From assembly GCA_017431345.1 (NCBI GenBank), contig JAFRLH010000055.1, positions 58,229-122,228 on the forward strand: a stretch of 64,000 nucleotides of DNA, in the 5' to 3' direction. The notes under the pieces are model-generated. The model saw only the letters and a list, made by a program, of their open reading frames with translations, ran no database searches and was not told the DNA's origin. This document shows, one piece after another, positions 1 through 64,000 of the stretch. The DNA is from Lachnospiraceae bacterium. Its GTDB lineage: Bacteria > Bacillota > Clostridia > Lachnospirales > Lachnospiraceae. The translations under genes and the position numbers were made by a program. Every line of letters begins with the position of its first letter. Positions within the stretch are counted from its first letter, which is position 1.

Positions 1-713
1 AGCTGCGCAAGGGTAGGATAGCCGGCAGGGATGGCGGTGCATTTTACACCGATGGCACCGTGGGCTATAGCAGCCGCGGCACAGGCGTTCGCCATGTTCA
101 TCTCGTCGCTGATCTGCACATACAGTTCAATATCCTGAAGCGCCGGAACGTTTTCAAAAATGCCTTCAACGAAGCTGCCGAATTCATCGGGCAGCATGAT
201 GCCTGCGCTGTCGCATACGGTGATCTTGTTCGCGCCGGATTCGATCGCGGCATTGATCGCTTCATACAGGAAATCGATTTCTGCGCGGGTGGCATCCAGC
301 GCGGAGAATTCGACATGCTCGCTGTAGTAACGGCATTCCTTCACCTGCTTTCTGATCTCTTCCAGCATGGCAGGCGCCTTTTTATGGCAGACATATTCCA
401 TCTGCAGGGGAGAGAGCGGAACAAGAAGGTTCAGTTTCGGCTTCTTTGCAGAACGGACACTCTCCCATGTCTCTGCAATATTTCCGACCGAGATATCCAC
501 AGCAGCCGAAATACGGGTGGCAACCATGGAAGCGATCGTCCGGTTCGCAAGCTGATCAGCCCTGCCGCCGGCGATGGGGGCCAGCTCGATCGTATCGGAT
601 CTCAGTCTGTCCAGGCTTCTGGCAACTTCAAGCTTTTCCTTAAAGGAGAGCTCTCTGCCGCGGATGCGGCCGGCTTCCCTGAGTGTCATGTCGATGAATT
701 TTACTGTCCTCAT
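1..713 (-). CDS. HMGL-like / pyruvate carboxyltransferase-family protein (LeuA/NifV/CimA-like), N-terminal 237 codons; 3' end runs off the window
   Basis: Own translation of the minus strand from ATG 713-711, with an AGAGGAG RBS about 7 nt upstream: MRTVKFIDMTLREAGRIRGRELSFKEKLEVARSLDRL...ITVCDSAGIMLPDEF. The frame is open to position 1. It is not in the ORF track because the window edge truncates it. Track ORF 60..1172(+) is its antisense shadow. Confidence 0.6.
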   Translation of the reverse strand, partial: MRTVKFIDMTLREAGRIRGRELSFKEKLEVARSLDRLRSDTIELAPIAGGRADQLANRTIASMVATRISAAVDISVGNIAETWESVRSAKKPKLNLLVPLSPLQMEYVCHKKAPAMLEEIRKQVKECRYYSEHVEFSALDATRAEIDFLYEAINAAIESGANKITVCDSAGIMLPDEFGSFVEGIFENVPALQDIELYVQISDEMNMANACAAAAIAHGAIGVKCTAIPAGYPTLAQ

Positions 714-780
714 AATTGTTCGCTCCTCTGTTATATTTCTTTGTCTTATTCCTGTATCTTTAAATGGCCTGTCTGTATGC

Positions 781-944
781 CGGGCAGCTCTCTTCATTCC
801 GTCCGGCGATTCCGGCAACTGTCTTCATCTTTGGCAGCGCCCCCGGGCAGCTCTCTTCATTCCGTCCGACGATTCCGGCAGCTGTCTTCATCTTTGGCAG
901 CGCCCCCGGGCAGCTCTCTTCATTCCGTCCGACGATTCCGGCAG
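781..944. repeat. 63-bp tandem repeat, 2.6 copies
   Basis: The unit cgggcagctctcttcattccgtccg(g/a)cgattccggca(a/g)ctgtcttcatctttggcagcgcccc starts at 781, 844 and 907. Only 2-3 substitutions separate the copies. It lies in the non-coding region upstream of the HMGL-like gene. Confidence 0.9.
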
Positions 945-1344
945 GGAAATCAGGGTTTGTGCGAAATTCTTCTCTTTTTTACAGGAAGCTACCCCTGTTT
1001 CGGAACTGATTCTCCCGAAAAAGGGTATCTTTGTCAGAATCAGAGCTGTTTTACGCACATTTTGACGGTCTTCTTGAAATTCTGTCATAAATGTATGACA
1101 GTGCTGGGGTACCTTTTTGAAACAACCCCTGTTTTTACGCCCATCCTCCCGAAACGGCGTGCCGGGAATTAATGAGTTCCGGGTTCCTTCTCGGATTCCG
1201 GTGCAGAATTCCCGGGATCCTTCTTCCCGATATTTAGCACAGACACTCTTTTTTCGAACGCCTTTTGGGGCTGCCTTGTCCGATGTCAGTGAATTGGTGA
1301 TTATACTCCTCTGTTTACCGCTGCCGTTCGCGCGCTTATACATT

Positions 1345-1630
1345 AAAAATCCCGGGATCCTGTTAAGGATCCCGGGACGAATAAACTCTTTATTCGCGGT
1401 ACCACCCGGTTTGCCGCATAGGCGGCCTCTCATAAGCGCTCCGTCAAGCGCCCTGCCATGGTAACGGGGCTTCCGTATCTCCTTACACAGCAACTTCCGC
1501 CTTCCGGAGATCTGCTCAGGCATGAGACTGCATATTCTGTACGCACACCGGCTCGCACCGCCCGCCGGCTCTCTGAAGTGGTTCTCAGAATGCATAGTGC
1601 CTTCATTGCATTTTGTTCTGCTATTCCTGA
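1345..1630 (-). promoter_or_regulatory. T-box riboswitch leader (specifier possibly UAU/Tyr, ambiguous)
   Basis: The minus strand reads CAGAGAGCCGGCGGGCGGTGCGAGCC (AGAGAG box plus GGUGNRA-type distal loop). It continues with ACAGAATATGCAG (specifier-loop-like GAA-UAU-G) and AAACCGGGTGGTACCGCGAA (T-box motif, + strand 1395-1407). The terminator is CCCGGGATCC-TTAACA-GGATCCCGGG-ATTTTT at 1376-1345. The CCGGG of the T-box can pair with the 5' CCCGG of the terminator to form an antiterminator. Confidence 0.75.
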
Positions 1631-1666
1631 TCACTGACTGTCCGTCAAAACAGCTGGCAATCAGCG

Positions 1667-1760
1667 TTGCACAAAATTTTACACGAATTTTTTAAGGTTG
1701 TCAACACAGGTTTTGTGCAATAACTGCTGTAATTGTGCAAAAAATAGAGTTTTGCACATA
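1667..1760. repeat. Cluster of four TTGTGCAA/TTGCACAA motifs
   Basis: The four sites are gTTGCACAAaa (1667), tTTGTGCAAtaa (1713), aTTGTGCAAaaa (1733) and tTTTGCACAta (1751). The same TGTGCAATAA word forms the 42-bp arrays at 16.45 and 22.16 kb. Confidence 0.6.
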
Positions 1761-2060
1761 TCCGCAGGAAACAGACAGAAAACCCGGCCGTCATTCGGGC
1801 AGGATCTGGCAGCCGGGCAAGCGGGATTGATAAGAGGACTAAAAGGAATTTCCCCCCGGATGAGACGATAGCACAGAACCGTCCCCGGAACAACCTACTG
1901 TTGGTTTACAAAGCGGTTCGGAAAATATCCTTCCGGATAACTTGACATCCTGATTTTTCTCACACATAATCTGGGGTACAGTGTAAGAATGCTTCCGTAA
2001 AACGATCCGCATTTTTCCCTGGCACTGATAACGATCCAGCGTTGAAAGGAAATCCGTGAC

Positions 2061-3398
2061 ATGTCCGTATCTCTGAATATTCCGGAAAATGTGAATATCA
2101 TCCTGAAGATCTTAAAGGAAGCCGGCTATGAAGCTTATATCGTAGGCGGCTGTGTCCGTGACGCCATTTTGGGCAGGACGCCCGGCGATTGGGATATCAC
2201 CACTTCCGCCATGCCGGAAGAAGTCAAGACACTGTTCAGACGCACCATTGATACCGGCATTAAACACGGGACTGTCACGGTTCTCATCAGAGGGGAAGGT
2301 TATGAAGTAACCACTTACCGGATCGACGGCGAGTATGAAGACGGGAGACATCCCAAGCAGGTAACGTTTACGCGCTCCCTTTCCGAAGATCTTCTTCGCC
2401 GTGATTTTACCATCAACGCCATGGCATATCATCCGGAGACCGGACTTGTGGATCTCTTCGGCGGCGAAGCGGATCTGAAGGCACGTACCATCCGCGCCGT
2501 CGGAGTCCCGAATGACCGGTTTGATGAAGACGCGCTCCGAATCCTGCGCGCGGTCCGCTTTTCCGCCCAGCTCGATTTTGAGATCGAACCGGCGACACTG
2601 CAGAGCATTGCTGATCATGCGGAGAATCTGCGTCTGATCAGCGCTGAAAGGATCCGTGTCGAACTGACAAAGACGCTCGTTTCCGATCACCCTGAAAAGT
2701 TCATGGTCTTCCACGATACAGGCATCACAAAAGTCCTGTTCCCGGAATTCGACCAGATGCTCGCCATGCCGCAGGAGAATCCCTGGCACTGCTATAATGT
2801 AGGCCGCCATACAATGGAAGTGGTAAAAGGCGTTCCGGCGGATCCCATTCTCAGATGGGCTGCGCTTCTCCATGATGTCGGAAAACTGTGGACGAAAACG
2901 ATCGACGGGGAGGGGAAGGCGCATTTTTACGGACACGCCAAAAAGAGCGCGGAATTTGCCGGTGATTTCCTGCGCAATCTGAAATTCGACAATCACACGA
3001 TTGAGATGGTGTGCCTGTTCGCAAGACATCACGACGCGTGGTTCGACGGCAGTGATAAAGTGACAAGAAGAGTGATCAGCCGTGTCGGAAAAGAGAATTT
3101 TCCTGCGCTGCTGCAGATAGCAAGAGCTGACGCCATGGCTAAAAGCGATTATGCAAAAGCACAGCTTCTGCCGAAATACGACAGGGTGGAAGAAGGGTAT
3201 TACCGGATCATGGCTGCGAATCAATGCACCACGCTGAAAGAACTCGCGGTAAACGGCGGCGATCTGATCAAAGCGGGCATAAAGCCCGGAAAAGAAATGG
3301 GCGAGCTGCTGCAGTCGCTGCTCACCCATGTGATAGAATATCCTGAAGAGAATGTGAAAGAAGTGCTGCTTGAACGCACGTTGTCTTCCCGTTCTTAA
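2061..3398 (+). CDS. cca: CCA-adding tRNA nucleotidyltransferase with HD domain
   Basis: 445-aa ORF. Motifs include GGCVRDAILGRTPGDWDITT, RRDFTINAMAY and an HD-domain tail (LLHDVGK). Confidence 0.9.
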   Translation: MSVSLNIPENVNIILKILKEAGYEAYIVGGCVRDAILGRTPGDWDITTSAMPEEVKTLFRRTIDTGIKHGTVTVLIRGEGYEVTTYRIDGEYEDGRHPKQVTFTRSLSEDLLRRDFTINAMAYHPETGLVDLFGGEADLKARTIRAVGVPNDRFDEDALRILRAVRFSAQLDFEIEPATLQSIADHAENLRLISAERIRVELTKTLVSDHPEKFMVFHDTGITKVLFPEFDQMLAMPQENPWHCYNVGRHTMEVVKGVPADPILRWAALLHDVGKLWTKTIDGEGKAHFYGHAKKSAEFAGDFLRNLKFDNHTIEMVCLFARHHDAWFDGSDKVTRRVISRVGKENFPALLQIARADAMAKSDYAKAQLLPKYDRVEEGYYRIMAANQCTTLKELAVNGGDLIKAGIKPGKEMGELLQSLLTHVIEYPEENVKEVLLERTLSSRS

Positions 3399-3763
3399 GC
3401 TTCCTCCACCGATGCATCCGGCGCATTTTTCTGTACCGAAGCGACGCCGTTCAGACACTTGCGGAGAGTCGTATAATCCTCACTGACTGCAATGATCTGT
3501 CCGTTCTTTGCCTTTAAGCGGAAACGGAACTGGTCTGCTTTATCCTTGTAGACTTCAAATTTCGGATGTTTAAAAGTTTCATAGCCTTCGACTGTCTGGT
3601 TCTCTACGGCTGCGATCGCTGCGTTCTTGGCGACGCTTGCAATGCCGTTCAGGCATGTCTTCATTGACTTGTAGACCTGAGAGCTGGCGATTACCTGGCC
3701 ATTGTTTGCCTTGAGATCGAATTTTACGCCTGTTTTAGCGGTCTTGATTACAAATTTGCCCAT
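3395..3763 (-). CDS. YegP/DUF1508 family protein (tandem repeat of the domain)
   Basis: MGKFVIKTAKTGVKFDLKANNGQVIASSQVYKS... and the second half FRFRLKAKNGQIIAVSEDYTT... Start moved to ATG 3763, which has a GGAGGA RBS. The track ORF extends to 3817. Confidence 0.8.
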   Translation of the reverse strand: MGKFVIKTAKTGVKFDLKANNGQVIASSQVYKSMKTCLNGIASVAKNAAIAAVENQTVEGYETFKHPKFEVYKDKADQFRFRLKAKNGQIIAVSEDYTTLRKCLNGVASVQKNAPDASVEEA

Positions 3764-4039
3764 GACTTTCCTCCTGAAACCTCTTTCCTTTCTTATGATG
3801 TCCGAAGCAGGATACAATATCCTTCCCTATATTCGCTTCTAACGATAATATATCTCTGAATCTTTCCAATTGCAATAAAAATATGAAATATTCTGTCACT
3901 GTAATCTGACAAATAGGAATCCATGGAACAGACGTATTATGACACGGATCCTTCGCATTCAAAGACACTCAGGACGACTGTTTTCAGCTTGCTTGCATGC
4001 AATTTTAAATTATCCCTGAAATATTTTGTCAATTTTTGC

Positions 4040-4068
4040 TTGACAAAGTAAAAAACAGGTGTTATCTT
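4040..4068 (+). promoter_or_regulatory. Sigma-A type promoter of the Trp T-box/trpB2 unit
   Basis: TTGACA (4040-4045), a 17-nt spacer, then TATCTT (4063-4068). Confidence 0.5.
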
Positions 4069-4074
4069 GTTGTA

Positions 4075-4365
4075 AACCGTTGAGGAAGAGCGAGTAAGGA
4101 TCTTCGTCTTCTTTCAGAGAGCTGCCGGCCGGTGCGAGACAGCAGAAGAGATTTTCCCGAATGGACTTCTGAGGGCGAGAGGAAAGGGTGTTCGCGGGCG
4201 CCTGAGTATGCGAGCCGGAGCAGCATCTCCGTGAACAAAGGCAGCGTATGATGGTACGCATGAGAGGGCATGTCAGACATGTCAAGCCGGGTGGCACCGC
4301 AGGTTCGAATTTATGACCCTGTCCCAGCAAATACAAACTGGGACAGGGTCTTTTGTTGTTAACAC
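4075..4365 (+). promoter_or_regulatory. T-box riboswitch, Trp specifier (UGG)
   Basis: It contains CAGAGAGCTGCCGGCCGGTGCGAGAC (AGAGAG box plus GGUGNRA). The specifier loop is CCCGAA-UGG-A, with UGG at 4162-4164. The T-box motif is AGCCGGGTGGCACCGCAGG at 4285-4303. The terminator is GACCCTGTCCCAG-N10-CTGGGACAGGGTC-TTTT at 4314-4364. Confidence 0.85.
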
Positions 4366-4405
4366 GGCCCGCTCCCAACAAACAAAACACGAAAGGAGCA
4401 CCACT

Positions 4406-5782
4406 ATGTCAGACAAGAACGTAATCCCCTACAAGATCTACCTCGAAGAATCGGAGATGCCTGAATCCTGGTACAACGTCCGTGCCGACATGAAGAACAA
4501 ACCGGCCCCTCTGCTCAACCCCGGCACCCGCGAGCCTATGACAGCAGAGGAACTCTCCGGTGTATTCTGCGAGGAACTGGTCGCCCAGGAACTCGACAAC
4601 GAGCACCCCTATATCGCCATCCCGCAAGAGATCCGCGATTTCTATAAAATGTACCGTCCGTCACCGCTGGTAAGAGCGTATTGTCTGGAAGAACGGCTGC
4701 AGACGCCCGCAAAGATTTATTATAAATTCGAAGGGAATAATACCAGCGGATCCCATAAACTGAATTCCGCGATCGCGCAGGCTTATTACGCAAAGAAACA
4801 GGGGCTGAAGGGCGTGACCACAGAGACCGGTGCCGGCCAGTGGGGAACAGCTCTTTCCATGGCCTGTTCCTACTTTGAACTGGACTGCAAGGTCTATATG
4901 GTCAAAGTTTCCTATGAGCAGAAACCTTTCAGGCGCGAAGTCATGCGCACCTACGGCGCATCCGTTACGCCTTCTCCTTCCATGACCACCGAGATCGGAA
5001 AAAAGATCCTGGCCGAACATCCCGGCACTACCGGCAGCCTCGGCTGCGCCATTTCGGAAGCGGTGGAAGTGGCTGTCACGAATCCCGGCTATCGATATGT
5101 TCTGGGAAGCGTACTGAACCAGGTGCTGCTGCACCAGTCCGTGATCGGTCTGGAAACAAAGGCAGCGCTCGACAAATACAACATCAAACCCGACCTGATC
5201 ATCGGCTGCGCCGGCGGCGGTTCCAACCTCGGCGGACTGATCGCTCCGTTCGTGGGTGAGAAGCTCCGCGGAGAAGCCGACTATCAGATCATTGCGGTGG
5301 AGCCGGCATCCTGCCCGAGCTTTACACGAGGCACTTACGCTTATGATTTCTGCGATACCGGCATGATCTGCCCGCTCGCAAAAATGTATACATTGGGATC
5401 CTCCTATATTCCTGCGCCGAACCATGCCGGCGGCCTTCGCTATCACGGCATGAGCCCGGTGCTCTCCCAGCTGTATGATGACGGTCTGATGGAAGCCAGA
5501 TCCGTCAGGCAGACGGATGTATTTGAAGCAGCCGAACAGTTCGCGAGAGTGGAAGGCATCCTGCCCGCACCGGAAAGTTCCCACGCGATCCGGGTTGCCA
5601 TCGATGAAGCCCTGAAATGCAAGGAGACCGGCGAAGAAAAAACGATCGTATTCGGTCTCACCGGCACCGGCTATTTTGATCTGGTCGCCTATGAGAAATT
5701 CCACAACGGCGAGATGGAAAACTACATCCCGACAGATGAAGAGATTGCAGAAAGCATCGCGAAACTGCCGAAGATGGACTGA
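4406..5782 (+). CDS. trpB: TrpB-like PLP-dependent enzyme (tryptophan synthase beta, TrpB2 type)
   Basis: MSDKNVIPYKIYLEESEMPESWYN...FEGNNTSGSHKLNSAIAQAYY...TETGAGQWGTAL...GCAGGGSNLGG. Start chosen at ATG 4406 after a GAAAGGAG RBS. The track ORF starts at 4313, inside the T-box terminator. Confidence 0.85.
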   Translation: MSDKNVIPYKIYLEESEMPESWYNVRADMKNKPAPLLNPGTREPMTAEELSGVFCEELVAQELDNEHPYIAIPQEIRDFYKMYRPSPLVRAYCLEERLQTPAKIYYKFEGNNTSGSHKLNSAIAQAYYAKKQGLKGVTTETGAGQWGTALSMACSYFELDCKVYMVKVSYEQKPFRREVMRTYGASVTPSPSMTTEIGKKILAEHPGTTGSLGCAISEAVEVAVTNPGYRYVLGSVLNQVLLHQSVIGLETKAALDKYNIKPDLIIGCAGGGSNLGGLIAPFVGEKLRGEADYQIIAVEPASCPSFTRGTYAYDFCDTGMICPLAKMYTLGSSYIPAPNHAGGLRYHGMSPVLSQLYDDGLMEARSVRQTDVFEAAEQFARVEGILPAPESSHAIRVAIDEALKCKETGEEKTIVFGLTGTGYFDLVAYEKFHNGEMENYIPTDEEIAESIAKLPKMD

Positions 5783-5806
5783 ACCTTGATATTCATCATC
5801 CTCTTT

Positions 5807-5839
5807 CCGGGCGGCACGTTCCATCGCCGCCCGGTTTTT
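5807..5839 (+). terminator. Rho-independent terminator of trpB2
   Basis: CCGGGCGGC-N10-GCCGCCCGG followed by TTTTT. Confidence 0.7.
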
Positions 5840-5949
5840 CTGTCCGGAAAACCGGGGTAAAGTATCCGGAAGCGGGTTCTTGTCTGCTTATCACAGATCA
5901 TACAGAAAAGCGATTTTTATCCTTTCCGGCAGCACTGCAGCCTGCCTGC

Positions 5950-6876
5950 TTACAGCTCATATAAAAAGCGGATCCGGCTGTATATCCTCTCAAAATCAAC
6001 CATACACAGATCACTCCAGATGTGCACAGGCACTTTGTCTTCAAAGGTATAAACCGTCGGGATCTGATCTCCCTGCAGGTCGTGATACGCTACGATCTTC
6101 TTTTCTTCCGGATAGACCAGCCAGTATTCCTTCACCCCTGCGTCCAGATACTTCCTGAACTTAATCGTTATATCCTTTCTTCTCGTGACCGGTGAAAGGA
6201 TCTCCACGATCATATCCGGCTCCCCGTAAAGCCCGAACCGCTTCAGCTTCTCCCTGTCACAGACCACAACGATATCCGGCTCGATCATTGTCTTGTCGTC
6301 CCGGTCCAGCTGTACGTCAAAAGGCGCATTGTATACCATACATTCCCCATTCTGTGACCTGACAAACAGATTCAATTCTGTAAACAATTCCGCGCTTAAA
6401 GCCTGATGAATGTTCTGCGGCGCGCTCATATCATAGATCACGCCGTCGATCAGTTCCACGCGCCTGTCCTCCGGGATCGCATAATAATCCTCCAGCGTGT
6501 ACTCCCCCTGCTTCTTCTTATAAGTATATGGTGCCGGCGATTCCGCGACACTGTCCGGTCCTCCCTCCGGATCATCCGGCAGCCTGTTAAAGTCATAAAT
6601 CCGTTCAGATTCAAATCCCCTGCCTTTTCTCAGGACTTTCTCCAGCGCCAGAAGTGTCTTCAGACGCGGCGCCTTCGTTGCGCCGGCCAGCACCTTCTGC
6701 ACTGTCCCCAGCGGCACACCGGATCTGGCAGCCAGTTCTTCATTCGTCATACCGAGTTCCCGTTTTCTGGCCCGCATCTCTTCAATCGTCATGTCACAGT
6801 TCTCCTTTTCACCATCGGCCGCCTTCAGGCCTGCTTTATATTTTTTCTCTACATGCTGATTATATTCTTTCTGCAT
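5950..6876 (-). CDS. XRE-type HTH fused to a Uma2 (DUF820) restriction-endonuclease-like domain
   Basis: The N-terminus is RKRELGMTNEELAARSGVPLGTVQKVLAG (HTH). The C-terminus is VELIDGVIYDMSAP...EPDIVVVCD...PDMIVEILSP...KFRKYLDAGVKEYWLV (Uma2 pattern). An alternative start is M29 at 6792. Confidence 0.75.
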   Translation of the reverse strand: MQKEYNQHVEKKYKAGLKAADGEKENCDMTIEEMRARKRELGMTNEELAARSGVPLGTVQKVLAGATKAPRLKTLLALEKVLRKGRGFESERIYDFNRLPDDPEGGPDSVAESPAPYTYKKKQGEYTLEDYYAIPEDRRVELIDGVIYDMSAPQNIHQALSAELFTELNLFVRSQNGECMVYNAPFDVQLDRDDKTMIEPDIVVVCDREKLKRFGLYGEPDMIVEILSPVTRRKDITIKFRKYLDAGVKEYWLVYPEEKKIVAYHDLQGDQIPTVYTFEDKVPVHIWSDLCMVDFERIYSRIRFLYEL

Positions 6877-7094
6877 CCGTTTGTCAACCTGTATATTTCC
6901 ATTTATCCATATTTATTCCATTTAAAGTACATTTGATTATGCGCGATACATCCATTTTATTTCCATTGCTTCTGTATTGATCATCCTGGAATCACGGCAC
7001 TCCGCCCGTGTCCGGGATGATCCAACCGTCTGCAGACAAAAAAGATCCTTCCGCGCTGCTGTGCGGAAGGATCCGGCATCCGTTTTATAATGCG

Positions 7095-9623
7095 TTATCT
7101 CAGGAATATATCCCACCAGTGGCCTTCGTCATCCGACCCGCGATCCTCTCGGCGTCCGTCTCCGGACTCACCGTTTCCGGAACCGCCGCCGGAATCGTCA
7201 CCGTTCCCAGAGCCGTCGTCATCCTCTGAGGAATCATTCCCTCCGGTGAAAATATCCCACCAGTGGCCTTCTTTTTCCTCATTGTCGTCATTATCTTCCC
7301 ACTTATCATCATTATCCTGCTTATTATCGTTACTATTCCCCCACCAGCCGCCATTATTTCCATCGTCAGAGTTATCGTTCCCCCACGAATCCTGCCTGTC
7401 GTTGTCTCTGCCAAAGAACGGTGTGAAAAGGCCTTTATGCTGGCTGCAGACTTTCAGATCGGAGGGCATGACATACTCTTCATCCTCTGTCCCTTCGCTC
7501 GCGCGTTTCAGATAGACCTTCGTTTCCTTATTCTTGCAGTACACCCCTGCGCTCTGGTGGGAATCCGCGCAATATGTGATCTCTTCATGGCAGTCGCAGT
7601 AGGTCGTCGGCGCTGTGCCTGCGGCATAGATCTCTTCTCTGGTCATATCGCCCTGCACGGTCTGGTCGCACAGGCCCTCTGTCGCCAGTTTCCCGCACTT
7701 CGTGCAGATCGTATATTTTTCCATTCCTGCGAGCAGGCCGAAGCCGGTGTCTTCCAGCCCCTCATTGGCAGACTTCATGACTTCCGCCCAGAGTTTCCGG
7801 ACATAGGCGCCGCTTTCCTGCTTTCCGCCGGAATCCAGACCGCCCCAGACGCCGCATGTATAATAAGGAGAATACCCGATCATCCATGCATCACGCGTAC
7901 CGGAGGTAGTGCCGGTCTTTCCGGCAATGCTCATTCCGTCAAACGCCGCATCCGTTCCGGTACCTCTTTTAATGACATCCTCCATCGCATAGGTAAGGAG
8001 CGCCGCTGTTTCTGGCTGCACCACAACATGCGAATCCGGCGTCTTTTCGATCAATACATTTCCTTCATGATCGAGGATCTTTGTGTAATAGACCGGCTCG
8101 ATATAAGCGCCGCCGCGTGCCAGCACGCCGTATGCCGTCGTCATTTCCAGATTGGTAACGCCGTTCTTTGTGCCGCCGAGCGCAAGAGATTCCACCCTGT
8201 CGTCTGCATTCAGGGTTGTGATCCCGAAGTCCGACAGACCGGAAAGCACACTGTTGATCCCCTGGTCATTAAAGCATTTCAGGGCAACAATATTGCTGGA
8301 GTCGACGATCGCCTGCCGGATCGTTGTCATGCCGCCGTAGATCCCGCTGGAATTATGAACTTCCGTTCCGTCCGAATAAGCGGTCGGTGCATCGTCGATC
8401 ACGGTACCAAGCGTCAGATCTCCGTTCTCAAAGCCGGATGCATACTCCCCGATGACTTTAATGGTCGAGCCGGGCTGCCGTTCCGTATTAACCGCGCGGT
8501 TGAGCACCAGATTTGCGGTCTTCTCCCCGCGTCCGCCGACCATTGCACGGACCTGGCCGGATTCATTATCCATCAGCACAAGCGAGAGCTGCGTATCAGG
8601 ATCATCCACTTCACAGGAATTGACCGCATTCTCACACTTTTCCTGCAGTGCGGAATCCTCTGTGGAATAAATGGTCAGTCCGCCGCGGTACAGGAGATTC
8701 CATGCCTCATCTTCACTGATCCCGAGTTCTTTCTGCAGATCCTCCAGCAGTTCATAGATCATTGCCTCTTCAAAATAGGACATGATCTCAACAGTATTTC
8801 CCTTTTCTCTTACTGCAGCAATGCGGCCGTATACATCGTCCTCTTCCGCTGCGTTGTACTCCTCCTCGGAAATATATCCCTGCTCCAGCATTTTCTGGAG
8901 GACGATTTCCCTTCTGCCGGAATTTGCCTCCGGCTCTCTGGCCGGATTGTATCTGGTCGGGTTTTTGGTGATCGCAGCAAGTGCCGCACACTCGGAGACC
9001 GTCAGTGCGGAAACATCCTTATCAAAATAATATCTTGATGCGGTCTGCACGCCCAGATTGCCGCCGCCGAGATTGATGGTGTTGAGATATTTCTCAAGGA
9101 TCCATTCCTTGCTGACTTTCTGTTCAAGCTGCACAGCAAGATACTGTTCCTTTATTTTCCGTTCCAGTTTGTCTTCAAAATTCTCCTCACTCATCCAGTC
9201 TGTAAAGACATTGTTCTTCAGCAGCTGCTGTGTAATGGTACTCGCGCCCTGCGTGACGCCGCCGTTCGTGATCCCCCTGAACACAGCACGCGCAAGCCCC
9301 TTGAGGTCCACGCCGTGATGCTTGTAAAAACGCTCATCTTCTATGGCAATAAATGCCTGATACAGCTCTTCCGGCATCTCGTCCAGACGTACATAAACGC
9401 GGTTCGATTCAGAATCGGAAAGATTGAGCGCGACTTCCCCGGAAAGATCGAGCACGCTGGTACGGTATCCGTCCGGCTCTGCATCCGCCGTATTGATCAC
9501 CGGCGCTTCCGAAATGACCATCAGGACATAGGAAACGCCCGCACCGATCCCCGCGACAATAAGCGCAGTCAGGATCAGCAGCACAATGCCGATCTTTTTT
9601 CCTCTTTTCTTTTTCTCTTTCAT
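7095..9623 (-). CDS. Class A penicillin-binding protein (PBP1A-type transglycosylase/transpeptidase) with an acidic low-complexity C-terminal tail
   Basis: It has an N-terminal TM segment. Motifs are EDERFYKHHGVD, GSTIKV, DSSN and GKTGTT. The last ~110 aa are D/G/N/S-rich and contain two EGHWWDIF motifs. Confidence 0.9.
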   Translation of the reverse strand: MKEKKKRGKKIGIVLLILTALIVAGIGAGVSYVLMVISEAPVINTADAEPDGYRTSVLDLSGEVALNLSDSESNRVYVRLDEMPEELYQAFIAIEDERFYKHHGVDLKGLARAVFRGITNGGVTQGASTITQQLLKNNVFTDWMSEENFEDKLERKIKEQYLAVQLEQKVSKEWILEKYLNTINLGGGNLGVQTASRYYFDKDVSALTVSECAALAAITKNPTRYNPAREPEANSGRREIVLQKMLEQGYISEEEYNAAEEDDVYGRIAAVREKGNTVEIMSYFEEAMIYELLEDLQKELGISEDEAWNLLYRGGLTIYSTEDSALQEKCENAVNSCEVDDPDTQLSLVLMDNESGQVRAMVGGRGEKTANLVLNRAVNTERQPGSTIKVIGEYASGFENGDLTLGTVIDDAPTAYSDGTEVHNSSGIYGGMTTIRQAIVDSSNIVALKCFNDQGINSVLSGLSDFGITTLNADDRVESLALGGTKNGVTNLEMTTAYGVLARGGAYIEPVYYTKILDHEGNVLIEKTPDSHVVVQPETAALLTYAMEDVIKRGTGTDAAFDGMSIAGKTGTTSGTRDAWMIGYSPYYTCGVWGGLDSGGKQESGAYVRKLWAEVMKSANEGLEDTGFGLLAGMEKYTICTKCGKLATEGLCDQTVQGDMTREEIYAAGTAPTTYCDCHEEITYCADSHQSAGVYCKNKETKVYLKRASEGTEDEEYVMPSDLKVCSQHKGLFTPFFGRDNDRQDSWGNDNSDDGNNGGWWGNSNDNKQDNDDKWEDNDDNEEKEGHWWDIFTGGNDSSEDDDGSGNGDDSGGGSGNGESGDGRREDRGSDDEGHWWDIFLR

Positions 9624-9840
9624 ATAACGATCCCTCCCCTGTAAAAAAGAACGACCATCAGTAACTTTCCCGCCTCCCTTTTTCTGCGAAGTTCTTCATT
9701 CTGAGAAAATCATAAAGGATATTTGTGTTTAATCCTTGTTCGCATTTTTAAGCCGTGATTAAATACGTAAGAATTTTCTGTGGGAAATGTTACAAAATGA
9801 TTTGCGAAGATGTTACGTTTTGCAGATAGGTATGGTATGA

Positions 9841-10533
9841 TTGGAGCATCACGAAAGAACCCGGGAAAAATGTATGAAAAGCAGGAAATGGTATCTCATC
9901 ACGGCGATCTCTGACATCGCCGTTGTCTTCATGATCTTATTTGCGCTCGTTGTCATGTACTGCGGGCTTGATATCGGCGTCCTTTTTTCTGAAAAAGGCA
10001 TCTCCATGTTCAGATACTATACGGTCGATGCGAACTTTTTTACCGCAGCAGCCTGTATCGTCTGTGCCCCCCTGGAAATCAAAGCCTATAAAAAAGAACA
10101 TTACGAACTCCCTGCATGGGCTGTAATGTTCAAATTCACCGGCATTGTCTGCCTCACTCTTACCTTCCTGGTCGTGGTCTTTTTCCTGATGCCGATGTTC
10201 GGCGTAAAGAAGATGACGGAAGGTTCCAATGTATTCATGCACTTTGTGATCCCCGTCTGGTGCATCCTGACATTCTGTCTGTCCGGCCAGGGAAAACTGG
10301 TGAAAAAAGCGTTCATTCCGCTGAGCCTCATTCCGACCTTTCTTTACGGCATCGCTTATTTAGTCCCCATTCTGGGAAGCGGTCCGGACAATGTCGTCCC
10401 CAGCAAACACGCGGACTGGTATGGCTTCGCGCAGGTCGGCCCGGTGCTGCTCGCGCCGGTGTTCCTGCTGCTGATCGCCATCACCTACGGGATCGCCCGC
10501 GGTGTGTGGAAAATGAGCGGCGGAAGACGCTAG
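9841..10533 (+). CDS. Integral membrane protein of unknown function (about 6 TM segments)
   Basis: 230-aa ORF with repeated hydrophobic stretches. The likely real start is MKSRKWYL at 9874. Confidence 0.5.
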   Translation: MEHHERTREKCMKSRKWYLITAISDIAVVFMILFALVVMYCGLDIGVLFSEKGISMFRYYTVDANFFTAAACIVCAPLEIKAYKKEHYELPAWAVMFKFTGIVCLTLTFLVVVFFLMPMFGVKKMTEGSNVFMHFVIPVWCILTFCLSGQGKLVKKAFIPLSLIPTFLYGIAYLVPILGSGPDNVVPSKHADWYGFAQVGPVLLAPVFLLLIAITYGIARGVWKMSGGRR

Positions 10534-10660
10534 GCCGGTATTATACTTGCTCTTGTTCATAATTCCGCTCTTTTTCAGGAATATACATCCTTTTGTTTTC
10601 CTGTCAGCCTGATATACCGGACATGATCTGAGAATTTGTTCATATATCTCTTCAGTCATA

Positions 10661-10723
10661 AAAAAATACATCCCTTATCCATCGATGATTACGGATCATC
10701 TTTGAAAAAAGGATGTATTTTTT
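10661..10723. terminator. Bidirectional terminator-like hairpin
   Basis: AAAAAATACATCC...GGATGTATTTTTT with an internal GATGAT-tacg-GATCATC sub-hairpin. It lies between a + gene and a convergent - gene. Confidence 0.5.
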
Positions 10724-10896
10724 CTGTCTCCGATATACATATGAACAAAACGGTCTTGTTCTGCAGGATAATCATGATTTCAGCGGAAAACAGGGATGTA
10801 TTATTCTATGCCGACATCAATATATGAACAATCAGTCATAGGATCAGCGTTATCGCAGGGATAAACATACAATAAGAGCGGCAAGCTCAGCAAAGT

Positions 10897-11823
10897 TCAT
10901 ATCAGCAGTGTCATCAGCGGGATCGTCACCATGCACGCAAGGCTTGACAGGAAGATCGCCCTCGATCCCAGTTCCACATCACCGCCGTATGTCTGCGAGA
11001 AAATGACTGACAGCGACGGACACGGCATCGCCGCGCACAGGATCAGCACACTTTTCAGCAGTGGGGATACAAACGGCATGAAATGAAGCGCCAGCACAGT
11101 GAGCAGCGGAATCGCGGCAAGCCGCATGATGCAGATCGTGATCACATCCTTATCCCGGAACGTATCCGCAATTCTTCCCCGCGACAGGCTTAAGCCGATC
11201 ACGAACATCGACAGCGGCGTGGTGATGCCCGCAAACGCGTTGATTACTCTCGATGCCACCTCCGGCACGGGAATCTGAAACAGGAAAAAGAGCAGGCCGA
11301 GCAGCATCGCGAGATTCTGCCTGGAGAGCAGCACATTCTTTTTCCCGCCGTCCGGTTCTTTCCCCGAAAATGCGTACATCATCCTGACGCACAGGGTATA
11401 CTGCACGATCATATAAGCCGGTCCCGAATTGGCAAGGATGAATACCCCGTCCTGGCCGAGCAGCGCATTTACGATCGGGATCCCCATAAAGCCGGTATTG
11501 CCGTAGGAAGAGGCAAAGATCCACGTCCCGCGGCGGATCTTCCGGACACCCAGCGCACCGGAAACAAGATAACTGATCCCCAGCGCAGACAATGAAAACA
11601 CAAGGCTCAGCACCAGTCCGATCACGCTGTCTTTCAGCATGTTTATGTCGAACGCGCGCTGCATGGATGAAAAGATCATGCACGGCAGTGTGACCTGCAT
11701 CAAAAATGCGGTAAGGTCTGAAAATGCTTTGTCTGAGAGCTTTCCGCTCTTCCCCGCGAAGAATCCCACCGCGATCATGGCGAACAGGATCAGCAGATTA
11801 TTTATAATAAGGAAAATGTCCAT
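10897..11823 (-). CDS. AEC (auxin efflux carrier) family transporter
   Basis: 308 aa and polytopic. MDIFLIINNLLILFAMIAVGFFAGKSGKL... is a typical AEC N-terminus. Confidence 0.8.
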   Translation of the reverse strand: MDIFLIINNLLILFAMIAVGFFAGKSGKLSDKAFSDLTAFLMQVTLPCMIFSSMQRAFDINMLKDSVIGLVLSLVFSLSALGISYLVSGALGVRKIRRGTWIFASSYGNTGFMGIPIVNALLGQDGVFILANSGPAYMIVQYTLCVRMMYAFSGKEPDGGKKNVLLSRQNLAMLLGLLFFLFQIPVPEVASRVINAFAGITTPLSMFVIGLSLSRGRIADTFRDKDVITICIMRLAAIPLLTVLALHFMPFVSPLLKSVLILCAAMPCPSLSVIFSQTYGGDVELGSRAIFLSSLACMVTIPLMTLLI

Positions 11824-11836
11824 ATACTAAACGAAC

Positions 11837-12469
11837 TTATTTCTTTGCATCTTCTCTGATAAAATTCATAAAGGTCTTCTTAATGGGCGCGGGCAGCCCG
11901 TACTTTTCTTTGCCGAGTTCGATCGAGCGGATCAGGAAGACCATATTCTGCGCCAGCGTCTTGACTGTGTGCATGCCTTCCGCATCGAAGGCACTTTCTC
12001 CGTCCGCGGATCCGTATACACCGTTCCAGTACTGGCTGGATGCGATCGGCATCTGGCTGATGGAGAAATATTTGTTGATCTCATCCATTGTAACGGTCGT
12101 GCCGGCACGTCTGGCCACTGCGACTGATGCACCGACTTTCATGCGCTTGTCGGTATGACATGAGAAGAACAGTCTGTCCATAAAGGAGATCAGCGAACCA
12201 TTTGCGGAGGCATAATAGACAGGACTTCCGACCACCATGCCGTCGCAGGCTTCAAACAGGGGCGCCGCCTTGTTCACGACATCGTCAAAGACACATTTCC
12301 CCAGTTCCCTGCATTTGCCGCAGTCGGCGCATCCGCGCACTGCGCCGGGGCCGAGATCGACCCAGTCGACCTGCGCACCTTCCGCTTCGAAGATTTTCCG
12401 CATTTCGTTTAACGCGGTATACGTGTTTCCCTCTTTGTTCGGCGAACCGTTGACCATTAATATTCTCAT
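11837..12469 (-). CDS. Flavodoxin-like fold NAD(P)H-dependent FMN reductase / iron-sulfur flavoprotein-like
   Basis: MRILMVNGSPNKEGNTY...CADCGKCRELGKCVFDD...VVGSPVYYASANGS. Confidence 0.75.
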   Translation of the reverse strand: MRILMVNGSPNKEGNTYTALNEMRKIFEAEGAQVDWVDLGPGAVRGCADCGKCRELGKCVFDDVVNKAAPLFEACDGMVVGSPVYYASANGSLISFMDRLFFSCHTDKRMKVGASVAVARRAGTTVTMDEINKYFSISQMPIASSQYWNGVYGSADGESAFDAEGMHTVKTLAQNMVFLIRSIELGKEKYGLPAPIKKTFMNFIREDAKK

Positions 12470-12530
12470 TTTTCCTCCTTATCAGCGCTGCCGTCAGATC
12501 CGGACAATACATTCCGGGCAGCATCTCTTT

Positions 12531-12839
12531 CTAATCATATTCAAATATACCCTGTATGGCATCTGATACGTTCATGACCATATAATAGGGGAGACTGTCA
12601 ATAATCATACAGGATCTTTTTCCCGGGTCGATCATTTTCATCTGCTCACAGATGACCGTACCGGAAAAACCTGAAACGCCGCTTACCGGTATATGAAGCG
12701 GGCCTTCCGGAATATCCTCCGGGACAGGACACACATGAAATACACCGGTTGCATCAATAAAAGCATTATTGCTCACGATCAGGAACCGCAGTTTCTGACC
12801 GGACATCTTAATGATCTGTCCCTGCCGGAATTCTGTCAT
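12531..12839 (-). CDS. mazF: Type II toxin, PemK/MazF family
   Basis: 102 aa with FLIVSNNAFIDATGVFHVCPV...VICEQMKMIDPGKR. It overlaps the upstream antitoxin gene by 4 bp. Confidence 0.75.
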   Translation of the reverse strand: MTEFRQGQIIKMSGQKLRFLIVSNNAFIDATGVFHVCPVPEDIPEGPLHIPVSGVSGFSGTVICEQMKMIDPGKRSCMIIDSLPYYMVMNVSDAIQGIFEYD

Positions 12840-13078
12840 AAAATCTCCTTTCCGACAGGATCTCCCCAGTCAAATTCATAAACAGATATTTCTCCGTCAT
12901 AATCTGCCAGGCGTTCTTTAAATGATCTGTGCGCAAACTCTTTCTGAAGCACGATCATCCCGTTTTCCACTTTCACGTTCAGGACATCTGAAACAGTGAT
13001 CCCAAGCTGATCCAGGATCTCTTTCGGAAGCCTGATTCCCTGACTGTTTCCCCACGCTCTTACAGCGACCTGAAGCAT
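12836..13078 (-). CDS. mazE: Type II antitoxin, AbrB/MazE/SpoVT family
   Basis: MLQVAVRAWGNSQGIRLPKEILDQLGI... is a SpoVT-AbrB swapped-hairpin signature. Confidence 0.8.
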   Translation of the reverse strand: MLQVAVRAWGNSQGIRLPKEILDQLGITVSDVLNVKVENGMIVLQKEFAHRSFKERLADYDGEISVYEFDWGDPVGKEIL

Positions 13079-13107
13079 GCCTTCACCTCCTTCTGCCAGA
13101 ACAGCCG

Positions 13108-13135
13108 TCCGGGATAATTATACAATTATCCCGGA
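13108..13135. promoter_or_regulatory. Palindromic candidate operator of mazEF
   Basis: TCCGGGATAATT-atac-AATTATCCCGGA with 12-bp perfect arms. It sits 30-57 nt upstream of the mazE start. Confidence 0.4.
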
Positions 13136-13199
13136 TATCAGTCAAGATATGCCCGGATCGACAGCACTTCAGAGCCAGGGATCCAATTCTTTCGGAAAA

Positions 13200-13225
13200 C
13201 AAAAAACCCGGGCATTTGCCCGGGC
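13200..13225 (-). terminator. Terminator of the proximal hsp20
   Basis: The minus strand reads CCCGGGCAAATGCCCGGG followed by TTTTTT. Confidence 0.75.
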
Positions 13226-13270
13226 GGAATGGTAAATGATTCAGATATTTCTGTCAGATCGTTTTACGGA

Positions 13271-13717
13271 TCAGCCTTCGATCGCGATATATTTCTTCTG
13301 CTCAACTTCCTGCTGTTTCTCTTTCTTGGGAACCAGGATCGTCAGGATACCATCGGCGAATTTCGCCTTGATGTCTTCCTGGGTGATCTGCTCGCCCACA
13401 TAGAAGCTCCTGCTCATCGAACCGGAATATCTTTCCTTCCTCAGATACTTGCCTTCCTGATCCTTCTCATCCTTGTTCTCGGAATGGGAAGCTTCGATGG
13501 TAAGGGTACCGTCTTTAAGATCTGCCTTCACGTCTTCTTTGGTGAAGCCGGGCAGTTCCATCTCGATCTGGTAGTTATCCTCGGTTTCCTTAATATCGGT
13601 GTTCATCTGGGTCACCTGGGTGCGTCCGAAATGACGGGCCGGCCAGAAACTGTCGTTAAAGAATTCATCAAACAGGCTGTCTGTAAAATTATCATTGAAA
13701 ATGCTGGGTCTTAACAT
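13271..13717 (-). CDS. Hsp20/alpha-crystallin small heat-shock protein
   Basis: 148 aa with DIKETEDNYQIEMELPGFTKEDVKADLKDGTLTI...FADGILTILVPK. Confidence 0.9.
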   Translation of the reverse strand: MLRPSIFNDNFTDSLFDEFFNDSFWPARHFGRTQVTQMNTDIKETEDNYQIEMELPGFTKEDVKADLKDGTLTIEASHSENKDEKDQEGKYLRKERYSGSMSRSFYVGEQITQEDIKAKFADGILTILVPKKEKQQEVEQKKYIAIEG

Positions 13718-13840
13718 AATGCTTACCTCCTTCTATTCTATGCGCCTTTCGGCGGTCTGACAGTTGTCGTTTTAAGAATGCGCTACTTCATTGAGCGCTT
13801 TTGTTTTTCTCAATTCAAGTGCTCTGTTATTCTGCAAATG

Positions 13841-13959
13841 TGTCATCCTGAGCAAGCGAAGCGCGTCGAAGGATCTTCGCTCTGAAACAGGCGGCTTTAC
13901 TAAAACCGCAAGCATTACGCGGTGGATTCTTCCGTTGCTCTGCGCCTTCAGAATGACAG
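13841..13959 (+). repeat. 119-bp MITE/REP-like element with TGTCATYCTGA terminal inverted repeats (copy B)
   Basis: It starts TGTCATCCTGAGCAAGCGAAGCGCGTCGAAGGATCT and ends CTTCAGAATGACAG. It aligns along its whole length with the minus strand of 49234-49352. Confidence 0.6.
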
Positions 13960-13964
13960 ATGTT

Positions 13965-14303
13965 TTATTCGATCGTGATCCTCTTCTCCTCAGCTGCCTT
14001 CTCGTAAGCAATCTTCGGAATCGTCAGGATCAGGACACCGTCCTTATAAGCTGCTTTGACATCTTCAGTCTTGATGTCTCCGACATAGAAACGTCTCTGG
14101 CACTTGCCGGTATAGCGTTCTTTTCTGAGAGGCTTCATGGTCTCGTCATTCAGGAACTTGGCTTCTACGGTCAGATATTCTTTCTCAACGTACGCTGCGA
14201 TCTTTTCCTTGGCGCAGCCCGGGATGTCTACCTTCAGCACATAAGCCTCATTGTTTTCCAGAATATCGCATCTCATTAAATCATTTCTTCTTTCCATGAT
14301 CAT
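13965..14303 (-). CDS. Hsp20/alpha-crystallin small heat-shock protein
   Basis: M(I)MERRNDLMRCDILENNEAYVLKVDIPG...YKDGVLILTIPK. Start placed at ATG 14303 or 14297. The track ORF extends to 14399. Confidence 0.85.
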   Translation of the reverse strand: MIMERRNDLMRCDILENNEAYVLKVDIPGCAKEKIAAYVEKEYLTVEAKFLNDETMKPLRKERYTGKCQRRFYVGDIKTEDVKAAYKDGVLILTIPKIAYEKAAEEKRITIE

Positions 14304-14423
14304 CCCTTCTTTCCGTATGATTAAGAGGATCCTTGGGCATTCCGGCTTCCGGTGGATACGCTTTTCTGCATCTGCACCGCCTTCCTGCGTTCTGATCACT
14401 CTCTTTTTTCTCTTTACGCCTAT

Positions 14424-14452
14424 GTTATAGCACTTCTGTTAGCACTCGTCAA
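14424..14452 (-). promoter_or_regulatory. Sigma-A type promoter of hsp20 overlapping CIRCE
   Basis: The minus strand has TTGACG (14452-14447), a 17-nt spacer, then TATAAC (14429-14424). The -35 lies in the CIRCE spacer. Confidence 0.55.
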
Positions 14453-14465
14453 GAGTGAGTGCTAA
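14439..14465. promoter_or_regulatory. CIRCE operator (HrcA binding site)
   Basis: TTAGCACTC-GTCAAGAGT-GAGTGCTAA is a perfect match to the TTAGCACTC-N9-GAGTGCTAA consensus. Confidence 0.85.
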
Positions 14466-14627
14466 CATTTTTTGTGAAATTTCCGTGAAGAAATGATTAA
14501 ATGACTTATTTTGCGGGTTCCGGTCTTCTTTCCATCGAAAATATACTGTACTGATCTGTGCAATATTCTTCTTATAGTTCGTTCTGCTGCCCAACGCAAG
14601 ACGCCGCCTGATAACCTCAGACGGCGT
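14449..14627. repeat. Non-coding module copy X1 plus hairpin H1
   Basis: tcaagagtgagtgctaacattttttgtgaaatttccgtgaa... is identical for ~41 nt to 16327 onward. It is homologous to 22024 onward, with an internal deletion. It ends in the hairpin AGACGCCGCCTGA-taacc-TCAGACGGCGT at 14599-14627. Confidence 0.8.
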
Positions 14628-14648
14628 TTCGACATGTGAATTTCTTTC

Positions 14649-15992
14649 TTATTTGAGTTTGGACATCAGAACAGATGCCATGTAGATTGGCAAAAATTTA
14701 ATCCCCTGTTCTTTATGCACATCTTTCTGGGATAGAACGATCGTTTCCTTTACAGACCCGGAATACTTTTTTCGAAAACAATCCAGCGACTCATGTTTTC
14801 CGGTTCCCGAAGCTTTCACCTCCAGCGCTGTGATCTTTGCTTTCTCTGTGATCAGGAAATCGACTTCATAGTAATGAGTGCTCCCTTCCTTTTCCCAGGT
14901 ATGATAGAACAATTCCCTTCCTGCGGCAGCAATCATCTGTGCTACCGCATTTTCATACAGATATCCAAGGTTTGCCGGAAGCTTGTCAGACAACAGTTTT
15001 GCGTAGATTTCATTTTCAGCCGCAGGGCGGTCGATAAACATAAGCGTTACAAACAGACCGGTATCCGCGATATACATTTTATAACTGCTCAGATCCTTCG
15101 TATCTGTCAATGTCACATGCGGATCCGTAGTATTATAAGAGATCAGAACCGTTTTGGAATCGATCAGATCATAAAGACGTTCTTCATCCCGTTCCGTTTT
15201 TTTCTTTTTGGTAGCACCGGAAAGCAGATATCGTTTCGTATCTTTGGATAGCTGCCCGGGAATTGAATGATACATCGCGGAAATTCTGCCGGAAGAATCG
15301 ATTTTTTTGAAATCCGCCTCGTATAATTCCAGAATAGACCTTTTCACCATATCGATCTCGGAGAAACTTTTCCCCTGCGTATAGGCCTCTACCGCCTGAG
15401 GCATACCGCCCACTGCCATATACAGCCTGAAATCACGCATCATCTGCCGGTTGATCTGCTGCTCCATACTCTTTCCGGACCGGTACAACTGCTCAATAAC
15501 TTCATAAGAATGCTTTCCGACTGCCAGAAGAAACTCCTCATAATCCATAGGATAAACCGGCAGTTTCATCTCCTCCGACGGAATCAGGATATTTTTTACA
15601 TTTCTCCGAATAGAAATCAGGGATCCGGTCTCGATATAATGATATCTGCCATCTTTCACCAGATATTTGATCGCCTGTCTCGCCGGCGGATACAGCTGAA
15701 TCTCATCGAATATGATCACGGATCTGTGTTGTACCAGCTGAACACCGGTGACTGCCTGCAGCCGCAGAAAAAACATGTCGATATCTGCAAGATCATCAAA
15801 ACATGACATAACCGTTTTTGAGGCAGAGGCAAAATCGATCAGAATATACGAATCATATTCATTTTTCGCAAAAGATTCCGCTATCGTTGACTTACCGACA
15901 CGTCTGGGGCCTTCCAGAAGAATGCTGTAGTGATCCGCATACTTCTCCTTCCATTCCAGAAGCCGGTCATAGGCTTTTCTCTTGAAAATCAT
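14649..15992 (-). CDS. AAA-type P-loop NTPase with a DUF4143-like / PD-(D/E)xK-like C-terminal domain
   Basis: 447 aa. Walker A is LLEGPRRVGKST and Walker B is VIIFDEIQ. The C-terminus is YEVDFLITEKAKITALEVKASG. A GGGAGGG RBS precedes it. Confidence 0.8.
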   Translation of the reverse strand: MIFKRKAYDRLLEWKEKYADHYSILLEGPRRVGKSTIAESFAKNEYDSYILIDFASASKTVMSCFDDLADIDMFFLRLQAVTGVQLVQHRSVIIFDEIQLYPPARQAIKYLVKDGRYHYIETGSLISIRRNVKNILIPSEEMKLPVYPMDYEEFLLAVGKHSYEVIEQLYRSGKSMEQQINRQMMRDFRLYMAVGGMPQAVEAYTQGKSFSEIDMVKRSILELYEADFKKIDSSGRISAMYHSIPGQLSKDTKRYLLSGATKKKKTERDEERLYDLIDSKTVLISYNTTDPHVTLTDTKDLSSYKMYIADTGLFVTLMFIDRPAAENEIYAKLLSDKLPANLGYLYENAVAQMIAAAGRELFYHTWEKEGSTHYYEVDFLITEKAKITALEVKASGTGKHESLDCFRKKYSGSVKETIVLSQKDVHKEQGIKFLPIYMASVLMSKLK

Positions 15993-16023
15993 ATTGTCCG
16001 CCCTCCCTATATGGCCAAATATA

Positions 16024-16103
16024 GCATTTCTTCAATTGTTTTTCAAGCGAAATATTCCGTTTCTTCAATTATTTATCGTCAAACAACTTCCGTTTCTTCA
16101 ATA
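16024..16103. repeat. Three direct 14-bp repeats phased at 33 bp upstream of NTPase-1
   Basis: The copies are gcaTTTCTTCAATT (16024), ccgTTTCTTCAATT (16057) and ccgTTTCTTCAATa (16090). Confidence 0.7.
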
Positions 16104-16177
16104 TTATCCGATTGCTTATGTACCATTGCCTAATACTATTCCGAGCCCGAAGATGGTCTCCTGTCAGAATATGCAAT

Positions 16178-16380
16178 CTGACCAATTTTTTGACCAATTT
16201 TGCCTAACACCAGACGCCGCCTGATGAGCTCAGACGGCGTCTTCCTTTACTGCATATTGTGTTTTTCTTTTCCGGACACCACTACATAAGCCATGACAGG
16301 GGCTGTTAAACCGACCGCAACCGTAATCAAGAGTGAGTGCTAACATTTTTTGTGAAATTTCCGTGAAAATTGATGTGCTG
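16178..16380. repeat. Non-coding module copy Y2 plus the start of X2
   Basis: It contains cTGACCAATTTTtTGACCAATTTTg. Hairpin H2 is AGACGCCGCCTGA-tgagc-TCAGACGGCGTCT at 16212-16242. A ~90-bp conserved stretch then ends in the right CIRCE half, tcAAGAGTGAGTGCTAAc. It is about 93% identical by eye to 21875-22040. Confidence 0.85.
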
Positions 16381-16450
16381 TCCTATCTATGGTAACCATT
16401 TTTATCAATACAGCGGCAGATCGGGTCCGCCAAACCAATGTTTCGGCTTT

Positions 16451-16618
16451 TGTGCAATTTTGATAGCATCCGGACATTTTTACTGTCTCTGTTTTTGCAA
16501 TAATCTCCTCTTTACGGAAAAATGCTGTCACGATCCGTGCAATAATGCTGCCTTTCAGGATTTTCTACTGTCCTCTTGACCTTGTTTTTCTCAACTCTCC
16601 GCGTAAAAAAGGACAGTA
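16451..16618. repeat. Iteron-like array: three 42/43-bp units (TGTGCAATAA...TACTGTC) plus an inverted TACTGTCC/GGACAGTA pair
   Basis: TGTGCAAT-like words are at 16451, 16494 and 16536. (T/A)(A/G)CTGTC words are at 16481, 16523 and 16566. GGACAGTA is at 16611. Confidence 0.7.
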
Positions 16619-16859
16619 TAATTCTATTTTCGCAGCCTGATTGCACAAAAACGATACATTTCACCTGTTATTGCCTCTCTCAGCCGCATTTTGGGGACAG
16701 CACAATTTCATATATGCCTGTTTTTTGCACCGCTTCCCGCCTGAAATTGAAATTACGCCGCCATCAACATGACGAGGCCGCGATCCGTTCAGTTGGATCA
16801 CCGCCGCTTTCTTCGTGATCATCAGTATTCTCGAAAGCCATCGCCAAAAACAGAGATTT

Positions 16860-18803
16860 TCAAGTATGAGAGCCATTCTTCCGCCCGCAGCATTTCTTAT
16901 ACTTTTTCCCGCTGCCGCAGGGACAGGGATCGTTGGGGTAGATTTTTCTTACACCGGCCTTCACTTCTCCGGCGAGGCCATTCGGCATGGCCATGATCGG
17001 AATCGAATCCGCCGTCATTTCATTATCGACCTCAAAACCCAGCTGCTTCAGCTCCCTGCTCCCATTTTCAAGCAGGTCTGCAGCATTGCTGCTCATCGGA
17101 ACGATCACCGGGCGCCTTCCGGGAGCGGATGCCGGCATTAAAGACAACATCTCGTTCGGCGTATGGCCTCTCAGTTCAAACATTCGCGTGTGGTTGTTCA
17201 GATCCATAATGATCTTCGCAAAGGATTCGATCTGTCCCTTTGCAGAGAACTCGATTCCTCGGGAATTCAGTTCTTCCATATAGTCAGAAAGCATTCCGCC
17301 GCCGGAGAACACCATAAATGCGTACCGGCAAAGTTCCTCACTCAATTCTGCTTCCAGCTTCAGGTCATTCTGAAGGAATCTGAACAGCTTCTTATACGAT
17401 GGATTCGAGGCCGGGTACCCGTTTGCCGGGAGTTCCCGGATTTCAGTTTCCCCGGGAAGATAGAACGCAACATCCCTTTGCCTGGCTTCGATCGCGAGAA
17501 AAATATCTCCTTCTGCCGCTTCATTGGCAACCAGTCTGTTCCCCATCACGCGGCATGGATTCAGTTTTTGCGGGATTCTCTGCAAGAGCTTCTGAAATCC
17601 CCCGTAATCAGTCTGACTGCCGTTTCTCTGTTTGTACATCCGGAACAGATGTTTTACCGGTCCTACAACAAATAAAGCCGAAAATGTCTGCAGGCACTGA
17701 ATCAGCCATCTCGCATCTGTATGATAAGCCCTGTATCCGTTTTTGCAGATCACTTCATAGACCGCAGCCACATCCCAGGGTACCTCCACCGTATCGTCGG
17801 AGTATTCCGCAAGATAGTTCAGCTCATAGATGCCTTCCAGATGATACCAGTCTTCGTCCGTCGGCCGGAAATGTTCTTTTTTGATTGCCGCCTCGAACGC
17901 ATCCAGATCCTCCTCCGGCAGTTCCAACAGCACACTTCGCATGACATCCGGCTCCAGCAGATGCCGGGCCAGTTCATAGGCAATTCTGGGTTTTTTCTGT
18001 GCCTTCAGATCACAGCCGGTCTCTTCCGCCGTTTCTATAAGAAGGTCCTTGGGATACGAATTCAACAGATCCAGCAGCGAACCTGTGCTCTGTTTCTCCT
18101 GTACACGTGTCGTGGCAGAGGTCTTCGGAACCGGAGACACCTTCTGTTGTTCCGTGGCAGCCTGCAAGAGAAGACGGCTTGCCTCAGTAAGCATTGCGCT
18201 CGTAGATTTCCCAAGCAGATTATTGCGGCTTTTGATTTCTTTACAAGTGCCGATTCCCTGCCCTTTCCGTACGCGGTTAAAGACTGCGGCAAAGGACGGA
18301 TATCCAGGTCCTTCCTCTTTCAGGAAACAGCTATCCTTCAAGATCTGATTGATTTCTGTTCCATCGCCCCAATATTCATCTTCTTTTACCGAAACTTCTT
18401 TCAGTATGACCGGATAAAAGAGCGAGCTTTTATCGCTTTCCTCAGTAAACCGGATATCATCTAATATTTTTTCGACTTCTACTCTATACTCCGGAGCACT
18501 ATCCTGTTCTTTCACGCGGAAAGTAAACCAGGTTTTATTCATAAGCCAGTCGTCGGCGCAGGAATCCTTTGCACTCCAACAGGAGTACTCATAACTGTAG
18601 GGAATTCTTCCCTTTCCCTGACTCTCGAAGATACGATCTTTTTCCTGAAAGAACTCAAACTCAAACCGGGCTGTCCGCGGCAGCTCCAGCATTACTTCCA
18701 GTATATATGCCAGTTGGGAAAAAGTAATATGCAGCGGAAGATACGCGCGTCGCCAACGGGGCGGTTTAATACCTTTTCTGATTGCTTTGATCTGAATGAA
18801 CAT
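16860..18803 (-). CDS. PRiA4_ORF3-like N-terminal domain protein with a C-terminal SEC-C metal-binding motif
   Basis: 647 aa. The N-terminus IQIKAIRKGIKPPRWRRAYLPLHITFSQLAYILEVML resembles the IKPPIWRR module of the plasmid pRiA4b ORF-3 family. The C-terminus is PNDPCPCGSGKKYKKCCG. Confidence 0.7.
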   Translation of the reverse strand: MFIQIKAIRKGIKPPRWRRAYLPLHITFSQLAYILEVMLELPRTARFEFEFFQEKDRIFESQGKGRIPYSYEYSCWSAKDSCADDWLMNKTWFTFRVKEQDSAPEYRVEVEKILDDIRFTEESDKSSLFYPVILKEVSVKEDEYWGDGTEINQILKDSCFLKEEGPGYPSFAAVFNRVRKGQGIGTCKEIKSRNNLLGKSTSAMLTEASRLLLQAATEQQKVSPVPKTSATTRVQEKQSTGSLLDLLNSYPKDLLIETAEETGCDLKAQKKPRIAYELARHLLEPDVMRSVLLELPEEDLDAFEAAIKKEHFRPTDEDWYHLEGIYELNYLAEYSDDTVEVPWDVAAVYEVICKNGYRAYHTDARWLIQCLQTFSALFVVGPVKHLFRMYKQRNGSQTDYGGFQKLLQRIPQKLNPCRVMGNRLVANEAAEGDIFLAIEARQRDVAFYLPGETEIRELPANGYPASNPSYKKLFRFLQNDLKLEAELSEELCRYAFMVFSGGGMLSDYMEELNSRGIEFSAKGQIESFAKIIMDLNNHTRMFELRGHTPNEMLSLMPASAPGRRPVIVPMSSNAADLLENGSRELKQLGFEVDNEMTADSIPIMAMPNGLAGEVKAGVRKIYPNDPCPCGSGKKYKKCCGRKNGSHT

Positions 18804-18953
18804 GTTTCCTCCTGTGTTCCGAAATATGCTTTTTATTTTAGTTTCAGCAATACAGATCTTTTAACGTCAGCAGTTTTACTTTTTCCGAGTCCGCGTTTTC
18901 TTCCACGCTCATTTCCTGATCTTCCAAACTGCTGTCACGTGTCAAATGACTGT

Positions 18954-20300
18954 TCACTGCTTCCTTGCTCTGAGCCAGTCCCTTAACAGAAAGGTACAAT
19001 AATACGGAAAGGTATATATACTGTTCTCAATTCCCACATTATTCATGGATAGCTTTATTCCCCACTGAATATCAGCATACTTATCATTCCTGATCAGGGA
19101 TCTCAAAGACTGAGATCTGCCGCTTCGGGCTTTTACCTCCACCGGAATCAATCTTTCCGTATCTCTGACAAAGAAATCCTCCTCCAGCGTGCCATCCTCA
19201 CGCTTATAATAGTACAGCGAGTATCCTTGTTTATATAAGGCCTCCCCCACGATGTTCTCATATAGCGCTCCTTTATATACGCCAAGATTTTTATTGGCTC
19301 TCAGATCTTCCTGGGACTCGTCATCCAGCATAGCCGTCAGAATTCCCGTATCTGCCATGTACAGTTTGAATTTCAGATCGTCATAGTTTCCTTTTAACGG
19401 CAGTTCCGGAAAATTCAGACAGTAGCATTTTTTTACGATACCGGCATCCTGAAGCCAGTCTATACATCCGCCGTAATCATGAAATCTGGCACCTGAGGCC
19501 ACTTTTGAAATCTGAAATTTCTTGTTGTCCTTTGCCAGCTGAGCCGGTATTGCATCAAAGACCCTCGCAATACGTGTCTGATCCACGCCATCCGCATATT
19601 TCCTGATGTCGTCTCGGTAAGCAGTTATAATCTGTTTTTGAAGTTCATGGGTGCCTGAGAATGATTTCGTGTCATAATACCTCGCAACGACCTCCGGCAT
19701 GCCGCCAAGGATTGTGTAATCAATAAACAGCTGCATCAATGAATCCTGTATGGCACTGCCGAACGGCTTTCCTTCCAGCATATGAGACAGCAGATCCTGC
19801 TTCAGAGAGTCATCGTATCCTCTCGCCCACAAAAACTCCTCAAAATCCAGAGAATACATCTCATAGTCTGTTTTATACCCAACGCTGACACTCTCAATCT
19901 GTTTGTAGTTAATTCCAAGCAGAGAGCCGCTGCAGATGACATCAAAGCGATGATCAATGGCAAAGAACTTCAAGGATGTTGCAATGTCCGGGCAGGCCTG
20001 CATCTCGTCAAAGAACAGCAGAGTTCTGCCTGCTTCAAAATAGAATCCCGGTTCGATCCTTGTAATGTTTTTTATAATATCATCCGTATTATATCCGTTT
20101 TCAAGAATCGTTCTGAACTTCGGACTCTCGATGAAATTAATCTCGATAATGTTCTCATAGTGTGCTCCGGCAAATCTTCGGATGGATTCTGTTTTTCCGA
20201 TCTGCCGTGCTCCTTTTATGATTAATGGCTTTCTATCCTTGTCCCGGTACCAGTTTTCAAGATAATCATCAATTTTTCTTTTTAAATAGCTCATGTGCAC
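18954..20300 (-). CDS. AAA-type P-loop NTPase with a DUF4143-like / PD-(D/E)xK-like C-terminal domain (paralog of 14649-15992)
   Basis: 448 aa. Walker A is IIKGARQIGKTE and Walker B is LLFFDEMQ. The C-terminus is EEDFFVRDTERLIPVEVKARSG. Confidence 0.8.
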   Translation of the reverse strand: MHMSYLKRKIDDYLENWYRDKDRKPLIIKGARQIGKTESIRRFAGAHYENIIEINFIESPKFRTILENGYNTDDIIKNITRIEPGFYFEAGRTLLFFDEMQACPDIATSLKFFAIDHRFDVICSGSLLGINYKQIESVSVGYKTDYEMYSLDFEEFLWARGYDDSLKQDLLSHMLEGKPFGSAIQDSLMQLFIDYTILGGMPEVVARYYDTKSFSGTHELQKQIITAYRDDIRKYADGVDQTRIARVFDAIPAQLAKDNKKFQISKVASGARFHDYGGCIDWLQDAGIVKKCYCLNFPELPLKGNYDDLKFKLYMADTGILTAMLDDESQEDLRANKNLGVYKGALYENIVGEALYKQGYSLYYYKREDGTLEEDFFVRDTERLIPVEVKARSGRSQSLRSLIRNDKYADIQWGIKLSMNNVGIENSIYTFPYYCTFLLRDWLRARKQ

Positions 20301-20530
20301 ACCTGTCTTTCTGTTTTATATAGTATAATATTGATCTGAGCCACATCTGTCAATATTTTCAGAGCCATTTGCGTCTGCTTTCTTTTATTTTTAGAGCCAT
20401 TTATTGTCTTTTGGATACAATTTTTAGATAAAGCCCTCACATATTTCCTTATAAGCGTCAAGACAAGAAGCAAATATTTGTTCGCCTGACTGTCAGGAAT
20501 TACATACAGCATTCAACTATGCCCATCTAT

Positions 20531-20660
20531 CTGACCATTTTTTTGACCAGTTTCCCGTAAACCCAGACGCCGCCTGATACCTTCAGACGGCGTCTCCTAT
20601 TACTGTATATTGTTATCCTACACTCCGGATACCTGTGCATAAGGCATTACAGGCTCCATC
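20531..20660. repeat. Diverged non-coding module copy Y'
   Basis: It contains cTGACCATTTTTtTGACCAGTTTCc and hairpin H3, AGACGCCGCCTGA-tacct-TCAGACGGCGTCT, at 20565-20595. Homology to Y2/Y3 decays after that point. Confidence 0.7.
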
Positions 20661-20723
20661 AATAGTGTTCTTCTTCATATGTCCGGCGCACTAATTCATC
20701 AAAATAAGGCAAGGTAAAAGTAA

Positions 20724-21734
20724 CTACTCCCCAGCTGTCACCCTTAACAAGTCCTTTTTGATCAGCCTTTTCCGATATGGACTGAATTCATCTTTGCTCA
20801 GATGAAGAATCTCTCTCACTTCCGCTGTTCTGTGGCTCTGCGCCTTCGCTATTCCATAAGCAACAAACCGGTCTTTCTGCGACAGCCGTTCCCAGATAAT
20901 ATCATAGGCATAATCATGTAATCTGACTTTCCACTCCTTCCGCACCGCTTCTGTATACCGGCATTGATTTTTCCAGGTAAAATAACCAATCAGCTGAAAT
21001 GCGTAAGGATATCCTTTTGTTTCCCGGACCATATCCAGTGCAGTATCCGGATCCATTCCCAGTGTCTCTTTATAGTCATTCTGAATCTGCTGAATCTGTA
21101 AAGGCTCCATAATCAGTTTTGGTGCCCTATACAGAAAAGTAAGATTCTTTACATTTTGCAATTCTTCTATATTTTCAGACAGACCAGTCATCAGCAAAAA
21201 TACCGGAAGATCATCCCGGATGTATAATTGAAACGCACTTGCAAATGCCACCATTTCCTTTGATTTTATAATCTCATCGATCGCAATTAATACCCGTTTA
21301 TTCTGACGTTTGAGACTTTCGAGCATTTTTTTCAACGCGATTTCCGGATTGCTGATTTTGGGTGCTCCGGATACTTCCAGGCCCACTCCGAAAAATGACA
21401 GGTTGATACTGGCATTCTGAAAGACCCTGGCCAATGTTTTTTCTGCCGCCAGTGCAGAAATGGTTTTATCCAGTATATCGCCGCCTGAACTGATGCTGAC
21501 GACAATCCAGTCTTCCTGTTGTTTAAAATATGCCGTTGCGTCAGTTAAGAAAACTGTTTTCCCTGATCTCCGCACACCGGTTATCATGTAGATCTGGATC
21601 ATCGGTTCTGGCACTGTAAAATCATCCGTAACCTGTCGCAACAGTTTCTCCCGCCGAATATTACGGATCGGCTCCTTCCCAAACATAATAGAATATGGAT
21701 TCAGTTTCATTGCCTGCGATCTTCCTTTTTCCAT
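20724..21734 (-). CDS. P-loop NTPase (Arch_ATPase/ORC-Cdc6-like) with a wHTH-like C-terminus
   Basis: 336 aa. Walker A is ITGVRRSGKTV and Walker B is LIAIDEII. The likely start is MKLNPYSIMFG at 21710. Confidence 0.7.
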   Translation of the reverse strand: MEKGRSQAMKLNPYSIMFGKEPIRNIRREKLLRQVTDDFTVPEPMIQIYMITGVRRSGKTVFLTDATAYFKQQEDWIVVSISSGGDILDKTISALAAEKTLARVFQNASINLSFFGVGLEVSGAPKISNPEIALKKMLESLKRQNKRVLIAIDEIIKSKEMVAFASAFQLYIRDDLPVFLLMTGLSENIEELQNVKNLTFLYRAPKLIMEPLQIQQIQNDYKETLGMDPDTALDMVRETKGYPYAFQLIGYFTWKNQCRYTEAVRKEWKVRLHDYAYDIIWERLSQKDRFVAYGIAKAQSHRTAEVREILHLSKDEFSPYRKRLIKKDLLRVTAGE

Positions 21735-21874
21735 ACTGATAAAGTCCTTTCCCAGTCCAACGAATAATGACTGCTGTTTTACTCTTTCTAATTATTTTAC
21801 TCTTTTTACTCTTTTATTTTTTATTCCATTGTTTTAGCCAGATCAAGATATTTATGTCCGGAAAAGCCATAACT

Positions 21875-22080
21875 TTGACCAATTTTCTGACCAATTTTGC
21901 TTAACACCAGACGCCGCCTGATAACCTCAGACGGCGTCTTCCTTTACTGCATATTGTGTTTTTTTCTTCCGGATACCACTACATAAGCCATGACAGGGGC
22001 TGTTAAACCGACCGCAACCGTAATCAAGAGTGGGTGCTGACTTTTTTTGGTAACTTTTCGTGAGAAGTTGATGAAGTGAC
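21875..22080. repeat. Non-coding module copy Y3 plus the start of X3
   Basis: It contains tTGACCAATTTTcTGACCAATTTTg and hairpin H4 at 21909-21939. A conserved stretch follows, ending tcAAGAGTGgGTGCTgAc at 22024-22041. Confidence 0.85.
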
Positions 22081-22158
22081 TTATTTCTGCGTGTTTCGCT
22101 CTTCTTTCCATATACATTTCCGGGCAGCCAGCCGCCAATCTGCTTTTCCGGCTTCGTT

Positions 22159-22327
22159 TGTGCAATAAATGATGTTCTATAAAATTATACTGTCCCGGAT
22201 TGTGCAATAACCGCTTTCCATTGAAAAAATACTGTACTGATCTGTGCAATAATCTTCTTATAAAATGTTTATACTGTCCTAATTTCACTGACAGATGACA
22301 CAAGCCAGTGCAAATCAGGACAGTATA
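22159..22327. repeat. Iteron-like array: three exact-phase 42-bp units, followed by a 21-bp-arm inverted repeat
   Basis: TGTGCAATAA is at 22159, 22201 and 22243. ATACTGT(C/A)C is at 22187, 22229 and 22271. The inverted repeat is tatactgtcctaatttcactg (22270-22290) against cagtgcaaatcaggacagtata (22306-22327). Confidence 0.8.
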
Positions 22328-22667
22328 TTTTGTTTTTTGACTTCGAATTGCACACCGAACAGGAATACTATGCTTTTCTGCCGCCGTCATACGCTGTTTA
22401 ATGACAGTACACTTATTCAAAAACCTATAATTTTGCACTCTATTGGCATGACATGATAAAAAAACACCGCCTGATACGGAATGATGCAGCAGGGGACGTT
22501 ATTTCAGTCTTTTATTGTCATAATTTGCATAAAACCGGCAAATATTTGTTGAATTCTATTGTGATATTGATATTATATTAAATAAAGAATTATGAATCTG
22601 ACGGAGAAGGGATCTTCTCCCTGCTCCGTCTTCCGGCACCATCACGAAAGGGGGCGGCTGACAGGTA

Positions 22668-23639
22668 ATGTACTATTTTCGAAAAAAAATTTGCGGTTCA
22701 TTAAGAAGAGAAATGATCCGTGCTGTCCTTGAACGCATGCAGGGCATGGAAATCGAATTCAATACAGAACGAATAAACAATCTGCAGGAACAGGGATCAG
22801 ACGGGAAATACGAAGTTGACAAAATGCTGAACATTCCGTACATGAACCGCGGTGAGGTCCCTCTGGCGATGGATATTTTCAGGCCGGTCGTCCCCGAAGG
22901 GCAGGAACTGCCTGTAATCATCACGATCCATGGCGGCGGACTTGTGGCCGGGGACCGTTCGATCTCAAGATACCTCGCGAACGATCTCGCCGGACGGGGA
23001 TATCTCGTCTTCTCCCTGGAATACAGACTGGCTCCGCGGGCGAACGCGGCGGAACAGCTTGATGACATCTGCGCCGGCATGGATCTGGTCGGCAGAAAAC
23101 TCGTGGATTTCGAAGTGGATTTCACGCGCATCTTCCTGACGGCGGAAAGCGCCGGCGCTTATCTGGCGATCTATGTTGCCGCCATGAAAAAATCTGAAAA
23201 GCTTCAGAAAGCGATCGGGTATGAGCCTACCAGAATGACCTTCAAAGCGCTCGGGCTGATCTCCGGCATGTTCTATACGAAACGCCGGGATCCCATCGGA
23301 CTGCTTCTCTCCGAGCAGTTCTACGGCGATAAGCGCCTGGACAGGGATTTTCTTCAGTACATGGATCCCGAACACCCGGAGATCATTGACAATCTGCCTC
23401 CTGTTTTCCTGATCACGAGCCGGGGGGATTTTCTGAACAATTATACCCTGATGTATCACAAGGCGCTGAAAAAGGCAGGAAAAAAGACACATCTTGTCTA
23501 TTATGGAGAAAAGGAACTTTCTCATGCTTTTGCTTCCCTCTCCCCCGATCTTGAACAGGGAAAGGATGCGATCGACCGGATGCTCCGCTGGTTCGAGGAA
23601 CAGGCAGATGCGGCCGGCAAAGATCCCGCGAAGCAGTAA
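22668..23639 (+). CDS. Alpha/beta-hydrolase fold-3 carboxylesterase/lipase
   Basis: It has the oxyanion-hole motif IITIHGGGLVAGD and the nucleophile-elbow-like motif TAESAGAY. The exact start is uncertain; internal Met codons are possible. Confidence 0.8.
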   Translation: MYYFRKKICGSLRREMIRAVLERMQGMEIEFNTERINNLQEQGSDGKYEVDKMLNIPYMNRGEVPLAMDIFRPVVPEGQELPVIITIHGGGLVAGDRSISRYLANDLAGRGYLVFSLEYRLAPRANAAEQLDDICAGMDLVGRKLVDFEVDFTRIFLTAESAGAYLAIYVAAMKKSEKLQKAIGYEPTRMTFKALGLISGMFYTKRRDPIGLLLSEQFYGDKRLDRDFLQYMDPEHPEIIDNLPPVFLITSRGDFLNNYTLMYHKALKKAGKKTHLVYYGEKELSHAFASLSPDLEQGKDAIDRMLRWFEEQADAAGKDPAKQ

Positions 23640-23692
23640 TTTCTGAAATGAATTTTAATTATTAATAAATGATCTGTAAGGAGGAATCTGAT

Positions 23693-23914
23693 ATGGCACT
23701 TCGAAAAAAAGCCCCAAAAATCATGAAACCCGTCCTTCCGGCCCGTCCCCCCATCGCCCGCCGTCCGAAGCCCATTAAGCCCGGGCGCCGTCCTGCAGGC
23801 CCCGCTCCTGCCCTGCTTCTTCTTGCTGCAGTGCCGGCAATCAAGAACAAGCGGAAAAAGACTGCAGCCGAACCCGGCAAGGCACCTGCCGAACAGCCCC
23901 CGGCTGATTCCTGA
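23693..23914 (+). CDS. 73-aa Pro/Lys/Arg-rich small protein with one hydrophobic segment
   Basis: A strong RBS, TAAGGAGGAATCTGAT, precedes the ATG. The sequence is MALRKKAPKIMKPVLPARPPIARRPKPIKPGRRPAGPAPALLLLAAVPAIKNKRKK... I recognise no homology, and low complexity makes the coding call uncertain. Confidence 0.45.
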   Translation: MALRKKAPKIMKPVLPARPPIARRPKPIKPGRRPAGPAPALLLLAAVPAIKNKRKKTAAEPGKAPAEQPPADS

Positions 23915-23961
23915 CCTGCAGGCCGCTTCTTCAGAACAAGAAAGGAACTGTACTCCGGGAA

Positions 23962-26076
23962 ATGAATACGATCGAACAGAAGAACTACGAGAAGGTCTCT
24001 GCGCGTGTCAGAAGCGGAAAGATCACGGCGCAGAAGAGCTGGAAAATGATCAGAGAGCTGAATTCCTTCAGCGACGAGAGGCTTGATAAAGCTGCCCTCA
24101 TTACCGGTAAGCGCACATTCACATACCGCCAGCTGTTCAGGCAGTGGGAACGCTATGCGGAAGCGTTCTCAGGTCTGGGGATTACCTGGAGAAAGCATTC
24201 CAGAGTCGGAGTAGTATCCACCCCCTCCGCCGAATCCGTGTTCACTTTTTACGGGCTGAACATGACAGGCGCTTCCGTATCCATGATCCACATGCTGGAT
24301 GTACTGGAAAGTTCCCGTTTTGACATAATGATCCGCAAAGAAGGGCTCACAGATCTTATTTTCAGCGATATTGCCGTAAATCCCGCGCTGGTACGGCGTA
24401 TTGCGGAAAACAAAGAGTCACTCGGCCTCCGCAATATTATCATTTCACAGAATACTGTGGCAGGCCCCTTTGCTCCCCCTGAGCTGAAGCTGCACAGCAG
24501 GATGATCCACAGACAGTTAAAGACGATCCCCGGCGTCCTGTTCATGGATGACCTTCTTGAAGAATACGAAGCCCATCCCATTGTTTACGGACGCAGCGCT
24601 TCTGCGGAAGACGCGCTCATCATTCATACTTCAGGGACCACGAGCGGGATCCATAAGCCTGTTCCCTTTTCTGATCAGGCATTTAACGAATCTGTCTCCA
24701 GGCTTTTGACAGACGAAAGGTTCCGTTTTATGGAGGGAACTGCCGTCTCATTCCTGGGAATGGAACTGGCCGCGTCTTATGCTGTCATGGACATGATGCA
24801 TCTTCCGCTTTCCTTTGGCGGTGCTATTGTAACGATTCCCATGGGCATCTTTAATCCGTTGATGGGGAAGGCTATTCCGCATTACGGCGTGAATATCATG
24901 TTCGGGTCTCCCGGCATGATCGAAGACTGGATCAGAGTCCCGGAAAAACCGGATCTGTCCTCGCTCGCCTTTATCTTCCTTGGCGGCGTATATGTCTCGC
25001 TGGACGAAAAACGCCGGCTGGATAATTATCTTGCAGAATGCGGCTGCAAAGTCCGTACTACGATCGGTTACGGACTTACCGAAGCAGGGGCTGCTGTCAT
25101 CATTTCGGATGCAGAACGCACAGACGATGCCATCGGATTTCCGCTGCAGGGAGTAAAGGTCCTGATCTGCGATGAAGAGGACGGAAAATTCTATACGCCG
25201 GAAGACGGGCCCCATACCGGCACCCTTTTCCTGTCGACGCCGTCTTTAAGCAGCGGCAGGATCGATGACGAAGTCTTTTTTACGCTTGATGAAATAGACG
25301 GAGAGTCTTTCCTGAACACCTATGACAAGGTGACAGTCTATGAAGACGGCAGCCTTTGCTGCATCGGCAGGACAGACAAATACTTCGTGAATAATGAAGG
25401 CGTCCGGTTCGACGCAGGGATCGTGGAAACCGCGGTGGCAGCGCAGCCGGGGATCAGGGCCTGCGCGCTCGCTCCCGGATTTGACAAACTTCTTCACGAT
25501 ACGATTCCCGTCCTGTATGTCAGTACAACGGTGGCCGGCCGCGGTGCCGCAGGCGTCGTCCGCCAGGCTCTGTGCAATGCTTTCATAAAGGAGAACAGAA
25601 TACAGGAAACAAATCTTCCGGGACAATGCGTCATCACGGAGAAGATCCCATTCACGGAGACCGGGAAGGTAGATGTGCACAAGATCTTAAAGGCCGGGAT
25701 CAACGGAAAACGATTTACCGTGACGCCTGTACGGATCCGGGGGAAGCTTACAGATGTAACGCTTATTCCCGCTCCCGACTCGGTCCAAGAAAAGATCGGC
25801 TTATGGACAGGGCTCCCTGAAGAACTGGAAATGAATGCAGATGTTCTCAAAACGGCTTTCACACCTGCTTTTGAACGCGCCAAATCCGGTAAGAACAGGG
25901 CTTTCGCCCCGCCGGTCCCGCCCGGGAAGTCCGGAGAACAGGGCTTTCGGAATTTTGATCCGCGCAGGAAGCATCTTCAATTTACGATCATGCTTCTGCA
26001 GCATTCCCTGGAATTCTGCCGCAGACTGCAGGGATCGATCGCGCCTGAACCTGAAGATGATGACACATTTTCGTAA
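23962..26076 (+). CDS. Divergent adenylate-forming (AMP-binding/ANL superfamily) enzyme, paralog A
   Basis: 704 aa. Motifs are IIHTSGTTSGIHKP (A3-like), IGYGLTEAG (A5), IGRTDKYFVNNEGVRF (A8) and PFTETGKVD (A10 Lys). About 120 aa of non-catalytic C-terminal extension follow. Confidence 0.8.
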   Translation: MNTIEQKNYEKVSARVRSGKITAQKSWKMIRELNSFSDERLDKAALITGKRTFTYRQLFRQWERYAEAFSGLGITWRKHSRVGVVSTPSAESVFTFYGLNMTGASVSMIHMLDVLESSRFDIMIRKEGLTDLIFSDIAVNPALVRRIAENKESLGLRNIIISQNTVAGPFAPPELKLHSRMIHRQLKTIPGVLFMDDLLEEYEAHPIVYGRSASAEDALIIHTSGTTSGIHKPVPFSDQAFNESVSRLLTDERFRFMEGTAVSFLGMELAASYAVMDMMHLPLSFGGAIVTIPMGIFNPLMGKAIPHYGVNIMFGSPGMIEDWIRVPEKPDLSSLAFIFLGGVYVSLDEKRRLDNYLAECGCKVRTTIGYGLTEAGAAVIISDAERTDDAIGFPLQGVKVLICDEEDGKFYTPEDGPHTGTLFLSTPSLSSGRIDDEVFFTLDEIDGESFLNTYDKVTVYEDGSLCCIGRTDKYFVNNEGVRFDAGIVETAVAAQPGIRACALAPGFDKLLHDTIPVLYVSTTVAGRGAAGVVRQALCNAFIKENRIQETNLPGQCVITEKIPFTETGKVDVHKILKAGINGKRFTVTPVRIRGKLTDVTLIPAPDSVQEKIGLWTGLPEELEMNADVLKTAFTPAFERAKSGKNRAFAPPVPPGKSGEQGFRNFDPRRKHLQFTIMLLQHSLEFCRRLQGSIAPEPEDDDTFS

Positions 26077-26133
26077 GATACCGATATGATCTGCGAGAAG
26101 AGAAAAACATATGAAAAGGAGATCTGTCACACC

Positions 26134-28920
26134 ATGACAAAAGCGGAAGAAAAAAAATATGCAGCACTCTCTGCGCGTATCGCGAGCGGCGAGATCGCGG
26201 ACCAGAAAAGCTGGAAAATGATCCGGGAACTGAATTCCTTCAGTGAGGAACGCCTGAATTCCGTTGCTATGATCGACTGCACGCGCAAGTACACCTACCG
26301 CCAGATGTTCAGGCAGTGGGAACGGTATGCAGAGGTGTTCTCCGCCCTTAATATTACCGGAAAGAACAACTCCCGGGCAGGCATGCTTTCCGCTCCTGCC
26401 GTTGAATCCGTCTTTGCCTTTTACGGTCTGAACATGACCGGCGCATCCGTTTCCATGATCAGCACGACCGATGCGCTGAATCTGGACCTCCTCGAAAAAA
26501 TGATCCCGGAGGAAGGCATTACGGATCTTCTTCTTACCGATACGATCCTGCAGCCCGAACTGTTCCGGCGTCTGATTGCTGAACAGGAGGCGCTTGGGCT
26601 CCGCAATATCATTGTGCTCCACTGGGAACTTACAGGCCCCTATGTCACCCGGAATCTTAACCTGTACAGTAAGAATCATTATAAGCAGATCAAAAAGATC
26701 CCCGGCGTTGTTCTTATGGACGACCTGCTTGACCAATACGAGGCAGCACCTATTGTCTACGGCCCCGCTCATTCTGAAGAAGCTGCCCTGATCCTTCACA
26801 CCTCCGGAACGACCAGCGGGATCCACAAACCGATCCCGCATTCTGACCTGGGGTTCAATGAAGCCGTTGCCAGGCTGCTGCGGGACGACCGTTTTAAATA
26901 CCTGGCCGGCAATGCAAGGACCTTCCTCGGGCTTGATCTTTCAGCCTCTTTCGCCATGATGGATATGCTGCATCTGCCGCTCGCTTTCGGCGGCACTGTC
27001 GTTTCGATCCCCATGGGCTTCTATAATACCGCTGTCGCAAGAGCGATCAAAGATTTTGATATCAATGTTCTGTTCGGCGGCGGATTCCTGCTGCCCCAGA
27101 TGATGCGCAGCCCGATCAGGCCCGATCTGTCTCCTCTTGAACTGTGCTTCATCGGCGGTGTATATACTTCGGCGGACAGAAAGAAACAGTATGAGGAGTT
27201 CCTTGAAAAATGCGGTTCGAAAGCCCGTATTACCATCGGATACGGCCTGTCTGAAGCAGGCGCCGCTGTCATTATCGCCGACCCGGAAAGAACGGACGAT
27301 GCGATCGGCTATCCTCTTCCCGGCGTGAAGGTAAAGATCTATGACGAAGAAGAGGAAAAATACTATTCACTGGAAGACGGGCCGCATACAGGCGTCCTGT
27401 TCCTCTCCTCCCCTTCTGTCAGCAGCGGCAAAATCGATGACAAGGTGTTCTTTACCCTGGAAGAGATCGACGGGGAAGAATATCTGAACACCTATGATCT
27501 GGTTACAGTCAATGAGGACGGCAGCCTCACCTGTATCGGAAGAGCCAACAAGTATTTCGTGAACAACGAAGGCATTCGTTTTGACGCGGGGCTTGTGGAA
27601 ACGGCGGTTTCGGCACAGCCCGGGATCATCTCCTGCGGCCTGGCGCCGATCTATGAGAAGAGCATCCATGACACGGTCCCTGTCCTCTATGTACATGCCG
27701 AAGGGAATCCTGCTGCCGCCATGCGGACAGTCCATCAGGCTCTTCTGAATGTCTTCATAAAGGAGAACAGGATCGTGGATACGAACCTGCCGGGCCAGTG
27801 CGTGATCACGGACCGTATCCCGATGACGACGACAGGGAAAGTCGATGTTTATGCGATCATAAAAGAAGGCGTAAAAGGACCGGTATACATGGTAACGCCG
27901 ATCCGCAGGCAGGGTAAGCTGATCGATATCGGTCTCGTTCCCGTTCCGAAGAAAGCCGACAGTCATGCAGTTCTTTCAGGCATGCCCGATGAGCTTCATT
28001 TCGGGAAGGATTTAAGGCAGGCTGTGGGATTATTCTTCCCCGGTCTCGACCGTGCGGCGCAATCCGGAGACTGCCGGCAGGCACACGAGCCGATGCGCGG
28101 ACCGATGCGGCCTCCGTTCTTTGACAATATGAGGCAGGGGAACGGCCCCATGCGTGCGCCTTTCTTCGGGAACCGTATGCCGAACCGCTTCCCCATGACT
28201 CCTCCCTGGTTCGAAAACCGGCAGCAGAACCAGGACGGACAGGCTTATAGCGATCCCCGTCAGTACGGACTGGAGATGGTCATCCAGTTCCTGCAGAATA
28301 TGATCGATGTGTGCCAGCAGATGGAGAACATGCCTTCCCCCGGCGATGGCTATCAGCCTCCTCAGGGGCAGCAGGGCTTCATGCCTGGCAATGGCTATCA
28401 GCCTCCCCAGGGGCAGCAGGGCTTCATGCCCGGCAATGGCTACCAGCCTCCCCAGGGGCAGCAGGGTTATATGCCCGGCAATGGCTATGAACCTCCCCAG
28501 GGGCAGCATGGCTTCATGCCAGGCGATGGCTATCAGCCTCCTCAGGGACAGCAGGACTTCATGCCCGGCAACGGCTATCAACCTCCTCAGGGACAGCAGG
28601 GCTTCATGCCAGGCAATGGCTATCAGCCTCCCCAGGGACAGCAGGGCTTTATGCCCGGTGATGGTTACCAGCCTCCTCAGGGGCAGCAGGGCTTCATGCC
28701 CGGCAATGGCTATCAGCCTCCCCAGGAACAGCAGGGCTTCATGCCCGGCAACGGTTACCAGCCTCCCCAGGGACAGGGAATGCCTATGCCCCGGATGGGC
28801 TTCATGCCGCAGGGCAGCCAGAACGGATCAGATCCCGGGCCCATGATGAGAGACTTCGTCTTTGATATACTCCGCAAACTGTTCTATGCCTCTGATACAG
28901 ATTATTTCTATGAGGATTAA
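26134..28920 (+). CDS. Divergent adenylate-forming (ANL) enzyme, paralog B, with a long Q/P/G/M-rich repeat tail
   Basis: It has the same motifs as paralog A: ILHTSGTTSGIHKP, IGYGLSEAG, IGRANKYFVNNEGIRF and PMTTTGKVD. The N-terminus MTKAEEKKYAALSARIASGEIADQKSWKMIRELN aligns with paralog A. The track ORF begins at 26086. Confidence 0.8.
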   Translation: MTKAEEKKYAALSARIASGEIADQKSWKMIRELNSFSEERLNSVAMIDCTRKYTYRQMFRQWERYAEVFSALNITGKNNSRAGMLSAPAVESVFAFYGLNMTGASVSMISTTDALNLDLLEKMIPEEGITDLLLTDTILQPELFRRLIAEQEALGLRNIIVLHWELTGPYVTRNLNLYSKNHYKQIKKIPGVVLMDDLLDQYEAAPIVYGPAHSEEAALILHTSGTTSGIHKPIPHSDLGFNEAVARLLRDDRFKYLAGNARTFLGLDLSASFAMMDMLHLPLAFGGTVVSIPMGFYNTAVARAIKDFDINVLFGGGFLLPQMMRSPIRPDLSPLELCFIGGVYTSADRKKQYEEFLEKCGSKARITIGYGLSEAGAAVIIADPERTDDAIGYPLPGVKVKIYDEEEEKYYSLEDGPHTGVLFLSSPSVSSGKIDDKVFFTLEEIDGEEYLNTYDLVTVNEDGSLTCIGRANKYFVNNEGIRFDAGLVETAVSAQPGIISCGLAPIYEKSIHDTVPVLYVHAEGNPAAAMRTVHQALLNVFIKENRIVDTNLPGQCVITDRIPMTTTGKVDVYAIIKEGVKGPVYMVTPIRRQGKLIDIGLVPVPKKADSHAVLSGMPDELHFGKDLRQAVGLFFPGLDRAAQSGDCRQAHEPMRGPMRPPFFDNMRQGNGPMRAPFFGNRMPNRFPMTPPWFENRQQNQDGQAYSDPRQYGLEMVIQFLQNMIDVCQQMENMPSPGDGYQPPQGQQGFMPGNGYQPPQGQQGFMPGNGYQPPQGQQGYMPGNGYEPPQGQHGFMPGDGYQPPQGQQDFMPGNGYQPPQGQQGFMPGNGYQPPQGQQGFMPGDGYQPPQGQQGFMPGNGYQPPQEQQGFMPGNGYQPPQGQGMPMPRMGFMPQGSQNGSDPGPMMRDFVFDILRKLFYASDTDYFYED
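28342..28791 (+). repeat. 45-bp in-frame tandem repeat, about 10 copies, encoding G(N/D)GYQPPQGQQGFMP
   Basis: ggc(a/g)atggctatcagcctcc(t/c)caggggcagcagggcttcatgcc(t/c) repeats head-to-tail from 28342. The copies differ by a few substitutions only. Confidence 0.95.
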
Positions 28921-28950
28921 GGAGTTGGTAAATCTCCCGTGAACAGGATA

Positions 28951-28988
28951 AGCCGCCGCCCGATCCACTCGGGCGGCGGCTTTTTTTG
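28951..28988 (+). terminator. Rho-independent terminator of the adenylase operon
   Basis: AGCCGCCGCCCG-atccact-CGGGCGGCGGCT followed by TTTTTTT. Confidence 0.85.
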
Positions 28989-29020
28989 CACAATTCTTTC
29001 TTATTCTGTTCCGGCAGTCA

Positions 29021-29677
29021 TCAATCGTCGCCGAAGACCGCGCGGTAATCCGCCTGGAACTTGGCAATGCCCTGATCCGTCAGCGGATGTTTCGTCATCT
29101 GCTCAATGACTTTGTAAGGAACCGTCGCGATATCTGCGCCTGCAAGTGCGCTGGCGGATACATGGATCGTATTGCGGATGCTGGCGGAGATGATCTGGGT
29201 CTCGATCTCATGGATCGCGAACATCTCTGCGATGTCTTTGATCAGATCAATGCCCGGCATATTGATATCATCGAGCCTGCCGACAAACGGAGAAACATAC
29301 GTTGCGCCGGCACGGGCTGCAAGCAGCGCCTGGTTCACGGAGAAGATCAGTGTGACATTGGTCTTGATACCTTCCGCGGACAGCACTTTGACGGCCTTCA
29401 GGCCTTCCGCTGTCATAGGGATCTTTACGACCATATTCGGATGGATCGCGGCGATCTCCCGTCCTTCCCTGATCATGCCTTCCGCATCTGTCGTCGTCGC
29501 TTTGACTTCTCCGCTGATCGGTCCGTCCACGATCGAAGCGATCTCCGCGATGACCTCATTGAAATTCCTGCCTTCCTTCGCGATCAGCGAAGGATTGGTG
29601 GTGACGCCGCAGATGACGCCCATGTCATTTGCTTTTCTGATGTCTTCTACATTCGCAGTATCAATGAATAATTTCAT
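29021..29677 (-). CDS. fsa: Fructose-6-phosphate aldolase / transaldolase (class 3B)
   Basis: [37 protein letters not shown]...VVKIPMT...NVTLIFS. Start placed at 29677, the track M21. Confidence 0.85.
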
Positions 29678-30187
29678 TTCTGCCTCCTTTTTGGTGTTCA
29701 GCGGGAAATGAATCCGCTGACGGTCTCCATGTGCCATCCCCTATACTGCAGGATCATACTTCCCTGTCCTGCCGCAGGACAGGGATATCTTCTTTTCAAG
29801 TATATCTTTATACCGCTGAAATGACAAGTAAAACACCTCTCTATTTTTTAATGAATGTCCTATCTTCTCCGAAGGAATCCCTGACGACCAGCATCTGCGG
29901 CTCTTTAGAACTGAATTCGTTGTCAACATCCTCCTCGCTGGAGACCGCCCTGTTGACATAGGCGACCGGAAGATGGCTTTCCTGCACTGCATTCTTCAGT
30001 TCATACAGGACCTCTTCATCCCTGACTTTCATGGTGCAGGTTCCCGACTATTTTGTGCAGCAGGATTACTGTCGTGATTTTTATGCTGTTTCAGCAATTT
30101 TTAGAATGCATTTTTCCCTTGTATCGGTTACAATATAAAGTGATCTCGTTTGTTTTACAGCAATAGAATATTATCGGGAGAAAATCA

Positions 30188-31825
30188 ATGACAGTCTATG
30201 AATTCTTTACCCTCATGGGCGGCGTCGGCCTGTTCCTCTATGGAATGAGCATCATGTCCACCGGCTTAAAAGGCGCGGCCGGTGACAAGATGCAGACCAT
30301 TCTGGAACACGCCACGACGAACCGCTATCTGGCCGTCTTCGTTGGAATTCTCGTAACCTTACTGATCCAGAGTTCCTCCGCCACGGATATGATGGTCATC
30401 AGCTTTGTCAATTCCGGGCTGATGACGCTGGCGCAGGCGATCGGCGTGATCATGGGCGCCAATATCGGTACCACGGTCACGGCGCAGATCACGGCGTTCA
30501 ATCTTGGCGCGTACGCTCCGATGATTCTTTTTGTCGGCGCAGTTATGTACCTGTTCCTGAAAAAAAATACCGTGAAGTATATCGGTTCCATCATCATGGG
30601 TTTCGGCATGCTCTTCTTCGGCATTGCGCTGATCAAGCAGGCCATTGTGCCGCTTTCCCAGAGCCCGGAATTTATCTCCTTCCTGTCTACCCTGGAGCAT
30701 CCGGCGGTCGCCGTGCTCTTCGGCGTATTGTTTACAGCGGTACTCCAAAGCTCCTCTTCATCTGTCGTTATCTTTCAGGCTTTTGCGGCACAGGGACTTC
30801 TGACGTTTGACATTACCGTCTATCTGGTGATCGGCGCCGCGATCGGTTCGGTAGCCCCGAATCTCCTTGCTTCCCTGACCACGAACCGGAACGGAAAACG
30901 TACTGCGATCCTGAACCTGCTTTTCAATCTGATCCGCGCGGCGATCATTATCCTGCTGATCAACCTGTTCCCGCCGTTCCTGGAATTCATCCGGAACCTG
31001 ACGCCGAACAGCGTGGGACGGCAGGTCGCGAACGCCCATACGATCTTCGCGATCCTGGCAGTCCTGATCGAGTTCCCGTTAGCGGGAGTGATCGTTTCCA
31101 TGGCGAAGAAGATCATCCCGATGAAAGAGGAGGAAAGCCGCCAGCTGGAGAACCGCCAGCTGAAGTATCTGAATCATCTGCCCGAAGTGCTGCCTTCTTC
31201 GGTAGCCCTGCAGCAGTCGCGCCGTGAGATCGCCCGCATGGGACACATTACGCTGGACAGCATCCATGAAGCGATCGACTGTTTCTTCGAGCCGGATGAA
31301 AAGAAGATTGAAGATGTCATCGAGACGGAAGAAAGCGTGGATATCCTTACAGACGCCATCAGCCAGCGCCTGGTCGCGTTAAGAGCCCGGGATTACGGTC
31401 CGAAGGATGTTTATCAGCTGTCGCAGATGATGATGATCGTTTCCGATATCGAGCGTATCTCCGACCATGCGGAAAATATCGTGGAGTATGCAGAGCAGCT
31501 GCAGAGCAAGAAGGCTGTGATCTCCGAGACCGGCCGGAATGAGCTGAAGCGGCTCGCGAAAGCCGCCCAGACATCCCTTACGATGGCACTGGATATTTTC
31601 GAGAATGAAAAATACGACCTGCTTCCGGAAATGGAAGCGCTGGAACAGAATGTGGACGATCTGCAGGTCGAGGTCATCAACAATCATGTACAGCGTCTGA
31701 TGATCGTCGCGTGCGACCCCATGGGCGGCGTCATTTTCACCGATATGGCGACGAACCTGGAGCGCTGTTCCGACCATGCGCTGAATATCGCCACCGCGCT
31801 GGCACATATCCCCGAGGATCTGTAA
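30188..31825 (+). CDS. Na+/phosphate cotransporter family protein with C-terminal PhoU-like domains
   Basis: 545 aa with LFLYGMSIMSTGLK...QSSSATD...QSSSSSV duplicated motifs. The C-terminal ERISDHAENI / ERCSDHALNI segments are PhoU repeats. Confidence 0.85.
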   Translation: MTVYEFFTLMGGVGLFLYGMSIMSTGLKGAAGDKMQTILEHATTNRYLAVFVGILVTLLIQSSSATDMMVISFVNSGLMTLAQAIGVIMGANIGTTVTAQITAFNLGAYAPMILFVGAVMYLFLKKNTVKYIGSIIMGFGMLFFGIALIKQAIVPLSQSPEFISFLSTLEHPAVAVLFGVLFTAVLQSSSSSVVIFQAFAAQGLLTFDITVYLVIGAAIGSVAPNLLASLTTNRNGKRTAILNLLFNLIRAAIIILLINLFPPFLEFIRNLTPNSVGRQVANAHTIFAILAVLIEFPLAGVIVSMAKKIIPMKEEESRQLENRQLKYLNHLPEVLPSSVALQQSRREIARMGHITLDSIHEAIDCFFEPDEKKIEDVIETEESVDILTDAISQRLVALRARDYGPKDVYQLSQMMMIVSDIERISDHAENIVEYAEQLQSKKAVISETGRNELKRLAKAAQTSLTMALDIFENEKYDLLPEMEALEQNVDDLQVEVINNHVQRLMIVACDPMGGVIFTDMATNLERCSDHALNIATALAHIPEDL

Positions 31826-31854
31826 GCAGCACGAAATCATTTTCATCGAAATAC

Positions 31855-31881
31855 AAAAAACCGCCCGCAGGCGGTTTTTTT
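31855..31881. terminator. Bidirectional terminator between convergent genes
   Basis: AAAAAACCGCCCGCAGGCGGTTTTTTT. Confidence 0.85.
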
Positions 31882-31902
31882 GATGCTGCTGCACTGCTTC
31901 TC

Positions 31903-32553
31903 TTATCCGGCAAGCAGTGTGTACATCGCAATAAAATGGCACAGGCTGCCCGCCAGTACAAACACATGAAACAGTTCATGATTCCCAAAGAACTTTCTCT
32001 GCGGGAAAAGCGGAATCCTGCAGGCATAAATGATGCCGCCGGCGGTATAAATAATCCCTCCGGCAAGAAGCCAGAGGAACACCTGATGCGGAAGGAGCCG
32101 CACCAGATCACCGAATACAAAGACACAGATCCATCCCATCAGGATGTAAATAACGGAAGAGAACCATTTCGGACAGGTGATCCAGACCCCCTTGGTGATC
32201 ATGCCTGCCAGCGCCAGGATCCACACCGCCGCCAGCATGATCCATCCTTTTGTTTCGTCCAGCACCAGCAGGCAGAAGGGCGTATAACAGCCGGCGATCA
32301 TGACAAAGATCATCATATGATCGATCTTCCGGAAGATCCTGAGCGTCCTGTCCTTCACGCAGACAGAATGATAAAGCGTACTTGCCGTATAAAGCAGAAA
32401 CATACAGGATGTAAAAACAGCGGTCGCGATGACAGCGCGTCTGTCACCCGTAAGCAATGCGCGGAACATGAGCGGAAACGCCACTGCCGCGCTCGCGATG
32501 ACGCCGGCAAAATGCGTCAGCGCGCTTCCCGGTTCCCTGATGAGGTCCGTCAT
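31903..32553 (-). CDS. Hemolysin III / PAQR family channel protein
   Basis: MTDLIREPGSALTHFAGVI...STLYHS...DHMMIFVMIAGCYTPF...HELFHVFVLAGSLCHF. Confidence 0.8.
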   Translation of the reverse strand: MTDLIREPGSALTHFAGVIASAAVAFPLMFRALLTGDRRAVIATAVFTSCMFLLYTASTLYHSVCVKDRTLRIFRKIDHMMIFVMIAGCYTPFCLLVLDETKGWIMLAAVWILALAGMITKGVWITCPKWFSSVIYILMGWICVFVFGDLVRLLPHQVFLWLLAGGIIYTAGGIIYACRIPLFPQRKFFGNHELFHVFVLAGSLCHFIAMYTLLAG

Positions 32554-32854
32554 AAGATCCTCCTTTCCGGAATATTCCAAAGCCGCTTTGAAATGCGGTT
32601 TTGAAATGCCTGTTATCGGTTTTTCAATATCTCTTCAAAAGATATTTTAAACTTTGTAAATGCAGATGTCAAGCTTTTAGAATACTTTTAACAGGTTTTT
32701 CATTATCCTTTTATCGGATCTACGTTGACTTATCACGGCGCCGGCATTATACTTTCATCAGAACCCCTTGCCTGTGTCCAGGACAGCTCCGGAGCAATTC
32801 TGCCGGACAGCACATCCTGCAGAACCCCTGTCTGTCATTACGGAAGGAGCAGCC

Positions 32855-33373
32855 ATGCAGCAGCAGATCAAAGAAATGATCGCCGCGGAGATATCGGCAT
32901 TCCGTCTTCCCCGCTACGATGATATCCCCAATGTCGGCCTGTATCTTGAACAGACGGTCCATTATATCTGTGAATATCTGGACCCGCTGTATCACAACGC
33001 CGTGACCGGCCCGATGATCAGCAATTACGTGAAAAAGAAAATAGTCGCCAACCCGATCCGGAAGCAGTACGGCAGGGAACAGATCGCGGAACTGCTGTTC
33101 ATTACCGTTGCAAAATCGATCCTCTCTCTGGACAATATCTCGGTCCTCCTTACCATCCGCAAGGAACGTTACGGCATAAAAGAAGCCTACAACGAGTTCT
33201 GTGAGATCCTCGAGCAGGCTGTGAAGCAGGCGTTCGGCCTGTGTGCAGATACATTTCCGGAAGATGTCCCGGAAGATAAGGAGATCCTGCGAAATACGCT
33301 GATCGCGGCGGCGAACAAGCTCTATCTGGAGCAGTGGATCAGCCGCTATGCCAGGGAAGAAGAGAAGATCTGA
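32855..33373 (+). CDS. DUF1836 domain protein
   Basis: MQQQIKEMIAAEISAFRLPRYDDIPNVGLYLEQTV...MISNYVKKKIVANPIRKQYGREQIAELL. A GGAAGGAG RBS precedes ATG 32855. Confidence 0.7.
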   Translation: MQQQIKEMIAAEISAFRLPRYDDIPNVGLYLEQTVHYICEYLDPLYHNAVTGPMISNYVKKKIVANPIRKQYGREQIAELLFITVAKSILSLDNISVLLTIRKERYGIKEAYNEFCEILEQAVKQAFGLCADTFPEDVPEDKEILRNTLIAAANKLYLEQWISRYAREEEKI

Positions 33374-33401
33374 GGCTGAAGGAAATACCCATTACGGATT
33401 T

Positions 33402-34181
33402 TCATCTCATACAGCCGTACCAGAACTGAATCGCTTTACCGATCCACCCTTCCGCAGACGTACCGCTTCCGAGGCCGACGCCGTGGCCGACCCCCGGGAA
33501 TATCTCGCTTTTATAGATCACACCCTCTGCCGCAAGCGCCTCGGCCATGCGCAGGGTATTTTCCGGCTGCACGGTCTCATCCGCATCTCCGGTCCAGATG
33601 TAAGTGGGCGGGTAGGCATCCGTCACATGCTCTTCCACGCTCGTGAACATTTCCCCTCTCAGGGAAGCATCCTGGCCGAGCAGATTGTCATGCGTATCCT
33701 TCTGTGTATATTCTTTCAGCATGGAAATGACCGGATAGATCAGGATCATCGCTTCCGGCTTCGGCAGGGAATATTTTGCATAGCCCATGTTCTGCGTGCC
33801 GAAGGAAGCTGCCAGATGACCGCCGGCAGACGAGCCCCAGACGCTGTAATGATCCGTATCAAGGCCGAACCGTTCGCTGTTCTTAAAGATGTACTTCACA
33901 GCCCGTGCCAGATCTCTCTGCGGCGCGGGAAATCTTGCCATCTCCTTTGTATGATAATAAACGATAAAGGCGGAGATCCCGTGCCTGTTCAGTTCCCTTG
34001 CAAAAGGAACACCTTCTATGTAGCTGCATACTTTTGCATAAGCGCCTCCCGGGGCGATCACGGCAAAAGGATGCTTTTTCCCGTCGCGGATCACGAAACG
34101 GGTATCCAGCCGGCATTTATTGGGCTGAAAAAGATCGCGGATGTACTGTTTCAGGTCAGCATCAACTGGCAGTCCGAACAT
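33402..34181 (-). CDS. Alpha/beta hydrolase (esterase)
   Basis: 259 aa with the VWGSSAGGHLAA nucleophile elbow and PTYIWTGDADETV. Confidence 0.75.
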   Translation of the reverse strand: MFGLPVDADLKQYIRDLFQPNKCRLDTRFVIRDGKKHPFAVIAPGGAYAKVCSYIEGVPFARELNRHGISAFIVYYHTKEMARFPAPQRDLARAVKYIFKNSERFGLDTDHYSVWGSSAGGHLAASFGTQNMGYAKYSLPKPEAMILIYPVISMLKEYTQKDTHDNLLGQDASLRGEMFTSVEEHVTDAYPPTYIWTGDADETVQPENTLRMAEALAAEGVIYKSEIFPGVGHGVGLGSGTSAEGWIGKAIQFWYGCMR

Positions 34182-34255
34182 GTTTATTCTCTCCTTCTCA
34201 TCGATTTTTTGTTAATTATACTGTCTGTTAATATTACTGCAGACCGGCTGGTTCC

Positions 34256-35059
34256 TCAACCTGTTTTTGACCGAATCCGCTTCCGGAATTCAGCGGGCGT
34301 CATATGATATTCTTCCCGGAATACACGATTGAATGTCCGCTGGCTGCCGAAGCCGGCATCCAGACAGATCTCTGTCACCGGATCCTCCGTATCCTCAAGC
34401 AGATGACGGCTGTACTCCAGGCGGGTGAGATTCAGATACCGGTTGAAGTTCATGTTAAATGACTGCGAGAAAATCCTGGATAAAGCGAACGGATTGACAT
34501 ACAGATCCCTCGCCATGGAATCCAGTGTGACCGGCTCCGTGAAATGCTCCGCAATATAAGACACGGTCCGTTCCACCAGACTGGCTTCTTCTCTCTTTCT
34601 TGGTGTCAGTGCAAGGACAGGGAGGATGCGGCCAAGGAGGATCTGCATATATGCTTCGCGGATAGCCGCTGCGTAAGATCCGGCTTCCTCTCCGGATGTG
34701 AGCACTTTCAGCGCATACCTGATATCCGGATGGACCATATCGGCCCGGATGACCGGAATTTTCGCAACATTTGTCTCCAACACCTGAATAAAACGGCCCA
34801 ACAGAGAGGGATCTGCCAGAATAAACTCCACCTGGCCGCCTTTACCGGTAAACTCCTGATAAAAATGGATCTGGTTCGGGAACACGACGCCCAGATCACC
34901 GGCTTCCAGGTGATACAGCTCCCTGTCGACGCCGAACTCAATCGAACCCTCGCATACATGAACGATTTCCAGCGCAGCATGCAGAGAGGGTGCAACAAAG
35001 CCGGCTCTTCTCTTAAATACTTCAAAGTCCTGATCTTCTTTTTTGTACAGGAGATGCAT
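34256..35059 (-). CDS. AraC family transcriptional regulator (cupin sensor plus HTH)
   Basis: It has an N-terminal cupin-like region. The C-terminus is LARDLYVNPFALSRIFSQ...ICLDAGFGSQRTFNRVFREEY. Confidence 0.85.
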   Translation of the reverse strand: MHLLYKKEDQDFEVFKRRAGFVAPSLHAALEIVHVCEGSIEFGVDRELYHLEAGDLGVVFPNQIHFYQEFTGKGGQVEFILADPSLLGRFIQVLETNVAKIPVIRADMVHPDIRYALKVLTSGEEAGSYAAAIREAYMQILLGRILPVLALTPRKREEASLVERTVSYIAEHFTEPVTLDSMARDLYVNPFALSRIFSQSFNMNFNRYLNLTRLEYSRHLLEDTEDPVTEICLDAGFGSQRTFNRVFREEYHMTPAEFRKRIRSKTG

Positions 35060-35211
35060 GGAAATCCTCCGTAAAGAACAAGCATTGTGTCATGAAAGCG
35101 CTTCGTTCACATGATAGCAAGATTTGGCTATTTTTTCAATGTATTTGACGAGCAAAGACCCGTTTTCGGGAGTATTATTCAGGACGCAAGCGAACAAAGG
35201 AGGTAAGAACG

Positions 35212-35292
35212 ATGAGCGCACTGATGAATACTCTGAAGAGATTTTTTGAGAATTACAAAGAGCACTGCGAAGAAAATCGTATGTTCAGATAA
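35212..35292 (+). CDS. Candidate 26-aa microprotein (MSALMNTLKRFFENYKEHCEENRMFR)
   Basis: It is not in the ORF track because it is too short. AAAGGAGGT lies 7 nt before the ATG, and a terminator follows 33 nt after the stop. It is divergent from the AraC gene. Confidence 0.35.
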   Translation: MSALMNTLKRFFENYKEHCEENRMFR

Positions 35293-35324
35293 ATAACCGT
35301 GTAAGACAGAAACTTATATGCCAC

Positions 35325-35352
35325 AAACGCCCCGGCAGCCGGGGCGTTTTTT
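35325..35352 (+). terminator. Rho-independent terminator
   Basis: AAACGCCCCGGCAGCCGGGGCGTTTTTT. Confidence 0.8.
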
Positions 35353-35367
35353 CGTTTCAGACGCTTG

Positions 35368-35958
35368 TCAGTATTCAAACAGGTAATCTCCGCAGGCATT
35401 GATCACAGCCGTTTCGCCGTACTGTGTCACGCGCGGGATATTCATGCCGTAGTTCATGTGAATGTGCCCATGCACGAAATATTTCGGATGGTACTTGTCC
35501 ATCAATTCCCGGAAGCACTCGAAGCCGCGGTGTGAAAGTGTGTCCGTATCATTGATTCCTCTGGCAGGCGCATGGGTGAGCAGGATATCAAAGCCGCCGT
35601 ATTTCCTGAGCTGCAGCCAGAGCTTTCTTATCCTGTGTTTCATTTCCTGCTCCGTATACATGCACTGACCATCATTATATCTGTAGGAACCGCCCAGGCC
35701 GAGGATCCGGATCCCGTTTACAACAGTGATCCTGTCCTCTGCACTGATACATCCCCCCGCCGGTTCTTTCAGCAGCGCTTCATCATGATTGCCGAGGACG
35801 TAGACCAGCGGCTTACCGGACATTGTCACACAGAAATCCAGATAGCTTCTCTTCAGGTCCCCGCAGGAAAGGATCAGGTCGACGCCGTCAAATTTCCCCG
35901 GGGTGTAATAATTGTAGTAGCGGTCCGACTCGACATCGGAGATCGTGAGTATTTTCAT
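35368..35958 (-). CDS. Metallophosphoesterase (calcineurin-like)
   Basis: MKILTISDVES...LILSCGDL...VLGNHD...THAP...VHGHIH. Start placed at 35958, the track M34. Confidence 0.8.
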   Translation of the reverse strand: MKILTISDVESDRYYNYYTPGKFDGVDLILSCGDLKRSYLDFCVTMSGKPLVYVLGNHDEALLKEPAGGCISAEDRITVVNGIRILGLGGSYRYNDGQCMYTEQEMKHRIRKLWLQLRKYGGFDILLTHAPARGINDTDTLSHRGFECFRELMDKYHPKYFVHGHIHMNYGMNIPRVTQYGETAVINACGDYLFEY

Positions 35959-35983
35959 GCTTTTTCTTTCTTCTCCCCGGTTT

Positions 35984-37930
35984 TCAGTTCTTCTTTCTGG
36001 CCGGACCGACGCCGATCTCCTCGACAAGATCTTTGGACTCATTATCCAGCTGGTCATATTCCGGGATCGTGCCCTTCACATTGACATCGAGCGAATCCAT
36101 TGTAATGATCTCTTCGATCTTGTCCGGGCGGATCTCATCGTCCCACTGCAGACTTCCGTCATCCATAAGCTTCGGTCTGCTGAACGGATTGATCATGCCG
36201 CTCCGGATCCCCTTGCAGAGGATATCCCCCAGGCAGCGCACGCCGAAAGGCAATTTATCCGAAAAACGAAGATCTACCGCACCGGAGGACATGCCCCAGT
36301 AATAATTCAGGGAATGGCTCGTCTTCTTCGATTCTTCCTGGTAGGCTCCGCTGCGGATCGACGTGATCAGCCTGTCGTAGATCACCCCCCAGTTCCAGAT
36401 CGGATGGACAAGCGGACCGCTCTTCTCATCCGTGACATCCACGATACCGAACATATACTCATCGCTGTCGTACCGTTTATCGGAAAAATCGCGGTATGAG
36501 ATCATGGAGATGCCTTTTTCCTTAAGCCTCGCTTCGGCTGCTTCCATGCCGCCAAGAGAAGACCATTCCAGATAGATCTCTGCATCCGGATCCGTGAGCG
36601 TCACACCGCGGGCGAATGCATTGATCTCCGCGATCATCCCGTAAATGGGATATTTGCAGATATAGCCGATCTTTCTGTCACGGGTCAGTGCGCCGGCAAC
36701 AGCGCCGGCAACGTATTTCGCTTCATACGCGCGGGGATAATATGTCCTCACCGACCTGTAGGGCTCATTGAGCGAGCAGACAAGGATATCGACATCCGGA
36801 TGTTCCACCGCCACCCTTGCACACGCGCGGGTACTGCCGCCATCGATGGAAAAAATGACCTTTGCCCCGTCGGCGATGATTTTTTCCAGCTGTGTTTCGA
36901 TGCTTTCGGAATCGTTTTTGACATAGACAGATGTTTCCACATCCGGCCGGATCTTCTCAATATACTGCCGGCCTTCCTCATGGCTTGCATCCCAGGTGGA
37001 GTTTTCCGCTCCCTTTCCATAGAAAAAGGCGGCTTTCAGCGGTTTCTTCGTATTGATCAGCGGGATCTTGTGGAGGATCTTTCCGGTGATGCCCGGTGTC
37101 TCCTGCGGATTCAGCTTCAGTTCGACCTGCCGGTCATCCTTTGCGGAAGCGATCTGGTCCCAGAGCTTCCGGATGGCTGCCTTCAGGTCTGCCGGGGACA
37201 TCTCATACATGTCCTCATATTCGTATAATTTCAGACATTCCAAAAGAGCATCCGCTGCTGTCGTTTTCAGATGTTTTCCGAATTCCGCATCATACGCAAG
37301 GCGGAAACGCTGATAAAGCGCTGTGAAAGCCTTCGCTTCATCTTCGGTCCACGGATCGGAGAACCGCTTCTTCATGATCGTCAAAAGCTCGCTGTAAGCG
37401 CCGGTTCTGGACAGTTCGATGATATCAACACCCGTTCTGTCCCGAAAATCCAGAAGCGCATAGTATTTCTCAACCTCAGGATCTCCGGTCCTGTTCGGGA
37501 TGATCTGCCTGACATAGGCAGGGATCTTGTCCGCGCCGAAAAATTTCAGGACACTGACACGTTTATTGCCTTCCTGCACATAGTAACGGTTCATGTATTC
37601 CGTTACCAGGACAGGATCCCTGATGCCTTCGGTAAGATGCGCTTCGCAGAGGCGGTACCATTTCGCCGCAAATTCCGTCTCCTTGCCGACAACAGGCATG
37701 AAATTCCTGGCAAAGGATCTGGTGCGGCCGGCGGTCTTTGTGCCGATCACCCATTCCTGGGGAATCTCGGTGTAGCCGGCATCCCTGACGGAACAGGTGT
37801 TGTTGTCCGGAATGATCTCGTCCAGGACGGGAAGGTAGGGATATTCGCCTGCGGAGACCGCCTGCTTGAAGCTTCGTTTGCCCTTTTTCAGGGCGTCCTC
37901 GTAGTATTCAAAATAATTTTCCATAGGCAT
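35984..37930 (-). CDS. Signal-less BMP/PnrA-like (periplasmic-binding-protein fold) domain protein with a ~280-aa N-terminal extension
   Basis: 648 aa. The C-terminal half (GAKVIFSIDGGSTRACARV...YEAKYVAGAVAGALT...YPIYGMIAEINAFARG) resembles the basic-membrane-protein family. The N-terminus (YYVQEGNKRVSVLKFFGADKIPAYV) is ParB/Srx-like by eye. No signal peptide or lipobox is present. Confidence 0.55.
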   Translation of the reverse strand: MPMENYFEYYEDALKKGKRSFKQAVSAGEYPYLPVLDEIIPDNNTCSVRDAGYTEIPQEWVIGTKTAGRTRSFARNFMPVVGKETEFAAKWYRLCEAHLTEGIRDPVLVTEYMNRYYVQEGNKRVSVLKFFGADKIPAYVRQIIPNRTGDPEVEKYYALLDFRDRTGVDIIELSRTGAYSELLTIMKKRFSDPWTEDEAKAFTALYQRFRLAYDAEFGKHLKTTAADALLECLKLYEYEDMYEMSPADLKAAIRKLWDQIASAKDDRQVELKLNPQETPGITGKILHKIPLINTKKPLKAAFFYGKGAENSTWDASHEEGRQYIEKIRPDVETSVYVKNDSESIETQLEKIIADGAKVIFSIDGGSTRACARVAVEHPDVDILVCSLNEPYRSVRTYYPRAYEAKYVAGAVAGALTRDRKIGYICKYPIYGMIAEINAFARGVTLTDPDAEIYLEWSSLGGMEAAEARLKEKGISMISYRDFSDKRYDSDEYMFGIVDVTDEKSGPLVHPIWNWGVIYDRLITSIRSGAYQEESKKTSHSLNYYWGMSSGAVDLRFSDKLPFGVRCLGDILCKGIRSGMINPFSRPKLMDDGSLQWDDEIRPDKIEEIITMDSLDVNVKGTIPEYDQLDNESKDLVEEIGVGPARKKN

Positions 37931-37990
37931 AAAAAAGTACCTCTATATTCATTGTCATCCAGAGCTGTTTCAGCAGTAAAGGATCTGTTC

Positions 37991-40177
37991 TCAAATCTTC
38001 ACCAGGTGATACACATAGCTGTGCGCGTCCTCACCCGGCTGCGGCAGCGGCAGTCCCATATCCATCAGCGCGTCTGCTGCACACACCCTGCCGTCTTCTT
38101 CGATCCGGTACATCGCGCCGGGTTCCAGCCCGTCTGCCTTCACATACATTGCCGGCATATTGCCCCGGCTCTCAATGATCACGGCACAGAGCAGCACCTG
38201 GGACTTGTCTTCCGATACATATGCCCACGCACCCATATTATCGGATACCGGATCCGACAGTCTGTAATAGTCCCCGTTCTGAATGAGTGCAGCATCCTTT
38301 CTGTATGCCCCGATCTGCCCGCGGACTGCCTCTTTCTCTTCCTCTGTCATCTTCCCGGGATCCAGTTCATAGCCGAACGTGCCGTTCATGGCCACCGCAG
38401 CACGCGTCTTAAGCGGCGTCACCCTGCCGTTCTGGTGGTTCGGACAGGTGGAAACGTGTGCTCCCACAGCAGAGATCGGATACCCGAACGATGTTCCGTA
38501 CTGGATGATGAGCCTGTCCACGGCATCCGTGTTGTCACTGCACCAGATCTGCGGCGTATAATACAGCATTCCCGCGTCAAATCTTCCGCCGCCGCCGCTG
38601 CAGCCTTCGATCAGGACGTCGGGATAACGTTCATTCAGACGTTCCAGTACACTGTAGAGTCCGATCATGTAATCATACAGCACTTTCCCCTGATCATCAG
38701 AGGTATGAGAGAACACATCCGCAATTGAGCGGTTATAATCCCATTTCAGATATTCGATATTTCCCTGATCCAGCACACCGCAGACTGCTTCATACATCCA
38801 CTCGCGCACTTCCTCTCTCGAGAGATCCAGCACCAGCTGGTTCCGGCCGAGGACCGGCTTCTTCCCGGGGATCACCATCGCCCAGTCCGGATGCGCGCGG
38901 AACAGATCGCTGTTCTCATTGACCATCTCCGGCTCGATCCAGATGCCGAATTTCACCCCTGCCTCATTGACGCGGCGGATCAGTTCTGCCAATGAGCAGC
39001 CCAGCTTCTCTTCATTTGCCGTCCAGTCGCCGAGTGCCAGGAAATCACTGTTCCGTTTCCCGAACCAGCCATCGTCCATGACCAGCAGATCAATGCCGAG
39101 CTCTTTCGCTTCCTTCGCCAGGCGGACAATACCGTCACCGTCAAAATCAAAATAAAATGCTTCCCAGCTGTTGAGCAGGACCGGCCTTACCGCATCCCGG
39201 TATTTCCCTCTGCAGACATGCTTTCTGATGCAGCGGTGCAGGTTATGGGAAAGCTTCGCGAGGCCTTCCCCGCTGTAACTCATGATCACTTCCGGAGAAG
39301 CCAGTTCCTCTCCGGGCTCCAGCGGATAGGAGAATTTTTCCTCTGCCAGGCCCATCTGCATCCGCGTCTGATTATACTGATCCCTCTCGGCTTCCGCCTT
39401 AAAGCCGCCGCTGTAAACGAACTGCATGGACCAGCATTTGCCGGAACGTTCGTCGGCGGTGTGATCTGCCAGGATCATCATGGGATTGTACTGATGGGAG
39501 GACATGCCGCGTCGGCTGCCGATCACGTGGGAACCATGTGTCAGCGCACAGCGTTCCGGCTGCCGTTCCATCGCGTGCCGCCCGCAGAATGTAATGAGAT
39601 CAAAATCACCGAAAGGCAGATCCAGGCAGGCGCTCTGCAGCTTCTCGATCCGGAACGGCTTTTCGCCGCAGTTCGATACGAGCACGCTTCTGGTGATGAT
39701 ATCGAGTTCCGGCAGTACGCCATACAGCAGCGTAATGTGCAGTCCCAGCCTTTTGTCTTCCAAAAATACTTTCAGCGTCTCCGCATGATCATTTTCCGAT
39801 TCCGCATATACCGCCGGAAGTCCCTGCAGGGAATACTTTCCGGGAGTAATCTCATAGCCGGCATAGCGGAGTTCGCAGCCGAAAGCATCATTGGCATCTT
39901 TCACGATCAGCATCGGGCTTCTGTAATCGCCGGTTCCCTGCACCGGGAACTCCTGCGGCAGATAATCCATCGAGTAGCCGCGGATGTCGGCTGCGTCATA
40001 CGGCGAGCCTGACAGTCCTCTGTCGGCTACGGTCAGCAGCCAGTCCATGCAGCCGGCAGCTTTTCTTCCATAATACAGATGCAGCAGATAACCGTACGGA
40101 TCGACCTGCATCTGATAGGTGGTATTTTTTGTATGGATCGTAAAGGTTCTCTTTTGGTTGTCATGGAGTATTGCCAT
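37991..40177 (-). CDS. agaA: Alpha-galactosidase, GH36
   Basis: 728 aa with NSWEAFYFDF...LVMDDGWFGKR...LKWDYNR...IEGCSGGGGRFD. Confidence 0.9.
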   Translation of the reverse strand: MAILHDNQKRTFTIHTKNTTYQMQVDPYGYLLHLYYGRKAAGCMDWLLTVADRGLSGSPYDAADIRGYSMDYLPQEFPVQGTGDYRSPMLIVKDANDAFGCELRYAGYEITPGKYSLQGLPAVYAESENDHAETLKVFLEDKRLGLHITLLYGVLPELDIITRSVLVSNCGEKPFRIEKLQSACLDLPFGDFDLITFCGRHAMERQPERCALTHGSHVIGSRRGMSSHQYNPMMILADHTADERSGKCWSMQFVYSGGFKAEAERDQYNQTRMQMGLAEEKFSYPLEPGEELASPEVIMSYSGEGLAKLSHNLHRCIRKHVCRGKYRDAVRPVLLNSWEAFYFDFDGDGIVRLAKEAKELGIDLLVMDDGWFGKRNSDFLALGDWTANEEKLGCSLAELIRRVNEAGVKFGIWIEPEMVNENSDLFRAHPDWAMVIPGKKPVLGRNQLVLDLSREEVREWMYEAVCGVLDQGNIEYLKWDYNRSIADVFSHTSDDQGKVLYDYMIGLYSVLERLNERYPDVLIEGCSGGGGRFDAGMLYYTPQIWCSDNTDAVDRLIIQYGTSFGYPISAVGAHVSTCPNHQNGRVTPLKTRAAVAMNGTFGYELDPGKMTEEEKEAVRGQIGAYRKDAALIQNGDYYRLSDPVSDNMGAWAYVSEDKSQVLLCAVIIESRGNMPAMYVKADGLEPGAMYRIEEDGRVCAADALMDMGLPLPQPGEDAHSYVYHLVKI

Positions 40178-40650
40178 ATCTGTATCTCCTTCAGGATTTC
40201 AGACTATTCATGAAACGTTTTACATGTGTGCATATTATCATCTTTTTTTCGGAAGTCAAGAGGATATTCCTGCGGATCGGAGGATGATTTTCCGGTTCCC
40301 GGGGACCGCGTGACGGTTCTCCGATCCCCTTACACGCTGCCCCTTTCATCTGCCGCGGAGAGTTGCTTTCCGGGCTCATCTGTCAAGTGGCGGCAGCCGA
40401 AAAGTCGCCCCGTGAACGCTGCACCTGCGTCATCCCCGGCTTCCGCTTATCAATATGTGCACAAAAATACTGTATTCTATATTTTATGGTCCAGGTACAG
40501 TCTTTCACAGTCTGTTTTAATGCTGTCTGCCGCCTGATCCGTGCACCACTGGAGACCTGCATTCAAAAATTACAAAAGTCTGTTCACGAACGAGCGGAGG
40601 ATCCGGGAAACTGCAGCTCCGAAAGAGCCGAAGAATCAGCCTGGGAGAAC

Positions 40651-41535
40651 CTACTCTGCCCCTTCCATCTGCCGCATTTTCTCCCTTACATACCATGCAA
40701 AGGCTTTTACAGCAGGCGATCCGGCGGACAGCGCAGAAACGCCCATTCCCAGATCCACATACTGCGGGGGATCAAGCGGCAGGATTTTCACATCATAATT
40801 CCATATTTGCGTACTCAGTTCGTTCACAAGGAGAACCCCCATATTGCTCTGCACCATAGCGGCAGCGGTAAAGGAATTCCTTGTCGTGGCAAGAATATTC
40901 GGACTGATCCCGTACTTTTCAAAGATCGATTCAATATCCCTGTCTTTTCCGTAGGAGGACTGGATCAGCGGCGCGTTCTCACACTCCCGCAAAGGGAATG
41001 CATCCATCGCAGCATAGGGGCTGTCCTTCGCGACCACGGCCACCATCGGATTACTCCGGAGCGCGAACCATTCTCCTTCAAAATCATGTTGATCCGCAAA
41101 AAAGCCAATATCCGCCCGTCCGTCAACAAGCGCTTCGATCACATATCTGCGGATACTGTCATCGATCTGAATCCTGATCCCCGGATATTTTTCCCTGAAT
41201 CCGCGGATCAGCTCCGGGAGCCAGGCCGCGCAGATGCTCGGGTACGCGGTGATCCGTACCTCTCCGACCAGCACGCCGGAGATCTCGGCAGCCGTTTCAT
41301 AGATTCTCTCCTCCTGAAGGATAAAATTCGCGATCACCGGGCGCAGTCTCTCGCCGTCCGCAGTCAGTTCAACGCCTTTCCGGCTGCGCCGGAAAAGCTT
41401 CACATGCAGCTCCTCTTCAAGTGCGGCGATCAGCTGACTTACAGCCGAAGTGGTGTAGCCAAGCTCTTCCGCAGCGCCTCTGAAGCTGCCATATCTGACT
41501 GCAGCAGCGAACGCCCTGCATCTTGCTGTTTCCAT
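40651..41535 (-). CDS. LysR family transcriptional regulator
   Basis: The HTH is FAAAVRYGSFRGAAEELGYTTSAVSQLIAALEEEL, with a substrate-binding C-terminus. It is divergent from the 41914-45290 operon. Confidence 0.85.
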   Translation of the reverse strand: METARCRAFAAAVRYGSFRGAAEELGYTTSAVSQLIAALEEELHVKLFRRSRKGVELTADGERLRPVIANFILQEERIYETAAEISGVLVGEVRITAYPSICAAWLPELIRGFREKYPGIRIQIDDSIRRYVIEALVDGRADIGFFADQHDFEGEWFALRSNPMVAVVAKDSPYAAMDAFPLRECENAPLIQSSYGKDRDIESIFEKYGISPNILATTRNSFTAAAMVQSNMGVLLVNELSTQIWNYDVKILPLDPPQYVDLGMGVSALSAGSPAVKAFAWYVREKMRQMEGAE

Positions 41536-41913
41536 ATTCCATCTCCCTAATGAAAGATATTGTTTCCTATATTATGAGAGCACTGCCTGAAATGATTCAC
41601 CGTACTGCTTCGTTCTTCCTGCTCTCACAGAGCTTCCTTCATTTGCTGCTCACAGGATTCTTCCCTGCTGCCTGCTCATAAAAGAGCGCCCCAGGGACAA
41701 TAATCTCCTTTTTCACAAGCACAATGCCGATCATTTGATTTCTGTCTGTCGGATCCAATTATATATTAAGTTTTCCTTAATATCAACTTTAAATACATTA
41801 GATTTACTTTTCATTATATTTCGCATATACTTTTCACAGAACAGATCATCACACATTGCAAAAAGGAAGGATCGCAGCGAACATTCCTGCGGATCCTGCG
41901 AAAGGAGCCTGTT

Positions 41914-42567
41914 ATGTCAGTCGCCCAGCTTGGCTTCGCGGAGCCGTTTTTCAGTATCGATTATATAGAAAACGAGAAATCGATGCACATTGCCGAAAAG
42001 AGCATGGTCATTAATCTCGCCGAGCATGAACAAGAGAATATTCTGCTGGACGGCGGACGCGTGATCCTGCCTTTGAAAGCAGCTGTTCTTCAGGATATGA
42101 CTCTGAAGAATCTCACGCGCGCGTTCCTGATCCGTGATTTCGAAAAATGCGATATCACAGATCCCGCAACCGCTGATGCCATCATGCATACCTGGAAATC
42201 CCTTTATGAGATGTCCGGCCTGCCCCGGCACAAAGGTCTTCCTTATTACAAATCCCCCAAATTCTGCATTGGAGAAGGAAACCATCACATAGAGCTGAAT
42301 CTCTGTTTTGTGAGCGAAGGGATGGTTCCCTCCGGCCCGCACCGTGATCACGACCGGGATTTTGACGAGGTCCATGCACAGATCCTCGGCTACGGCATGA
42401 TGCGGATCTATGATTATGACGATAAGGAGCACATTCATCAGGAGCTTAACATGGCTCCCGGAACCGTCCACGATAAAATGTATGATGACAAGGGTGATTA
42501 TCCCTGGCATGAATACAAGAGCGTAACACCGTGTGTATATTGTCCGATCGAACTGGACAGAGGCTGA
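41914..42567 (+). CDS. Cupin-like protein of unknown function (paralog 1)
   Basis: 217 aa. PSGPHRDHDRDFDEVHAQILGYG and PGTVHDKM resemble cupin motifs 1 and 2. It shares EPF, PYYKSP, CxVSE, PSGxHRxHD and GDYPWHxY with 44664-45290. Confidence 0.6.
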   Translation: MSVAQLGFAEPFFSIDYIENEKSMHIAEKSMVINLAEHEQENILLDGGRVILPLKAAVLQDMTLKNLTRAFLIRDFEKCDITDPATADAIMHTWKSLYEMSGLPRHKGLPYYKSPKFCIGEGNHHIELNLCFVSEGMVPSGPHRDHDRDFDEVHAQILGYGMMRIYDYDDKEHIHQELNMAPGTVHDKMYDDKGDYPWHEYKSVTPCVYCPIELDRG

Positions 42568-42588
42568 ATACAGGCAAGGAGAGAAGAA

Positions 42589-43764
42589 ATGGATAAGAAA
42601 CGCATCACAATCGGAACTGTAGGCTACGGATACGGCGCATTTCTGCATGTCAACGGCTATCTGAACGCCGGCGGCATCCCGATCCGTCTGAAGACTGTCT
42701 GCGCCAGAAACGCCGAAAAGGCCGAAGCTTTCCGTGCAAAATATGATTACGAGCAGATCTGTACCAACTATGAAGAACTTGTCGCGGATCCCGAGATCGA
42801 TCTGATCGACCTTTCCGTACCGCCCCGTCTTCACATTCCCTACTGCATCATGGCACTCAAGGCCGGCAAAAGCGTGATCTGTGAAAAACCCATAACCGGA
42901 TATTTCGGAGACGGCAGCGACAATATCGGAAAGACCGTCAAAAAAGCAGATATGTGGGCGGAAATGGACGCGCAGCTGAAAGAACTGAAGGCAGCGATCG
43001 ATGAAAGCGAAGGTCATTTCTTCTATGCCGAGGATTTTGTTTACGCGACGCCCGTACAGAAAGCGGCTGAGATCCTCCGCGCCAAGAAGAGCAAGATCAT
43101 GTTCATGAACGGCATTGAATCCATCATCGGCTCCACCAGCGAAGCTGCAAGCGAATGGAAGAATTTCGGCGGCGGCACCATGATGCGCAACGGCATTCAC
43201 ATTCTTTCGACGATGATGTATCTGAAGCAGGTCGAAGCGGAAGCCAGAGGCGAAGAGATCAAGGTGAAAAGCGTTATGGCGGAAATGGGACAGATCAGCA
43301 AAGTGCCGCTTAAAGAAGGCGAGCGCCAGTACGCACAGGCCCATCCCAATGACGTGGAAGACTGCGCGAATGTGATCCTCACATTCTCCGATGGTTCCAT
43401 GTGCAACATCATCGGCACCGACGCTGTGATCGGCGGTTCGGCGAACCACGTGACAGTCGCCTGCAACGATATGAAATTCCAGATGAATCTGACACAGAAC
43501 GATCTTCTGAAAACTTACTGCTGCAACGATAACGGACTGGACGGCGTATACTGGGGCGAGCTCAACCCGCCGAAGACCGGCTGGAACAATGTCTTTGTAA
43601 GCGATGAAGTCATCAGGGGATATACCGGCGAGATGAAGGCATTTCTGGAAGCCATGGAATACGGAACGACGCCGGAAACATCATTTGAACTGGCTTATGA
43701 GATCATCCGCGTTGTCTATGCCGCCTTCCGTTCCGCGGAAGAAGGCAGAAGGATCGAACTGTAA
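42589..43764 (+). CDS. Gfo/Idh/MocA family oxidoreductase
   Basis: It has the Rossmann N-terminus ITIGTVGYGYGAFLH and VICEKPI. Confidence 0.85.
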   Translation: MDKKRITIGTVGYGYGAFLHVNGYLNAGGIPIRLKTVCARNAEKAEAFRAKYDYEQICTNYEELVADPEIDLIDLSVPPRLHIPYCIMALKAGKSVICEKPITGYFGDGSDNIGKTVKKADMWAEMDAQLKELKAAIDESEGHFFYAEDFVYATPVQKAAEILRAKKSKIMFMNGIESIIGSTSEAASEWKNFGGGTMMRNGIHILSTMMYLKQVEAEARGEEIKVKSVMAEMGQISKVPLKEGERQYAQAHPNDVEDCANVILTFSDGSMCNIIGTDAVIGGSANHVTVACNDMKFQMNLTQNDLLKTYCCNDNGLDGVYWGELNPPKTGWNNVFVSDEVIRGYTGEMKAFLEAMEYGTTPETSFELAYEIIRVVYAAFRSAEEGRRIEL

Positions 43765-43823
43765 CAGATACGGGCCGCACAGCATTATCTGCACCCGGAG
43801 CATCACAGAAGGAGAATACCATC

Positions 43824-44645
43824 ATGGGAATGAAATTCAGCATATGCACAGTAGACCGTCCTCTGGAATCAACCTCTCCTTTTCCGCTCAGAGGCAGCAG
43901 CTATGAAGAATGCGCCGCTGTCGCCGAACTCCTCGGCTATGACGGCATAGAGCTGCAGATCCAGGATCCCTCCAAATACAACGCAAAGGAACTGCGGGCA
44001 AGCCTTGACCGTCACGGGATTGGCTGTTCCGCCGTTACCACCGGCCTTGCCTACCTGTTTGAAGGCATGAGCATGGTGCATCCGGATGAGAAGATCCGCC
44101 TGGCTACCGTGGAGCGCCTTCACAGACAGCTCGATCTGGCAAAGGAACTGGATTCGCAGATCCTGATCGGGTATCTTCGCGGCCGCAAGAGTCCCGGGCA
44201 GACGGACCAGGAATTCGAAGATATCCTGACAGACAGCGTCGCCCGTGTCCTGGAATATGCGGAAGAGATTCAAACGCCCATGGTCATGGAACAGATCAAC
44301 CGCTACGACGGCGATGTATTCTGCTCCACAGACAGGACGATGCGGTTCCTGGAGAAATTCAATTCGGATTTCCTCCTGTACAACGGCGATACCTACCATA
44401 TGCTCACGGAGGACAAAGATGTGCCCGCTGCGATCCGCAGATCACTCAGCAAACTGGTGCTGTTCCATGTATCAGATGAAGGCCGGCTGCTGCCGGACGA
44501 TTCCCATTTCGATTTCCATGAAGCAGCGGCCGTACTGAAGGCGGAAGGGTACGATAAATGGGTAAGCATAGAAGCGAAGCCCGAACCTACGAGTTTTGAA
44601 GCAACGCGCAGGGGGCTGAAGTATCTGCGCAGCGTTTTCGGATAA
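43824..44645 (+). CDS. Sugar phosphate isomerase/epimerase (xylose isomerase-like TIM barrel)
   Basis: 273 aa with GYDGIELQ...MVMEQINRYD...FHVSDE. Confidence 0.8.
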   Translation: MGMKFSICTVDRPLESTSPFPLRGSSYEECAAVAELLGYDGIELQIQDPSKYNAKELRASLDRHGIGCSAVTTGLAYLFEGMSMVHPDEKIRLATVERLHRQLDLAKELDSQILIGYLRGRKSPGQTDQEFEDILTDSVARVLEYAEEIQTPMVMEQINRYDGDVFCSTDRTMRFLEKFNSDFLLYNGDTYHMLTEDKDVPAAIRRSLSKLVLFHVSDEGRLLPDDSHFDFHEAAAVLKAEGYDKWVSIEAKPEPTSFEATRRGLKYLRSVFG

Positions 44646-44663
44646 GAAGGAGGCGTAAACAGC

Positions 44664-45290
44664 ATGGTAGAAAAACTGTCTTTCGGAGAACCTTTTATTG
44701 AATCCCGTTACCTGCAGAACGAATTCGGCTTTACAGCGACAGGCCGCTGCAATCTGATCAATCTGGATACAGAGCAGGCGATCACTGTGGAGGGAGAATA
44801 TGCGCTTCCGCCGCTCTGTGCGATGCAGATCTGCGGCGCAAAGATCGACGTTCCCGGGAAAGCCCTGCTGATCTATAATGCCGGCACGCTGGATCTCAAT
44901 GATCTGCAGACGCTGGACTGCTTAAGAAAGGTCTGGAAATCCAATTGGGAACTGACGCATCTGGAAAAACACCGCGGCGTTCCGTATTATAAATCTCCCC
45001 GGATCACGATCGATAATGTGACCATGAATTTCTGCCTGGTCTCCGAACCGGACTGCCCTTCCGGCATTCACCGCGAGCACGACGGAAAGATCAAAGAGCT
45101 GCATGTTCAGCTGGTCGGAGAAGGTGCCGTAGATCTGATGCGTTCAGAGGATCCTTCCTCCATGTATGCCTCTTTCCCGCTCACCGCAGGATGCACGCAC
45201 CTGCCGACGTGGGATCAGGACGGCGATTATCCCTGGCACCGCTACCGCAGCAAAAGCAGATGCATTTTCCTGGGCGTAGAGATCCGGTAA
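44664..45290 (+). CDS. Cupin-like protein of unknown function (paralog 2)
   Basis: 208 aa with PSGIHREHDGKIKELHVQLVGEG and DGDYPWHRYRS. It is a paralog of 41914-42567. Confidence 0.6.
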   Translation: MVEKLSFGEPFIESRYLQNEFGFTATGRCNLINLDTEQAITVEGEYALPPLCAMQICGAKIDVPGKALLIYNAGTLDLNDLQTLDCLRKVWKSNWELTHLEKHRGVPYYKSPRITIDNVTMNFCLVSEPDCPSGIHREHDGKIKELHVQLVGEGAVDLMRSEDPSSMYASFPLTAGCTHLPTWDQDGDYPWHRYRSKSRCIFLGVEIR

Positions 45291-45330
45291 CTGCCTGATA
45301 TACTGCCGAATCTTTTCCTCTACATACAAA

Positions 45331-45381
45331 GCCGCCTGATTGGTTCATTTCCACCCGACTTCCAATTCAGGCGGCTTTTTT
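45331..45381 (+). terminator. Terminator of the LysR-controlled operon
   Basis: GCCGCCTGA-N27-TCAGGCGGC followed by TTTTTT. Confidence 0.6.
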
Positions 45382-45390
45382 ATAAAGGAT

Positions 45391-45449
45391 CAGGGGACGG
45401 TTCTCCGGCTCACTCTGTCTGGCAGAGTGAGCCGGAGAACCGTCCCCTG
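45391..45449. repeat. Perfect 27-bp-arm inverted repeat (bidirectional terminator or REP-like)
   Basis: caggggacggttctccggctcactctg-tctgg-cagagtgagccggagaaccgtcccctg. It is flanked by AAAGGA and TCCCTTTT. Confidence 0.85.
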
Positions 45450-45460
45450 GTCCCTTTTAT

Positions 45461-46195
45461 TTATCTTCCCGCTATGCCGGGCGGCAGTTCAAGATGATTC
45501 GCTTCCAATAAAGTTCTGTCACGAAGGATCTCTTCTGCCGGCCCGTCTGCGGCGATCCTGCCGTTTGAAAGAAGGATCACCCTGCTGCAGGTATCCATGA
45601 TCATATCCAGATCATGCGATGTGATGATCTTCGTCTGAGAAAGCTCTTTTATTGTATTGATCACGATCCGCCGGTTATAAGGATCCAGCGATGCAGTTGG
45701 CTCATCCATCAGGATCGCTTCAGGCTGCATGGCAAGGATCACCGCTATTGCGGCCATCTTTTTTTCACCGCCGGACAGCTTGTGATTGTGCCGGTGCTTC
45801 AGCTCTGTCAGATTCAGCTTCGCAAGCACTTCATCTGCTGTTTTGTCTGCTTCCTCCCTGCTCATACCATAGTTCACCGGCCCGAAGATCAGATCTTCAT
45901 ACACCGTCGGCATGAACATCTGGTCATCCGAATCCTGCAGGACAAAGCCGAGCTTCTTTCTGATGTCCGCCAGATTGTTCCGGCTCATTGGCATTCCATC
46001 GATCAGGATCTCTCCGTCCCCGGATACCAGCCCCAGCAGCAGCTTCATGACGGTCGATTTCCCGGCGCCGTTCGCGCCGATCAGCCCGACCGACTCGCCC
46101 TTTTCAATCCGAAAAGAAAGATCCTGCACCACAGGTTTCCCGTTTTCATATTCAAAACTGACATTTTTCAATTCAATCATTTTTTCACCGCTCAA
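45461..46195 (-). CDS. cbiO: ECF/cobalt-type ABC transporter ATP-binding protein
   Basis: GANGAGKST, LSGGEKKMAAIA and LMDEPTASLD. Confidence 0.85.
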   Translation of the reverse strand: MSGEKMIELKNVSFEYENGKPVVQDLSFRIEKGESVGLIGANGAGKSTVMKLLLGLVSGDGEILIDGMPMSRNNLADIRKKLGFVLQDSDDQMFMPTVYEDLIFGPVNYGMSREEADKTADEVLAKLNLTELKHRHNHKLSGGEKKMAAIAVILAMQPEAILMDEPTASLDPYNRRIVINTIKELSQTKIITSHDLDMIMDTCSRVILLSNGRIAADGPAEEILRDRTLLEANHLELPPGIAGR

Positions 46196-46268
46196 TCCGC
46201 TTATTTTCTGTTACAGGCCTGCAGCAAAGCTGGTTTTTCTCTTCCGGCCTGGCTTCTACTTGCTTCTT

Positions 46269-46378
46269 GTGACCTGATTGCTTGTTTTCCTCTCTTCAGG
46301 TCACTCTTTTATGCCTTCACGCTCGGTTTTCTCTCGCTTTCTGTGACCTGATTGCTTGTTTTCTTCTCTTCAGGTCAC
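46269..46378. repeat. Two copies of a 36-bp hairpin (GTGACCTGA-N18-TCAGGTCAC), period 74 bp, between cbiQ and cbiO
   Basis: The copies are at 46269-46304 and 46343-46378. They are nearly identical, loop included. Confidence 0.85.
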
Positions 46379-46391
46379 TTCCCGCTGCTTT

Positions 46392-47222
46392 TCACCTCAC
46401 AAACAGCCGGCCGACCAGCTCTGCTGCATGGCCATAACGCACAAGCAGGAAAAATGCCGCTGAAACGGCCAGATAAATGGCGTCCCGTATCTCAAACCTT
46501 GTCCGAACCGCATAATGGAACCGCCCGTCATACCCGCGCAGCAGCATGCTCTCGTATAAACGCTGCGCTCTGTCCATGCTGCGCAGCAGCAGCTGGCCCA
46601 AAAACGACCCCCATGCGGCAATATGAATTCCTTTCTGCCCGGGTGCACGCAGATGATAAGCATCCGTCATGACTGCCAGTTCCGAAGTCAGCACGCCGAC
46701 ATATCGGTACGTCAGCAGCAGCAATGTCACCAGCATCTCAGGCACATGGATCTTCCGAAGTACCGCGCAGATGCTGTCCATCGGTGTCGTCGCTGCAAGA
46801 AGGAAGGATGACATCAGGCAGAAAACGCCTTTCAGCATCAGCGTGATCATGGAGATCACACCGCCGGTCACAATGAATCCGCCAAGCCGGAACATCGGCG
46901 TATGGTCAAAGAACGGATTGAACAATCCCACCGCCATGACAAGAGGAAGAACGATCCGCAGTTTGTAAAAACATGTCCGCATCGGGATCCCGGCAAGCGT
47001 GAACAGCAGTACCGGCCAGATCACCATGGGGATGATCCCGGAAAGATCGTATTTATGAAAAGAGAGAACCGCCAGGATATACATAACTGCCGCAGCCAGC
47101 TTCGCGCCTGGGTTTAATGAATGCACGAAAGAAGAGCCTGCGGCAAGTTCATCCATCGCCGTAAGTTCATGCAGGGCATGTTCGATTTTGTTTCCGGGCT
47201 CTCTTTTCATAATACCTTTCAT
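46392..47222 (-). CDS. cbiQ: ECF transporter transmembrane (T) component, CbiQ family
   Basis: It is polytopic, with the end motif LRSMDRAQRLYESMLLRGYDG. The track ORF start (47255) lies inside a MITE-like fragment, so the start was moved to M12 (47222). M16 (47210) is also possible. Confidence 0.8.
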   Translation of the reverse strand: MKGIMKREPGNKIEHALHELTAMDELAAGSSFVHSLNPGAKLAAAVMYILAVLSFHKYDLSGIIPMVIWPVLLFTLAGIPMRTCFYKLRIVLPLVMAVGLFNPFFDHTPMFRLGGFIVTGGVISMITLMLKGVFCLMSSFLLAATTPMDSICAVLRKIHVPEMLVTLLLLTYRYVGVLTSELAVMTDAYHLRAPGQKGIHIAAWGSFLGQLLLRSMDRAQRLYESMLLRGYDGRFHYAVRTRFEIRDAIYLAVSAAFFLLVRYGHAAELVGRLFVR

Positions 47223-47417
47223 AAAACCGCATCTTATAAGCGGTGGATTCTTCACGGCTAAAGCCGTTCAGAATGACAGAAGAGGCAGTTTCCAGACAGG
47301 CTCCATCATACTTCTCTAAATAGCAGGAAAGGAATCTCCCATCTGGCAGGCTGTTCAGAATGACAGAGGCGGCAATTCTCACCGGGACCGGCCGGGCTCG
47401 TACATACTTCTCTAAAT
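47223..47417. repeat. Partial MITE-like copy (47223-47280) plus two direct repeats GTTCAGAATGACAGA...CATACTTCTCTAAAT
   Basis: aaaaccgca..gcggtggattcttc..gttcagaatgacaga aligns with the 3' half of 13841-13959. The direct repeats are at 47266-47321 and 47353-47417. Confidence 0.65.
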
Positions 47418-47565
47418 GACAAAAGAGGCATCTTCAGATACCTCTTTATCATACCATAAAATCCGTTATCACAGAAAACACTATTCAGCTGGCCGCCCGC
47501 CGAATCCAAACAGTTGCTCTGATACCGCTTTCATAATACACAATGATAATCATTCCGCAAGGACT

Positions 47566-48630
47566 TCATCCCACGGAATGCAGGCTGCCTCCTTTTCGCT
47601 TCCGAAAGAAGCCGCCCGCCATACAGACCAGCACGGCGATTCCTGCGACGATCGCAGATCCCACAATACCGGACACCGTCGTTCCGACAGCCGCATCATT
47701 ATTCGGAAATGCATAATCCGGCAGGAAAGAGGTTGCCTCCTGGATCGAGCCGGCAGTATCCGCCGCAGCGCTTGACACGCCGAAATTCTCCTCATCCAGG
47801 CCCATATTCTGGCTGTATCCGGCTTCTTCGTTTCCAAACAGCGCCCATTCCAGGCCGTCCGGGTTGCTGCTGGCAAGCAGGCTTAAGCCCCCGCCGACGA
47901 CCACGACAACAGCCGCCAGAATAGCAAGCGTCGTTCCAAGCGTTCTCTTCGCCGGCGCATGCTTCATATCTTCGCTCTCCAGCAGTTCCGGTCTGGATTC
48001 ATGCACGAATACCAGCACGGCTGATGTGATCAGGCCTTCCACCAGACCGATTGCCAGATGGATCGGCTGCATCAGTGCACAGAACGCGCCGAAAGGAAGT
48101 TCCGTGATTCCGGAAAGGCTGGTCTCCAGCACAACGGAAAAGGCGCCGAGTTGCAGCGTGATAATACATCCGATCACTGAAGCTGCGATAATGCGCAGTC
48201 TCTCCGCATTTCTGCCTTCGCCGAACAGTTTACTCTTCATGATCGGCCGCCAGATCAGATAATATCCCACGAAACAGCCGTAAAACGCCATGTTCCACAC
48301 ATTGGCCCCCAGTGCCATCAGACCGCCGTCCGCGAAGAACAGACACTGGACGGCCAGGATCACAATCATGGACAGGAACCCCGCCTGCGGTCCGAGCAGA
48401 GCCGACAGCATCATACCGCCGCACATATGTCCCGAAGAACCGGTGCCCGGAATCGTATAATTGATCATCTGGCCTGCAAAAACAAGCGCAGCCGTCACAG
48501 CCATTGTCGGCAGTTTCTGCGGTTCCTCATCCAGTTTCAGTTTACGGATCGAAAGACCTGCGGCCGCACCTGAAGCGGCATACATTGTTGCTGCCACGGC
48601 CGGAGCCAGCAGCGCATCTGCCATATGCAT
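47566..48630 (-). CDS. cbiM: CbiM/NikM-family ECF substrate-capture component fused to a PDGLE domain
   Basis: MHMADALLAPAVAA...SSGHMCGGMMLSALLGP...FFADGG. The C-terminus has NPDGLEWALF followed by a final TM segment. Confidence 0.85.
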   Translation of the reverse strand: MHMADALLAPAVAATMYAASGAAAGLSIRKLKLDEEPQKLPTMAVTAALVFAGQMINYTIPGTGSSGHMCGGMMLSALLGPQAGFLSMIVILAVQCLFFADGGLMALGANVWNMAFYGCFVGYYLIWRPIMKSKLFGEGRNAERLRIIAASVIGCIITLQLGAFSVVLETSLSGITELPFGAFCALMQPIHLAIGLVEGLITSAVLVFVHESRPELLESEDMKHAPAKRTLGTTLAILAAVVVVVGGGLSLLASSNPDGLEWALFGNEEAGYSQNMGLDEENFGVSSAAADTAGSIQEATSFLPDYAFPNNDAAVGTTVSGIVGSAIVAGIAVLVCMAGGFFRKRKGGSLHSVG

Positions 48631-48855
48631 ACTTTACCTCTTTCTCAGAATGCGCGGATTACCGGGGCTCCGCATTCTATCTATATACGGGACTTAAGCT
48701 TATCCGCTTCAGCACTTTACCATAATCAAGTATACGTTCGGCAAAATGCCGCCGCAAGCCCCCCAGGGGGTTGTAAACGTTTCCCGCAGCCAAACTTTTC
48801 CTCCGCCGTCAAAACTTCTTCCCTTGGGCGGCAGAAAGAAGCCCTCCCCAGGCAT

Positions 48856-48881
48856 CAAAAAACCCCGCCGTGCGGCGGGGT
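48856..48881 (-). terminator. Terminator of rpsR
   Basis: The minus strand reads CCCCGCCGCACGGCGGGG followed by TTTTTT. Confidence 0.85.
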
Positions 48882-48903
48882 GCATCTGTTTTCCTTATGG
48901 CGA

Positions 48904-49170
48904 TCAGTCTGTTACGTAAGGCATAAGCGCTACGTGGCGGGCTCTCTTTACAGCTGTGGTAAGAGCTCTCTGATGCTTTGCGCATGTTCCGGTGATACGA
49001 CGGGGCAGGATCTTGCCTCTCTCGGAAACATACTTTCTCAGTTTTGCTGTATCCTTGTAATCGATCACGCAGTTCTCTTCACCGCAGAATACGCAGACTT
49101 TTTTTCTTCTGCGGATACCGCCGCGTCTTCTCATAGGGCCGTCTGCCTTGTCACCTTTATTAAAAGCCAT
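48904..49170 (-). CDS. rpsR: 30S ribosomal protein S18
   Basis: [63 protein letters not shown]. Confidence 0.95.
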
Positions 49171-49233
49171 TGCTGTTTCCTCCTGATTGTAATGTTGAAA
49201 GTAGGTTTGTCAGCGCATTTGACCGCCGCAGTA

Positions 49234-49352
49234 TGTCATACTGACGACAATTCATTGTCGGAAGTATCCACCGCCCTGCTTCTTCGGTTTTTGTAAAACC
49301 GCACTCTTCAGGGCGCAGATCCTTCGCCGGCAGAGCCGGCTTCAGGATGACA
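49234..49352 (-). repeat. 119-bp MITE/REP-like element (copy A) inserted between ssb and rpsR
   Basis: The minus strand reads TGTCATCCTGAAGCCGGCTCTGCCGGCGAAGGATCT...GCGGTGGATACTTCCG...GTCAGTATGACA. It is collinear with 13841-13959. Confidence 0.6.
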
Positions 49353-49401
49353 ACTGTTATTCATTCCGGCAAGTCCGAAAAATGATTGCGCTATTAAAAA
49401 A

Positions 49402-49896
49402 TTAGTTGAAGGGCAGCTCCTCATCATCCACGCCGTCCGGAATGTTCATGAAACCGTCTCCCACGGGAGCGGCCTGTGCCGGATTGGGATTCACGGGAGC
49501 ATTGTAGGAACCTCCCTGCGCAGCATTATTCTGCGGTCTGGGGGAGAAACCTCCCTGTCCGCCGCCCTGGGCATTCTTGCTCTCGGCGAACTCGATCTCT
49601 TCCGCGATGATCTGTACGGAGAATACTCTCTGTCCTTCGCGGTTCGTGTAATTATCATTCTGTATACGTCCGACAAGAAGGATCTTCGTTCCCTGATGAA
49701 GATACTTCTCTACGAACTCGGCCTGACGTCCGAAAGCAGTGCAGTTGAAGAAATCAGCATCCGCGCTGTCTCCCTGACGCTTGAATCTTCTGTCGACCGC
49801 GATGGAAAACCTGGCTATTGCCATGGAGTTGTCTCCGTTCGTGTAACGGATCTCCGGGTCTCTGGTAAGTCTTCCCATCAAAATGACTTTATTCAT
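49402..49896 (-). CDS. ssb: Single-stranded DNA-binding protein
   Basis: MNKVILMGRLTRDPEIRYT... It has a Gly/Gln/Pro-rich linker and an acidic tip DDEELPF. Confidence 0.95.
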   Translation of the reverse strand: MNKVILMGRLTRDPEIRYTNGDNSMAIARFSIAVDRRFKRQGDSADADFFNCTAFGRQAEFVEKYLHQGTKILLVGRIQNDNYTNREGQRVFSVQIIAEEIEFAESKNAQGGGQGGFSPRPQNNAAQGGSYNAPVNPNPAQAAPVGDGFMNIPDGVDDEELPFN

Positions 49897-50233
49897 CTTC
49901 CTCTTTAACCTCTTCTGCTTCTTTCACCACTTTTTTAGGTGCTTCAGTCTCTTCAGGCTTTACGATCAGGAAGCGGATCACAGGCTCCATAACTCTTACA
50001 TGGGATTCTACCTGCGCGGGGCACTCGGCTTCAGCCTCGAAGGTGATGAAGGTGTAGTAACCCTCTTTCATCTTCTGGATCTCATAGGCCAGTCTCTTCT
50101 TTCCCCAGTCATCCTCACCTACAATGTTTCCGCCGTAAGCGGAGATGTAGCCTCTGATTTTCTCGAGGGCCGCGGCTCTTTCATCATCCTCAAGCTTTGC
50201 GCTCAAGACCACGGCAAGTTCATACTTGTTCAT
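49889..50233 (-). CDS. rpsF: 30S ribosomal protein S6
   Basis: MNKYELAVVLSAKLEDDERAAALEKI...WGKKRLAYEIQK. An AAGGAGG RBS precedes ATG 50233. Confidence 0.9.
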   Translation of the reverse strand: MNKYELAVVLSAKLEDDERAAALEKIRGYISAYGGNIVGEDDWGKKRLAYEIQKMKEGYYTFITFEAEAECPAQVESHVRVMEPVIRFLIVKPEETEAPKKVVKEAEEVKEEDE

Positions 50234-50379
50234 AAAAAACCTCCTTATGGACGCTTGGCCCTTCATTTCACGAAGAGCAAGGATCTGCAGTCTGATGCTG
50301 CATCTGTTGTGTCACAAACATGGATTTTATCACAAAAAAAACCGGGATGCAAGTGCTTTTCCCGGTTTTCTCAACGAAC

Positions 50380-51543
50380 TTATGCTTTTCCGGCGGTCTG
50401 GTACTCCGCCATCTTCTTCTGGATCTTGAAGGTCGGTGAGAGCAGTCCTTCGATACTGGAATCATGGTTGAACGAATCGATCAGCGCGGCCAGATATTCA
50501 CTCATATCCACACTGACATAGTACTCTCTCTGCAGGATCTCCGGCGGCTGATAGATCAGATTGGTGGTATATACCTTATCGATCAGGCCGGCTTCGGTCG
50601 CTTTGTCAAAGGTCTCGATGCCGGAAGTGAACAGGCCGAAGGTCGCGCATGCGAACACTTTCCTGGCCTTGCGCTCTTTGAGCTGTCTTGCTACATCGAT
50701 AATACTGTCTCCCGAAGCGATCATATCGTCCACGATCACGACATCCTTGTCCTCCACGGAGCTTCCGAGGAACTCATGGGCAACGATGGGATTTTTTCCG
50801 TTCACGACTCTTGTATAATCACGGCGCTTATAGAACATGCCTACATCGAGACCGAGCGTATTCGCAAAATAGATCGCTCTTCCGATCGCACCTTCGTCAG
50901 GGCTGATCACCATCATATGTTCGGGATCGATCGTCAGATCCTCGGTCTCCATCAGCGTCTTCATGAACTGGTAGGTCGGCATGATCGTCTCAAAGCCATT
51001 CATCGGGATCGCATTCTGCACTCTGGGGTCATGCGCATCGAAGGTGATGATATTTTCGACACCCATCGCGGCAAGCTCCTGCAGGGCTACGGCACAGTCC
51101 AGCGATTCTCTTGCCTGGCGTTTGTGCTGTCTGCCTTCATACAGGAACGGCATGATCACGTTTACACGCTTGGCCTTGCCGCCCACGGCGGCAATGATGC
51201 GCTTCAGGTTCTGGAAATGATCGTCCGGAGACATCGGATTCTTTTCTCCGTACATCGAATATTCCACACTGTAATTGCTTACATCGGCAATGATAAAAAT
51301 GTCCAGGCCGCGGACGGACGCATTCAGGACGCCCTTTCCTTCTCCGGATCCGAAACGGGGAAGCGAAACATTCAGCAGGAAAGAATCCTTCCTGTAACCG
51401 GCTACCGGCAGTTCCCTGGTACGTCTCCACGATGCCAGATAGGAATCCACATGACTTACAAGATCCTCACAGCCCGGAAGAGCGATCAGTGCCAGCGGTC
51501 CTCTGGGCAGCCCTGTAAGAGACTCGTTTTTTTCGTAAGACAT
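50380..51543 (-). CDS. prs: Ribose-phosphate diphosphokinase (long form)
   Basis: NVIMPFLYEGRQHKR, DAHDPRVQN and VVIVDDMIASGDS (PRPP loop). Confidence 0.85.
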   Translation of the reverse strand: MSYEKNESLTGLPRGPLALIALPGCEDLVSHVDSYLASWRRTRELPVAGYRKDSFLLNVSLPRFGSGEGKGVLNASVRGLDIFIIADVSNYSVEYSMYGEKNPMSPDDHFQNLKRIIAAVGGKAKRVNVIMPFLYEGRQHKRQARESLDCAVALQELAAMGVENIITFDAHDPRVQNAIPMNGFETIMPTYQFMKTLMETEDLTIDPEHMMVISPDEGAIGRAIYFANTLGLDVGMFYKRRDYTRVVNGKNPIVAHEFLGSSVEDKDVVIVDDMIASGDSIIDVARQLKERKARKVFACATFGLFTSGIETFDKATEAGLIDKVYTTNLIYQPPEILQREYYVSVDMSEYLAALIDSFNHDSSIEGLLSPTFKIQKKMAEYQTAGKA

Positions 51544-51564
51544 TTTAAAAATCCTCCTGTGGTG

Positions 51565-52554
51565 CTACGCTTTTGCCCTCATGGAAAGAGCCGGTCTCAG
51601 ATCATCGCCGGGAAATCTCCTGATCCGGAAATTGCCCAGGATCCTGGAAGTGACGCGCTCCGAATACAGTTCCCGCAGATCGTCCAGCGACAGATTGGTG
51701 GAGATGACCGTCGACTTCCCGGATAGTATTCTCTCATTCAGACAGTTGAACAGGCCTGAAACGGTAAACCGGTTGGTCAGTTCCGTGCCGAGATCATCGA
51801 TGATCAGAAGATCGCAGGCATTGATCGTATCCATCTTCCCGGATGCTTCTTCCCTGCCGGAAAACGTGTCTTCCGCCATGATCTTAAAAAGCTGTTCTGC
51901 CGTAAGATACACTACCGGGACCGACTTGTCAAGGAGCGCCTTCGCGATGCAGTGCGTCATAAATGTCTTCCCTGTCCCGGGGTCTCCCCAGAGCAGCAGA
52001 TTGCCGCCCTTTTCCTGAAACGCATCGGCAAACTCCCTGATAAAATCATAGTTCGCTTTCATTATATCACGGACACTGCGCCCGGATCCGTCATTCATAG
52101 GCTGATCCGAAAAAATATCTGCACGCCAGGTCGAAAAATTCTCTTTTGTCAGGATCTCCCTGATCCTGGACTGATCATAGAGCAGGGCCGTCTCCGCGCG
52201 GCGCCTGCATTCACAGGGCCTGCCGTCAATATATCCCGTATCGCGGCAAAGCGGACAATCGTATTTCATTTCCAGATCCGACGGATCGACCCCCGCGGTC
52301 TCCAGCAGTTCCCGCTTCTGGCCGGTGATCAGCGCCCTCCTTGCAGAGAACTCATCCGCCCTGTTCCGGTCTCCCGAAGCCGCCGCCTTTGCCGCTTCAA
52401 AAGCCAGATCGGAAAGTTCCTCCTCCAGCGAAAAGAGCTCCGGCATCATCTCGTAGATCTTCTGCCGGCGCATTTCCCACTCATACGCATGTCTGCTGCG
52501 TCTGCGGTCATATTCCCGCTCTATGATATTGTATTGCTCGTTTGACAGCGCCAT
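51565..52554 (-). CDS. dnaI: DnaC/DnaI-family helicase loader ATPase with an N-terminal Zn-ribbon
   Basis: CPLCRDTGYIDGRPCEC, LLWGDPGTGKTF and LLIIDDLGTE. Confidence 0.8.
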   Translation of the reverse strand: MALSNEQYNIIEREYDRRRSRHAYEWEMRRQKIYEMMPELFSLEEELSDLAFEAAKAAASGDRNRADEFSARRALITGQKRELLETAGVDPSDLEMKYDCPLCRDTGYIDGRPCECRRRAETALLYDQSRIREILTKENFSTWRADIFSDQPMNDGSGRSVRDIMKANYDFIREFADAFQEKGGNLLLWGDPGTGKTFMTHCIAKALLDKSVPVVYLTAEQLFKIMAEDTFSGREEASGKMDTINACDLLIIDDLGTELTNRFTVSGLFNCLNERILSGKSTVISTNLSLDDLRELYSERVTSRILGNFRIRRFPGDDLRPALSMRAKA

Positions 52555-52562
52555 CTCTCCTC

Positions 52563-53738
52563 CTACCAGTTCCCATCCTTAAGAAGCGCGGCGAGATCTG
52601 CCTGGCGCTGGTCAAAATTCACAAGACGCGATCTGTTCTCAGGTTTTTCAGGCGCAGCCTGACGTTTTCGGATGATCTTTCTGGCCGTCTGGGCTTCCTT
52701 TGCCTGCGCAACGCTTTTTACCCCTTTATCGTACCAGTCGGACAGGATCCTGTCCGTATATTCAAAGCTCGGCTGATGGGTCGCCGTCATCGTGGCATTG
52801 ATCGCTTCGGTGATCACATCCAGCGGCATGCCCAGATCCTTCCTCCAGCGTTTCACGAACTGTTTTTCCCTCATCGCCAGGGTCCTGCCGGAGATGCCGA
52901 AGGCCTGCATCACCCTTCTGTTCTCTGTGCTGTATTCCTGATGCGCTTCTCTGGCTTCATCCGCACTCCGGATGCCCTCTTCATGCCAGCCGATCGCGAC
53001 CGATTCCATGTACTTGTACGAGGCATGTCCGCCGTTTACGCAGTATTCCACAAGATATTCGATCAGCTCGGCAGGAAATGCAAGATCCTTATACAGATAG
53101 GCGAAAAGCTGGACATCCTTTGAAGAAAGCGTCCTCTTCAGGTACATTTCGGCAACATATACGACTTCCGCAAAATCCCTGTCCTCCTGCAGATCCGCCA
53201 GTTCGTCCACAGAAACAGCCCGGACGCCCTGCGGCGCCTGTTTTGCGGGCACCGGCACGACACCGGGTTCAGCGGTCTTCTCCGGCTGTCCGGTCAGGCT
53301 GTCATCAGAAGAAACTCCCCCTGCCGCCAGCTTCAGGTCAGCGTCTGTCTCCGGTCCCTGCAGCGCCTCTGCAGACGCGGCGGGCTTCCTTCCAGGCATC
53401 GAAATAACATCCGCTTCTTTCAGGCGGACAGACTCCTCCCCGGGAGCGGCGACCGGCAGGATGGAAACGGACAGAATCTCCCCGCCGCTTTCTGAGAGCG
53501 CAAGGATGCCCTGCTTCTCCCAGTATCTGAGCGCACGAAGAACATCCTTCTCGGTATAATGAAGACGGTCCGCCAGATCGCTTATGTCAATACCGGAAGA
53601 GGACTGCTGCGCAGCCCTGATCAGATACAGATATACTTTTATGAATTCTCCTCCCGCTTCAGGCATATAGATGTCCAGAAACGCGTTCGGGACAGCCGTA
53701 AAACCGGAGAAGCCCTTATTCTCTATATACAATTCCAT
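52563..53738 (-). CDS. DnaD-domain replication initiation protein (DnaB/DnaD-like)
   Basis: 391 aa. It has an N-terminal wHTH-like region and C-terminal DnaD-type repeats (VMQAFGISGRTLAMREKQFVKRW...ITEAIN). It lies immediately upstream of the loader gene. Confidence 0.75.
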   Translation of the reverse strand: MELYIENKGFSGFTAVPNAFLDIYMPEAGGEFIKVYLYLIRAAQQSSSGIDISDLADRLHYTEKDVLRALRYWEKQGILALSESGGEILSVSILPVAAPGEESVRLKEADVISMPGRKPAASAEALQGPETDADLKLAAGGVSSDDSLTGQPEKTAEPGVVPVPAKQAPQGVRAVSVDELADLQEDRDFAEVVYVAEMYLKRTLSSKDVQLFAYLYKDLAFPAELIEYLVEYCVNGGHASYKYMESVAIGWHEEGIRSADEAREAHQEYSTENRRVMQAFGISGRTLAMREKQFVKRWRKDLGMPLDVITEAINATMTATHQPSFEYTDRILSDWYDKGVKSVAQAKEAQTARKIIRKRQAAPEKPENRSRLVNFDQRQADLAALLKDGNW

Positions 53739-53800
53739 TTTCTCCTTCTGAACTTATAAAAGCACAGATTGCAAAAGCAGCGGACTGCTGCTTTTAGGGT

Positions 53801-53829
53801 AGTATAACATACCATTTTTTCTCATTCAA
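53801..53829 (-). promoter_or_regulatory. Sigma-A type promoter of the dnaD-like/dnaI-like operon
   Basis: The minus strand has TTGAAT (53829-53824), a 17-nt spacer, then TATACT (53806-53801). Confidence 0.55.
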
Positions 53830-53865
53830 CAGCACCGGTCTGTCGTCTGAAGCGTCAGGAAAATA

Positions 53866-53971
53866 TGTGGAAATTGTGGAAAAGGGCGGAAAAGCACGTT
53901 TTTCCGTGGGAAAAGGAAAAGGCTTTTCCACTATCTGGATATGTGGAAAAGCCTGTGGAAAACGTGGAAAA
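53866..53971. promoter_or_regulatory. Cluster of DnaA-box-like 9-mers
   Basis: TGTGGAAAT is at 53866. TGTGGAAAA is at 53875, 53942 and 53954. CGTGGAAAA is at 53963 and TTTTCCACT at 53924. Weaker GCGGAAAA and CGTGGGAAAA sites are also present. TGTGGAAAA is the reverse complement of TTTTCCACA, one mismatch from TTATCCACA. Confidence 0.6.
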
Positions 53972-55354
53972 CTACAGCTTAAGCATGTTTTCTCCCACTT
54001 TTACGATATCTCCGGCGCCCATAGTTATCAACATTTCGCCGTGGAAGAAATTTTTTAAAAGAAATTTTTCGATCTCCGGGAAGGTGTCAAAGCACGTCAC
54101 TTTTTTACCCAGTTTTTTGATTTTTTCTGCCAGAACGTAAGACGAGATCCCGAGATCATCCGTTTCCCTGGCCGGATAGATCTTTGCCAGCACAACTTCG
54201 TCTGCCAGAGACAGGGCATCCGCAAATTCATCCAGGAGCGCTTTCGTCCTGCTGTATGTGTGCGGCTGAAAGATGCAGATCACTTTTCTCTCTCCCATCT
54301 TCTTTGCAGCTGTAAGCGTCGCCCTGATCTCATCCGGATGATGGGCGTAATCATCGATCACCAGCACATCTCCGGGAAGGATCCCTTTCTTCTCAAACCG
54401 TCTGTGCGTGCCTCCGAACGACTTCAGTGCCTGAAAGATCACTTCCGGATCCGCGCCGAGTTCTGTCATGCAGGCAGCTGCGGCAAGCGCGTTCCAGGCA
54501 TTGTGCAGGCCGGGTACGCCAAGCGCCACCTCTCCTTCCTGCACGCCGCCTTTAAAGAGCGTGAAGGAAGCACATCCGTTCTTATCATAGGTAATATTTT
54601 CCATGCGGTAATCGTCTTCCGCGCGTTCTCCCACGGTGATCACCCTGCATTTTACATCCTTTACGATATCCTCATACTTTTCAATGTTGCTGCTGATCAC
54701 AAGGAAACCGTCTTCAGGCAGCAGCATCGCAAATTTCCCGAAGGAATTCCGGATATCATCCAGATCCTCGAAGAAATCAAGATGATCCGCACCGACATTC
54801 AGGATGACGCCGACGGTGGGAAAAAAGGAAAGAAAACTGTTCGTATATTCGCATGCCTCTGCGATGAACAGATCCGACTGCCCGATCCTGATATTCCCGC
54901 CGATTGAATCCAGCATCCCGCCGACAGATACTGTAGGGTCCAGTTCCGCAGCAAGCGCTGCTTCGGTGATCATGGAGGTCGTTGTCGTCTTTCCATGTGT
55001 GCCGGCTACCGCGACTGCTGTATGGTAATTTTTCATCGTCTGCCCCAGCAGCTCTGCTCTGGTCAGCAGCGGGATCCCGAGCTCCTTCGCCCTCATCAGT
55101 TCCGGATTGTCGGCATGAACGGCAGCGGTATAGACGATCTTCTGCATGTTCTCGTCTATGTTTTCCGCCCTCTGGCCGATCGCTACATGGACGCCTTCGC
55201 TCTCCAGCTTTTTGATGAGCTCTGACGCATGCATATCGGATCCCGTGACTTTAAATCCACGGTCTTTCAGTATCTCGGCCAGGCCGCTCATGCTGATGCC
55301 GCCGATTCCGATAAAGTGTACCCATTCCGGTTTGTTAAAATCTATACTGGCCAT
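53972..55354 (-). CDS. murC: UDP-N-acetylmuramate--L-alanine ligase
   Basis: HFIGIGGISMSGLAEIL and GTHGKTTTTSMI. Confidence 0.95.
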   Translation of the reverse strand: MASIDFNKPEWVHFIGIGGISMSGLAEILKDRGFKVTGSDMHASELIKKLESEGVHVAIGQRAENIDENMQKIVYTAAVHADNPELMRAKELGIPLLTRAELLGQTMKNYHTAVAVAGTHGKTTTTSMITEAALAAELDPTVSVGGMLDSIGGNIRIGQSDLFIAEACEYTNSFLSFFPTVGVILNVGADHLDFFEDLDDIRNSFGKFAMLLPEDGFLVISSNIEKYEDIVKDVKCRVITVGERAEDDYRMENITYDKNGCASFTLFKGGVQEGEVALGVPGLHNAWNALAAAACMTELGADPEVIFQALKSFGGTHRRFEKKGILPGDVLVIDDYAHHPDEIRATLTAAKKMGERKVICIFQPHTYSRTKALLDEFADALSLADEVVLAKIYPARETDDLGISSYVLAEKIKKLGKKVTCFDTFPEIEKFLLKNFFHGEMLITMGAGDIVKVGENMLKL

Positions 55355-55473
55355 AAAAACCCTCTTTTAAACAGATTCATGAAACAGGAGCTCCGCGCAT
55401 GCGAAACTCCCGTACAGTTTTTCTATAATCGCATACCGGTGAATATAACAATCTCTCAGCGTGCTTCCCCTGC

Positions 55474-55815
55474 TTATTCAGCGGCGCTCTCCGCTTCCTC
55501 ACCGGCTTCGGCTTCTTCGTCCGCTTCCGCTGCGGCATCCGCTTCTTCGGCTGCATCAGCCGCTTCCGTCTCCGTCACGCCGGCGAAATCCGAAACGACC
55601 TGGGATGTGACATTATAATCCGGAAGCGCATCCTCATAAGCCTTGTACTGGCTGTATCCGGTAAATCCGATCGCAGCGATAATGGCTGCTGCGCAGAGAG
55701 CAGCCACGCCTTTGGTAAGGAAGCTGTTTCTCTTTTTGCGGCTCTTTTCCTTCGCCAGATTTTCCTTGCGGTGTGTCTTCTTTTCCTTATATGCGTTGAC
55801 TTTTTCTACACTCAT
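55474..55815 (-). CDS. Small single-pass membrane protein with an acidic Ala/Glu-rich tail
   Basis: 113 aa. It has a basic N-terminus, the TM segment GVAALCAAAIIAAIGFTGY, and the tail AADAAEEADAAAEADEEAEAGEEAESAAE. Confidence 0.5.
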   Translation of the reverse strand: MSVEKVNAYKEKKTHRKENLAKEKSRKKRNSFLTKGVAALCAAAIIAAIGFTGYSQYKAYEDALPDYNVTSQVVSDFAGVTETEAADAAEEADAAAEADEEAEAGEEAESAAE

Positions 55816-55992
55816 ATCAAAATACCTCAGTATTATTTTTCACCAGTCCATATAATATGCAGTCAAACAGTGGTGATCAGTCGTGCAGGGCATAAAGCAG
55901 TATATACCCTGCGGACCCTGTCACCATACTATACAACGAAAACTCCCTCTTTGCAAGAGGGAGTCTGTCACATCCTTATTGCATCTGTTGCT

Positions 55993-57180
55993 TTACAGAT
56001 ACTTTTTCAGCTCCTCGGCGCGGTCTGTCTTCTCCCAGGAGAGATCCAGATCGTTCCTGCCGAAATGGCCGTAAGCAGCTGTCTGCTTGTAGATCGGTCT
56101 GCGCAGATCAAGCATCTTAATAATGCCTGCAGGACGAAGGTCAAAATGCTTCCGAATGATCTCCGTAAGCTTTTCATCCTTCAGTTTTCCGGTACCGAAG
56201 GTGTCCACAAAGACGGAGGTAGGCGTTGCTACGCCGATCGCATAGGAAAGCTGTACCTCACACTTTTCTGCAAGCCCTGCCGCAACAACATTCTTCGCAA
56301 CATACCGTGCGGCATAGGCTGCGGAACGGTCGACCTTTGTGCAGTCTTTTCCGGAGAATGCGCCGCCGCCGTGACGTGCGTATCCGCCGTAGGTGTCAAC
56401 GATGATCTTTCTTCCGGTCAGTCCGGAATCTCCCTGCGGGCCTCCGATCACGAAGCGGCCGGTGGGATTGATGAAAAACTTTGTTTTTCCGTCGACCATT
56501 CCTGCGGGTACAACGGGATCGATGACATACTTTCTGATATCCTGATGGATCTGCTCCTGCGTCACATCCGGATCATGCTGCGTGGAAATGACCACACAGT
56601 CTACTCTCTCCGGCTTTCCGTTCTCATCATATTCGATCGTCACCTGGCTCTTGCCGTCCGGGCGAAGGTATTTCAGCGTGCCGTCTTTTCTCACTTCGGC
56701 AAGCTTTTTGGTAAGACGGTGCGCAAGCGCAATGGGATAAGGCATGAGTTCAGGGGTCTCGTTGGTCGCATAACCGAACATCATTCCCTGGTCGCCGGCG
56801 CCGTAGTTTCCGATTTCCTCTTCAGTCATCTGGTTTTCCTTGATTTCCAGCGCTTTGTCAACACCCATGGCGATGTCACTTGACTGATTGTCGATCGCGG
56901 TCAGCACCGCACAGGTATGTCCGTCAAATCCGTACTCTGATCTGTCATAACCGATATCAAGGACCGTCTGCCTTACGATCGCGGGAATATCGACATAAGC
57001 CGACGTGGTAATCTCGCCCATGACCAGAACAAATCCGGTATTTACACTCGTCTCGCAGGCTACGCGGCCCATGGGATCTGTCTCCATGATCGCGTCGAGG
57101 ACAGCGTCCGAAATCTGATCGCAGATCTTATCGGGATGGCCTTCCGTGACGGATTCCGATGTGAATAATCTCCTTTCCAT
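55993..57180 (-). CDS. metK: S-adenosylmethionine synthase
   Basis: [25 protein letters not shown]...[12 protein letters not shown]...GGGAFSGKD. Start placed at 57180, the track M26. Confidence 0.95.
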
Positions 57181-57221
57181 GACTTTCTGCAGTCTCCTTT
57201 CAAGGTGCAGCAGGATCTGCT

Positions 57222-57380
57222 GCAAAGAAAAACCGGATCCAGAAGGACCCGGCATAAAAAAATCATTTTAAGCAGGGATCTTCTTATTGTTCGATTTCTC
57301 GCTCCGTGTTAGCACCTTCCATCGCTGGGGTTGCTGTGGTATCATCGATCCTTCGTCTCCACCACTCGAAATAAGAAATG
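57222..57380 (-). promoter_or_regulatory. SAM-I (S-box) riboswitch with terminator
   Basis: The minus strand reads TTCTTATTTCGAGTGGTGGAGACGAAGGATCGATGATACCACAGCAACC...GGTGCTAACACGGAGCGAGAAATCGAACAATAAGAAG. The terminator that follows is CCGGGTCC-ttct-GGATCCGG-TTTTTCTTT. Confidence 0.85.
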
Positions 57381-57465
57381 ATCCGGATATTTAATTGTTG
57401 CTGAAATAGTACTACGTGTATGGATCTATGTCAACAGTGATGTCATACAGAATGCATCAACTGTA

Positions 57466-58755
57466 TCATCCGACTCTCATGCGGAATTTCCGGGCGTCTT
57501 TGGCATCGTTCACGGTCTCGATCACAGCGCCGAGGCTTCTCAGTTTCTCATCGAAATCCTCGTATCCGCGCTGAATGTATCTGATATTGTCGACCGTCGT
57601 ATAGCCTTCGGCTGCCAGGCCGGCCATGACAAGCGCCGCGCCGGCACGCAGATCCGGGGCTTCCAGATCCGCCCCTGTCAGGCGGTCAACACCGCGGAAT
57701 ACCGCGACATTTCCTTCCACCTTGATATCCGCGCCCATCTTCGCAAGTTCATCCGCGTATTTGAAACGGTTCTCAAAAATGCTTTCCGTGATAATGCCTG
57801 TGCCGTCCGCAAGACAGAGCGCTACGCCCATCTGGGGCTGCATGTCTGTCGGGAAACCCGGGTAAGGCAGTGTCTTTACATTGCAGCTCATGGTCTTCGG
57901 CTTGCCGACAACGCGGATGCTGTCATCGAATTCAAGCACTTCGCAGCCAAGTTCAAGAAGCTTTGACGAAATGGCTTCCATATGCTTCGGAATAATGTTC
58001 TTGACTGTAACATCCCCTCTGGTGACCGCCGCCGCGAACATGAACGTGCCGGCTTCGATCTGATCCGGAATAATGGAATATTCCGTGCCGTGCAGATGAT
58101 CCACGCCTCTGATCCTGATAACATCCGTGCCGGCGCCTTTGATATTCGCGCCCATGGAGTTCAGCATGTTCGCCACATCAACGACATGCGGCTCTTTGGC
58201 GGCATTCTCGATGATCGTGTTTCCATCTGCAAGAACGGCTGTCAGCATAACATTGATCGTAGCGCCGACGGAGACCATATCCATGTAAACATGACCGCCG
58301 CGCAGCCTTGTGGAATCCGCGATGACCAGGCCATGCTCGACTTTCGCTTTCGCGGAAAGAGCCCTGAATCCCTTCAGATGCAGGTCGATCGGGCGGCTTC
58401 CGATATCACAGCCGCCGGGAAGCGCGACTTCCGCATGGGAATACTTCCCGAGCAGCGCGCCGATCAGATAATACCCTGCCCTGATCTTCCTGATGAAATC
58501 ATTCTCCACATGGACAGAATGGATATTGCTGCCGTTCAGGCGCACCGTATGTCTGTCCGGACGCTCCACGATCACGCCGATATCTGCAAGCGCTTCCAGC
58601 ATGACGTTGATATCCCTGACATCAGGAAGATTATCTATAACTACTGTTTCATCTGTCATAATGGCGGCAGCCAGAATACCCAGAGCTGCGTTCTTCGCTC
58701 CGGCTATGATAACTTCTCCGACTAACGGATTTCCGCCTTTCATTATATACTGCAT
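57466..58755 (-). CDS. murA: UDP-N-acetylglucosamine 1-carboxyvinyltransferase
   Basis: GAKNAALGILAAAIM, LPGGCDIGSRPIDLHL and FPTDMQ. Start placed at the track M22. Confidence 0.9.
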   Translation of the reverse strand: MQYIMKGGNPLVGEVIIAGAKNAALGILAAAIMTDETVVIDNLPDVRDINVMLEALADIGVIVERPDRHTVRLNGSNIHSVHVENDFIRKIRAGYYLIGALLGKYSHAEVALPGGCDIGSRPIDLHLKGFRALSAKAKVEHGLVIADSTRLRGGHVYMDMVSVGATINVMLTAVLADGNTIIENAAKEPHVVDVANMLNSMGANIKGAGTDVIRIRGVDHLHGTEYSIIPDQIEAGTFMFAAAVTRGDVTVKNIIPKHMEAISSKLLELGCEVLEFDDSIRVVGKPKTMSCNVKTLPYPGFPTDMQPQMGVALCLADGTGIITESIFENRFKYADELAKMGADIKVEGNVAVFRGVDRLTGADLEAPDLRAGAALVMAGLAAEGYTTVDNIRYIQRGYEDFDEKLRSLGAVIETVNDAKDARKFRMRVG

Positions 58756-58987
58756 CTTGTCACTCCCGGATCCCCTTAAGATTACATCCTGTAAGTCGAA
58801 AAGGAAACAATTCTGCAATAATTTTCTTATTTTTGTAATGATATGGGCGCACTAATAGCGTCCGTAACAAGTATTGTAGCACGGATGACAGGTTTTGTAA
58901 ACCATCAGTTAAATAGACAGTTTATTTGCGAAATCGAATGGTTGACAGCAATCAACTTGGCAGTAATCCGGGAGCTGTCTCAGGCAG

Positions 58988-59518
58988 TCACGTTTCGTTG
59001 ATGATCTGAATCTGGCACGAACGCATGGTCTCCAGCGCAGCCAGATGTTTCTCCGGCGTCACGCCGGCGCAGCAGGCAGCATCTACTGAAATTGTGACCT
59101 CCGGCATCACCGCCTTCAGCAGCAGCGCATTGGAAACAACGCAGATATCCGTGCACAGCCCGATCAGTTCCAGTTCGATCTCTTCCTTTTCAGACAGCGC
59201 TTTGAGATCTGCCGCAAGCGCAGTGCTTCCGAAAGTCGGTTTCTCATAGATCTTCGCACCCGTCAGGAGTTCTTCAATATCCGGACGGATCTGCCAGCCT
59301 TCCGATCCTTTAACACAGTGCGGCACCGGCAGATACCTGCCCTCCTGCGTCTCCATGTAATTTTCACCGTGCGTATCCATGGTGGCTATGATATCCTCCG
59401 CCGGATAAGTGCGGATCTTTTCTTTTACTGCATCAACAATCAGGACAGCTTCTTTTGTCCCGAGGGCTGCGTCGATAAAATCATTCTGCATGTCAACAAC
59501 GATCAGTAAACGTCTCAT
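58988..59518 (-). CDS. Isochorismatase-family cysteine hydrolase (nicotinamidase-like)
   Basis: MRRLLIVVDMQNDFI...LIGLCTDICV. Confidence 0.8.
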   Translation of the reverse strand: MRRLLIVVDMQNDFIDAALGTKEAVLIVDAVKEKIRTYPAEDIIATMDTHGENYMETQEGRYLPVPHCVKGSEGWQIRPDIEELLTGAKIYEKPTFGSTALAADLKALSEKEEIELELIGLCTDICVVSNALLLKAVMPEVTISVDAACCAGVTPEKHLAALETMRSCQIQIINET

Positions 59519-59722
59519 TCTTTTTCCCTCTTTCTTCATTGCCGATAAGGCATGGATATCATTCTGCTTAAGGAATATTTCTTTTATGATTTTACACTAT
59601 TTTCTTCATCATTTCCACTTTATATCAAAAAGAGACAGGTGATGATTTCCATCTCCCTGTCCTCCAGGAAATTTTTAATGTATAAAAACAGTAAAAAGAT
59701 TGCAAAGCCAAAAAAAGTATCC

Positions 59723-61144
59723 TTACATCTTTTTAATACGGTTTTTGGCCAGCTGCATATAATATCCTGCTGCACATACCAGCAATGCAGTACAAAATCC
59801 CATCGCTGTCGGATCCCAGGAAAGATGCAGAATCTTTATGAGCAGCATTACTGCAAGTCCTAATGGTCCGGAAACAGTTACAAATACCGGGTGCAGTTTT
59901 CCCGGAAGGAACAGGCATGCTAATCCCGGCAGCACAATACCTACCAGACGCAGGCTGAAAGACAGGTATCCCCACTCAAGAATCAATGTATTCGGACTGG
60001 CTGCTGTCATGACAAACGAGATAAGCATTACTGCAAGCACAGTAATGCGGTTTACTGCCAGCGTGCGTTTGTCTGATGCACATTTGTTGATATACTTCCG
60101 GTAAATATCTACAGAGAAAACAGAGGACAAGCCTAAAGCCATTGAAGCGCCGGCACTGATTATAACGATCAGCAATCCTGCCAAACAGATTCCGCCAACA
60201 AACGGAGGCATTTTATTTACAATAAATAAAGGAAACGACTGTGCTGCTGTAATAAAAGGATACTCTGTCCGCATATACATTCCTATCCATGAAGAAAACA
60301 GCCCTACAGGGAGAACAGTCAACGCACTCAACAGACAGGCGTTCACTGCGTTTTTGCTCCTTTTCGCAGATACTATTGCCTGAATATATGTCTGCGTCGA
60401 AAGCATTCCAAGAGAAACACTAATTACCGAAGAAAGCTCTTTTGTTACTCCTCTTACAAAAAAATTATTAAAGACCTCCGGATCCAGTGATCTGTTCAAT
60501 GCGGCAAGGCCTCCAGCTAAATACAGTGCAAGAGCCCCTCCGCCAATAACCGTAATATACAGGAGTATTACTTTTACAACACCGAGAAATCCACTGATTT
60601 TCATTCCGCCGAAAGCAGCGTAACTAATCATGATAACAATGGAAACAACGACTGCCTGCACCATACTTATATCCATTAATGTTGTAAGTAAAGCCCCTGC
60701 GGCTGCGACCTGTGATACTATACCGGCAAGAAAGCCCGCTGGCGCAATTAAAGAGGTCAGTATGCCCGCTGTGTGACCAAATTCATCATAAATCAATTCC
60801 TGCAGCGTCAGTTTCCCATTTGCCCTAAACGGCTTCACATATAGCAAAGCTATAATCAGGCACCCTGCAGAACACCCTATAGCGTACCACCAGCCGGAAA
60901 TACCAAAGTCAAAAGCCATCTCTGCCGCACCTAAAGTACAGCTTCCTCCTATAAGACTGCCAACTATTACCCCTGTCACCATAAAGGTGCCGTAGTTTTT
61001 CCCTCCTGTTTGAAAATCATCATTAGTATGTACTTTTCTTACACTTGAAATCCCTATGATAATGATAAAAGCAATTGTACCAAACATAGAAACAATATGC
61101 GTTGGACTCAACTGAAAAAACTGCATCCTGCCTCCCGTAAACAT
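59723..61144 (-). CDS. Sodium:solute symporter (SSF) family transporter
   Basis: 473 aa, polytopic and Gly-rich. The start may be MQFFQLSP at 61126. Confidence 0.7.
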   Translation of the reverse strand: MFTGGRMQFFQLSPTHIVSMFGTIAFIIIIGISSVRKVHTNDDFQTGGKNYGTFMVTGVIVGSLIGGSCTLGAAEMAFDFGISGWWYAIGCSAGCLIIALLYVKPFRANGKLTLQELIYDEFGHTAGILTSLIAPAGFLAGIVSQVAAAGALLTTLMDISMVQAVVVSIVIMISYAAFGGMKISGFLGVVKVILLYITVIGGGALALYLAGGLAALNRSLDPEVFNNFFVRGVTKELSSVISVSLGMLSTQTYIQAIVSAKRSKNAVNACLLSALTVLPVGLFSSWIGMYMRTEYPFITAAQSFPLFIVNKMPPFVGGICLAGLLIVIISAGASMALGLSSVFSVDIYRKYINKCASDKRTLAVNRITVLAVMLISFVMTAASPNTLILEWGYLSFSLRLVGIVLPGLACLFLPGKLHPVFVTVSGPLGLAVMLLIKILHLSWDPTAMGFCTALLVCAAGYYMQLAKNRIKKM

Positions 61145-61279
61145 CCACCAAACTATTTAAAAATCGGGGCCAACCAGAAAATTAGGAAAATCGGGGCAAT
61201 TATAATAATTACCCCGATCAAATCACTTATCAGCCCATTAATATTTGTCAACACAAATCAGCGCAGAGTATTTATAGTA

Positions 61280-62842
61280 TTATTTCCCCTGTGCGGCTTT
61301 TCTCGCTGCAATGTCCAGATCTGTATCATGACGAACATTTTCCATAATCGCAATGGTGTCAGCACTTACATCCGGAACGAAATAACTCTCGTAAGATTCA
61401 ACCGGTCCAGGCTGTGTAAGCAGCGTTACAATAATAGAGGTTATAAGCGCAGCCGGTGCAGAATACAGGAATGCAGGCTGAGGTGTTCCTATCAGCGAGC
61501 AAGAAATGAAAACTGTAACGCCGACCACGATTGAAGTATAGCATGCAGGACGGTTATACCGTTTCCAGAACATCCCAAGCCAAATCGGGCCAACGAATGC
61601 AGATGCCAGAGGACCATAAACCATTGTCTGAACCAGCGCCATCAATGCCGGCGGTTTCAGAGCGAAAAATGTTGCAATCAGTCCCATGCCGAGCATAGCG
61701 TAGCGGATGCTTTTTTTCATTTTTTCTTCATCATCCGCAAGTGCAGGTGTCAGCGGTCGTATAAAGTCATACATCAGAGATGTAGCGCAATGAAGGAGGA
61801 ATGAGTTTGCTGAAGAAACCGCTGCTGCCAGAATCGCTACGAGCGTAATAGCTCCGATACCGGGATGGACAAACTGTTTAATCATCTGCGGAAGAATAGA
61901 GTCGGCAGTGCTTCCGGCGGGAAGAGAAGTGATAAGTACGCGTCCGGTAAGGCCGAGCACTACAAGGAAGCAGAACAGTACAAAAATAACCATAGGTGTC
62001 AATGCATACTGCAGAACGGCGGTCTTGACATTCTTTGGTGCTGACATACGTGTTGTATAATGCGGGCTGGCAGCAATACCAAAGGTATTCTGCAGAAATA
62101 CCACAAACAGTGCAAGCGCCGTATACGGTCCGCAAGTTGAAACATACTGTCCTAGCGGAGTAGGATCTCCGCCTTCGATGGCGGGCGCAGTAACTGTAGC
62201 AGCATTTTCAACGATAACTCCCAGACCACCGACCTTGCCTACAAGAACAACGGCTACAATGCCTATACCTACAACAATCAAAATTGTATTCAACAGGTCA
62301 GTTGCTGCTACAGACCAAAATCCTCCCATACTTGTAAAGATCAGGAAAATCAGGAAGAAAAATACTGCTATTTTATAATCAATACCGGTAATTGTACTGA
62401 AAATCGTTCCGAATCCGACTATCTGCATGTACGTTAATACAAAGTAGCCAACGAACGTTATAAGTGCAATTAAAATCTGCAGTGTACTTGTCTTAAGTGT
62501 AGGTTCAAAACGCATCCGGATGTATTCAGGGAATGTACGAGGTGGAAGCAACGGTCTGCGTGCTTTGTAAGCCAGAATGGACAGCAGTGCCATTCCAAGA
62601 AGCGGGCCAGCAAGAAACGCGATCATCGTTGCATACCCATACTGATAAGTATAACCCGTAAAACCGAGCACATATGCCGCCCCTATACAGGTCGCACAAG
62701 TGGTTCCGGTACCTATAAGAACACCCATACGATGTCCGCCGGTAGTAAAGTCACTTAAGCTTTCGGCATTTTTGGAACTTGAAAATACACTGAAGAGCAT
62801 AAATCCTATATAGACCAAAAAAGCTATCACATAATATATCAT
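61280..62842 (-). CDS. Sodium:solute symporter (SSF) family transporter
   Basis: 520 aa with 13 or more hydrophobic segments and FTTGGHRMGVLIGTGTTCATCIGAAYVLG. Confidence 0.8.
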   Translation of the reverse strand: MIYYVIAFLVYIGFMLFSVFSSSKNAESLSDFTTGGHRMGVLIGTGTTCATCIGAAYVLGFTGYTYQYGYATMIAFLAGPLLGMALLSILAYKARRPLLPPRTFPEYIRMRFEPTLKTSTLQILIALITFVGYFVLTYMQIVGFGTIFSTITGIDYKIAVFFFLIFLIFTSMGGFWSVAATDLLNTILIVVGIGIVAVVLVGKVGGLGVIVENAATVTAPAIEGGDPTPLGQYVSTCGPYTALALFVVFLQNTFGIAASPHYTTRMSAPKNVKTAVLQYALTPMVIFVLFCFLVVLGLTGRVLITSLPAGSTADSILPQMIKQFVHPGIGAITLVAILAAAVSSANSFLLHCATSLMYDFIRPLTPALADDEEKMKKSIRYAMLGMGLIATFFALKPPALMALVQTMVYGPLASAFVGPIWLGMFWKRYNRPACYTSIVVGVTVFISCSLIGTPQPAFLYSAPAALITSIIVTLLTQPGPVESYESYFVPDVSADTIAIMENVRHDTDLDIAARKAAQGK

Positions 62843-62869
62843 ACATTAAACCCCCTTCTCCCAATAAAC

Positions 62870-62998
62870 TCAGCACTTAAACAGGCTTCCGGTAGCTCCC
62901 CAACGCTCGACCTTGGATTTCTCTATCATAGAGCACTCGATAATAGCAAAAATCCCGGAAATAAAAGCGCACAACGCCATAATAATAAATCCAGTCAT
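62870..62998 (-). CDS. Candidate 42-aa membrane microprotein preceding the SSF transporter
   Basis: It is not in the ORF track. AAAGGAGGATAATTT precedes the ATG. The sequence is MTGFIIMALCAFISGIFAIIECSMIEKSKVERWGATGSLFKC. Its stop lies 27 nt before the transporter start. Confidence 0.5.
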   Translation of the reverse strand: MTGFIIMALCAFISGIFAIIECSMIEKSKVERWGATGSLFKC

Positions 62999-63188
62999 AA
63001 ATTATCCTCCTTTTTCCAAAAATAGATTGATTTACTGCAACAATACGGAAACGGCTCTGCAGCAACCGTCATATCGACCAATATCAAACATCCTTCCCGA
63101 AAGGAAACGGAACAGGAGTTCGGGCCCTTCATTTCATCCCCGTATTCCGTCCTCACCAAAAAGGCATTCTCAAAATGTGACCTGAGCG

Positions 63189-63986
63189 TCAATAAAGCCA
63201 GATTCCATGATCAGTGATATCCCAAATCTCTGCATGCTCTTTCATGTGCCGGCTTACATTGATATGTCCCCGGCTTATCATTCTTGCACTGGTCTCCTGA
63301 AACGCAAAACAGGCATTCCGCAGGCCTTCGCTTGCCTCTGTTTCAAAGGGTTCAAAAGAATCCAGTATGATTCTAGCCTGTGTACTGCTGATTACCTCTA
63401 CCTTAAAACACTGCTTTGTTGCTTTAAGAAGTTCCGAAAAGAAACCGCACACTCCTCTGACATCCCTGCATTCCGGGTTGATTCCTGCCGCTTCAAGCAG
63501 TTCCGGAGTATATTGTACCGCCAGCAGCCGCATGCTCTGTCTGAGAATATATTCAGCGTGTTCTTTTCCGACAGCATTATAAAGAACGTCCATTGTACCG
63601 CGAAAATAACCAGCTGAATAATTACGTTCTGCCTTCAGTTTTCTTGCTTCCGGCCATTTCTGAGGATCCAATTTTGGTGCCTTTGCCGAGTCAAATTCCG
63701 GAGTATGATCTACTGTTTCAAAACGCATTATCTCATCTTGTCTTAAGTCATGATCATATTCCATGAAATAACCTTCGTCATAAGGATCCCCTTCCATAAC
63801 GAATTTAGTTCCTACATAACCAAGTCTTGGACAATCCATGAAAAATCCATTCCTTGGATGCCAGGCACTAAAAATTGCTCTTCTGAGCTTTGCCGGAATT
63901 GATATCATTGCTACTCCGCCATAAGTCCACATAGGACCAAGATAGCGAATCCATACCTTTTGGGGCGACTCTTCAATATATTCCAT
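63189..63986 (-). CDS. Hypothetical protein (265 aa), no family recognised
   Basis: It is a long clean ORF in the AT-richer segment, and its codon pattern is consistent with the neighbours. I recognise no motif. Confidence 0.5.
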   Translation of the reverse strand: MEYIEESPQKVWIRYLGPMWTYGGVAMISIPAKLRRAIFSAWHPRNGFFMDCPRLGYVGTKFVMEGDPYDEGYFMEYDHDLRQDEIMRFETVDHTPEFDSAKAPKLDPQKWPEARKLKAERNYSAGYFRGTMDVLYNAVGKEHAEYILRQSMRLLAVQYTPELLEAAGINPECRDVRGVCGFFSELLKATKQCFKVEVISSTQARIILDSFEPFETEASEGLRNACFAFQETSARMISRGHINVSRHMKEHAEIWDITDHGIWLY

Positions 63987-64000
63987 ATCGAGCCCGCCTA

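Follow-up and report, generated by a model that had tools for sequence, protein, structure and literature searches.

A predicted operon of a Lachnospiraceae bacterium encoding a serine esterase and two members of an isolated clade of adenylate-forming enzymes with disordered tails

Related systems

In olefin biosynthesis, OleBC is a beta-lactone decarboxylase fused to a beta-lactone synthetase (PMC7158056), and the PHA granules of Pseudomonas carry the PhaZ depolymerase, the acyl-CoA synthetase ACS1 and PhaF (PMC5658603). The locus described here lies in a 64,000-nucleotide stretch of DNA from a Lachnospiraceae bacterium (the window) and encodes an esterase, a small ORF and two adenylate-forming (ANL) enzymes, ANL1 and ANL2. 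As in OleBC, an alpha/beta-hydrolase and an ANL enzyme are fused or neighbours, both presumably acting on the same acid, and the EST-ANL order of fused relatives matches (PMC7158056). However, OleB is related to haloalkane dehalogenases while the partner here is a hormone-sensitive-lipase (HSL)-type serine esterase; the OleA thiolase and OleD reductase are absent from all loci, and no OleC model occurs among the 25 listed of 54-58 NCBIfam matches. With PhaZ and ACS1 the locus would share the sequence of ester hydrolase followed by acyl-CoA synthetase, and the amphipathic phasin helices and AAKP-like basic repeats that serve localization in the granule system resemble some tails of the ANL family (type II) and of its esterases (PMC5658603). 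Here, in contrast, the enzymes carry the tails as parts of their own chains, resemblance to phasins stays below threshold, no PHA synthase was seen, and the tails encoded in the window are rich in glutamine, proline and glycine and do not resemble phasins.

DltA is the best sequence relative by clade profile (7r27, 5.7e-22). It shares with the NRPS adenylation (A) domains and the ANL clade a two-domain fold and the A3, A5, A7 (Asp), A8 and A10 motifs. The clade differs from both in that the amino-binding Asp is not conserved and in the addition of N-terminal helices, a beta-hairpin with GxPEEL after A10 and disordered tails; against the NRPS A-domain model TIGR01733 the ANLs score 79.5 bits, with a cut-off of 317. 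In SSB and FtsZ a low-complexity linker, which differs in length, joins the folded core to a short conserved C-terminal tip, and the tip recruits partners. ANL2 may be built on a similar plan of core, linker and tip, although those two proteins and their tip sequence are unrelated to those of the ANL clade.

The most likely reading of the locus is that the esterase and the ANLs act sequentially on a non-amino carboxylic acid and are joined by tails or by fusion.

Organization of the locus

The operon of four co-directional ORFs with two head-to-tail ANL paralogs, reported in a preliminary description, was found in place on the + strand. The features are as follows.

22549..22576, + strand: promoter-like site upstream of the esterase (TTGAAT, 16-nt spacer, TG-TATTAT), a pattern match from a consensus scan only
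22668..23639, + strand: esterase, 323 aa, HSL-family serine carboxylesterase
23640..23914, + strand: lineage-specific insertion with AT-rich spacer, strong ribosome-binding site and 73-aa Pro/Lys/Arg-rich ORF
23669-23914, + strand: small ORF, 81 aa from the first ATG
23962..26076, + strand: ANL1, 704 aa, Pfam AMP-binding 3.2e-35
23962-25836, + strand: ANL1 core, residues 1-625, adenylating enzyme
25960-26037, + strand: ANL1 tail helix, residues 667-692, inside a short disordered acidic tail
26134..28920, + strand: ANL2, 928-aa paralog of ANL1 (52% identity)
26134-28008, + strand: ANL2 core; the remainder is a disordered tail with shared helix, repeats and tip
28255..28326, + strand: ANL2 tail helix LEMVIQFLQNMIDVCQQM, residues 708-731, common to ANL1 and other type I tails
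28339..28776, + strand: 45-nt repeat, 9.7 copies, (P)GNGYQPPQGQQGFM units, low-complexity disordered linker
28837..28917, + strand: C-terminal tip ...DFVFDILRKLFYASDTDYFYED, an amphipathic helix by prediction, then an acidic aromatic end
28950..28982, + strand: intrinsic terminator, 14-bp stem with 11 G-C pairs, then a T run

Flanked by the promoter-like site and the strong GC-rich terminator, the four genes from esterase to ANL2 are, judged from their sequence, a single transcription unit. No carrier, condensation, thioesterase or CoA-using gene was found within about 6 kb on either side, in agreement with the preliminary description.

The 73-aa form of the small ORF starts at the ATG at 23693, which an AAGGAGG ribosome-binding site precedes, and is identical to MBQ6360991.1. 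The insertion of about 260 nt is missing from the sister locus L004 (88% identical), and a stretch of about 23 nt from the 3' end of the ancestral esterase gene is duplicated, flanking the insert on both sides. No homolog was present in 75 related loci and no match was obtained in Pfam or NCBIfam; the composition is like that of the basic tails of esterase homologs. The microprotein is thus a lineage-specific insertion and not a component of the conserved system. Acylation by the ANLs of themselves or of this basic microprotein, an earlier suggestion, is very improbable. The microprotein does lie inside the operon with a strong ribosome-binding site, and small ORFs are also found between the ANL and esterase genes of L085/86, but the L085 ORF is unrelated in sequence, the insertion is recent, and no conserved carrier-like serine motif was found in the ANL tails.

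ANL1 and ANL2

The longest ANL2 ORF spans 26086-28920 (944 aa); however, the start is likely at 26134 (928 aa), since it is preceded by AAGGAG and coincides with the onset of homology to ANL1, and NCBI chose it too (MBQ6360993.1). In BLASTP the two enzymes are 52% identical across about 700 residues, including the N-terminal segment SAR..SG.I..QKSWKMIRELNSFS.ERL, and their tail helices align as well, across a large gap. AMP-binding was the only Pfam domain in either protein. The shared N-terminal segment, noted early as unusual, turned out to be a hallmark of the clade and is predicted as ordered helices (pLDDT > 94); the family-specific features of the ANL1 core are these helices (residues 1-40) and the beta-hairpin with G-x-P-E-E-L motif after A10.

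A two-domain ANL fold is predicted confidently by AlphaFold2 (ANL1: pLDDT 84, pTM 0.83, tail < 50; ANL2: confident core, residues 635-928 mostly below 50). Motifs A3, A5, A8 and A10 do not vary in the clade, nor does the Asp of A7, and this, together with the fold, supports catalytic competence. The supposed replacement of the canonical A7 motif is real at the Gly, which is Tyr in the clade of ANL1 and ANL2 and Asn in the main clade, but was overstated: NTYD aligns with (S/T)GD of DltA and the Asp (D455) is kept without exception in 89 homologs, so that the motif is modified and not lost. Since a Ser is aligned with the amino-binding Asp197 of DltA, the enzymes are probably not amino-acid activators.

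By sequence comparison, the clade is small, isolated and uncharacterised. Only 102 matches at E<=1e-30 were obtained in an exhaustive search of 1.84 billion representative proteins, and the closest outgroups are NRPS A domains and DltA, with multimodular NRPSs first; that these and not acyl-CoA synthetases are the nearest sequence relatives counts against the favoured reading. The best PDB matches are 15-21% identical and no curated NCBIfam cut-off was reached (top score 94 bits, cut-off 632), which bears out the placement of both enzymes outside any well-characterised ANL clade. In Foldseek, the top structural matches of the ANL1 model were aryl-acid CoA ligases (4-coumarate, benzoate and anthranilate CoA ligases, EntE, CahJ; E ~1e-27, target TM-score 0.65-0.70), which likewise activate non-amino carboxylic acids. 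This ranking is barely above acetyl-CoA synthetase, luciferase and MatB, identity to these ligases is 15-21% only and no curated family threshold is met.

Models of acyl-CoA and long-chain fatty-acid CoA ligases give the best NCBIfam matches, far below threshold, and free fatty acids are abundant in the rumen. Both would suit divergent long-chain acyl-CoA or acyl-ACP synthetases that work with lipases scavenging feed lipids, their tails having arisen by neutral drift of low-complexity sequence or serving simply as membrane anchors. The partners do include lipase-type and membrane-anchored esterases, and Aas-like ANL-ACP-acyltransferase and phospholipase D genes occasionally adjoin. This activation of exogenous fatty acids is nevertheless unlikely, as the scores are 6-7 times under the family cut-offs, NRPS A domains outrank plain acyl-CoA synthetases in the exhaustive search, true homologs are present in Methanomassiliicoccales, whose lipids are isoprenoid and not fatty-acyl, and the tails are under purifying selection with a conserved tip common to ANLs and esterases.

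The esterase partner and related loci

The esterase carries an HGGG oxyanion motif, an AESAG nucleophile elbow and the triad Asp and His. It matches Abhydrolase_3 (1.9e-21) and BD-FAE (1.7e-18) in Pfam, and EstB is its top PDB match (4n5h, 1.5e-18). Its dN/dS towards the L004 ortholog is 0.075. Homologs at 60-75% identity adjoin, or are fused to, ANL family members. An alpha/beta-hydrolase adjoins the ANL in 45 of 75 related loci (36 of the 52 loci of at least 9 kb), and 41 of 45 matches have an HSL-type esterase gene in the same orientation as the ANL. Two esterase subtypes are each paired with different ANL subtypes. Besides many EST-ANL fusions, an ANL-EST (P0005) and an ANL-EST-ANL fusion (P0252) were found. 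The esterase, at first treated as an incidental neighbour, is therefore the one conserved partner of the clade, both as a neighbouring gene and in fusions of either order. About 40% of the loci, most archaeal ones among them, have no hydrolase within the fetched flanks, an observation that speaks against the favoured reading.

This pairing, often as a single fused protein, recurs almost only in ruminant-gut microbes including archaea. The clade itself is almost exclusively confined to ruminant-gut genomes, of Clostridia, Coriobacteriia and the archaeal Methanomassiliicoccales, and has spread among these microbes by horizontal transfer. Paralog arrays, variable genomic context and cross-domain transfer within one habitat give it the likeness of catabolic or detoxification genes. 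Hydrolysis followed by activation is further supported by the recruitment of partner hydrolases from at least three families (HSL, membrane-anchored COesterase, Abhydrolase_1) and by the recurrence of GPH-type glycoside symporters and MATE transporters in the clusters.

The same neighbourhoods could point to biosynthesis, because NRPS A-T-C or A-T-TE proteins are co-operonic with family members in four kinds of related locus (L083/84, L085/86, L010, L074). Stand-alone ANLs would then activate hydroxy, aryl or fatty acids, and the partner with serine-hydrolase fold would accept the acyl group as a thioesterase or acyltransferase, forming an ester, lactone or amide; the module would be carrier-free in the window and accessory to NRPS modules in some relatives, with product export via MATE/MFS proteins of larger clusters and tips resembling assembly-line docking domains. 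The kinship with NRPS A domains and DltA, the parallel of the fusions to OleBC (PMC7158056) and the presence of vibralactone cyclase, an Abhydrolase_3 protein, among the PDB matches of the esterase fit this possibility, as do tandem arrays of 2 to 4 ANLs with 1 or 2 hydrolases and transporters, which look like secondary-metabolite clusters. Even so, it is somewhat less likely than the favoured reading: NRPS adjacency is rare (2/76 genome loci, plus 2 loci found via the esterase), no carrier or condensation domain was found in the window or most related loci, the MFS_2 proteins adjoining clade members are GPH-type symporters and usually importers, several unrelated hydrolase families are interchangeable as partners, and HSL-family enzymes are mostly hydrolases. 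The context was rightly described as atypical for an acyl-CoA synthetase or NRPS, but a minority of relatives do stand in NRPS A-T-C operons.

Two further points count against sequential hydrolysis and activation. No conserved CoA-consuming or acyl-transferring enzyme was found near the related loci, and strict anaerobes rarely pay two ATP equivalents for catabolic activation.

Tails and C-terminal tip

The long non-catalytic tails with a common helix, as first described, were recovered: the tails are disordered in both AlphaFold2 models and recurrent in the family, and the ANL2 helix (predicted, pLDDT ~58-60) is collinear with that of ANL1 in the BLASTP alignment. Helices resembling LEMVIQFLQNMIDVCQQM are present in P0014, P0017 and P0029. 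The ANL2 repeat (Tandem Repeats Finder score 645, 86% matches) forms a linker with pLDDT ~30, whose sole Pfam match, to glutenin, is sub-threshold and compositional.

The tip follows the consensus LLxRxFNASxxDxFYED, aligned in 12 family members, and its short form, conserved at the end of the tails, is LFNASxxDxFYED. An identical type of tip ends some partner esterases (P0164, P0207, P0184), and the tip apparently occurs once per operon. In ANL2 a tip helix is predicted at residues 902-919 (pLDDT ~50). Against the favoured reading, the AlphaFold2 model of ANL2 showed no confident placement of the tip on its own chain, and the tip search gave neither a receptor nor a further protein class carrying the tip.

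In fused EST-ANL proteins A10 is followed by only about 55 residues, and the absence of tails from fused and short family members indicates that they are not needed for catalysis; yet tail dN/dS of 0.12-0.40 (ANL1: core 0.16, tail 0.27) shows purifying selection, and the tip is conserved.

Tails of the main clade (type II) show recurrent weak matches to four phasin models and apolipophorin-III and end in KAPE- or AAKP-like repeats in the manner of PhaF (PMC5658603), and esterase homologs have basic Lys/Ala/Thr/Pro tails. Together with the tip common to esterases and ANLs, this could mean that phasin-like, basic or glutamine/proline-rich tails hold the enzymes at a hydrophobic inclusion or membraneless assembly, the site of turnover of stored ester, as on Pseudomonas PHA granules. 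Such an arrangement is quite unlikely, given that all phasin matches are sub-threshold with none in the tails of ANL1 and ANL2, that PHA synthase or other inclusion genes were seen in no locus, and that the tails are acidic in some cases, basic or glutamine/proline-rich in others.

Proposed function

For the favoured reading, ester hydrolysis followed by acid activation, a complete salvage or detoxification model with a sequential esterase-ANL pair, a thiol acceptor and tethering tails with a docking tip is put forward tentatively, as somewhat short of an even chance. The esterase and ANL1/ANL2 would be a dedicated pair working in sequence on one carboxylic acid. Inside the cell, the esterase would release an acid other than an alpha-amino acid from a feed-derived ester, the ANLs would convert it with ATP to the acyl-adenylate, and the acyl group would pass to a thiol acceptor, most plausibly CoA. 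The long tails may be disordered tethers, and the short helical acidic tip may be a docking peptide that holds the partners, or an additional third partner, together; covalent fusion would achieve the same joining in relatives. The two paralogs may serve two different acids, and the pair would contribute to plant-ester salvage or detoxification.

Operon organization and flanking regions

All four ORFs of the operon were found where the preliminary description had placed them, reading in the same direction and bordered by a promoter-like site and a strong terminator.

Features of the operon (positions in the window)
22549-22576, promoter-like site, upstream border of the four-ORF set
22668-23639, co-directional with the other three ORFs, esterase, 323 aa
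23669-23914, co-directional, small ORF, no Pfam match
23962-26076, co-directional, ANL1, 704 aa, Pfam AMP-binding
26086-28920, co-directional, longest ORF of ANL2, 944 aa, Pfam AMP-binding
28950-28982, strong terminator, downstream border of the four-ORF set

ANL2 most likely starts at 26134 and is 928 aa long, because AAGGAG precedes this ATG, no ribosome-binding site is present upstream of 26086 and homology to ANL1 begins at the same methionine. NCBI record MBQ6360993.1 has the same start, and the operon proteins match a metagenome-assembled genome of Lachnospiraceae (MBQ6360991-93). ANL1 and ANL2 share 52% identity along about 700 residues; the unusual N-terminal segment that both were said to share lies inside this alignment, as does the shared tail helix, which aligns across a gap. 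The flanking genes (AAA_14/DUF4143 ATPases, transaldolase, Na/Pi transporter, HlyIII) are on the other strand or unrelated, and, as first described, no carrier, condensation, thioesterase or CoA-using gene is located within about 6 kb of the operon.

Window positions 14000-22500 have a lower GC content (0.41-0.47 vs about 0.52 elsewhere) and encode on the minus strand two AAA_14/DUF4143 ATPases, an ATPase_2-like protein and a SEC-C-motif protein. This stretch may be a foreign island at the place where a third ANL, fused to the esterase, is present in the sister locus L004 (88% identical). A second BD-FAE/Abhydrolase_3 esterase (259 aa) is situated beside an AraC-family regulator at 33402-35059 on the minus strand, 4.4 kb downstream of the operon; no similarity to the operon esterase was found by BLAST.

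Motifs and fold of the adenylating enzymes

Both window proteins are true ANL enzymes. Pfam AMP-binding was matched with 122.1 and 108.8 bits (cut-off 29.9), and the AlphaFold2 core model (pLDDT 84, pTM 0.83) has a large N-terminal and a small C-terminal domain, with family-specific N-terminal helices at pLDDT above 94 and a beta-hairpin after A10. The ANL1 model gave 621 structural matches in the PDB at E<=0.001, and the best 50 listed are all ANL enzymes.

The retention of A3, A5, A8 and A10, noticed earlier, extends to an alignment of 89 homologs, in which the P-loop, YGxTE, the GR hinge, the A10 Lys and the A7 Asp are all invariant (H222, G225, T226, G229, Y370, E374, D455, G469, R470, G568 and K569), while K232 of A3 is kept in at least 90% of the homologs. 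A3 is a variant P-loop in this family, TSGTTSGIHKP. At ANL1 residues 221-235 (window 24622-24666) it reads HTSGTTSGIHKPVP, with KP replacing the usual PKG, and is conserved family-wide. A7 is NTYD or NTND, not TGD, the Gly being exchanged for Tyr in the clade of the window and for Asn in the main clade. The proposed replacement of A7 stands as far as this Gly is concerned, but the motif is modified rather than lost, its Asp (D455) being invariant. Cys501, His512 and Asp513 in the C-terminal subdomain of ANL1 (window about 25462-25500) and Asn477-Asn478 in A8 (25390-25395) are also invariant and have no canonical ANL-motif counterpart; they may mark a family-specific step, e.g. acceptor binding.

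Position among known ANL families

This ANL clade has no characterised member, curated family model or solved structure. The best NCBIfam match, PRK07529, scored 93.9 bits against a cut-off of 632, and the best 25 of the 54 and 58 NCBIfam matches of the two enzymes were all 4-50 times under their own cut-offs. None of the matches listed reached the cut-off of a curated acyl-CoA or fatty-acid CoA ligase family; plain fatty-acid activation by the two enzymes is among the less likely readings and distinctly improbable. Exhaustive phmmer analysis of 1.84 billion representatives returned 102 proteins at E<=1e-30. The family comprises about 55 full-length clusters, from 814 down to about 180 bits, and is followed by giant multimodular NRPSs (about 150 bits) and then by ordinary 600-aa ANLs (about 118 bits). 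The nearest common relative, P0315, is 29% identical, and its genomic context is uninformative. Profile searches and structure prediction are in line with the divergence first proposed: the AMP-binding domain scores above its cut-off and an ANL fold is modelled, with no named family reached, and the proteins do not fall inside any well-characterised ANL clade.

PDB sequence matches were weak, the best one being DltA (1e-11 with a single sequence, 5.7e-22 with a profile). In Foldseek, aryl-CoA ligases ranked first at 15-21% identity, with no clear gap to other ANLs; assignment of a substrate class by this route was rejected, as aryl-CoA ligases, acetyl-CoA synthetase, MatB and luciferases score alike. 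The amino-binding Asp197 of DltA aligns, in an alignment-dependent manner, with a Ser in both window enzymes, and in the family profile with a position that varies and is not acidic; this Ser would make an alpha-amino acid an unlikely substrate.

The esterase as dedicated partner

By its sequence, the first protein of the operon belongs to the hormone-sensitive-lipase (HSL) family. It matches Pfam Abhydrolase_3/BD-FAE (Abhydrolase_3 77.2 bits, cut-off 25), and the segments IHGGGLVAGD, TAESAGAY, SRGDF and LSHAF correspond to the HGGG oxyanion motif, the GxSxG-type elbow and the triad Asp and His, respectively. Its closest PDB match is EstB (4n5h).

This ANL clade has a dedicated partner, the HSL-type esterase. 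Mapping of ortholog neighbourhoods by tblastn placed an alpha/beta-hydrolase gene in 45 of the 75 related loci; among the 52 loci of at least 9 kb, 36 had one. The hydrolases were of HSL type (39), membrane-anchored COesterase (9) or Abhydrolase_1 (2), and the HSL gene was co-oriented with the ANL gene in 41 of 45 matches. HSL type A, 54-75% identical to the window esterase, is located directly upstream of short-tailed ANLs or fused to their N-terminus (about 19 loci), and type B directly downstream of long-tailed ANLs (about 26 loci). Gene fusions occur as EST-ANL (P0057, P0018 and others), ANL-EST (P0005) and ANL-EST-ANL (P0252, 1659 aa), the fused esterases retain the HGGG motif and the Ser, Asp and His residues, and no ANL fusion partner other than the esterase was seen. 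Given this recurrence and the several fusion orders, the initial impression of the esterase as only a neighbouring hydrolase had to be abandoned. Tandem ANL paralogs are common as well: loci L042, L053 and L054 carry three or four ANLs, and L004 has the order ANL-EST, ANL1 ortholog, ANL2 ortholog.

Wider neighbourhoods

Clustering of the neighbours in 79 loci disclosed no conserved downstream pathway; only hydrolases, MATE-HATPase_c_2 proteins, GPH symporters and LytS/LytTR recur. A larger cluster is found repeatedly, consisting of EST-ANL, a GPH-type symporter, MATE-HATPase_c_2, ANL and ANL. The MATE-like transporter beside the ANL/esterase genes (L052, 3939-5702, and 14 other loci) has an odd architecture, with a HATPase_c_2 domain of anti-sigma-kinase type fused to its C-terminus. 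A multi-pass membrane protein of about 200 aa with a weak MAGa3780 match follows the ANL in L021 (8843-9442) and in five other loci, and a distant homolog (30% identity) is encoded at window 9991-10461.

In a minority of loci, family members occur in operons with true NRPS proteins. The order is A-T-C, ANL, ANL, EST-A, EST-B in L083/84, and ANL, 65-aa ORF, EST-A, EST-B, A-T-TE, A-T-C-A in L085/86; NRPS genes are also present in L010 and L074. A cognate carrier protein or domain was found only at these places; most loci lack one, and so does the window for about 6 kb around the operon. L085 encodes, at 4024-4431 upstream of the ANL, a 135-aa protein with an AKP-rich, histone-like tail, and at 6781-6978, between ANL and esterase, the unrelated acidic 65-aa ORF.

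These operons bear on the main rival explanation, in which the system would synthesize an ester, lactone or amide. Biosynthesis of this kind, possible if doubtful, is favoured by the kinship of the ANLs with NRPS A domains and DltA, by the occasional NRPS operons and by the OleBC-like fusion of hydrolase and ANL. The OleBC beta-lactone synthetase system includes an OleA thiolase, an OleD reductase and a dehalogenase-like OleB, none of which was found at the window or the related loci, and the partner hydrolase here is, unlike OleB, an Abhydrolase_3/HSL protein with a serine nucleophile.

C-terminal tails and the conserved tip

The tails following the GxPEEL motif range from 2 to 395 residues (median about 250). 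Type I tails, those of the window's clade, are of low complexity and rich in Gln, Pro, Gly and Met, with an internal helix and a terminal tip, LLxRxFNASxxDxFYED. Type II tails, those of the main clade, have a conserved DPYNILSE...IPGLREL...FD segment, a Met/Pro-rich stretch and helices, followed by acidic or KAPE-rich repeats. Both window tails are disordered in the AlphaFold2 models, with helices of low to moderate confidence at ANL1 667-692 and ANL2 708-731 and 902-919; in the model of full-length ANL2 no docking of the tip (pLDDT about 50) onto the core was predicted. The ANL2 tail contains 9.7 copies of a 45-nt repeat. Variation in repeat number was not accepted on the basis of homolog P0125 (867 aa), which stops inside these repeats at an apparent contig end and was set aside, this end being probably a contig end or an assembly collapse. 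P0125 illustrates how difficult assembly of the repeat region is.

Relative to the sister locus, dN/dS was 0.12-0.16 for the cores, 0.27-0.40 for the unique tail parts and 0.12 for the repeats, values from which it follows that selection preserves the tails. The EST-ANL fusions have only about 55 residues after A10, and catalysis does not need the tails; tails that are merely strain-specific and have no conserved partner are opposed by this selection and by the esterase. Stand-alone esterase homologs are tailed as well, mostly with basic sequences (Lys, Ala, Thr, Pro) and some acidic ones, and a small number of them, P0164 (...FLRSIFNASDIDYYYED), P0207 and P0184, share the terminal tip. In L083 one ANL has a repeat tail without the tip, which is found on the adjacent esterase; thus the tip looks like one label per operon, common to the ANL-esterase pair. 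We infer that the tails are tethers or docking elements with no catalytic role. There was no evidence for a role of the tip as a general targeting signal: a profile of 12 tips run against 5.8 billion proteins (a search of low sensitivity, with only 15 candidates) returned just two fragments, both from ANL tails of this family.

Weak but recurrent phasin matches below cut-off were obtained for type II tails of relatives (PhaP_Bmeg in 3 of 14, at best 0.0035; Phasin_2, 0.0085; TIGR01985, 0.012), and weak apolipophorin matches recur in their helices. The window's own tails gave no phasin match, and the literature on lipid droplets of rumen bacteria offered nothing helpful for the ANL-esterase system. 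Turnover on a granule or in a condensate, similar to PhaZ/ACS1/PhaF, is very unlikely.

Origin of the microprotein

Alignment of the window with L004 showed about 260 extra nt between esterase and ANL1 (window 23640-23914), bracketed by two occurrences of about 23 nt from the esterase's ancestral 3' end. The insert contains an AT-rich spacer, a strong ribosome-binding site and the Pro/Lys/Arg-rich 73-aa ORF, whose last codons derive from the old esterase end. As no homolog is present in the related loci, the microprotein is a recent lineage-specific addition; a conserved microprotein was rejected in favour of this insertion, and its standing as a component of the system was withdrawn. The AKP-rich N-terminus of P0017 is its best match, a compositional one, and its composition resembles the basic tails of other esterases at the same position, so it could, speculatively, act as a detached basic tail. 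Acylation of the microprotein by the ANLs is barely credible.

Distribution

Scanning of one genome per species yielded 76 loci, most of them with 43-47% identity to ANL1. In at least 49 of these the genome title refers to a ruminant, to one of its organs or to the RUG rumen series, and in none is another habitat named. The carriers are Clostridia (Lachnospiraceae, Butyrivibrio including isolate LC3010, Oscillospiraceae, Christensenella, Mogibacterium), Coriobacteriia (Olsenella, Atopobiaceae, Denitrobacterium, Eggerthellaceae) and archaea (Methanomassiliicoccales/Thermoplasmata). In the cultured strain Butyrivibrio sp. LC3010 the ANL gene adjoins that of its esterase; esterase homologs are also encoded by strains WCD2001, WCE2006 and AE3006 and by Ruminococcus sp. 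NK3A76. The archaeal contigs are genuine: in L044 (6001-12429) the family gene has an MCM helicase about 1.6 kb away, and in L057 (6001-10641) an archaeal-type LysRS beside it. These archaeal members point to horizontal transfer across the Bacteria-Archaea divide in the rumen. The family is tied to a single habitat and has crossed the domain boundary.

Proposed function and significance

Esterase and ANLs probably form a physical unit that works on one and the same non-amino carboxylic acid. The esterase would hydrolyse a feed ester, after which the ANL would activate the acid released. Such salvage or detoxification of feed esters is the reading that we tentatively favour, because the place of the hydrolase is filled by unrelated families, glycoside symporters and MATE transporters are found in the same clusters, and the genes behave as mobile, multi-copy and habitat-bound traits would. 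Carrier-free acyl transfer, in which the ANL acyl-adenylate would pass its acyl group to the hydrolase serine and on to an ester or amide, with the parts joined by tails and tip and the kit spread across rumen Bacteria and Archaea, is an unlikely scheme.

The superfamily and both folds are known, and no description of this ANL family or of a rumen ANL-esterase system was found in the literature. New are a separate ANL clade, set apart by changes in A3 and A7, by additional helices at the N-terminus and by a hairpin following A10, its obligate-looking pairing with esterases, the disordered tails with a tip common to both enzymes, and a rumen-restricted distribution that spans Bacteria and Archaea. 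The anatomy of the system is unusual: disordered tails with one tip motif on both enzymes would be a new prokaryotic case of tail-mediated enzyme assembly, and the repeated fusion with a serine esterase offers a testable two-enzyme unit. Its ruminant-gut restriction and its span of both domains make the clade a candidate marker of a rumen-specific metabolic task, which may be the handling of plant esters or organic acids or the making of a metabolite. The ANL substrate could bear on rumen lipid or phenolic metabolism, and hence on feed efficiency.

Follow-up and report, generated by a model that had tools for sequence, protein, structure and literature searches.

The C-terminal EEVD-COOH peptide of Hsp70 docks onto TPR co-chaperones. 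SSB carries a disordered Gly/Gln/Pro-rich linker followed by the tip DDDIPF, FtsZ carries a C-terminal linker followed by a conserved C-terminal peptide, and the C-terminal peptides of both proteins mediate protein-protein contacts. To our knowledge, bacterial proteins seldom contain long intrinsically disordered regions, and on metabolic enzymes such regions are highly unusual. In Hsp70, GGMP repeats lie between the lid and EEVD, and their mutation compromises binding of the co-chaperone Hop (PMC7926355). Here we describe, from an entirely computational analysis, a gene (gene B, 26086-28920, plus strand) that encodes an adenylate-forming enzyme of the ANL superfamily whose C-terminal tail is 312 aa long. 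The gene lies in a 64,000-nucleotide stretch of a Lachnospiraceae genome (hereafter, the window). Our searches of the literature for adenylate-forming enzymes that carry a disordered tail gave nothing relevant.

The layout of the gene B product recalls that of Hsp70, in which a folded ATP-using domain is followed by Gly/Met/Pro-rich repeats of variable number and then by a short, conserved, acidic C-terminal peptide. The likeness extends to two relatives (P0028 and P0044), whose tails contain literal (GGMPxMP)n repeats. However, there is no sequence homology to Hsp70, the enzyme class is another one, the tail of gene B is 5-10 times longer, and its terminal peptide is also longer (an amphipathic helix plus FYED). 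With SSB and FtsZ, gene B shares a linker that is hypervariable in length and sequence but of constrained composition, and that leads to a conserved C-terminal peptide of acidic/aromatic or helical character. SSB and FtsZ are hubs of nucleic-acid binding or of the cytoskeleton, whereas gene B encodes a metabolic adenylate-forming enzyme, and its linker consists of exact tandem repeats under selection at the level of the unit. The short tandem units containing Q, G, Y, N and P on an enzyme-like protein also resemble Sup35, but the block of gene B has twice the proline, contains Met and Phe, sits at the C-terminus, is predicted to be non-amyloid, has no homology to Sup35 and belongs to a bacterium.

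Gene B encodes 944 aa from its first ATG and 928 aa from 26134, as in NCBI MBQ6360993.1. The latter is the probable start codon; the cluster member P0121 corresponds to residues 17-944 of the 944-aa product. The Pfam AMP-binding profile (PF00501) scored 108.8 bits (cut-off 29.9; E 3.5e-31) over residues 56-448, in the same open reading frame as the tail, so the initial annotation was right to place a low-complexity tail on an enzyme. The catalytic core spans 26134-27981 (plus strand; residues 1-616 of 928) and includes both the N- and the C-terminal ANL subdomains. As ANL motifs we used the P-loop (T/S)SG(T/S)TGxPK and the catalytic Lys of motif A10, and the family alignment (A3) shows TSGTTSGIHKP and an invariant G568-K569 at these places. 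AF2 predicted the two-subdomain ANL fold with pLDDT mostly >90 in the core, for which the best Foldseek matches were anthranilate-, acetyl- and 4-coumarate-CoA ligases (E~1e-28). The core is nevertheless very divergent, with at most 19% identity to solved structures, and its nearest solved relatives by sequence are ligases that load carrier proteins (DltA and a beta-aminoacyl-ACP synthetase). No named ANL subfamily (FadD, MenE, DltA, Acs and others) emerged from the 58 NCBIfam matches, all of which scored far below their cut-offs (the top score was 89.6 bits against 632, for PRK07529). The fold and motifs of the first ~616 residues are common to the ANL superfamily (acyl/aryl-CoA ligases, adenylation domains and luciferases), whereas an N-terminal helix, a PEEL motif and the long, predicted disordered tails are the family's own.

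The tail begins with a G-x-P-(D/E)-E-L motif and a segment rich in Pro, Arg, Phe and Met with degenerate GPMR(P/A)PFF repeats (27982-28257, plus strand; residues 617-708), as seen from the translation and its composition. The PEEL motif is conserved across the family in alignment A3, and from residue 634 onward the AF2 pLDDT is <50. A conserved mid-tail helix, RQYGLEMVIQFLQNMIDVCQQME, follows (28258-28326, plus strand; residues 709-731; predicted by AF2 with pLDDT about 50-58); it aligns as ..IQFLQN.. in six distant homologues (P0027, P0054, P0065, P0113, P0009 and P0012) and is also found in the neighboring paralog A. Next comes the repeat array (28342-28791, plus strand; residues 737-886), and the last 30 aa (28828-28917, plus strand) form the conserved C-terminal peptide, or tip, in which the amphipathic helix FVFDILRKLFYAS precedes an acidic/aromatic end, DTDYFYED-COOH. 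The Pro/Met/Phe stretch upstream of the array (PMRGPMRPPFF...TPPWF) and the terminal DFVFDILRKLFYASDTDYFYED reported by the initial annotation are both present in the translation. An intrinsic terminator (28950-28990, plus strand; a 14-bp GC-rich stem and a T run) lies 30 nt past the stop codon.

TRF called the array at 28339-28776 with a period of 45, 9.7 copies, 86% matches and a score of 645; no other array in the window came close. Cutting it in the reading frame from 28342 gave ten 15-codon units with the consensus G(N/D)GYQPPQGQQGFMP, the tenth of which (28747-28791) degenerates to ...GQGMPMP; the repeats are head-to-tail and in frame. Units 1-9 have 36-43 of their 45 nucleotides in common in pairwise comparisons, a mean identity of 88% (range 80-96%). 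The 45-bp tandem array is therefore real, but to call its units near-identical somewhat overstates the case. The open reading frames that cover the array in the other frames and on the opposite strand arise because the repeat contains no stop codons. A search for the same 15-aa repeat in other proteins, with the 150-aa block as the query, retrieved a single candidate, a fragment of the orthologue, and is a weak negative; exact-DNA scans of GTDB genomes and JGI metagenomes with the unique upstream flank of the array gave no match.

The array is predicted to be an intrinsically disordered linker. In the AF2 model of gene B (50-sequence alignment), residues 732-900 have pLDDT of about 28-33 and no secondary structure, and the tail of a hydrolase-fused relative (P0043) is likewise predicted to be disordered. 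The repeat block is 25% Gly, 25% Gln and 21% Pro (Q+N about 30%), contains a PP doublet in every unit and has a net positive charge of zero. Its 2P+G value of 0.67 reportedly falls, by the threshold of Rauscher and colleagues (2006, Structure 14:1667), in the elastomer-like or disordered region and not in the amyloid one. The mean PAPA-style prion propensity is -0.13, compared with about +0.06 (+0.063) for the Sup35 unit, on the scale reported by Toombs and colleagues (2010). The block thus departs from a prion-like composition, which is Q/N-rich, proline-poor and of positive propensity. The likeness to Sup35 that had been proposed holds for composition only, and because of the 21% Pro and 25% Gly we argue that the block is probably non-amyloid. 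The block also resembles the elastomeric repeats of HMW glutenin (PF03157), which are P/G/Q-rich with interspersed aromatics. That match is weak and compositional (29.8 bits, E 2.8e-7, below the gathering threshold of 50), and the glutenins are storage proteins of plants, evolutionarily unrelated to gene B.

Our survey of the family covered the 120 best homologues of gene B. Homologues with long tails come from ruminant-gut Clostridia and Coriobacteriia, and possibly from some archaeal bins; tail-less members also exist. The tails are equally long (117-509 aa) and are built from different Q/P/G/M/F tandem repeats, with periods that include 5, 8, 12, 13, 15, 22, 24, 26 and 30 aa. Q+P+G+M typically make up 45-58% of the residues, and a degenerate PQG-(F/L/M)-G-(C/Y) / MPQ motif is common to many tails; some relatives have GxGC repeats. 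The repeat blocks thus have the properties of a linker, in that they are predicted to be disordered (pLDDT about 30) and vary in sequence and length among homologues while their composition is kept. Nevertheless, the Q/P/G/M composition is not obligatory, because three other linkers that bear the tip are Q/A-rich and probably helical (P0018) or highly charged (P0038 and P0137). In Butyrivibrio, a stand-alone 116-aa peptide of similar repeat type adjoins the enzyme gene; stand-alone Cys-repeat peptides lie beside this gene. Three relatives (P0022, P0028 and P0044) have an N-terminal 450-aa domain without a PDB sequence match or a meaningful NCBIfam or Pfam match; an HxxxDG-like motif in this domain was spotted by eye. 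These proteins constitute a so far uncharacterized clade of ANL enzymes with long, predicted disordered C-terminal extensions from ruminant-gut anaerobes.

The tip is conserved, as the initial annotation had supposed for the acidic/aromatic end. At least 23 of the 120 best homologues end in ...LLxKLF(N/H/Y)AS..D.FYE(D/E)-COOH, and the end is kept across homologues with only 40-60% identity in the enzyme core. In an alignment of 22 tips (A1) the F is invariant, and the S (Ser22 of the tip), Y and E each reach at least 90% conservation. When we compared a profile of the last 30 aa with 1.84e9 representative proteins, it gave 20 matches at E<=1e-3, all at the extreme C-terminus and nearly all in members or fragments of this ANL family. 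The two odd matches, an RnfB-like protein of 59 aa and a SpoIVB-like protein of 352 aa, look like chimeric gene calls. A word-index search with a 42-aa tip profile returned three family fragments and nothing else. We considered whether the tip could be a modular targeting signal common to other enzyme classes (for BMC or encapsulin cargo, or for secretion) and rejected this, as the tip is found only in this family. A membrane-targeting helix was judged unlikely, since an acidic tip of net charge -4 follows the helix. An extreme C-terminal peptide that is conserved though the linkers differ is what is expected of a short linear motif, and a hypervariable linker that ends in such a conserved tip has, at the level of sequence, the signature of a putative tether with a motif of this kind.

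With moderate confidence, we propose that the repeats serve as a disordered linker and display the conserved C-terminal peptide for docking. The tail follows a fixed plan, from the core through G-x-PEEL, the Pro/Met/Phe-rich segment, the helix and the variable Gln/Pro/Gly/Met/aromatic repeats to the tip. The repeat block would act as a flexible, non-amyloid tether or spacer that lets the terminal peptide extend far from the enzyme, with its regularly spaced F, M and Y possibly adding weak 'sticker' contacts. By analogy with Hsp70, SSB and FtsZ, the part that docks onto a partner would be the terminal peptide. With units of 15 codons, slippage changes the length of the tether but keeps the frame, which would account for arrays having arisen repeatedly in the family.

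Two attempts to locate a partner on the protein itself gave no confident docking. AF2 placed the helix of the gene B tip at residues 902-921 with pLDDT of about 50 when docking on the ANL core was sought, and gave the tip of P0043 a pLDDT of 41-51 when docking on the fused hydrolase and core was sought; the alignments behind the two runs were shallow (43-50 sequences). Turning to the neighborhood, an all-vs-all BLAST of the open reading frames within +-4 kb of 13 tip-bearing loci, searched for a partner gene of the tip, returned the ANL and hydrolase families only. The hydrolase, an alpha/beta hydrolase of the hormone-sensitive-lipase type (Abhydrolase_3 / BD-FAE; 22668-23639, plus strand; identified by domain match and neighborhood comparison), is the one gene that consistently neighbors this ANL family or is fused with it (fusions include P0004 and P0043), and it also accompanies tail-less members. 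Between the hydrolase gene and gene B lies paralog A (23962-26076, plus strand), recognized from the open reading frame list, its Pfam match and its alignment to gene B as a member of the same ANL family with a short tail that has the mid-tail helix. The two paralogs are 52% identical and align to 9 residues before the stop of A, which is exactly where the array of B begins; A accordingly lacks the repeats, as had been noted, and also the tip. The A+B pair is conserved in three other contigs (L001, L002 and L003). An 81-aa open reading frame at 23669-23914 was considered as an acyl carrier protein and discarded, as it encodes a basic, Pro-rich peptide.

A tentative alternative, which we regard as unlikely, is that the tail is a multivalent 'sticker-and-spacer' domain, in which F, M and Y spaced along Q/P/G drive reversible self-association into a condensate and concentrate the enzyme with its esterase partner; Met oxidation might tune the process and the tip might add further interaction valence. 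Low-complexity domains rich in Met are known to regulate phase separation (review PMC8394241). Selection bears on this alternative. The differences between units in the window are almost all synonymous (pS 0.405, pN 0.045, pN/pS 0.11); the corresponding pN/pS between units in L001 is 0.22, and between the window and its orthologue it is 0.21 in the repeat block, comparable to the 0.15 of the catalytic core. A pure spacer would not need such strong selection on the precise 15-aa sequence, which hints that the units themselves act, through binding, modification or self-association. The fixed spacing of aromatics and Met, the recurrence of the PQG/MPQ motif in many relatives and the stand-alone 116-aa Butyrivibrio peptide fit as well. 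However, the high proline content and the zero net positive charge imply a weak cohesive potential, several relatives have charged or Q/A-rich linkers, and the window encodes only one protein of this kind. The broader idea that the tails are functional repeat polymers, whether a Met- or redox-sensitive scaffold for an enzyme-esterase condensate or a pantetheine-free swinging arm acylated by its own enzyme, seems to us decidedly unlikely; if it were true, the stand-alone (RGCGMLPQMPQQQ)n-polyAsp peptide of Butyrivibrio would represent the same module in free form.

The docking-peptide reading was also weighed against the possibility that the array is an assembly artefact or a low-complexity insertion of no functional effect ('junk', or a generic solubility bristle). 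The existence of tail-less family members is compatible with a dispensable insertion. We nevertheless consider this very unlikely, given the purifying selection on the peptide, the conserved number of units and the terminator properly placed after the stop; moreover, translation of the array is required because the conserved tip lies downstream in the same frame. An artefact is contradicted by two contigs from other samples (L004 and L005), which are identical to the window at every base of a 4.8-kb stretch, array included.

The initial annotation had read the array as a recent, VNTR-like expansion. The corresponding rival is a hypermutable VNTR or contingency locus, in which frequent gain and loss of 45-bp units would supply strains with length variants for selection. 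Besides the preservation of the frame by a unit length that is a multiple of three, arrays clearly arise and turn over across the family, and two contigs encode shorter versions, of 3 units (P0124) and 6 units (P0131). Synonymous divergence between units offers a quick test of repeat age. The between-unit pS of 0.405 exceeds the pS of 0.29 that separates the window from L001 in the orthologous enzyme core, and synonymous sites this close to saturation, in units that are 80-96% identical, make a poor substrate for slippage. Ten units are present in the window and in its orthologue P0002, whose protein is 88% identical, and arrays identical to that of the window occur in L004, L005, P0121 and P0123. 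Three further records from the strain or species of the window itself agree in array length. The 3- and 6-unit arrays, the sole shorter ones, are no evidence either way, because they come from contigs of 832 and 770 bp, respectively, and contigs so short are what repeat collapse produces. Other contigs break or turn chimeric within the array, so short-read assemblies are unreliable there. As the differences between units are almost all synonymous, their pS is above that of the orthologous cores and both lineages have ten units, the array is old, and purifying selection maintains its peptide. A hypermutable VNTR or contingency locus is most improbable.

We give almost no credence to a tethered substrate or carrier arm, in which a nucleophile of the tail (the Ser of LFxAS, or the Cys or Tyr of relatives' repeats) or the acidic C-terminus would enter the ANL active site, and the tail, as a swinging arm without pantetheine, would itself be the target of acylation or adenylation in cis. 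The idea has some appeal, as the nearest solved relatives load carrier proteins, yet neither Pfam nor the neighborhoods of tip-bearing loci revealed a carrier protein gene or domain nearby. The conserved Ser22, the relatives that combine GxGC repeats with the N-terminal HxxxDG-like domain and the Cys-repeat peptides of Butyrivibrio are also in its favor. However, the repeats in the window have neither Cys nor Ser, the tip is far too short for a carrier domain, and AF2 does not put the tip into the active site. We know of no precedent for a tethered self-acylated tail on an ANL enzyme. Finally, a prion-like amyloid oligopeptide repeat analogous to Sup35 is extremely improbable: despite the Gln and Gly content, the presence of Y and N, an organization that recalls PQGGYQQYN and a glutenin match that denotes the same compositional class, the proline content, 2P+G value and propensity all speak against it, AF2 predicts no beta propensity, and the GGMP-like, PQQPPFA-like or charged repeats of relatives are even less amyloid-prone.

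For genome scanning, the locus carries a caution: a repeat that looks perfect and in frame can be old and selected, and short-read contigs that run into such an array may break, collapse or turn chimeric. For the family, the wider picture is of a whole ANL clade that rebuilds its low-complexity tails of 150-500 residues from different repeats again and again while one terminal peptide is kept. The tails are thus a natural experiment in what is constrained in a disordered linker, namely composition, length and tip rather than sequence. They also point to a putative interaction that matters for an abundant rumen enzyme/esterase pair.

The strongest tandem array of the window lies at 28339-28776 (Tandem Repeats Finder; period 45, 9.7 copies, 86% matches, score 645), on the forward strand inside the ORF 26086-28920, hereafter gene B. 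Cutting the array in frame from 28342 yields ten units of 15 codons with the consensus G(N/D)GYQPPQGQQGFMP, the last of which degenerates to GQGMPMP. Among units 1-9, 36-43 of the 45 nucleotides are identical (mean 88%). The initial annotation, which described about ten in-frame 45-bp units on an enzyme, is thus confirmed by the repeat search and the frame cut. Both flanking peptides that it quoted were found in the gene B translation, and paralog A (23962-26076, forward strand) lacks the repeats as described, ending just where the array of B starts. The window is identical over 4.8 kb, array included, to two contigs from other samples, and a hairpin with a 14-bp GC-rich stem and a T-run is located 3' of the gene B stop codon. 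Based on the identical contigs, the flanking peptides, the hairpin after the stop and the in-frame units, we conclude that the repeat is real, coding and reproducible.

The array is old, and selection acts on it: its units in the window differ from one another by 0.405 at synonymous sites and by 0.045 at non-synonymous sites (ratio 0.11). Over the catalytic core, the window protein and the orthologue P0002 (locus L001; 88% identical) reach a pS of 0.29. P0002 also possesses exactly ten units, which show a divergence of their own (e.g., PQWQQ variants). The higher synonymous divergence between units than between orthologous cores, together with ten units in both lineages, gives no support to the recent, VNTR-like expansion proposed earlier, and the selection on unit sequence is unusually strong. 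P0121 and P0123, two cluster members, match the window in array length. Shorter arrays occur on two contigs only, one of 832 bp (P0124, 3 units) and one of 770 bp (P0131, 6 units). Their flanks are normal sequence, and they could be collapsed assemblies or genuine length variants. Two contigs (L002:5589-6124 and L003:5049-5230) follow the window without a mismatch as far as position 28675, in mid-unit 8, and then turn into unrelated AT-rich, eukaryote-like sequence, most likely through chimeric assembly seeded in the repeat; the truncated 867-aa gene call P0122 is a product of that switch. One GTDB contig stops within the array. Because of these chimeric, array-ending and 770-832-bp contigs, short-read assemblies are unreliable at the array, and the 3- and 6-unit versions are therefore not usable as polymorphism.

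Residues 1-616 of gene B (numbering begins at 26134, the probable start, as in NCBI record MBQ6360993.1) are an enzyme of the adenylate-forming (ANL) superfamily. This core matches the Pfam AMP-binding family with 108.8 bits and is predicted confidently by AlphaFold. Foldseek retrieved aryl- and acyl-CoA ligases (E~1e-28) with an identity of only 16-19%, and in the search for an NCBIfam subfamily every score was far under its cut-off. Upstream of B are paralog A, which is 52% identical to it, and an alpha/beta hydrolase of the hormone-sensitive-lipase type (22668-23639), the only gene consistently adjoining, or fused to, members of this ANL family.

A putative 81-aa gene between the hydrolase and paralog A (23669-23914, forward strand) is also a gene call in two metagenome assemblies (L002 and L003). 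Its predicted peptide is basic and rich in Pro, Lys, Arg and Ala, and it is not an acyl carrier protein. The 88%-identical relative (L001:2-2854 and P0004) has a third B-like paralog with the hydrolase fused at its C-terminus and its tail cut directly after the Pro/Met/Phe-rich segment, whereas only the hydrolase part is left at the matching place in the window (22668-23639), a difference that suggests an upstream rearrangement or deletion. Elsewhere in the window, a 63-bp tandem repeat (780-944, 2.6 copies, 98% identity) is overlapped by poor-looking ORFs only.

Most of the best 120 homologues carry C-terminal extensions of 100-500 residues, and at least 23 of the 120 share the same end peptide (the tip), roughly (I/L/M)xx(I/L)(L/M)x(K/R)(L/F)F(N/H/Y)AS..D.(F/Y)YE(D/E)-COOH. 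The segment between core and tip consists of tandem repeats whose sequences are mutually unrelated among homologues, with periods of 5, 8, 12, 13, 15, 22, 24, 26 or 30 residues, and which nearly always have a high content of Q, P, G, M and F. P0044, for instance, carries (GGMPxMP)n and (GMGMNPQSSPYGP)n, P0010 carries (QGFPFPPGWPFP...)n, and the Butyrivibrio repeat is (MPQGGMGCANN)n. A mid-tail helix (...IQFLQNM...) is the second conserved element and is present in paralog A too. In a scan of the GTDB species genomes, members came from ruminant-gut MAGs (Lachnospiraceae, Oscillospiraceae, other Clostridia, Coriobacteriia) and from some Thermoplasmata bins. The tip was present in Coriobacteriales as well, and further tail types had K/E/A/P repeats or M/P/F plus acidic ends.

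Across loci L009-L081, the family is nearly confined to ruminant gut MAGs of Clostridia and Coriobacteriia (Atopobiaceae, Eggerthellaceae), and the archaeal bins are labelled Methanomethylophilaceae, Methanomassiliicoccaceae or Thermoplasmata. This host spread suggests horizontal transfer within the rumen or, in the archaeal cases, mis-binning. Another branch (L066, L048, L058, L073 and others) ends in Lys/Glu/Ala/Pro-rich tandem repeats such as (EKKEAPKAA)n, or in Met/Pro-rich segments with acidic ends, instead of Q/P/G/M repeats and the FYED tip. ANL modules of this family are also found in pairs, either as neighbouring paralogs (A and B here; in Coriobacteriales, L018 and L020, one with the tip and one without a tail) or in a single fused protein (P0003, 1250 aa), a hint that paired modules work as a heterodimer with the long tail on one subunit only. 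Three homologues (P0022, P0028 and P0044) have an additional N-terminal domain of ~450 aa with no match in Pfam, NCBIfam or PDB sequences; it contains YHGFTDGQG, which is similar to HHxxxDG, the catalytic motif of condensation/acyltransferase domains.

Searching 1.84 billion representative proteins with a profile of the C-terminal 30 residues gave 20 matches at E<=1e-3, every one ending on the last residue. Except for two probable chimeras, all are members or fragments of this ANL family, and thus the tip belongs to this enzyme family. For the same reason we rejected the tip as a general sorting or encapsulation signal of other cargo.

In the AlphaFold model of gene B (50-sequence alignment), residues 732-900 have a pLDDT of 28-33 and no secondary structure, so the repeats are predicted to be disordered. 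Two helices are predicted with modest confidence in the tail, at 709-731 and 902-921. The hydrolase-fused relative P0043 behaves likewise, with a tip helix at 1029-1042 (pLDDT ~41-51). Neither model places the tip with confidence against the ANL core or, in P0043, against the fused hydrolase, and the tip may or may not dock in cis. The repeat block is 25% G, 25% Q, 21% P, 7% Y and 7% M, with 2P+G = 0.67. Rauscher et al. in 2006 reportedly placed such compositions on the elastomeric or disordered side and not on the amyloid side. On a PAPA-style scale with the propensities of Toombs et al. 2010, the block averages -0.13 and the unit of the yeast protein Sup35 +0.06. The resemblance to Sup35 is superficial, and neither of the most striking claims of the initial annotation, recent expansion and prion-likeness, was borne out. 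A Pfam 'glutenin' match of the repeats is below threshold and compositional. Weak multivalent self-association of the repeats is possible.

For the function of the tail, we infer that the array would serve as a flexible tether that would present the conserved helix and the acidic-aromatic C-terminus to a putative binding site. Among the closest functional analogues of array plus tip are the GGMP repeats and EEVD motif of Hsp70, in which repeat mutations impair Hop binding (PMC7926355), the linker and tip of SSB, and the linker and C-terminal peptide of FtsZ. Spacing may not be the only role of the repeats, given the selection on unit sequence, the motif PQG-(F/L/M)-G-(C/Y)/MPQ that recurs in tails, and a stand-alone 116-aa gene in Butyrivibrio. 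We therefore retain two rivals to simple tethering, in which the repeats may act as stickers in a condensate or as covalent acceptors.

In Butyrivibrio sp. WCE2006 (L006, JNKH01000001.1), the hydrolase and the tailed ANL gene are separated by two small genes (7424-7774 and 7796-7963), each with a strong Shine-Dalgarno site. Their products are the 116-aa peptide, (RGCGMLPQMPQQQ)n-Asp11, with ~7 units (R/A)GCGM(L/P)PQMPQQQ and then eleven Asp, and a 55-aa peptide with two GRGC motifs, both of the same composition as the enzyme tails. Downstream of the ANL gene come another hydrolase and two ABC exporters.

We found no account of such tails on ANL enzymes in the literature. A disordered linker with a C-terminal motif is a known architecture; the ANL carrier is new, and the pattern of repeat turnover is unusual. 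The array itself is real, its proposed function as a tether is only inferred, and it is the family-wide tail pattern that deserves specialist attention.
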